Source of the DNA: an uncultured Candidatus Saccharibacteria bacterium
GTDB taxonomy: Bacteria > Patescibacteriota > Minisyncoccia > Minisyncoccales > GWA2-38-27
DNA: 22,423 nt
Assembly (NCBI GenBank): GCA_964479375.1
Contig: CAYZKD010000002.1
Coordinates: 46,100-68,522 of the forward strand
Direction: 5' to 3'
A program made the position numbers and the translations under genes. Positions 1-22,423 of the stretch are shown here, in pieces. Under the pieces are notes generated by a model. The model was not told the origin of the DNA. It saw only the letters and a program-made list of their open reading frames with translations, and searched no databases. The number at the start of each line of letters is the position of its first letter. The first letter of the stretch is position 1.

Positions 1-1499
1 TATCAGACTTGGCTGAAGTCTTTCCTGTCCCTTCCCAGTTAACACAGGCTCTGGGTAATCTGGAGGGAATAACAGGCATTATCCAAGATCCTACTGACAT
101 CTCCAATATAATGGCTTCTATGGCAGATCTTTCAGAGATAGCTCCTCTTCCTGAATCCCTTGCCAATGTTTTGGGAAACCTAAGCGATTTAGGAAATCTC
201 ATGCCCATGGGGCCCGGAGGAATAGCGGGTTCCTTCTTGGGCGGGTCTTGCACTTGCGACCCCTGCAAAGATGTAAGGGGAAATATCCAAGAGCAAGAAG
301 CCAAAAACCTCGGCGCGATGTACTCGGGTGCAAAAATTGCTCAAACAGACGCCTTGGGAAATAAAACAGAAATAACCACTAGTTTAAAAGACGAACAGAA
401 TAAGGCGACAAAAGAAATACGCCTCATTAAAGAAGAAATAGACAAACTGGAAAGGGCGGAAAGTCTTATTTTAGGTTGCCCCATCTGGAACCTAAGCAGT
501 TTGGCAGAATTTTTGGATAAGAAAATCATTTATTCAGAGAATGAGTGGTTCCTTATTAATATCAGTTTTTGGGAAACAATCGTTGGCATTGCTAAAGATA
601 ATGAATGGGCAACTCTTTACTGCCCGGTCAGCGGCACCTATTGGGGCGAAGCAGAGTCGGCTATGAACCGGGCAGAAGAAAAAGAGGAAGAGGAAACAGA
701 AAAAGAATCCCTTGCGCTTGAAATAGCTCCCATATCTTGTTCTATAGAAGTCCCCGCAGGGGATGTGTTTGAAAGAACAAAAAAAACAGCATACAAAATA
801 GTAGAAAGATTAGAAAAAATAATCAGCGCCAACAAAGAGCTAATAGAGGCTGTAGACGAACTGCATACCCTGGTCAGCCAATGTTCTTCTCAGGCTCCCT
901 ATCCTGCTGTCTCAAACCGGAAAGGCTGCCTTTCTATCTGCATCCCGACAGCCTTTGGGTGTATAGAAAGGTGCGTGGGACAGCCCTGCCCCGATAAATC
1001 AATTGAAGAGAGTTTTCAGCAAATTATTAATATTATTGAAGGAATGCCGAACCGACCCGCTGGCGAAGAAAAAAAGGAAAAGGAGGGCATAAGGGATATT
1101 GTGCGCGCCAAGAAGAAAAATACCCCGGAGGCGACAAGAGACCCGGACAGAAGGGAACAAATAGGGCTGGCTACAATAATAGACCAAGAAGTGCCCAAGA
1201 TACTGGAAGATTTAGAGGTATTGGTCAGAAAGCCAATGAAAAAGTGCGTTGGGGGCACAGCATTATTGTCTTGTCCAAGCGCTCTTAGACAAATCGGTCC
1301 AGAAGGAGAGCCCCTTAAGTCCTGCCACCGCGAAGAAGGCTGGTACCAAGACTGCGTTTCTCAATGTTATCTAGAAGTAGGTCAAAAATCATACAGCGCC
1401 TGCCTTAAAAAATGCTTAGAAGAAACGGGCGCTCGCTACAATGTAAGAGATATTGCCGAAGGCCGTCATTTATTTAATTTTTACTGCTGCCACCCATAA
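1..1499 (+). CDS. 5'-truncated CDS (first Met at 9, frame open to window edge). Cys-rich secreted-type domain protein, paralogous to the C-terminal extension of the downstream pilin-like gene. Its N-terminal pilin-like part is presumably upstream of the window.
   Basis: The 496-aa ORF has no in-frame stop between position 3 and the Met at 9. It shares blocks with the ORF at 1502-2794: 'DLSEIAPLPESLANVLGNLSDL...GGSCTCDPC' aligns with 'SLAEAIKSAPQPLLNASLELKNL..ECDCQNTRAICLC', and 'SQCSSQ...KGCLSICIPTAFGCIERCVGQPCPDKSIEE..IINII' aligns with 'SQCFAS..TYGCHDRVEGCQPDKCQGGNPCPMGEI..ISKI'. A roughly 200-aa predicted coiled coil lies between the Cys clusters. There is no transmembrane segment in the visible part. 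Confidence 0.6.
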   Translation, partial: SDLAEVFPVPSQLTQALGNLEGITGIIQDPTDISNIMASMADLSEIAPLPESLANVLGNLSDLGNLMPMGPGGIAGSFLGGSCTCDPCKDVRGNIQEQEAKNLGAMYSGAKIAQTDALGNKTEITTSLKDEQNKATKEIRLIKEEIDKLERAESLILGCPIWNLSSLAEFLDKKIIYSENEWFLINISFWETIVGIAKDNEWATLYCPVSGTYWGEAESAMNRAEEKEEEETEKESLALEIAPISCSIEVPAGDVFERTKKTAYKIVERLEKIISANKELIEAVDELHTLVSQCSSQAPYPAVSNRKGCLSICIPTAFGCIERCVGQPCPDKSIEESFQQIINIIEGMPNRPAGEEKKEKEGIRDIVRAKKKNTPEATRDPDRREQIGLATIIDQEVPKILEDLEVLVRKPMKKCVGGTALLSCPSALRQIGPEGEPLKSCHREEGWYQDCVSQCYLEVGQKSYSACLKKCLEETGARYNVRDIAEGRHLFNFYCCHP

Positions 1500-1501
1500 T
1501 T

Positions 1502-2794
1502 GTGAAAATGATAAATAACAAAAAAATTGTGGCCGGTGTCCTGTTAGCGACAGTGAGTTTGGTTTTAACTGCCCCTGTTTTCTCCGGCAATAACGGAGAA
1601 TTTTCTGAAGGAAGGCCCCTTGAAATCGATTACCCCGAAATATCAGGCGTCCCCCCTTTAAAAACCACAGATGCTCCTCTTGCTTATTATGTTAGATATG
1701 TTTATAATTTCGCGATCATATCTTCCGGAGTTATAGCGCTTATCGTTCTTTTGACGGCAGGAATCCAATATCTCACTTCAACAGGGTCTCCCGAAAAAAT
1801 GAAAGGGGCCAAAAAACGCATCCTTTCTGTTTTCTGGGGAATAGCTATTTTATTCGGCTCTTATATCCTCCTAACAACGATAAACCCTCAAATGCTTTCC
1901 GCCCCATGGGAGGAGCCTCCGCCAATATCTTACCCGAAGCCCAGCCCTCCGCCCAACACTCCCTTCCCTACCAAAGATCTTTTGGGAAGGATAAGGAGTC
2001 TGGCAGAAGCCATAAAAAGCGCCCCTCAGCCTCTGCTGAACGCTTCTTTGGAATTAAAAAACCTAACTATGGAATGCGATTGTCAAAACACTCGCGCAAT
2101 CTGCCTTTGCACGGGAGGGGCCCCGGGAGCATCATGCGAACCTCGAGGCTGTTATGCCGGAGGCTCGGCCCATCCGTGTCCCCAGCCTGAAGAAATAAAG
2201 GTTTTGCAAAAAAACATAATAGATCAGAAGGATCTTATTCTTTACTCTCGGACCAGGGCTATTTCAGAAAAGGAAGACTTGGAGAGAGACATAGAAGAAT
2301 TTTTAAACTACGAAATAGCGTGGTATAATGAACAAATAGAAGTCGAAAAAGAAATCATTTCTCAGTCAGAAAGAGGAGTAAAAGAGGTTCACGAAAGAAG
2401 AGCGTACGAATTAGAGCAAAAAAGGGATTGGGTAAAAGAAAAGAGGTCTTATAAAGAAGATCTTATTCAAAAATTAGACGAACTGTCATCAGAGATCGCT
2501 CTTTTGGGCCCTCCCGCCGAAAAAATACCCCAACTATCAAGCCAATGCTTTGCCAGCGTCTCTGAAAAATGCGCCGCCACCTGCAAACAGGGCCCAACCT
2601 ATGGCTGTCACGACAGAGTAGAGGGATGCCAGCCAGACAAATGTCAAGGCGGAAATCCCTGTCCTATGGGCGAAATCCAAAACGAGATTTCTAAAATTAG
2701 CTCTCAGCCAAAAAAAATTATCGCTCTGTGTGACCAAATAATAGCCATTGTTAATAATATCAAAGAAGAACAAACGCTTAAGCGCTCTGACTAA
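1502..2794 (+). CDS. Secreted/membrane pilin-like protein. It has a signal peptide, a VirB2/TrbC-type two-helix hairpin, a Pro-rich linker, then Cys cluster, coiled coil and Cys cluster (430 aa, GTG start).
   Basis: N-terminal signal peptide MKMINNKKIVAGVLLATVSLVLTAPVFSG. Two hydrophobic helices (FAIISSGVIALIVLLTAGIQYL, then SVFWGIAILFGSYILLTTINPQ) are separated by the short charged loop STGSPEKMKGAKKRIL, the pattern of TrbC/VirB2-type pilins. A PPPISYPKPSPPPNTPFP linker follows. There are 8 Cys in ECDCQNTRAICLCTGGAPGASCEPRGCYAGGSAHPCP, about 110 aa of heptad-like charged sequence, then 7 Cys in SQCFASVSEKCAATCKQGPTYGCHDRVEGCQPDKCQGGNPCP. The stop of the upstream gene lies 2 nt before the start. 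Confidence 0.7.
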   Translation: MKMINNKKIVAGVLLATVSLVLTAPVFSGNNGEFSEGRPLEIDYPEISGVPPLKTTDAPLAYYVRYVYNFAIISSGVIALIVLLTAGIQYLTSTGSPEKMKGAKKRILSVFWGIAILFGSYILLTTINPQMLSAPWEEPPPISYPKPSPPPNTPFPTKDLLGRIRSLAEAIKSAPQPLLNASLELKNLTMECDCQNTRAICLCTGGAPGASCEPRGCYAGGSAHPCPQPEEIKVLQKNIIDQKDLILYSRTRAISEKEDLERDIEEFLNYEIAWYNEQIEVEKEIISQSERGVKEVHERRAYELEQKRDWVKEKRSYKEDLIQKLDELSSEIALLGPPAEKIPQLSSQCFASVSEKCAATCKQGPTYGCHDRVEGCQPDKCQGGNPCPMGEIQNEISKISSQPKKIIALCDQIIAIVNNIKEEQTLKRSD

Positions 2795-2797
2795 CTT

Positions 2798-4015
2798 ATG
2801 AAAAGGCTTATTATTCTCTGCCTCTTGGCAATAATTACTATCGTCTGCCTGCCCGACATAGCCGCCGCCGTCTCAGGACCTAGCCGAAATCTAGAAGTTA
2901 CTTATATTCCTTTCGCCGGAGAACCCGCCCCCACAAAAACGATTTCTTTGCCCGCATATGTTAAGTACCTCTATCACGGCGCCCTTGGCATTTGCGGATT
3001 TGTGGCCCTAGGAGTGCTTGTTTACGCCGGTTTTCAATATTTTTCTTCGGCGGGAGATCCTGAAAAAATAAAAGATTCTAAAAATCGAATCTTTTCGGCC
3101 ATTCTGGGGCTCGGAATTTTATTGCTCTCTTGGATAATTTTAAGCACAATAAACCCGCAACTGGTAGTGTTAAGATTGCCGGATGAATTGCCGCCCATTT
3201 TACCAAACCTAAACCCCGGCGTCTACCTTTGCAAAGAAAGAGTGGATATTGAAGGTTTTTGGCGCCAAAGACAAAGAGCTGAGTCCCAGTCTCCAGAAGA
3301 GCAAAAAAGGATTGTTTTAGGATTAGAACAGAAGCAAAAGGCTATCGATAATAATTGCTATATCGTTGGCGGCCAAGGCGGCATTCGAAAAACATTTAAC
3401 GACGAAGTGGACTGGGTTTACTTTGTCCCGGCCTTCAGAGAAAAGCAATATGGGGTTGTTCTTTATGAAGAAACGGGTTTTGGAGGAAGCTCTATGGTGA
3501 TATACGGCGACGGAAACCAGATCAAGGATTTAGAAAACCCTGTCGAATGGCTTCTGCCAGACGATTTTTTCGCCTCTTCGGCAAAGCCTTTCTTTTTTAA
3601 CTTCCGTCCTGACCCCTCCTGGTACGTTTCGGTTTTTCAATTAATCGACTACAATCGCGGCGAACCCGCAGCCGACGGCAAATGCTGGGCTGTAAGAAAA
3701 TTTGCTGGATGTGATGATATGGATATCGACGGAGTCACATACTATTTAAATCCTGGGCTGGGCCCTTTCCAGGAAACCGGATCTGTTAAAATTGAAGGAG
3801 ATTTAATCGCTATATTTTTTAAGAACCCGGGTTCTTGGACCCTAGAAAGCGAGATCGATGTTTACACCCAGAGCGACACTGATTTAAATAATAACAAAAT
3901 GGGGGATTGGCGGGAAGATTGCGTAGAAGAAAAAGGCGGTCCGGCGGGCTCATTCCGCGATCGGAGCTATCCCTGCGCCGACCGGATGATTATTGTTAGC
4001 GCAGAGATCTATTAA
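2798..4015 (+). CDS. Pilin-like paralog. It has the same signal peptide plus two-helix hairpin, fused to a different aromatic-rich C-terminal domain with a possible beta-gamma-crystallin-like Greek key (405 aa).
   Basis: Signal peptide MKRLIILCLLAIITIVCLPDIAAAVSG. The hairpin 'GICGFVALGVLVYAGFQYFSSAGDPEKIKDSKNRIFSAILGLGILLLSWIILSTINPQ' is collinear with the upstream ORF 'GVIALIVLLTAGIQYLTSTGSPEKMKGAKKRILSVFWGIAILFGSYILLTTINPQ'. The C-terminal domain contains 'VVLYEETGFGGSS', which fits the Y-x4-F-x-G Greek-key signature, plus scattered Cys. The gene starts 3 nt after the upstream stop. Confidence 0.7.
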   Translation: MKRLIILCLLAIITIVCLPDIAAAVSGPSRNLEVTYIPFAGEPAPTKTISLPAYVKYLYHGALGICGFVALGVLVYAGFQYFSSAGDPEKIKDSKNRIFSAILGLGILLLSWIILSTINPQLVVLRLPDELPPILPNLNPGVYLCKERVDIEGFWRQRQRAESQSPEEQKRIVLGLEQKQKAIDNNCYIVGGQGGIRKTFNDEVDWVYFVPAFREKQYGVVLYEETGFGGSSMVIYGDGNQIKDLENPVEWLLPDDFFASSAKPFFFNFRPDPSWYVSVFQLIDYNRGEPAADGKCWAVRKFAGCDDMDIDGVTYYLNPGLGPFQETGSVKIEGDLIAIFFKNPGSWTLESEIDVYTQSDTDLNNNKMGDWREDCVEEKGGPAGSFRDRSYPCADRMIIVSAEIY

Positions 4016-4026
4016 CTTTTTATGCG

Positions 4027-4506
4027 TTAGCGGGGCTTCACAACCACCCTTCTTTCTCTCCCCTCTCCCTTGCTTTCTGTTATTACGTCGCTTCTGTCCG
4101 CCAACTCCAGATGAATAACCCTCCTTTCATAAGAAGACATCGGAAGCATTGCTTTTTCTTCTTGGCTTAAAGCAACTTCATCCGCTAAAGAGCGGGCAGA
4201 CTCTTTCAGATAGTCTTCCTTTTTTTCTTTGTACTCGTTAATGTCTAAATCCAGATAAAAATTATCTTCTATTTTTCTTCTTGCCATAGATTTTATTAGT
4301 TTCTGAATTTCCATTAGCGTTTCCCCGCCCTGTCCTATTAATGTTTTAGGATCTTCTGTTGTAATTCTTACTGTTATTTTCCCGTCTTCTTTCTTTTCTG
4401 ATTCAATTTTCACCTCAAATCCGGCTTTCTCAAAAAACTCCCGGGTGATCTTTTTTATTTCTTTTAATGTTTTATCCCCGAACATTTTCTTTGTCTTTAA
4501 AAACAA
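4027..4506 (-). CDS. jag: Jag/KhpB RNA-binding protein with KH and R3H domains
   Basis: KH-type GxxG motif 'LIGQGGETL'. R3H-like 'ERRVIHLELA' near the C-terminus. The gene sits immediately downstream of yidC, as in the conserved rnpA-yidC-jag arrangement. Confidence 0.8.
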   Translation of the reverse strand: MFLKTKKMFGDKTLKEIKKITREFFEKAGFEVKIESEKKEDGKITVRITTEDPKTLIGQGGETLMEIQKLIKSMARRKIEDNFYLDLDINEYKEKKEDYLKESARSLADEVALSQEEKAMLPMSSYERRVIHLELADRSDVITESKGEGRERRVVVKPR

Positions 4507-5197
4507 AATATTGTTGCCCTATTGTGAACAAAGAAGTGGTTATCCAATAAAGACCGATAGCAGAGGGCAGGCGCAATAAGATTATAAAAGCGAATACGGG
4601 GAAAAGGAACTGGGCCTGTTTTTGGAATACCTCCCCGAACCCGCTCTCTTTTTTTGAGGATTGCTGGGGCATTTTAGTTTTCATCATCCGGGTCTGAAAG
4701 AATTGGGATATCCCCGCCAAAACGGCGATTGCCATCTTAGGCTCTGATAAGTCAATCAGCCCCAAAAAACTGGGGTCTATGGTGCCGGTAAAGTTAATAA
4801 AGCCGTACAAAAGATCTGTTTGTCCCTCTTTCAGCCCGGTCCAAAAAACGCGATAAAGAGCAATTAAAATAGGAAGTTGAGCTAAAAGAGGCAGGCAGCC
4901 GGAAAAAGGATTTATCTTTTCTTTTTTATACAATTCCATCAGTTTCTTGCTTTGCTCTTCTTTGTTGTCTTTGTACTTCTCCTGAATCTCTTTCATTTTG
5001 GGCTGGATACTGGAAAGAGCTTTCTGGGACTCAATGGCTTTTTTGCTCAGAGGGTAGAATAAAAACCTTATTGCTAAAGTTAATACAATAACGGCTATTC
5101 CGAAGTCGTGTCCCGGCAGGTAAAGATAAAGAAGCACCACAATATTCAACAGGGGTTGGTATAAAGCTACTCTGAAAAGATTAACTAAAAATTCCAT
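4472..5197 (-). CDS. yidC: Membrane protein insertase YidC (short Gram-positive/CPR-type form, 241 aa)
   Basis: Signature 'GCLPLLAQLPILIALYRVF' (YidC 'GClP.l.Q.PI..aly' motif). Multiple transmembrane helices. The position between yidD and jag fits. Confidence 0.85.
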   Translation of the reverse strand: MEFLVNLFRVALYQPLLNIVVLLYLYLPGHDFGIAVIVLTLAIRFLFYPLSKKAIESQKALSSIQPKMKEIQEKYKDNKEEQSKKLMELYKKEKINPFSGCLPLLAQLPILIALYRVFWTGLKEGQTDLLYGFINFTGTIDPSFLGLIDLSEPKMAIAVLAGISQFFQTRMMKTKMPQQSSKKESGFGEVFQKQAQFLFPVFAFIILLRLPSAIGLYWITTSLFTIGQQYFVFKDKENVRG

Positions 5198-5403
5198 TAG
5201 GGGAAATCAACACCCCCTTCGTTCCAGGGATGGCATTTTAAGATTCTTATAACTCCTTTTAAGACTCCCTTCCGGCTTCCGTATTTTGTTATGGCCAAAT
5301 GCGCATACTCGGAACAACTAGGATAGAATCTGCATCTCTTCCCCAGCAGCGGGGATATGGCGCTTTGGTAAAACCTAATTGCTTTTAAAAGGGTTTTTTT
5401 CAT
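5197..5403 (-). CDS. yidD: Membrane protein insertion efficiency factor YidD
   Basis: 'ISPLLGKRCRFYPSCSEYAHLAITKYG...ILKCHPWNEGGVDFP' matches the conserved YidD C..C...CHPW..GG.D motif. The 3' end overlaps the yidC start by 1 nt and the 5' end overlaps the rnpA stop by 4 nt. Confidence 0.9.
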   Translation of the reverse strand: MKKTLLKAIRFYQSAISPLLGKRCRFYPSCSEYAHLAITKYGSRKGVLKGVIRILKCHPWNEGGVDFP

Positions 5404-5738
5404 TCGCTTAGAAGGTCTGCTTTTTTAAGAATGTCTTTTATCAGGTCCCCGCAAACTTCTTCCGGCCGAAGCGGGGGGAATGCCAACAACACAACATCAA
5501 ATCCCTGCTTTACCGAAGAAAGATTCTGCCCTATCGCTTCTCTTATCTTCCTTTTGATTTTATTCCTCTCTGTTGCTCTTGAAGAGACTTTTTTACTGAC
5601 CGCGATCCCGAATCTGGTTTGGGAGAGATTGTTATCGGCGAATTTCAAAAGAAAAAATCTTCCCCTTGTTTTTTCTCCTTTTTTAAAAACCCTCTCAAAA
5701 TCTCTTTCTTTTTTAAGCCGGTTGGCCGCAGGAAGCAT
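5400..5738 (-). CDS. rnpA: Ribonuclease P protein component
   Basis: 'RLKKERDFERVFKKG...RFGIAVSKKVSSRATERNKIKRKIREA' is the typical RnpA basic motif. It is located between rpmH and yidD. Confidence 0.9.
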   Translation of the reverse strand: MLPAANRLKKERDFERVFKKGEKTRGRFFLLKFADNNLSQTRFGIAVSKKVSSRATERNKIKRKIREAIGQNLSSVKQGFDVVLLAFPPLRPEEVCGDLIKDILKKADLLSE

Positions 5739-5746
5739 AATTTGAA

Positions 5747-5881
5747 TTAAGAAGAAAGCTTTTCTCTTTTTTTAGCCCTTCTTCTTTTCAAAATCCTTTT
5801 TCCGTTTCCCTTTTTTTGTCGAGACAAGAAGCCGTGCGCCCTTTTTCTTTTTTTTCTTTTTGGTTGATAGGTCGTTGACAT
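5747..5881 (-). CDS. rpmH: 50S ribosomal protein L34 (44 aa). Not in the ORF track; found by manual translation.
   Basis: The reverse-complement translation from the ATG at 5881 gives MSTTYQPKRKKRKRAHGFLSRQKKGNGKRILKRRRAKKREKLSS and a stop at 5747-5749. This is the canonical L34 pattern (M..TYQP..KR.R.HGF..R......G...L..RR.KGR..L). It lies 8 nt upstream of rnpA, as universally found. Confidence 0.85.
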   Translation of the reverse strand: MSTTYQPKRKKRKRAHGFLSRQKKGNGKRILKRRRAKKREKLSS

Positions 5882-5911
5882 GGAATGATGTTAAAATTTA
5901 TTAATATTTCC

Positions 5912-5942
5912 AGTATAATCTTTAATCAGAAGGAGGTCAATT
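5912..5942 (-). promoter_or_regulatory. Sigma70-type promoter for the rpmH-rnpA-yidD-yidC-jag operon (TTGACC, 17 nt spacer, TATACT on the minus strand)
   Basis: The reverse complement of 5937-5942 is TTGACC. The spacer is 17 nt. The reverse complement of 5912-5917 is TATACT. The predicted transcript start is about 24 nt upstream of the rpmH ATG. The same region carries a plus-strand TATAAT (5914-5919) that could serve dnaA. Confidence 0.45.
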
Positions 5943-6090
5943 GCTAACAGAAAACAACAACCCTTTAACATCTTTTCCCCATCTTTTCAACAATTAACGC
6001 TTGTTCTCTCTTATTTCTTTTTTGTTTGACACGCCGAATAAAGAGGTATTAAATGAAGTATTGGGAGGTTAATTATAAATCCATTTCTCT

Positions 6091-7455
6091 ATGAACACCC
6101 AAGAAACTTGGCAAGCAGTTCTTGCCCAAATTCAACTAGATATTACTTCTACCAGTTATTCTACGTGGTTCAAGAATACTTCTCTGAAGGATGTCAAAAA
6201 AGGCAAGGCTGTAGTATCTGTTCCTAATTCTTTTGTGAAAGAATGGTTAGCAAATAAATACCATAGAAAAATCTTTAAAATACTATATAATCTAGACAGC
6301 AATATTAAAAAAGTAGAATATGCAGTAGCGGAGAAAAGAAAAAGGGAGGAACAGCCCCAGATAGAGCAGAACGTACTGCCAAGAGAAGAAGAGTCTCAGC
6401 TGGGATTCCGCGCTTTCCAAGTTAATAAAGACACTAATTTAAATCCTAAATATACTTTTGACTCTTTCGTGGTAGGCCCCTTTAACGAGCTTCCCCATGC
6501 TGCGACTCAAGTAGTAGCAGAAAAGCCGGGCTCTGTTTATAATCCTCTTTTTCTTTACGGAGGAGTAGGCCTGGGAAAAACCCACCTCCTCCAGGCCACG
6601 GGAAATAAGATCAACCAGTGCTTTCCAAAGAAAAAGATAAAATATATCTCCTCGGAAAAGTTCACCAGCGAAGTAATCGGCGCCATTAAAAACCAAAAGG
6701 CAGACCTCTTCAAGGCCAAGTACCGGGCTTTCGATGTTTTAATAATAGATGATGTACAATTTTTGGCCGGGAAAGAAAAGACTCAGGAAGAGTTTTTCCA
6801 TATCTTTAATATTTTGTACGAAAAAAATAAGCAGATAATAATTTCCTCGGACAGGCCCCCAAAATCCATCCACTCTTTGGCAGAAAGGCTAAGATCGCGC
6901 TTCGAAGGAGGGATGATAGCAGATATAAGCGCCCCAGACTATGAAACCAGGGTGGCGATTTTAGAAGCCAAGGCCCAAGAAAGAAACCAGGCCTTTCCTA
7001 AAGAAATTTATGAGTATATTGCCTCTGTGATCCAGAGGAATATAAGGGAGTTGGAGGGAGCGCTAAACCGCCTCATTATCTACCAAAAAATAAACGCCAA
7101 AAAGCCTGACTTAGAGGTGACTAAAAATTTGCTCAAAAACCTAATTTTCTCCCCCACCCAAGTAGCCACCCCTAAAAAAATTATCCAAGAAGTAGCAGGC
7201 TTTTATGACTTAAAGGAAGGGGATTTGCTGACAAGCTCAAGAAAAAAGGAAATCGTAAAACCGCGGCAGGTGGCTATGTATTTATTAAGAAAAGAGTTAA
7301 ATAGTTCCTTTCCTTTCATCGGCAGAAGGTTCAGCGGAAAAGACCATACAACAGCGATCCATTCCTATAAAAAAATTGCAAGAGATCTGGAAGACAATAA
7401 AAATTTAGAGGAAGAAATATCTTTGATAAAAGAGAGGGTTTTTAATAGCAGTTAA
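6091..7455 (+). CDS. dnaA: Chromosomal replication initiator protein DnaA
   Basis: Walker A 'GGVGLGKTHLLQATGN'. The AAA+ box 'VLIIDDVQFL'. A C-terminal DNA-binding helix-turn-helix region '...VAMYLLRKELNSSFPFIGRRFSGKDHTTAIHSYKKI'. Position between rpmH and dnaN. Confidence 0.95.
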   Translation: MNTQETWQAVLAQIQLDITSTSYSTWFKNTSLKDVKKGKAVVSVPNSFVKEWLANKYHRKIFKILYNLDSNIKKVEYAVAEKRKREEQPQIEQNVLPREEESQLGFRAFQVNKDTNLNPKYTFDSFVVGPFNELPHAATQVVAEKPGSVYNPLFLYGGVGLGKTHLLQATGNKINQCFPKKKIKYISSEKFTSEVIGAIKNQKADLFKAKYRAFDVLIIDDVQFLAGKEKTQEEFFHIFNILYEKNKQIIISSDRPPKSIHSLAERLRSRFEGGMIADISAPDYETRVAILEAKAQERNQAFPKEIYEYIASVIQRNIRELEGALNRLIIYQKINAKKPDLEVTKNLLKNLIFSPTQVATPKKIIQEVAGFYDLKEGDLLTSSRKKEIVKPRQVAMYLLRKELNSSFPFIGRRFSGKDHTTAIHSYKKIARDLEDNKNLEEEISLIKERVFNSS

Positions 7456-7661
7456 ATATATGTGGAAAAGAAGAGGGAATTTATCGGGAAAAGGAGGGGA
7501 TAAAAACAAGGAGCGAGCAAATATCAAAGATTTTCTCTGTTTATTAACATATTAATCCACTATTAAATAATAAAAAAGAGACCGTTATTCCAACTCAAAA
7601 TCGCTACTTATCCCCAGAATCCCCGCCCACTAATAATAGTAATAAAAATATAATAATTATT
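7456..7661. other. Candidate oriC: the dnaA-dnaN intergenic region carries DnaA-box-like 9-mers and an AT-rich candidate unwinding element
   Basis: TGTGGAAAA (7461-7469) and TTATCCCCA (7608-7616) each differ by 1 mismatch from TGTGGATAA/TTATCCACA. Weaker box-like 9-mers occur near 7494 (GGGGATAAA) and 7551 (TAATCCACT). A 33-nt run 'ctaataatagtaataaaaatataataattatta' lies immediately upstream of dnaN. No comparably good boxes were seen in the rpmH-dnaA spacer. Confidence 0.4.
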
Positions 7662-8795
7662 ATGAAACTATCAATACCCCAAGAAAAACTTAAAAAAGGT
7701 TTGGCCGTTGTTGAAAGAATAGCCTCTAAGTCCTTGACTCTGCCCATTTTAAATAATGTGTTGCTTTCTGTAGAAAAAAACCTTTTAAATATAGCGGCCA
7801 CCGATCTGGAAATCGGAATTCGGTGGTGGGGGCTGGCTAAGGCAGAAAAACAGGGGAAAATAACAGTTCCATCTAATATTTTGTCCAGTTTTGTGGGATT
7901 ACTTCCTAACCAAAAGATAAATTTAGACGAAAAAGAGAACGTTTTGTCGGTAAGTTGCGGAGACAGGAAAACCCAAATCAAAGGATTGCCTGCTGACGAT
8001 TTCCCTATAATTCCCAGAATAGGGGAAGGAGAGACGGTTTCTTTAGACGCGCCGGCTTTCTGTGCTAGCTTGTCACAGGTTGCAGATATTGTTTCTTATT
8101 CTACGAGCCGGCCGGAAATATCCGGAGTATTTTTAAGTTTTCAAAAAGATCTTTTAACCATGGCCGCCACAGACAGTTTTCGTTTGGCAGAAAAAAAGGT
8201 CTCTCTTAAAAAGAATAAAACTCCCCTAAAAAGAGAATATTCTTTGATTGTTCCTCAAAAAACCGCCAAAGAAATAATTAATATCTTCGGGGAGGAAGAA
8301 AAAACAATTAAAGTTTATTTCTCTCCCAACCAAGTAATGTTTGAATCTCTAATGGAGGAAACCGACCATCCCCGGATCCAGGTTATTTCCAGGCTGATGG
8401 AGGGAGAATACCCCAGTTACCAGGAAATTATTCCGGAAAGCTACAAGACACAGGCCGTTTTAAACAAAACAGAGTTTCTTAACCAAATAAAAGCCGCCAG
8501 CCTTTTTAGCGGCAAAACAAACGAGATCAACGTTAAGACTGATTCTAAAAAGGAAAAGATTAGGATTGTCAGCCAGAGCTCTGAAATAGGAGAATATAAT
8601 TCTGAAATTAAGGCAGAAATAAAAGGAAAAGCAGTAGATGTTGCCTTTAACCATAAATTTTTATTGGACGGCTTGGCCAAAATTAAAAGCTCTGAAATAA
8701 TTTTTGAATTCAACGAGGACTCAGGTCCCGGCGTAATAAAGCCCGTAGGAGACAATACTTATATATATGTAGTAATGCCCATCAAGGCAAGTTAA
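7662..8795 (+). CDS. dnaN: DNA polymerase III beta sliding clamp
   Basis: The N-terminus 'MKLSIPQEKLKKGLAVVERIASKSLTLPILNNVLLSVEKNLLNIAATDLEIGIR' is typical of DnaN. Length about 377 aa with a three-domain organisation. It lies directly downstream of dnaA. Confidence 0.9.
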   Translation: MKLSIPQEKLKKGLAVVERIASKSLTLPILNNVLLSVEKNLLNIAATDLEIGIRWWGLAKAEKQGKITVPSNILSSFVGLLPNQKINLDEKENVLSVSCGDRKTQIKGLPADDFPIIPRIGEGETVSLDAPAFCASLSQVADIVSYSTSRPEISGVFLSFQKDLLTMAATDSFRLAEKKVSLKKNKTPLKREYSLIVPQKTAKEIINIFGEEEKTIKVYFSPNQVMFESLMEETDHPRIQVISRLMEGEYPSYQEIIPESYKTQAVLNKTEFLNQIKAASLFSGKTNEINVKTDSKKEKIRIVSQSSEIGEYNSEIKAEIKGKAVDVAFNHKFLLDGLAKIKSSEIIFEFNEDSGPGVIKPVGDNTYIYVVMPIKAS

Positions 8796-8817
8796 AAACC
8801 CAAAAATGTTTTTTGTT

Positions 8818-8845
8818 AAAACCCCTTTATTAAGGGGTTTTTCTG
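8818..8845 (+). terminator. Rho-independent terminator after dnaN
   Basis: Hairpin aaaacccctt-tatt-aaggggtttt followed by a T-rich tract, 23 nt after the dnaN stop. Confidence 0.6.
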
Positions 8846-8953
8846 TTATAAATAATCCAAATGTCGCCTCTAATAGTTGAGCAAGATGTCTCTTAGAAGA
8901 GCAAGTCAGAGGTAGGTTAATTGTTAATTACCTGTTTTTAATAATGTGGGAAG

Positions 8954-8985
8954 AAATGTGGGAGGCCCGTCCTCCCACATTTTTC
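8954..8985 (+). terminator. Perfect 12-bp inverted repeat with a 5-nt loop followed by TTTTT. It is a second intrinsic terminator or an operator abutting the -35 box of the downstream promoter.
   Basis: aaatgtgggagg-cccgt-cctcccacattt, then tt. The core gtgggagg pairs with cctcccac. There is also a direct repeat atgtggg(N5)atgtggg at 8943-8962. Confidence 0.45.
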
Positions 8986-9014
8986 TTGACAAAAATATGT
9001 TTGTGTAATATAAT
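8986..9014 (+). promoter_or_regulatory. Near-consensus sigma70 promoter (TTGACA, 17 nt spacer, TATAAT) upstream of the SPFH gene
   Basis: TTGACA at 8986-8991 and TATAAT at 9009-9014 with an exact 17-nt spacer. The ATG is at 9072. Confidence 0.55.
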
Positions 9015-9071
9015 AAAGGTACCAAGAAATGGTTTCTTGGATAGAACCTTGACAAAAGAAAGGACAGAAAA

Positions 9072-10388
9072 ATGAGACGCGGATGGATTTTGACAATCTC
9101 TCTTGCCCTAGAGGCATCTTTGATCGGATTGACTTTCTGGATTCTCTTTCCCCTCACCGTGATCGGAGGGGCTATAGCAGCAGTGTTCTCTTTCGCGGTG
9201 GCCCCCTTTTTGTTAGTCTACTTTTGGTGGGCTCCGAACAACCTTTTTTTTACTTTTGTGCGGGAGGGGACGGTAAAAATTATTGTCAAAGCTCATCAAT
9301 TTCACAGGGCCCTAATTCAGTTTAAGGGATATACCCTTGATGATCCCGGAACAACGGTTAATGTGGTACCTGCCGGGAAATGGCTTGATGGAGAGACCCT
9401 GGAAGAGTTAGAGGTAGTAGGGTCCCCCATTGACGAAGATAAAGGAATCTTGAAAATAAGAAAGAAATTTCATTTGCAAAGAAAAAAAAGAGTGGTAGAA
9501 AAAACAATGGAAAAAACAGTAAGAGGCGCTAAAAGGTTTAAAGAAAGACGACACCTTCTTGGTGGGTTGAGATTCTACGGATTCCCTTTGCCTTGGCCCA
9601 TTACCGACGTGTTTACCTATGAGTTCCAATGGACCGGAGTAAAAGAGAACGGCGAACTTGAACCCCATCCTCAAGAAACCCTCGATTATATTATGGTGAA
9701 AGACGATGTCTATGGTTGTAAAATTGAGCGAGCCGAAGATAAGGAGTTGATGCCCCTAGACGTTGAATTAATCTTAACGGCAAGAATTATTAACCCTTAT
9801 AAGGCTCTGTTCGCCGTAGAGAATTGGTTTGAGACGCTTATCAACCGAACCAGACCTTTTGTACGAGATTTTATTACTACGGGAACCTACGAAGAGTTTA
9901 CCAGTAAGCCAACCAGGATAGAGGTTGGGGTTTTCTCTCGCTTAAGAGAAGAAGGAATCTTGGATGAGCTTCAAAATCGTTACGGAATAGAACTAAGAAG
10001 AATTGAGGTTAACGACATTAATCCCGTTGAGCAGTTCCGAGAAGCTACTATGCAGCAAGTTCTTGCTCGGAGAGAAAGGGAGCAGATTTTGACTCGAGCC
10101 GACGCAGAAAGACAGCGGCTGGAAACCGTTGCCAGGGGGGAGAGCCAGAGGATCCAAAGGATCTATGGACAAGTCCGGCGATTCGGAGATCTTGGAAAAT
10201 TGGTGCGAACTCTTGAAGCATTAGAAAAATCTCCTGAGCAAGGAGCAAAGTGGGTTATCCCAATTCCCGGAATGACCAATCTTCTTTCTTCGCTCTTCCC
10301 GGGGAAGGATATTTCCTCGCTTTCTCCAGAAGATATAAGAGATCTTCGGGAGCTTGTTGAAGCGGCTCGCCGAGATCGTGAGGGATAA
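9072..10388 (+). CDS. SPFH/band-7 (stomatin/prohibitin/flotillin/HflKC-like) membrane protein, 438 aa
   Basis: Two N-terminal transmembrane helices. The C-terminal region 'ELRRIEVNDINPVEQFREATMQQVLARREREQILTRADAERQRLETVARGESQRIQRIYGQ' shows the characteristic SPFH-domain pattern of a coiled coil with an A/E/R-rich helix. Confidence 0.65.
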   Translation: MRRGWILTISLALEASLIGLTFWILFPLTVIGGAIAAVFSFAVAPFLLVYFWWAPNNLFFTFVREGTVKIIVKAHQFHRALIQFKGYTLDDPGTTVNVVPAGKWLDGETLEELEVVGSPIDEDKGILKIRKKFHLQRKKRVVEKTMEKTVRGAKRFKERRHLLGGLRFYGFPLPWPITDVFTYEFQWTGVKENGELEPHPQETLDYIMVKDDVYGCKIERAEDKELMPLDVELILTARIINPYKALFAVENWFETLINRTRPFVRDFITTGTYEEFTSKPTRIEVGVFSRLREEGILDELQNRYGIELRRIEVNDINPVEQFREATMQQVLARREREQILTRADAERQRLETVARGESQRIQRIYGQVRRFGDLGKLVRTLEALEKSPEQGAKWVIPIPGMTNLLSSLFPGKDISSLSPEDIRDLRELVEAARRDREG

Positions 10389-10406
10389 AACTTTCTAAAT
10401 TTAAAT

Positions 10407-10438
10407 AAAAGGAAGCCAATAAACTGACTTCCTTTTTT
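10407..10438. terminator. Bidirectional intrinsic terminator between the convergent SPFH gene and the 754-aa membrane-protein gene
   Basis: The stem aaaaggaag / cttcctttt has A-run and T-run flanks and sits between convergent stops at 10388 and 10446. The loop is about 12 nt, which is longer than typical and lowers confidence. Confidence 0.4.
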
Positions 10439-10445
10439 TATTTCT

Positions 10446-12710
10446 CTAACTTCTTTTTGACGTCCCGGCGGGCGGGCTCGGGGGTCTCTTGGACACCCCG
10501 CTGGGGCGTTTTCTCTCCTTCTTTTGCCTCCTTCTCTCCTCCTTTTGCCTCTTTTTTTTCTCCTTTGCGGTCTCTTCTTCCGCTTCCTCCTCCTGCCCCT
10601 CTTTTGCCCCTCTCGCTTCTTTTGCCTTTTCAATTTCGAACTTAGCGCCAGGCGTCAACTGGATTCCCGCGGCTTCTCCGGGCGTGCTAGAGGTCTCTCC
10701 TCCTCCTGTTTTTGTATCCCAAGGGGCCTGCCAGCCTGTTTGTTCCATCCTTTTGTCGTCTAAGGCCTTGAAATAACGCGGATCGGCCCCTTTATTTCCT
10801 CTTTTAAGGTATTCCTTATAGGCGTCTTGCTTTTCTTGGTTGTTTTTGTCAAAGAGATCTTCCGCGTGCTTTGTTAAGAAATTATTATAAGCCCGGCCCA
10901 TCCCCTCATGAGCTGCATCTTGCCCTCCTTTGACCTCATCGTTTATCTTAAGCCATCTATTCCTGTCAAATTTTTGCATAGCCGCCTCTGCTACTGCCGG
11001 GTCTTTCAGGGCGCCAGGATCCCAATTTTTAATATGCTGGGCTCTGGCCTCGTTAACTGCTTTTCTGATTGCGTCTTCTTTTGTGTTTATCCCCTTCTCT
11101 GGATTCTTTTTATATCCTCCGATACCGTGGGCGAACGCAATTTCAGCAAAACGGGGGTCGCCTCTAGTAATAGCATTAAGCTCGCCTCCGTTTTTAGCAA
11201 CCCTTAGCAAAGAGGCGGTCCCTTTGCGGAATTTTTCATTTTTGAATAATTCAGCAGTGTCTCCGGCTTTATATCTTTCTTGGGCGACCCTGAGCCAATC
11301 ATCGGCGTCTCCCCGGTTTACAGCAGTGAGCAATCCGGCTGTGGCCCTTTCTTTGGTAAAGGGTCTTCCTGTCTTAAACTTTCCGGGGACGGAGGCCTTG
11401 GCTATGTTTTCTGTAGACATATAATCCATTCCTTTTTGCTCTTCTTGAAGGCTTGGCTTTGTTTCAGCCACCCTTCTAAGATCCTCTGGTATGGCATGTC
11501 TTAAGAAAGGAACCTTTTGGGCCCCACTTACTATTCCCCCTGCTACTTTCCTCGTCGCTCTGTTATGCACAAGCCTTCTTTTAATCCCCCCTCCTACTTT
11601 CTTGCCTGCGGCCCTTGCCCCTCTTTTTCCTAATCCTTTCCCCATGTTGATTATAGAGGAAGCTCCTATCGCAGACGTTTGAAGTCCGAAGACTAGGCCT
11701 ATGCCGAGAAAAACGATAGGAACTGCATGTATCATCATAGCTGCGCCCAGTGTGCTTCCCGGATTGCTGAGATAGTTAATTCCCGTTTCAGCAAACTTTT
11801 CTGCGAGATAAAGAAAAAAACCGCATGTTATTCCGACGATTGACCATTGGAGAAATTGTTTTATCCAAAAATCCCAAAAACTACGAGTTGTGGGGAGAAC
11901 GTAAGAAGCGAAAGCGATAGGAGACAAAATAACCAGTATCCAAATTACTATATACCGCGCCAAAAAGAGGGCAGCGAAGATCATATAAACGAGAGCAGAT
12001 ATAATATAAACTGTGCCCAACGTCGCCATTTTCATTACTGCATTGACCAACTTCTCTCTGTCTTTGAAATTTCCCCAAACCTCCTTCTTTAAATCATTAA
12101 AAGTACTTTCGGTTCTCGAAAAAAAGTTTTCTCCCGGGGACATGCCCTGAATGAAAAAATTCATTACAATATTAGAAGCGTCTACTATCAGACCGCATAT
12201 AACGGGAGCGAAGTTTACTAAAAGAGCGACAATGACAAAAGTGACTAAAAGTTTTTTAGTTTGGTACCCCGCCAAATTGAGGATGGTAGCCATAGCGATA
12301 AATACAAGCACCAAAATAAGGACCATATTGACAAAGCCCTGAGTGATTTGCAAGCCGAGACCGATCATGGGATTTGTGGCGGGGTTAGTGTATCCTACGT
12401 TTCCAATAAAATCAGGGCTTAGGATCCATTTAAGTATAGCCATGGCGAGATCTGCCGAGAGAAAGGCAAGCACTCCAAAAAACCAGAAGGCGGTTCCGAG
12501 AAGGGAAAGACCGAGGCTCAGAAGCCCCTCTATGGCAGAAGTGAAAGTAGAGGCGGCGGTTTCCTTTACCCTTCCCTCCAGGTCCCACCAGGCAGCAGCG
12601 TGCGCTTCGTCAACAGGGAAAAGAGCGATAAAGGAGACGACAATTATTAGAATAAAGAAGCCCTTGTTTCTATAAATAAAAGAAAAGAGTTTTTTTGTTT
12701 TTCCTTTCAT
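10446..12710 (-). CDS. Polytopic membrane protein with about 8 transmembrane helices, a 400-aa hydrophilic domain and a polybasic/acidic low-complexity tail. It is a candidate VirB6/TrbL-like or novel envelope component.
   Basis: N-terminal transmembrane/signal segment GFFILIIVVSFIALFPV. About 7 further hydrophobic helices follow, for example MVLILVLVFIAMATILNL, LLVTFVIVALLVNFAPVICGLIV, YIISALVYMIFAALFLARYIVIWILVILSPIAFASYVL and AVPIVFLGIGLVFGL. After roughly residue 350 comes a long soluble region ending in ...EEEAEEETAKEKKKRQKEERRRQKKERKRPSGVSKRPPSPPAGTSKRS. I recognise no catalytic motif. The architecture of multiple transmembrane helices plus a large C-terminal domain resembles Gram-positive TcpH/VirB6-type proteins. 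That is inference only. Confidence 0.6.
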   Translation of the reverse strand: MKGKTKKLFSFIYRNKGFFILIIVVSFIALFPVDEAHAAAWWDLEGRVKETAASTFTSAIEGLLSLGLSLLGTAFWFFGVLAFLSADLAMAILKWILSPDFIGNVGYTNPATNPMIGLGLQITQGFVNMVLILVLVFIAMATILNLAGYQTKKLLVTFVIVALLVNFAPVICGLIVDASNIVMNFFIQGMSPGENFFSRTESTFNDLKKEVWGNFKDREKLVNAVMKMATLGTVYIISALVYMIFAALFLARYIVIWILVILSPIAFASYVLPTTRSFWDFWIKQFLQWSIVGITCGFFLYLAEKFAETGINYLSNPGSTLGAAMMIHAVPIVFLGIGLVFGLQTSAIGASSIINMGKGLGKRGARAAGKKVGGGIKRRLVHNRATRKVAGGIVSGAQKVPFLRHAIPEDLRRVAETKPSLQEEQKGMDYMSTENIAKASVPGKFKTGRPFTKERATAGLLTAVNRGDADDWLRVAQERYKAGDTAELFKNEKFRKGTASLLRVAKNGGELNAITRGDPRFAEIAFAHGIGGYKKNPEKGINTKEDAIRKAVNEARAQHIKNWDPGALKDPAVAEAAMQKFDRNRWLKINDEVKGGQDAAHEGMGRAYNNFLTKHAEDLFDKNNQEKQDAYKEYLKRGNKGADPRYFKALDDKRMEQTGWQAPWDTKTGGGETSSTPGEAAGIQLTPGAKFEIEKAKEARGAKEGQEEEAEEETAKEKKKRQKEERRRQKKERKRPSGVSKRPPSPPAGTSKRS

Positions 12711-12746
12711 TAAACTATTATAACTAACAAAAAAAGAAAATAAAAG

Positions 12747-13556
12747 TTAATATGTTTTAGCCAGTCTTGCCCAGTCTCTAATAGACAGGCCCTCTGCTCT
12801 TTTAGAAAAGGAAATGTCGCTTTTCTCGAGCCAGCGCCTTGCATGATCTTTTTCTAATTTTAACTCTTTTGCCAGATTGTTGGCAAGTTGTTTTCTCGGC
12901 TGGGAAAAGCCAGCTTTTGCTACGCGGAAAAACTTGTCATTAAATCCTGGGCTTCCCCTTTGTTTGTCCGGTTTTATTTTTAAGATAGCGGTGTCTATTT
13001 TAGGTTGGGGCAAAAAAGAGGATTTTTTTACATAGGATATTATTTTAGGAGAGGCATAGAATTGGACAGAAACCGCTAAAAGGTTCATTTTGGGGGGCTT
13101 GGCGCATATTCTCCGGGCTAATTCCTTTTGGACAAGAAGGGTCATGTCTTGCGGCTTGTTTCTGCTTTCTAAAAATTTCCTTATTGCGGGGTTGGCAAGA
13201 CAAAACGGCAGGTTGCCCACTGCTTTGTATCTCTTAAGATTCTGCAAATTAAAAGAAAGGATGTCGCCGTGATAAATCTGGAGATTTTTGAGACCCTCTA
13301 TCTTCTTTTGGAGAAAAGTTACCATTTTAGGATCTTTTTCCACAGCAACCACTTTTTTGGCTTTTTCGCAAAGGGAGCGGGTTAGGGCTCCGGCTCCCGG
13401 TCCTATCTCCAAAACAGTGTCTTTTAAAGAAACTTCTGCGGCGGTTATTATTTTAGATACGGCTTTTTTATCTATTAGAAAATACTGCCCTAGTTTTTTA
13501 GAGGGCCCGGAGTTCCCGAGAGCTTCTTTTGCTTGTCTTTTCAAATCGGAGGCCAT
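12747..13556 (-). CDS. rsmA: 16S rRNA (adenine1518/1519-N6)-dimethyltransferase
   Basis: 'LGQYFLIDKKAVSKIITAAEVSLKDTVLEIGPGAGALTRSL' matches the KsgA/RsmA GQNFL...VlEIGpG.GaLT SAM-binding signature. Length 269 aa. Confidence 0.9.
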   Translation of the reverse strand: MASDLKRQAKEALGNSGPSKKLGQYFLIDKKAVSKIITAAEVSLKDTVLEIGPGAGALTRSLCEKAKKVVAVEKDPKMVTFLQKKIEGLKNLQIYHGDILSFNLQNLKRYKAVGNLPFCLANPAIRKFLESRNKPQDMTLLVQKELARRICAKPPKMNLLAVSVQFYASPKIISYVKKSSFLPQPKIDTAILKIKPDKQRGSPGFNDKFFRVAKAGFSQPRKQLANNLAKELKLEKDHARRWLEKSDISFSKRAEGLSIRDWARLAKTY

Positions 13557-13604
13557 TGTATTATCTTACCTTGTTTTTAAAGAAAGTATTGTGGAAAAGG
13601 ACGC

Positions 13605-13632
13605 TTGACTTGTTTTGTAATAAGAATATCAT
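13605..13632 (+). promoter_or_regulatory. Putative sigma70 promoter (TTGACT, 16 nt spacer, TATCAT) for the LysM-M23 peptidase gene, divergent from rsmA
   Basis: TTGACT at 13605-13610 and TATCAT at 13627-13632. The ATG is at 13651. Confidence 0.3.
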
Positions 13633-13650
13633 AGAAAAATAGTAGAAACT

Positions 13651-14763
13651 ATGATTGACGAGAAGCCTTCGAGTATATACAAGAAGATTTCTATAAAGAT
13701 AGGAGGATTTTTAAAGAAAAAGATTTTAAAACATAAACTCTTTTTCGCCCTGCCTACCCTGATAGCGCTTTTGATATTCAGCGCTTTTGTTTTTGGCTTT
13801 AGCTCCAGCCTAAAGCCTCTTTTATTAAAGAACTGTCTTTTGCTGTCTGTTGCTTCAGCAGAGAAAGCAGTATTCACTAAGGGAGATGTCTTTTTAAAAC
13901 CCACCCGCAATTTTTTGACAGGATCTGCCCAAATGACTTTTGTGGAGCAGAGCGCTGTAAAAGGCATGATTCCGCCTGCTATGGCTGACAGCCAAACATT
14001 GGCTACTAAAACAACACAGGATAAGCCGGAAAGAGGCAAAATAATCGAATATACGGTAGAAGAAGGAGAAAACATCTCTGCTATTGCAGAAGAGTTTGGG
14101 GTTTCTACGAATACTATTTTATGGGCAAACGATATCAGCCGCAATTCAACGATAAGGCCCGGGCAGGAAATAATTATTCTCCCCACATCGGGTGTCCTCC
14201 ATTTGGTTGAGAAAGGGGACACCATAGGCAGTGTTGCAGAAAAATACGAAGTATCTTCTGGAGAGATTGTTTCTTATAATGAACTTGAAAACGAAAATGA
14301 CATTTTTGTTGGAGATGTTTTATTGGTACCGGGAGGAAAGATGCCAAAAAAGCCTGTTCAAATTAATTCCACCCCGATAGCAGACTCTTATTTCATCTTC
14401 CCGACCGAGGGGAAGATTAGCCAAGGAGCTCATGGCGCCTTTGGCAATGCTGTGGATATAGCCAATTCATGCGGCAAGCCGGTAGTGGCTGCGGCCTCGG
14501 GCGTAGTGCAGAGAGCGGGGTATATAAGCATTGGAGGCAACAGGGTGACAGTTTTACACTCAAACGGCGTGGTAAGTTATTACGGCCACCTTTCCGTTAT
14601 AACAGTAGTTCCCAACCAGAGAGTAAGTGCGGGGGATGTTGTCGGGTACATTGGAAACTCCGGATATGCTATAGGGAGAACGGGTTGCCACCTCCATTTT
14701 GAAGTCAGAGGAGCCAGAAACTTTCTTCTTTCCTATCCTCTGGGAAGCCATGTGAGTTGGTAA
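13651..14763 (+). CDS. Membrane-anchored peptidoglycan hydrolase with 2 LysM domains and a C-terminal M23 (LytM-type) metallopeptidase domain
   Basis: Transmembrane segment 'LFFALPTLIALLIFSAFVFGF'. LysM repeats 'YTVEEGENISAIAEEFGVSTNTILWANDI..PGQEIIIL' and 'HLVEKGDTIGSVAEKYEVSSGEIVSYNEL...GDVLLVPG'. M23 motifs 'HGAFGNAVDIA', 'GYIGNSGYAIGRTGCHLHFEV' (HxH) and 'VLHSNGVVSYYGHLS'. Confidence 0.85.
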   Translation: MIDEKPSSIYKKISIKIGGFLKKKILKHKLFFALPTLIALLIFSAFVFGFSSSLKPLLLKNCLLLSVASAEKAVFTKGDVFLKPTRNFLTGSAQMTFVEQSAVKGMIPPAMADSQTLATKTTQDKPERGKIIEYTVEEGENISAIAEEFGVSTNTILWANDISRNSTIRPGQEIIILPTSGVLHLVEKGDTIGSVAEKYEVSSGEIVSYNELENENDIFVGDVLLVPGGKMPKKPVQINSTPIADSYFIFPTEGKISQGAHGAFGNAVDIANSCGKPVVAAASGVVQRAGYISIGGNRVTVLHSNGVVSYYGHLSVITVVPNQRVSAGDVVGYIGNSGYAIGRTGCHLHFEVRGARNFLLSYPLGSHVSW

Positions 14764-14787
14764 AAAAATATACTCTTTTTTAATAAA

Positions 14788-14815
14788 AACGCTCTCATTT
14801 CTGAGAGCATTTTTT
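14788..14815. terminator. Intrinsic terminator hairpin overlapping the stop of the dksA-like gene, between convergent genes
   Basis: gctctca-tttc-tgagagc followed by atttttt. An A-run on the other side could let it act bidirectionally. Confidence 0.5.
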
Positions 14816-15166
14816 ACAATAAAGAGAAGAAGGGTGAATCTTTAACCGCGCCTCGGTTATATTTTTGCCGCACTTCTCGCACTTACCATAATCTCCTCTT
14901 TGAATCTTTTTTAGGGCCTTGTTTACTCTTTGCAACGCTAATTCCAAGCTGTGTTCTACGGGAAGGAGGTTGCTGTACTCTTCCACCTGGTCGGCAGCGT
15001 CTTCTAGGGCCTGTCCCCCCGATCCGCCGCTTGTTTTTGGGTAACGGACATCCCAGTCCCCTTCCATTTTTTTATCTTTTTCAGCAAAACTTCCCAATTC
15101 TTTTTCTAAAGACTTTTTTTCTTGCTCTAATTTGCTTTTTAATTTGGAAATAGCTTCTTTTTTCAT
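14795..15166 (-). CDS. DksA/TraR-family C4 zinc-finger protein (123 aa)
   Basis: The C-terminal 'CEKCGKNITEARLKIHPSSLYCKKCS' is the C-x2-C...C-x2-C DksA/TraR zinc finger. The N-terminal half is a coiled coil. Its start overlaps the stop of the upstream gene (ATGA-type 4-nt overlap). Confidence 0.7.
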   Translation of the reverse strand: MKKEAISKLKSKLEQEKKSLEKELGSFAEKDKKMEGDWDVRYPKTSGGSGGQALEDAADQVEEYSNLLPVEHSLELALQRVNKALKKIQRGDYGKCEKCGKNITEARLKIHPSSLYCKKCSQK

Positions 15167-16965
15167 TCTCCGTAAAGACTGTTAAGTTTTCTTCTAGTAT
15201 AGCCGTCCAGAATCCCCGTTCCTTCTGACAAGCCCTGAGGGGCCAGAATATCCGAAGCATACTTTTCCTGGAACCTGATAACGGCCTGCTTGGTAAGAGG
15301 CCCGAACCAGCCGCTGACTATACCCTTGGGGTAAACCTGCCTGTCTTCTGCTAACCAAGTCTGAAGCATTCTTACCTGATCCCCGCTGTTTCCAAACTTC
15401 AAATCTTTAGTTATCTGAGGGTGGGGCGGAATAATGCCCGAAGTTCCGTAAAGTTCGTTTAATTTGATGCGGGTGTACAGCCCGGTTTCTCCCGTTCCTT
15501 CTGACAAGCCCTGAGGGGCCAGAATATCTGAAGCATACTTTTCCTGGAACCTGATAACGGCCTGCTTGGTAAGAGGCCCGAACCAGCCGCTGACTATGCC
15601 CTTGGGGTAAGTTGTGGCGTCCTGAGACAGCCAAGTTTGGAGTACTTCTACTTCGTAGCCAATGTCGTTTAATTTGAGATTCTTAGTTATTTCTATTGTT
15701 CTGCCTGCAATGTTCAATCTTTCTATCGTTGCCTTCATAGATTTCCAGGAACTGGTGAACACAAAATAGTTATCAGAAACTAAATAACAAATACCAATAT
15801 CGTTTTTGGCTAGAGTCTGAAACCTGAAATTAGGCCCTTGGTAGCCCACCACGTTGGAAGAAGTTTTGAAGTAATGAGTAATCGGAGCCCGATCCTCTGC
15901 TATTAAGTTAAAGAGGGGAAGAAAATCTTCTCTCATGGACACCTCCTTGTCTCTCATAAATTCCTCCAGCCCCTTGCTGTCTTTCGCTCTAGCAGTAAAC
16001 CCTATTCTGTTTCCGTCTATTTGAGAGTATACGAATAAAGTGAAATCTTTTTCTATTTTATCGTAAAAAGAGCTGTCATTTATCCTTATCTGGAGGCTGT
16101 CGATAATCTGTTTGAGAGTAATTATTTCTTCATCCTTTTTTATTATTATTCTCTTAAACTTTCCCTGTTGCTCTTTTTCTCCCAAGGTTTGTTCTAAAAG
16201 GAGATGTATTTCGTCTAGAGTTTCAATATTAAAGATTCTTTTCTCTTCAACAGCAAAAAGGCCGGCAGGAATAACAGCGATTTCCTCCTCCTCTTCCTCC
16301 TCCTCTTCCTCCTCCTCTTCCCCTGCGGTCGGAGGGGCCGGGAGCGGCTCTTTTCTAATAATCAAATACCAGTACCAAAAAGTGGAAAGGCCGGCCAGAA
16401 TTACCAATACTAAACCGAAAATCAATGTTCTTACCCAGATTTTCTGGTGCCAGCTGAGTTTCTGAGGAAGAGGCCTAATCATTCGGATGGGCTTCTGGGG
16501 AGCGGGTCTTGCCTGCCCTCCGGGTTGCGTTTTTGGTTTTTCTGGTTCTTCCTGAGGCCCCTCTTTCGGTTGGCCCATTAGCAAACTTCGCCTCTTTTGG
16601 CTGAGGGTTCTTCTTGCTTGAGCAGGTTCTTCTTTTACGGGTTTTACAGGCTCTTCTTTGGGCTCTGGCTCTTTAGGTTCCTCCTCCTTTTTTTGAGAGG
16701 CTCTTTCTTGAACTTTATTTTTCAGGGCTTCAATTCTTTTCCTGGCTTTTTCGATGTCTTTATTTCCTGCTTCCTCCTCCTTCTCTTCTCGGGGAGTATT
16801 CTGTTTAATGATTTCGTTTAAGATTTCGCTAGGCGTGGCTCTCCCAATTTCTTTTTTTTCTAGAAAAGAAGCCTTTTCAGGATTCTGTTTTTTGATTTCC
16901 TGGAGGATCTCTACGTCAGAAATTCCCCTGTTCCTGGCCCTTTTAATTGATTCTACTATAGACAT
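15163..16965 (-). CDS. Single-pass membrane protein with two tandem C-terminal peptidoglycan-binding (PG_binding_1-like) domains and an internal poly-Glu tract (600 aa)
   Basis: Charged N-terminal cytoplasmic region with the internal duplication 'SDVEILQEIKKQNPEK' / 'PSEILNEIIKQNTPRE'. Transmembrane segment 'IWVRTLIFGLVLVILAGLSTFWYWYLII'. An E14 run. About 300 aa of unknown function. Two copies of 'VRMLQTWL..D...YPKGIVSGWFGPLTKQAVIRFQEKYASDILAPQGLSEGTG..G.YTR.KLN.LYG' match the PG_binding_1 consensus (LQ..L.....DG.FG..T..AV..FQ...GL..DG..G..T...L). Confidence 0.7.
   Translation of the reverse strand: MSIVESIKRARNRGISDVEILQEIKKQNPEKASFLEKKEIGRATPSEILNEIIKQNTPREEKEEEAGNKDIEKARKRIEALKNKVQERASQKKEEEPKEPEPKEEPVKPVKEEPAQARRTLSQKRRSLLMGQPKEGPQEEPEKPKTQPGGQARPAPQKPIRMIRPLPQKLSWHQKIWVRTLIFGLVLVILAGLSTFWYWYLIIRKEPLPAPPTAGEEEEEEEEEEEEEIAVIPAGLFAVEEKRIFNIETLDEIHLLLEQTLGEKEQQGKFKRIIIKKDEEIITLKQIIDSLQIRINDSSFYDKIEKDFTLFVYSQIDGNRIGFTARAKDSKGLEEFMRDKEVSMREDFLPLFNLIAEDRAPITHYFKTSSNVVGYQGPNFRFQTLAKNDIGICYLVSDNYFVFTSSWKSMKATIERLNIAGRTIEITKNLKLNDIGYEVEVLQTWLSQDATTYPKGIVSGWFGPLTKQAVIRFQEKYASDILAPQGLSEGTGETGLYTRIKLNELYGTSGIIPPHPQITKDLKFGNSGDQVRMLQTWLAEDRQVYPKGIVSGWFGPLTKQAVIRFQEKYASDILAPQGLSEGTGILDGYTRRKLNSLYGE
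15215..15334. repeat. Copy 1 of a 120-bp near-identical direct repeat (118/120 identical) inside the PG-binding-domain gene
   Basis: cccgttccttctgacaagccctgaggggccagaatatc[c/t]gaagcatacttttcctggaacctgataacggcctgcttggtaagaggcccgaaccagccgctgactat[a/g]cccttggggtaa. Confidence 0.9.
15491..15610. repeat. Copy 2 of the 120-bp direct repeat (offset 276 bp from copy 1)
   Basis: Same sequence as copy 1 with 2 mismatches. It encodes the second 40-aa PG-binding core. Confidence 0.9.
16283..16322. repeat. 12-bp tandem repeat (cctcctcctctt) x3.3, encoding E14 on the minus strand
   Basis: tcctcctcctcttcctcctcctcttcctcctcctcttcc, seen directly in the sequence. It is an in-frame GAG/GAA trinucleotide-type repeat. 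Confidence 0.9.
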
Positions 16966-16970
16966 ATTTT

Positions 16971-18353
16971 TTAGAACTTAAAATCCAAGTCGGAAATAGA
17001 GGGCTTTTCTTCTTTTCTCTCCTCTTTGGGGGCAGGTCGCTCTTTCTTTTCTGAGGGGATTTCTTTTTCGGAAGCCTCGGATGGCTTTTCTCCCCCCGAA
17101 AGAGCGTTTTCCTGATCCTCCTCCTCGGCCAGTTCCTTTATTTGCTCTACTATCTCGCTTCCTCTATTAATTAGGTTTTCAAGCTTGCTGTCTATCTTTC
17201 TAATGCTGGCGTCTATTTTGTTTTTTTCTTCTTCTAATTTCCACCTCTCCTCTTCTGCCTTTCTGCGCTTAGAAGTGGCAGCCCATCTTTCTTTTTCTAG
17301 TTTCTGCTTTTCTATCAACTCTTCTGTTGCCTTCTCCTCTTCTGATATCAGTTTTACTTCTTTTTCTATCTGTTCTTCTTCAGAAAGTGCCTTATCCAAT
17401 TCCTTTCTTAATTTAGCGGACTGCTCTAAAAGGCCGCTTTTTTCTTTTTGGAAATTTTTCTTGTTTTCTTGGAGCGTTTTCAAAAGTTTCTTTAGGCCGA
17501 TCTTTTTAAGGCTGTCCTCTACTTTTCGGGTTTTTTCCTCCAGGTCCTTTCTTTTCTCTAAAAGAGCGCTTTTTTTCCTGTCTATTTCCTGAAACCTCCT
17601 GTCTATTTCAATAACTTTTTTATCTACTTCGTTTATTTTTTGATCCCAGGGCCACCTGTTTTTCTCTATTTCTTGTCTTTTTTCTTCGGCCCGCCACCTT
17701 TTCTTTTCTATTTCCCTTTTCTTTTTAGGGTCCTCGACTGTGCTTTCTTCTTTCTCCAATTTAGCCACTTTTTGTTCTTGTTGATTCTCTCTTTCTGTGA
17801 GAAACCTCAATTTCTTTTTTATATTCTCAATTTCCTGGATAAGCTCTTCTTTTGGGACGGCCAAAGGAGTTTTTTGGGATTCCAGTTCTGATATTTTTCT
17901 GTCTATCTCTTCCTGTTTTTCTCTTAGGAGTTCTTTTTGGGAAGTAAGGAATTCCTCTTTTTCCTCGGAGGTGCTTTCTGCTTTAGCCTTCTCCTTGCTT
18001 CTTTTTCTTATTCTGGAGATTTCCTCCTCTCTTCTCTCCTCCTCCTCTCTTCTCTCCTCCTCCTCTCTCCTCTTCTCCTTATCCTCCTCTCTTCTCTTCT
18101 TCTCCTCCTCCTCTCTTCTCTTCTCCTCCTCTCTCCTCTTTTCTCGTTTTTCTCTTTCTATTCTCATCTGTTCCCTGGCTTCTTTTTCTTTTATGTCTTG
18201 CCTTTGGTCTTCTGCTTGCGGGGCAGGAGATGCTTTTTGATTCTTAGAAACCTCCTCCTTTTCCTCTAGGGATTCTCCTCGTCTTAGCCGAGCAAGGTCT
18301 TTCTTCATCGTTCTTATGTCTGTTTTTTTAATGAAGTTTTCCTTTTCCGGCAT
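16971..18353 (-). CDS. Highly charged E/K/R-rich coiled-coil protein, low complexity, 460 aa, with no transmembrane segment
   Basis: The sequence is dominated by EEKRREEEEKKRREEDKEKRREEEERREEEERREEE and similar heptad-like charged stretches, and ends in ...SISDLDFKF. It lies 4 nt from the pnp stop and 5 nt from the downstream gene start. I recognise no known domain. Confidence 0.55.
   Translation of the reverse strand: MPEKENFIKKTDIRTMKKDLARLRRGESLEEKEEVSKNQKASPAPQAEDQRQDIKEKEAREQMRIEREKREKRREEEKRREEEEKKRREEDKEKRREEEERREEEERREEEISRIRKRSKEKAKAESTSEEKEEFLTSQKELLREKQEEIDRKISELESQKTPLAVPKEELIQEIENIKKKLRFLTERENQQEQKVAKLEKEESTVEDPKKKREIEKKRWRAEEKRQEIEKNRWPWDQKINEVDKKVIEIDRRFQEIDRKKSALLEKRKDLEEKTRKVEDSLKKIGLKKLLKTLQENKKNFQKEKSGLLEQSAKLRKELDKALSEEEQIEKEVKLISEEEKATEELIEKQKLEKERWAATSKRRKAEEERWKLEEEKNKIDASIRKIDSKLENLINRGSEIVEQIKELAEEEDQENALSGGEKPSEASEKEIPSEKKERPAPKEERKEEKPSISDLDFKF
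18021..18150. repeat. About 130-nt pure polypyrimidine (CT)-rich tract on the plus strand made of degenerate ctcctcctctcttctc units. It is polypurine on the coding strand.
   Basis: From 'ttcctcctctcttctctcctcctcctctcttctctcctcc...' through '...ctcctctctcctcttttctc'. It encodes the E/R repeat core of the coiled-coil protein. Mirror-repeat character makes it a candidate for H-DNA or slippage. Confidence 0.8.
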
Positions 18354-18357
18354 AACG

Positions 18358-20457
18358 TTATTTGCTTTTATTTTCTAAAAGCTTTAAGCTTATTTTATTT
18401 TTTTCGTCAATTGAGATCACTTTTACTGCAACAATGTCTCCTACTTTTACCACATCTTCTACTTTGTTAACCCTGCCTTCTGCTAATTTAGAGATATGGA
18501 TAAGCCCGTCTTGTCCTGGCAATACTCCCACAAAGGCCCCGAAGTCTGTTATCTTTTTCACTTCTCCTTCCAGAACTTCTCCTACCTCTACCTCTTTGGT
18601 AATGTCTTTTATCCATTTTATCGCTCTATTCGCCGACTCCGCATCTTTTGTGGTTACAAATACCTCCCCGCTGTCTTCTACGTCTACTGTGGCACCCGTC
18701 TTTTCTATGATTTCTTTAATTACAGATCCGCCCGGGCCGATAACTGCTCCGATCTTGTCCGGATTAATCTGTAATCGTTCTATTCTGGGGGCGTAAGGAG
18801 AAAGTTCTTTTCTGGGTTCTTTTATCGTTTTGTCCTGAATGCTTAAGATGTGTTCTCTGGCACTTTTTGCTTTTTGCAGAGCTTCTTCTATAATCTTGGC
18901 GTCAACGCCGTCTATTTTAACATCCATTTGGATTGCCGTAATGCCCTGACTCGTTCCTGCCACTTTAAAGTCCATGTCTCCGTGATGGTCTTCCGGCCCT
19001 TGGATGTCTGTTAATACCTTGTATTTGTCCTCTCCTCGCATTAATCCCATGGCTATTCCGGCGACAGAGCCCTTTACGGGAACGCCTGCGTCCATTAAGG
19101 ACAAAGAAGTTCCTGACACAGAGGCCATAGAAGTGGATCCGTTAGAGGATAAGATTTCAGTAACTATCCTGATGGCATAGGGAAACTCTTCCTTAGAAGG
19201 AAGAACGGGCAAGATCGCTTTTTCTGCTAAGTGTCCGTGTCCTATTTCCCTTCTCCCCGGCCCCCTTAGGGGCTTAGCGTCTCCTGCGCAATAAGGGGGA
19301 AAATTATAGTGATGCATAAATCTTTTCTCCCTGGTTATTTCCATTCCTTCTATCAGGCGGCTGTCTTCAGGCCCTCCTAGAGTTAAGAAAGAAAGGGCTT
19401 TGGTTTTCCCTCTGCAGAACAGGCCTGACCCATGAGACCTGGGGAGAACCCCTGCTTCGCAGGAAATATCTCTTACTTCGTCTAGTTTTCTGCCGTCTGG
19501 CCTCTTTTCGTATTTTATAATATTCTCGTGGATGAGTCGATCAACTTCCCGGTCAAGGTAATCACTGGCATATTTTATTTTATCCTCGTCTTCTGGATGG
19601 TTCTGCTTTAAGTGTTCGGTGAGATTCTTCTTCAGAGAAGAAAGATCTTTTTCTCTTTTGATCTTGTCTTTCTGATAAATAGCTTTTTCCAGTTCTTTTT
19701 TTAAGAAAGAGTCTATTTCTTTTTCTAAAGATTTATCTTTTTCAGGCTCTGAGAGAATTGTCTTTTCTTTCCCCTCTTTTTCAATAATATCTTGCTGGAA
19801 GGCAAAAAGTTCTCTCAGGGGCTTTTCCGCTTCTCTCAGGGCCTCTAGAATGTCTTGCTCTCTTGTTTGCTGACCCTCTCCCTCAATCATGTTCACAAGG
19901 AGGTCCTCTCCTTCTGCAATTCCCGCAAAAACAATATCCAGGTCGCTTCCTTCTCTTTCTTCGTAGGTCGGGTTGATAATAAGCTTTCCATTGGTTCTGC
20001 ATACCCTTGCTGCGCTAATGGGTCCCTGCCATGGGATATCGGAAACACCCAAGGCGACAGAGGTGGCCATCATGCTCAAAACATCGGGGTCATTTTGGTC
20101 GTCCCAGGCAAAAATAGTTGCTATCACTTGAATTTCTCTTGATAAGTTTTTGGGAAAACGAGGCCTAATAGTTCTATCTATTAACCTGGCGTTACAGATT
20201 GCTTCGTCGCTGGGCCTGCCCTCCCTTCTGGTATAGCGGCTTCCCTTAATGGCGCCTGCTGCGTAGAATTTTTCTTCGTAGTCCACGGTTAACGGGAAAA
20301 ACCCTATATCTTTCTCCTCTCCCATCACCGCAGTAGATAGAACAACAGTGTCTCCGCATCTTGCCAGAGCACTGCCGTTGGTTTGTTCTGTCCAGTCTTT
20401 TAATTGTATAGTAATCTCTTTATCTCCGATTGTTTTTTTATATGTTTTTTCCGGCAT
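18358..20457 (-). CDS. pnp: Polyribonucleotide nucleotidyltransferase (PNPase)
   Basis: The N-terminus '[30 protein letters not shown]...[49 protein letters not shown]' is the canonical PNPase RNase-PH core 1. The KH GxxG motif '[15 protein letters not shown]' is present. The C-terminal S1 domain '[34 protein letters not shown]' is present. Length 699 aa. It lies downstream of rpsO, as in the classic arrangement. Confidence 0.95.
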
Positions 20458-20459
20458 AA

Positions 20460-20966
20460 CTATTTTTTAAGCAAATATTTATCAGAACTTTTATCCAAGT
20501 CGACAAACTCATCAACTTCTTCAATTAATTCTGAAGAGGTTGATCTTCCAAAGGACATAGCTTCTACCCTTTTTCCCTGGTTTTTAAGATATTCCACAAG
20601 AGAAACAAAATCTCCGTCTCCTGAAGCCAGCACCAGAACATCTACGCTCGGGGCCATTCTAATGGCATCTATGACAATGCCTACGTCCCAGTCCGCCTTT
20701 TTGGCTCCTCCGTAAAATTCTTTGAGTTCTTTCACTCTTGTCTCAATCCCCAATTTAATCAAGGCCTCGAAAAAAGGTTTTTCCTCGCCAGTTTTTGTTT
20801 TGACAACATAAGCGAAAGCCCGAATCAGGTTTCTGTTGCTTACTCCCGTTTTCAGAATTTCTCCAAAGTTGACGCGGGCGTTGTTGTAAAGGTTTTTGGC
20901 AGAGTGATAGAGGTTTTGTACATCAATTAAAACCCCCACTCTCTGGCCCTTGTGTTTTATAATCAT
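20460..20966 (-). CDS. NYN-domain (LabA/DUF88-like, PIN-fold) predicted ribonuclease, 168 aa
   Basis: '[12 protein letters not shown]' at the N-terminus, then '[11 protein letters not shown]' and '[19 protein letters not shown]'. These match the NYN-domain signature of conserved Asp residues (D-x-E/Q-N ... D...D ... SgDgDF). It is inserted between rpsO and pnp with 2-nt and 18-nt spacers. Confidence 0.7.
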
Positions 20967-20984
20967 AGGAATAGAAAAATAGGT

Positions 20985-21251
20985 TTATTTCTTAAGCCCT
21001 ATTTTTTTAATAAGCCCTTTGTATTTTTTCTCACTTTTCTCTTTTAGGCAACTGAGCAGCCTCTTTCTTTTGGAAACCATATCTAAAAGCCCCTTTTTAG
21101 AATGCAGATCCTTGGGGTGTTTTTTTAAATGGGAAAGGAGTCTTTTTATCTCCTCTGTAAGCAAAACAATCTGCACTTCGGCAGATCCCGTGTCCCTATC
21201 ATGGAGATTGTGGCTTTTTATAATTTTCTGTTTTTCTTCTGCTGTTAACAT
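20985..21251 (-). CDS. rpsO: 30S ribosomal protein S15
   Basis: 'DTGSAEVQIVLLTEEIKRLLSHLKKHPKDLHSKKGLLDMVSKRKRLLSCLK' matches S15 (DTGS.EVQ.A.LT..I..L..H...HKKD.HSRRGLL.MV..RR.LL.YL). Length 88 aa. Confidence 0.95.
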   Translation of the reverse strand: MLTAEEKQKIIKSHNLHDRDTGSAEVQIVLLTEEIKRLLSHLKKHPKDLHSKKGLLDMVSKRKRLLSCLKEKSEKKYKGLIKKIGLKK

Positions 21252-21492
21252 ATTTAATTATTAATTAGAGCACAGGGTCAAATCGCTCATCTCCCTGAAA
21301 TGAGATGATTTCAAGACTTGTTGACAAGGCGCAGTTTGTGCAATGTCTGAGGAGGCGCAACGAAGAAATTAGTTGTTCTCTATCTTTTCGGAGGATGATA
21401 ATTCAAATCCTGTGCTCTTATTTATTTCAATTATACAACCTTTTAATAAAAAGAAAAGAAAGTGGAATTTTCTTGAATTGTGAAAATTCGTG

Positions 21493-21565
21493 TCCGCCCA
21501 CCAGGAGTCGAACCTGGAACTCACGGCTTAAGAGGCCGTTACTCTGCCAATTGAGTTATGGGCGG
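21493..21565 (-). tRNA. tRNA-Lys (anticodon CUU), 73 nt, CCA not encoded
   Basis: Minus-strand sequence CCGCCCA-TA-ACTC-AATTGGCA-GAGT-A-ACGGC-CTCTTAA-GCCGT-GAGTT-CCAGG-TTCGACT-CCTGG-TGGGCGG-A. Acceptor stem 7 bp, D stem 4 bp with GG in the loop, anticodon stem 5 bp with U33 and A37 flanking CTT, variable loop 5 nt, T-loop TTCGACT. The first base pair is C1-G72, which is unusual. Confidence 0.85.
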
Positions 21566-21591
21566 GGACAGGATATTGTGGGCTATCCTTT

Positions 21592-22311
21592 TTATCGTCT
21601 GTTCTTGCAGGTAAAACTTCCTTGTGGATCACTTTCCCATTTACATTTACTTCCTAGGCTATCGCAACACTCTTTGTTGGTCTGACAATCGGCGCAATTG
21701 TCTGTATATTTAGAACACACGCACTTGTCTTCGTATATACCCTCGACCCAGAAACATCCAGGAACTTGCCTGCAAGCAGCCTCATTTCTGGGAATGAAAT
21801 CGGGCGGGGTGCTGGAGGGCGGGGTGACGCTTTCTGAATCACACTCTATTTCCCACCACCCTTCTCTTAAGCCGGTCCATTCTGATGTGCCTATCGCCTG
21901 GAAGAAAAGGCCCACAAGAAGCCAGGCGCCGTAGATTATTATGAATCCTATTACTACAGAGGTGAAAACTTTCTTTGCCTGACCGACTAACTTTGGTCCT
22001 CCTTTTTCTGTCATTTCTCCCATGCCGCTATAGGCGAATATATACATAAATCCTCCGATAGCCAGCATTAAGGCCCCGATGGCGGGGACTAAGGGGAAGT
22101 AGTTGTTATAAATAGTAGGAACCAACAGGAAGTCAATAATCCTATCAAACATTACAAAAAAATCACAAAGAGTGCAAGGATCTCCTGGTCCGCCACAAGG
22201 GACTAACCCTGTCTGATAGCCGTTGGCGGAGACAACGAAAGGAAAAAAAAGCAAAACTCCAAAAAATAAAATAAACTCTTTTATTCTCGTTTTTAAAAAA
22301 AGGTAAGTCAT
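21592..22311 (-). CDS. CPR-type T4SS-pilin-like protein. It has a signal peptide, a VPCG..C..C motif, a two-helix hairpin and a small Cys-rich C-terminal domain (239 aa).
   Basis: Signal peptide 'FILFFGVLLFFPFVVSANG'. 'LVPCGGPGDPCTLCDFFVMFDRIIDFLL'. The hairpin 'PAIGALMLAIGGFMYIFAYSGMGEMTEKGGPKLVGQAKKVFTSVVIGFIIIYGAWLLVGLF' shares the pattern helix, Y..S.G, EK, AK, helix with the 1502 and 2798 genes. The C-terminus has 12 Cys in 70 aa (CRQVPGCFWVEG..CVCSKYTDNCADCQTNKECCDSLGSKCKWES...CKNRR). Confidence 0.7.
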   Translation of the reverse strand: MTYLFLKTRIKEFILFFGVLLFFPFVVSANGYQTGLVPCGGPGDPCTLCDFFVMFDRIIDFLLVPTIYNNYFPLVPAIGALMLAIGGFMYIFAYSGMGEMTEKGGPKLVGQAKKVFTSVVIGFIIIYGAWLLVGLFFQAIGTSEWTGLREGWWEIECDSESVTPPSSTPPDFIPRNEAACRQVPGCFWVEGIYEDKCVCSKYTDNCADCQTNKECCDSLGSKCKWESDPQGSFTCKNRR

Positions 22312-22423
22312 TTTCCAAAGTTATTTTGTGTTTGGATTATATCAAACTTATATCAAAAAGAAAAGAGCTGTATAATGCCACCCATTTTTAGACTCTGCAG
22401 GTAAATTAAAGTTTGAAATAGCC

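Follow-up and report, generated by a model that had tools for sequence, protein, structure and literature searches.

A 22,423-nucleotide stretch of DNA from an uncultured Candidatus Saccharibacteria bacterium (GenBank assembly GCA_964479375.1, contig CAYZKD010000002.1, positions 46,100 to 68,522; referred to as the window) begins with three tandem genes, two of which visibly encode pilin-like hairpins fused to large C-terminal domains. To which system do these proteins belong, and what might they form together? What the Patescibacterial T4SS does is acknowledged to be an open question. The system is essential in the one species tested, has no relaxase and usually no coupling protein, and reviews call its function completely unknown (PMC11665869, PMC12857230). 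Its loci are found near dnaA, dnaN, rnpA and ksgA and carry 2-11 genes for VirB2-like pilins in an array (Quiñonero-Coronel et al. 2025, PMC12102498; PMC10633639). The locus of Southlakia epibionticum is SEML1_0006-0019 (Wang et al. 2023, PMC10633639), and Patescibacteria often have divergent pilins in an array (PMC12102498). With such loci published, the initial sequence-only reading overstated the case in calling this "not a standard annotated system". What appears to be new is the long fused form: neither the text-searched papers on Patescibacterial T4SS nor a 2026 preprint naming PF18895 mentions long pilin fusions or extensions.

The features considered here are as follows (positions within the window):

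1..1499, plus strand: gene 1 (partial; frame open from base 3, no upstream stop codon), Cys-rich extension with 21 Cys, belonging to a "long pilin" (gene 1 or g1 family)
1502..2794, plus strand: gene 2, 430 aa, long protein of the T4SS_pilin family (another possible start: ATG at 1508)
1502..1585, plus strand: predicted Sec signal peptide of gene 2 (aa 1-28, ending ...APVFS before G; hydropathy scan and direct sequence reading)
1679..1882, plus strand: VirB2-like helical hairpin of gene 2 (aa 60-127) with basic loop TSTGSPEKMKGAKKRI (AlphaFold2 helices, PF18895 on the core)
1898..1969, plus strand: Pro-rich linker of gene 2, predicted to be disordered (aa 133-156, sequence PWEEPPPISYPKPSPPPNTPFPTKD; low pLDDT)
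1970..2791, plus strand: putative extracellular extension of gene 2 (aa 157-430, 15 Cys), predicted to fold into a long helical bundle and two small β knots rich in Cys
2798..4015, plus strand: gene 3, long T4SS_pilin-family protein of 405 aa (PF18895 above cut-off; ortholog family of 12)
2798-2869, plus strand: predicted signal peptide of gene 3 (aa 1-24; sequence inspection)
2954..3151, plus strand: VirB2-like helical hairpin of gene 3 (aa 53-118; hydropathy, AlphaFold2)
3248-3355, plus strand: second helical hairpin of gene 3 (aa 151-186), preceding the β-rich extension (structure model)
3356..4012, plus strand: β-rich extension of gene 3 (aa ~187-405), modelled as two βγ-crystallin domains
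10446..12710, minus strand: VirB6/TrbL-like polytopic membrane protein of 754 aa (weak Pfam TrbL match, 16.4 bits against a cut-off of 25.9)
21592..22311, minus strand: fourth, shorter pilin-like gene, 239 aa with a Cys-rich tail of ~100 aa (canonical PF18895 type, 25.7 bits, just below cut-off)

Pilin core

The three ORFs (3..1499, 1502..2794 and 2798..4015, plus strand) are co-directional and, as initially described, separated by only 2 and 3 nt. These gaps refer to the program ORF starts; the first becomes 8 nt if gene 2 begins at the ATG at 1508, the start used in its database entry (P0018, 428 aa). Promoter and terminator scans gave results near chance expectation (promoter-like sites somewhat above) and no convincing operon break.

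By hydropathy, the products of genes 2 and 3 have at the N-terminus a hydrophobic stretch that resembles a signal peptide, after which come two hydrophobic helices. The interhelix loops are short and basic (TSTGSPEKMKGAKKRI in gene 2, SSAGDPEKIKDSKNRI in gene 3), and AlphaFold2 places the helices at 60-92/97-127 and 53-83/88-118, respectively. The proposed architecture of a signal peptide plus a two-helix hairpin is thus confirmed by hydropathy and AlphaFold2 for the hairpin and by sequence inspection only for the signal peptide. Across the N-terminal ~160 aa, the two proteins are 40% identical (E 2e-19), and the consensus quoted for them (AG.QY..S.G.PEK...AK.RI...INPQ) was read correctly.

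Assignment to the CPR-specific T4SS_pilin family (PF18895) is based on profile scores. Gene 3 reaches 36.2 bits (gathering threshold 26.6), and for gene 2 the score is 23.6 bits with the full sequence and 28.0 bits with the core alone. All 21 diverse subfamily cores match PF18895 (E up to 0.01, best 2.9e-10). The proteins thus contain, as had been proposed, VirB2/TrbC-type hairpin modules of this family fused to large C-terminal domains. The relationship to TrbC/VirB2 itself (PF04956) is distant: none of the proteins tested reaches the threshold of 27.9 bits, with 16 bits for gene 2 and 26.6 for the best relative (P0049). PDB profile searches with the gene 2 family, the gene 3 family and the pilin core returned nothing significant; the core retrieved only generic transmembrane hairpins (e.g. 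the HtrII transducer, E 0.4).

Within the family as a whole, (T)INPQ is the motif with the highest conservation; it is near-invariant at the end of helix 2. It sits at the junction of hairpin and extension, just past the end of the Pfam pilin model, and Asn-Pro is present in 168 of 189 ORFs. In gene 2, the motif (1880-1891) closes the hairpin, and I127, N128 and P129 are invariant in the gene 2 family. Thirteen members that are typical in other respects have Ser or Asp in place of Asn, or Thr, Asp, Asn or Ile in place of Pro. The gene 2 linker behind the motif has pLDDT values below 50 across aa 133-146 and 154-156. Family alignments also show a conserved loop and a conserved mature N-terminus (LExxYP).

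A core profile search retrieved 14,973 protein clusters at E <= 1e-10. The family is apparently confined to Patescibacteria-type MAGs and is therefore not a universal housekeeping gene. The core is found in diverse contexts. It carries many unrelated extensions across loci, is also joined to cell-wall hydrolase domains (NlpC/P60 and SLT), and in one locus (L074) sits C-terminal to a 1197-aa domain. Database proteins with 2-13 hairpins per chain exist.

Two known groups of pilins are the closest references. Gram-negative TrbC/VirB2 pilins likewise have a signal peptide, a two-helix hairpin and a short basic loop, show weak profile similarity, and are encoded along with VirB3, VirB4 and VirB6 homologs. 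The proteins of the trio, however, are 3-6 times longer and below the family cut-off, and their host is a monoderm without an outer-membrane core complex. With the T4SS of Southlakia and other Patescibacteria, the trio shares PF18895, the PrgI/VirB3, VirB4 and VirB6-like machinery, the setting by dnaA, dnaN, rnpA and ksgA, and the presence of several divergent tandem pilin genes. The Southlakia array pilins are about 125-185 aa long (five genes with readable size), compared to 405-430 aa here and 591-749 aa for full-length gene 1 relatives in syntenic loci. The small size typical of experimentally studied PF18895 members is thus not found in the trio, which consists of long-form members. Furthermore, Southlakia-type arrays are variable, whereas the trio is a fixed set of three ortholog families with conserved folded extensions.

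Extension domains

The extensions of the trio contain 15-21 cysteines, compared to 0-2 in neighbouring large proteins. Because of this cysteine content and the topology (hydropathy, basic loops, AlphaFold2 hairpins), the extension domains are predicted to be extracytoplasmic, in agreement with the sequence-only reading.

The visible part of gene 1 had been described as collinear with the gene 2 extension. By BLASTP, this similarity is borderline (E 0.02-0.03), but a comparison of the two ortholog-family profiles is solid (hhalign probability 98.7%, E 1.7e-16, 232 collinear columns), so that genes 1 and 2 are paralogous over their extensions. The database entry for gene 1 (P0001) starts at Met37, and the part of the gene inside the window contains no core. 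As read from homologs and synteny, its N-terminal part, a pilin core, would lie outside the window. There are 17 gene 1 homologs; the 14 that are near-full-length (598-714 aa) all match the core profile of genes 2 and 3, with a complete N-terminal core in 12. The plan common to genes 2 and 3, and to gene 1 via its relatives, is a signal peptide, a hairpin, INPQ, a linker rich in Pro and a conserved domain, likewise rich in Cys, of about 270-550 aa.

Foldseek searches with the gene 2 extension model returned generic fold matches (best E 0.04, TM-scores 0.16-0.29), and no sequence or fold similarity to VirB5 or minor pilins was seen among the matches listed. As to internal duplication in gene 2, BLASTP between its two Cys-knot regions is not significant (E 0.57). 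In hhalign, a secondary match (E 4.9e-6) may reflect a module that is repeated.

The C-terminal domain of gene 3 had been called completely different. Indeed, it is unrelated to the other two extensions by profile comparison (E 0.2-0.34) and is predicted to have another fold. The model, of moderate confidence (pLDDT 68), consists of paired Greek-key β-sandwich domains which can be superposed on crystallins, so that the extension is modelled as a double βγ-crystallin fold. No Pfam crystallin match to gene 3 was obtained at E <= 1. Microbial βγ-crystallins (Protein S, spherulin 3a, clostrillin, flavollin) have a canonical Ca2+-binding motif (N/D-N/D-x-x-S/T-S), whereas by eye this motif is neither evident nor conserved in the gene 3 family alignment. 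We know of no other βγ-crystallin fold fused to a T4SS pilin hairpin.

Gene neighbourhood and conservation

The absence of VirB4 and VirD4 from the window was correctly noted. The window does, however, contain the VirB6/TrbL-like gene, whose product has at least six hydrophobic segments by hydropathy and which is a likely partner of the trio, and the fourth pilin-like gene, a candidate for the major pilin. Short relatives of the latter (129-178 aa) occur in five other loci, among loci covered with limited flanks.

The system is not orphaned, since VirB4 is encoded directly upstream of the trio in syntenic loci. The order of genes 1, 2 and 3 is kept in about 15 distinct related genomes, where the trio usually lies directly 3' of genes for PrgI/VirB3, a TraC-like protein and VirB4 and otherwise adjoins a VirB6-like gene. 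In one such locus (L001), the order is PrgI (33.6 bits), TraC-like protein, VirB4 (P-loop_TraG, 90 bits), a 163-aa protein and the homologs of genes 1, 2 and 3, followed downstream by jag/yidC/rnpA/dnaA/dnaN. This pattern, or adjacency to a VirB6-like gene, recurs across 78 GTDB loci; synteny is seen in loci L001-L019 and in many others. Of 79 distinct loci, 46 have the VirB6-like homolog next to the trio or to the PrgI-VirB4 genes. The intergenic gaps are close to zero, which suggests that the trio is transcribed together with the T4SS genes. In more distant genomes, 2-4 long ORFs with the core stand in an array; in five loci their lengths are ~810-900/440/345-370 aa. As judged from gene order, the trio is a conserved part of the Patescibacteria/CPR T4SS.

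The divergence of the paralogs had been taken to suggest diversifying selection. At the scale examined, the data do not bear this out. Each gene has its own ortholog family, single-copy and in fixed order, in the about 15 genomes. In the gene 2 family, the mean pairwise identity of the extension is 43%, and 14 of its 15 cysteines are each shared by 25 or more of the 27 sequences. Conservation of families and cysteines argues against hypervariability of the paralogs. Positive selection is a separate question; synonymous sites are probably saturated, because the closest ortholog is only 58% identical.

Possible roles of the trio

One-to-one families, fixed gene order and conserved cysteines fit distinct roles better than interchangeable variants. 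The reading that we favour, and to which we give an even chance, is that the trio encodes three specialised long pilin-family subunits which form a defined T4SS surface or tip structure. They would be ancient "long" proteins of the T4SS_pilin (VirB2/TrbC-like) family that cannot replace one another, encoded in the distal part of a chromosomal, origin-proximal T4SS locus. Insertion via Sec/YidC would leave the basic loop of these proteins in the cytoplasm and thus the extension outside, where disulfide bonds would stabilise it. The hairpins may be engaged by the VirB4/VirB3/VirB6-like machine as VirB2 is, and all three may assemble via their hairpins into a heteromeric tip or stalk complex, comparable to minor-pilin complexes or VirB5. 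Conserved co-occurrence and order of the genes are the data which suggest such a heteromeric assembly. The complex could cap a filament of a short pilin such as that encoded by the fourth pilin-like gene. In such a complex, genes 1 and 2 would provide helical stalks and gene 3 a crystallin-type head, held past the cell wall to contact the host cell. Observations that count against a tip structure are the hydrolase-fused hairpins, the detection of short pilins in few loci (limited flanks), the generic fold matches of gene 2, with no resemblance to VirB5 among the matches listed, the moderate confidence of the gene 3 model, and TrbC/VirB2 profile scores below the cut-off in all proteins tested.

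It has alternatively been suggested, in the sequence-only reading and also for pilin arrays in PMC12102498, that each paralog by itself builds a VirB2-type filament whose surface its extension covers, the paralogs providing host-range or antigenic versatility. The homology of the hairpin to VirB2/TrbC-type pilins and the frequency of divergent pilin arrays in Patescibacteria (PMC12102498) are in line with this, and radial projection of the extension would be allowed by the outside location of the C-terminus and by the flexible Pro-rich linker. However, one-to-one, single-copy families in fixed order with conserved cysteines fit interchangeable variants less well, an extension of 270-550 aa per subunit would probably be bulky for a VirB2-type lattice, and the multi-hairpin chains and hydrolase fusions imply that the module is not solely a free subunit. 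We consider this unlikely. The same fusions to NlpC/P60 and SLT domains mean that the hairpin may serve only as a membrane anchor. The trio would then be T4SS-independent or loosely associated surface proteins, with Cys-rich domains acting as adhesins or associated with the wall. The many unrelated extensions, the L074 protein and the retrieval of nothing but generic transmembrane hairpins in the PDB searches would agree with such a role. Against it stand the recurrent proximity of the trio to VirB4, the 163-aa neighbour and the VirB6-like gene in several gene arrangements, the suggested co-transcription, and the conserved loop and mature N-terminus, which point beyond anchoring. This seems to us somewhat less probable still.

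Maturation of RP4 TrbC and Ti VirB2 includes trimming of the C-terminal end. The long proteins might likewise be precursors, with cleavage at (T)INPQ yielding a canonical pilin of ~95 aa and a free secreted Cys-rich protein. The position of the motif at the hairpin-extension junction, right before a disordered linker, would suit this scenario. Nevertheless, the conserved neighbourhood revealed no dedicated protease, and the motif may just cap the helix at the membrane surface; we regard processing of this kind as improbable. Obligatory Asn-Pro autocleavage in particular is argued against by the substitutions in 13 members. Finally, the helical bundles of genes 1 and 2 might act like ClyA-family α-pore-forming toxins and enter the host membrane as a translocon. 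Foldseek gave no match at E 0.001, its TM-scores are low, and neither extension has a hydrophobic head or tongue segment by hydropathy. This reading was rejected as unsupported, and we see hardly any chance for it.

Minor-pilin tip complexes are known from type IV pili and type II secretion (GspH-I-J-K, PilV-W-X), and VirB5 is located at the T4SS pilus tip. If the trio forms a tip or stalk structure, it would resemble minor-pilin complexes in its plan: a small fixed set of subunits with a common assembly module and larger, distinct outer domains, encoded together in an order that is conserved, with a short major subunit encoded separately. This would be a functional analogy between unrelated assembly modules, and no homology is claimed. 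More generally, but only as a tentative and rather doubtful proposal, the T4SS, which elsewhere in the phylum is essential for epibiotic life, may in a large part of Patescibacteria end not in a simple VirB2 pilus but in a heteromeric structure of three (or 2-4) long pilin-fusion proteins, whose disulfide-locked helical stalks and crystallin-type head would serve as the host-contact or penetration device. If so, these proteins would be an unrecognised class of domain-carrying T4SS pilins, comparable to minor-pilin or injectisome tip/translocon proteins, and their extension domains would determine which host is recognised. The extensions may act as adhesins or in host interaction. If the outer part of the T4SS carries these large, conserved, folded domains, they are concrete candidates for host recognition or host-envelope contact, which one could express, localise and block with binders and whose forms could be compared between host ranges.

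For annotation, the label "VirB2 pilins" for long core-bearing proteins hides most of each protein. The long form is the norm, with at least 200 aa past the core in 165 of 176 complete core-bearing ORFs of the loci and in 71 of the 85 single-core proteins among the 150 best-scoring database matches.

Long pilin-like proteins with C-terminal extensions

The first 4015 nucleotides of the window are filled by three co-directional ORFs. The sequence-only reading had taken them for three pilin-like genes in tandem, and this array is real.

Window start to 1499, plus strand: gene 1 (frame open from base 3, stop at 1499)
1502-2794, plus strand: gene 2 (430 aa)
2798-4015, plus strand: gene 3 (405 aa)

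The intergenic gaps are 2 and 3 nt (the former widens to 8 nt with the ATG start of the database protein P0018). Upon a scan of the region for promoters and terminators, terminator-like sites were as frequent as chance predicts, promoter-like sites were somewhat more frequent than that, and no convincing internal break in the trio was found.

Gene 3 matches the Pfam family T4SS_pilin (PF18895) with 36.2 bits (cut-off 26.6). Gene 2 scores 23.6 bits over its full length; a scan of its core alone, the N-terminal hairpin region, gives 28.0 bits. All of 21 diverse cores taken from related loci match this family. The other family that had been proposed, TrbC/VirB2 (PF04956), gives only weak matches below its cut-off (16 bits here, at most 26.6 bits in relatives). 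No hairpin is present in the portion of gene 1 that the window shows. However, every one of its 14 near-full-length homologs (598-714 aa) matches a core profile made from genes 2 and 3; 12 have the complete core at the N-terminus (E 1e-20 to 1e-29). The window sequence of gene 1 aligns to full-length homologs beginning just past the Pro-rich linker that separates the core from the large C-terminal extension.

The proposed collinearity of gene 1 with the extension of gene 2 is borderline in BLASTP (E 0.02-0.03) and clear when the ortholog families of the two genes (g1 and g2) are compared by hhalign (probability 98.7%, E 1.7e-16, 232 columns). A secondary hhalign match suggests a repeated module of a helix plus a Cys knot. 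By profile-profile comparison, the extension of gene 3 is unrelated to those of genes 1 and 2. Genes 2 and 3 share 40% identity across their first ~160 residues (E 2e-19) and are unrelated beyond. The earlier interpretation as pilin fusions was largely right, and we are highly confident that these are members of the T4SS pilin family that carry an extracellular extension.

The proteins of genes 2 and 3 both start with a segment resembling a signal peptide (...APVFS|G at its end in gene 2 and ...DIAAA|V in gene 3). Two hydrophobic helices follow, with a short basic loop between them (TSTGSPEKMKGAKKRI in gene 2, SSAGDPEKIKDSKNRI in gene 3). AlphaFold2 models the helices as a hairpin (aa 60-92/97-127 and aa 53-83/88-118, respectively). 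If the signal peptide is cleaved and the basic loop is, as presumed, cytoplasmic, the C-terminal domains would lie outside the cell. This topology agrees with the unusually high cysteine content of the extensions: there are 21 cysteines in visible gene 1, 15 in the gene 2 extension and 6 in the gene 3 extension, with 0-2 in each of the other large proteins of the window.

The first ~80 visible residues of gene 1 (window 1-250) are repetitive (L.NL..L-type) and do not align to the conserved Cys-containing segment of the homologs. The database entry for gene 1, P0001, begins at Met37. In some lineages (loci L034, L044, L053 and L055), a separate ORF codes for the g1-type extension; gene 1 may therefore be split or truncated in the present genome.

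Synteny and conservation of the trio

The remainder of the window codes for the following.

4027-5738, minus strand: jag, yidC, yidD, rnpA
6091-7455, plus strand: dnaA
7662-8795, plus strand: dnaN
9072-10388, plus strand: Band_7/SPFH protein
10446-12710, minus strand: 754-aa polytopic protein (weak TrbL/VirB6 match, 16.4 bits)
12747-13556, minus strand: ksgA
13651-14763, plus strand: M23/LysM peptidase
15163-16965, minus strand: peptidoglycan-binding protein (600 aa)
16971-18353, minus strand: highly charged 460-aa protein
18358-20457, minus strand: PNPase
21592-22311, minus strand: fourth, shorter PF18895-like gene (239 aa; 25.7 bits, just under the cut-off)

The contig that codes for P0002, a relative of gene 1 with 48% identity, carries, in this order, genes for a 136-aa protein, PrgI (33.6 bits in Pfam), a TraC-like protein, a VirB4-like ATPase (P-loop_TraG 90 bits, AAA_10 46 bits) and a 163-aa protein. 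These are followed by the trio (homologs of 682, 402 and 395 aa) and then by jag/yidC/rnpA/rpmH/dnaA/dnaN/Band_7/VirB6-like. Other contigs have the identical order, or the trio immediately precedes the VirB6-like gene.

The g2 family alignment was scanned against one genome per GTDB species, which yielded 425 relatives. For 78 retained loci, ORFs were called and searched with local profiles. The core was found in 189 ORFs, 176 of them complete; at least 200 residues follow the core in 165 of these (median protein 448 aa). The g1-g2-g3 order is kept in ~15 distinct genomes, while more distant genomes have arrays of two to four long core-bearing ORFs. Five loci code for proteins of ~810-900, 440 and 345-370 aa, with extensions beyond recognition by the local profiles. 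In nearly all loci with sufficient flanks, the array follows VirB4 (with or without the gene for the 163-aa protein) or abuts the VirB6-like gene. Besides family membership, topological features and predicted folds, the analysis shows a conserved order of the trio and its linkage to VirB3, VirB4 and VirB6-like genes. The relatives are labelled as Nealsonbacteria, Paceibacterota, Parcubacteria, Uhrbacteria, Wildermuthbacteria and generic Patescibacteria MAGs, a few being apparently mis-binned.

It had been suggested that the paralogs are under diversifying selection. This is not favoured by the evidence. Each gene belongs to an ortholog family of its own. Mean pairwise identity in the g2 family is 51.5% for the core and 43.2% for the extension, and of the 15 extension cysteines, 14 are kept in 25 or more of the 27 sequences. 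The corresponding values for the g3 family are 51.8% and 31.6%. The closest ortholog is only 58% identical. As judged from these identities and the kept cysteines, the extensions evolve somewhat faster than the hairpin and are clearly constrained. On this sequence basis, we regard the paralogs as old, specialised genes and not as hypervariable copies.

A core profile retrieved 71,645 of 1.84 billion representative proteins at E ≤ 0.001 (14,973 at E ≤ 1e-10). Its best 150 matches include 142 newly retrieved proteins, of which 57 have more than one hairpin. Of 85 single-core proteins among the 150, 71 continue for at least 200 aa beyond the core. Predicted "poly-pilins" with 7-13 tandem hairpins (P0079, 1775 aa; P0081, 1147 aa; P0101, P0099 and others) may be proteins or fused gene calls. 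In P0057 (599 aa) and P0058 (723 aa), the core is fused to NlpC/P60 and SLT lytic-transglycosylase domains, and in locus L074 (1799-5392) it is at the C-terminus of a 1197-aa protein. Thus, the hairpin module is joined to many kinds of extracellular domain.

Relation to the known system and alternative readings

The surrounding T4SS is already known, contrary to the view that this is not a standard annotated system. A Patescibacteria-specific T4SS related to monoderm MPF-FATA systems has been described, frequently near dnaA, dnaN, rnpA, ksgA and rpmH (Quiñonero-Coronel et al. 2025, PMC12102498); the trio is likewise near the first four of these. VirB2-like pilins were found there with PF04956 and PF18895, among them 441 arrays of 2-11 genes with a mean identity of 25%. 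Both the T4SS and the associated pilin array were shown to be essential for Southlakia epibionticum (Wang et al. 2023, PMC10633639). The five array genes with a readable size in that report code for ~125-185 aa, whereas genes 2 and 3 code for 430 and 405 aa. Reviews consider the function of the Patescibacterial T4SS to be unknown and raise a pilus in a monoderm as a possibility (PMC12857230, PMC11665869). A 2026 preprint finds PF18895 dominant in freshwater-specific structural clusters and does not discuss domain architecture. A text search of PMC12102498, PMC10633639, PMC12857230 and PMC11665869 found no mention of long pilins; subscription journals were mostly outside this search. Novelty apparently lies in T4SS pilins that are long and carry a further domain, in their conserved set of three, and in the folds predicted for the extensions.

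Our reading is that the trio proteins would be inserted via Sec/YidC, leaving the loop in the cytoplasm and the extension outside the cell, and that the T4SS machine would engage their hairpins as it does with VirB2. Three conserved proteins, present once each, would form a defined heteromeric surface structure that presents the predicted helical stalks of g1 and g2 and the crystallin-type head of g3 to the host. We see an even chance for this reading as a whole. Somewhat short of even is the more specific idea that the structure is a tip complex; its logic would be like that of minor-pilin tip complexes or VirB5. That the same proteins form decorated homopolymeric pili, or serve as alternative major pilins, is unlikely. 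That the hairpin is a mere membrane anchor for surface proteins is supported by its fusions to NlpC/P60 and SLT hydrolases, and we still find it rather doubtful. A pore-forming translocon is very improbable.

The proteins may also be precursors that are cleaved behind the hairpin. Helix 2 ends in (T)INPQ (window 1880-1891 and 3149-3160), the most conserved element of the family, which is near-invariant in the long-form pilins and located just past the end of the Pfam model. Short canonical pilins, among them the fourth gene and relatives of 129-178 aa, lack it and end in a W-T-G motif. An Asn-Pro autocleavage or processing site was considered here, in analogy to TrbC/VirB2, which undergo C-terminal trimming, and to FlhB/YscU, which autocleave at NPTH. 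N-P is present in 168 of the 189 core-bearing ORFs, but 13 members that are otherwise typical carry S/D-P or N-T/D/N/I instead, which makes obligatory Asn-dependent autocleavage unlikely. We rate a cleaved precursor as improbable. As to its role, the motif may cap the helix, kink the chain where it leaves the membrane, or be a processing site for a protease.

Further genes of the window

The 754-aa VirB6-like protein has at least six N-terminal hydrophobic segments and, behind them, a lengthy hydrophilic C-terminal region; it is probably an "extended VirB6". Its homologs adjoin the pilin array or PrgI-VirB4 in 46 of 79 distinct loci. The adjoining Band_7/SPFH gene co-occurs with it in at least 15 related loci, which suggests that this membrane-scaffold protein is conservedly associated with the T4SS.

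The genes for the M23/LysM peptidase and the 600-aa peptidoglycan-binding protein are in conserved synteny with ksgA, the VirB6-like gene and the pilin array. Their products could be wall-remodelling partners that substitute for VirB1. The 460-aa protein is nearly entirely an E/K/R-rich predicted coiled coil, devoid of cysteines and hydrophobic segments; its gene causes a strong AT skew (-0.56). Homologs recur near the T4SS (L010, L032, L048, L063, L076).

The fourth pilin-like gene is of the canonical type (VPCG...C..C, hairpin, WTG) and has a ~100-aa tail with many cysteines. Its short relatives are found in L048, L062, L069, L075 and L081. This short pilin is a candidate for the filament subunit.
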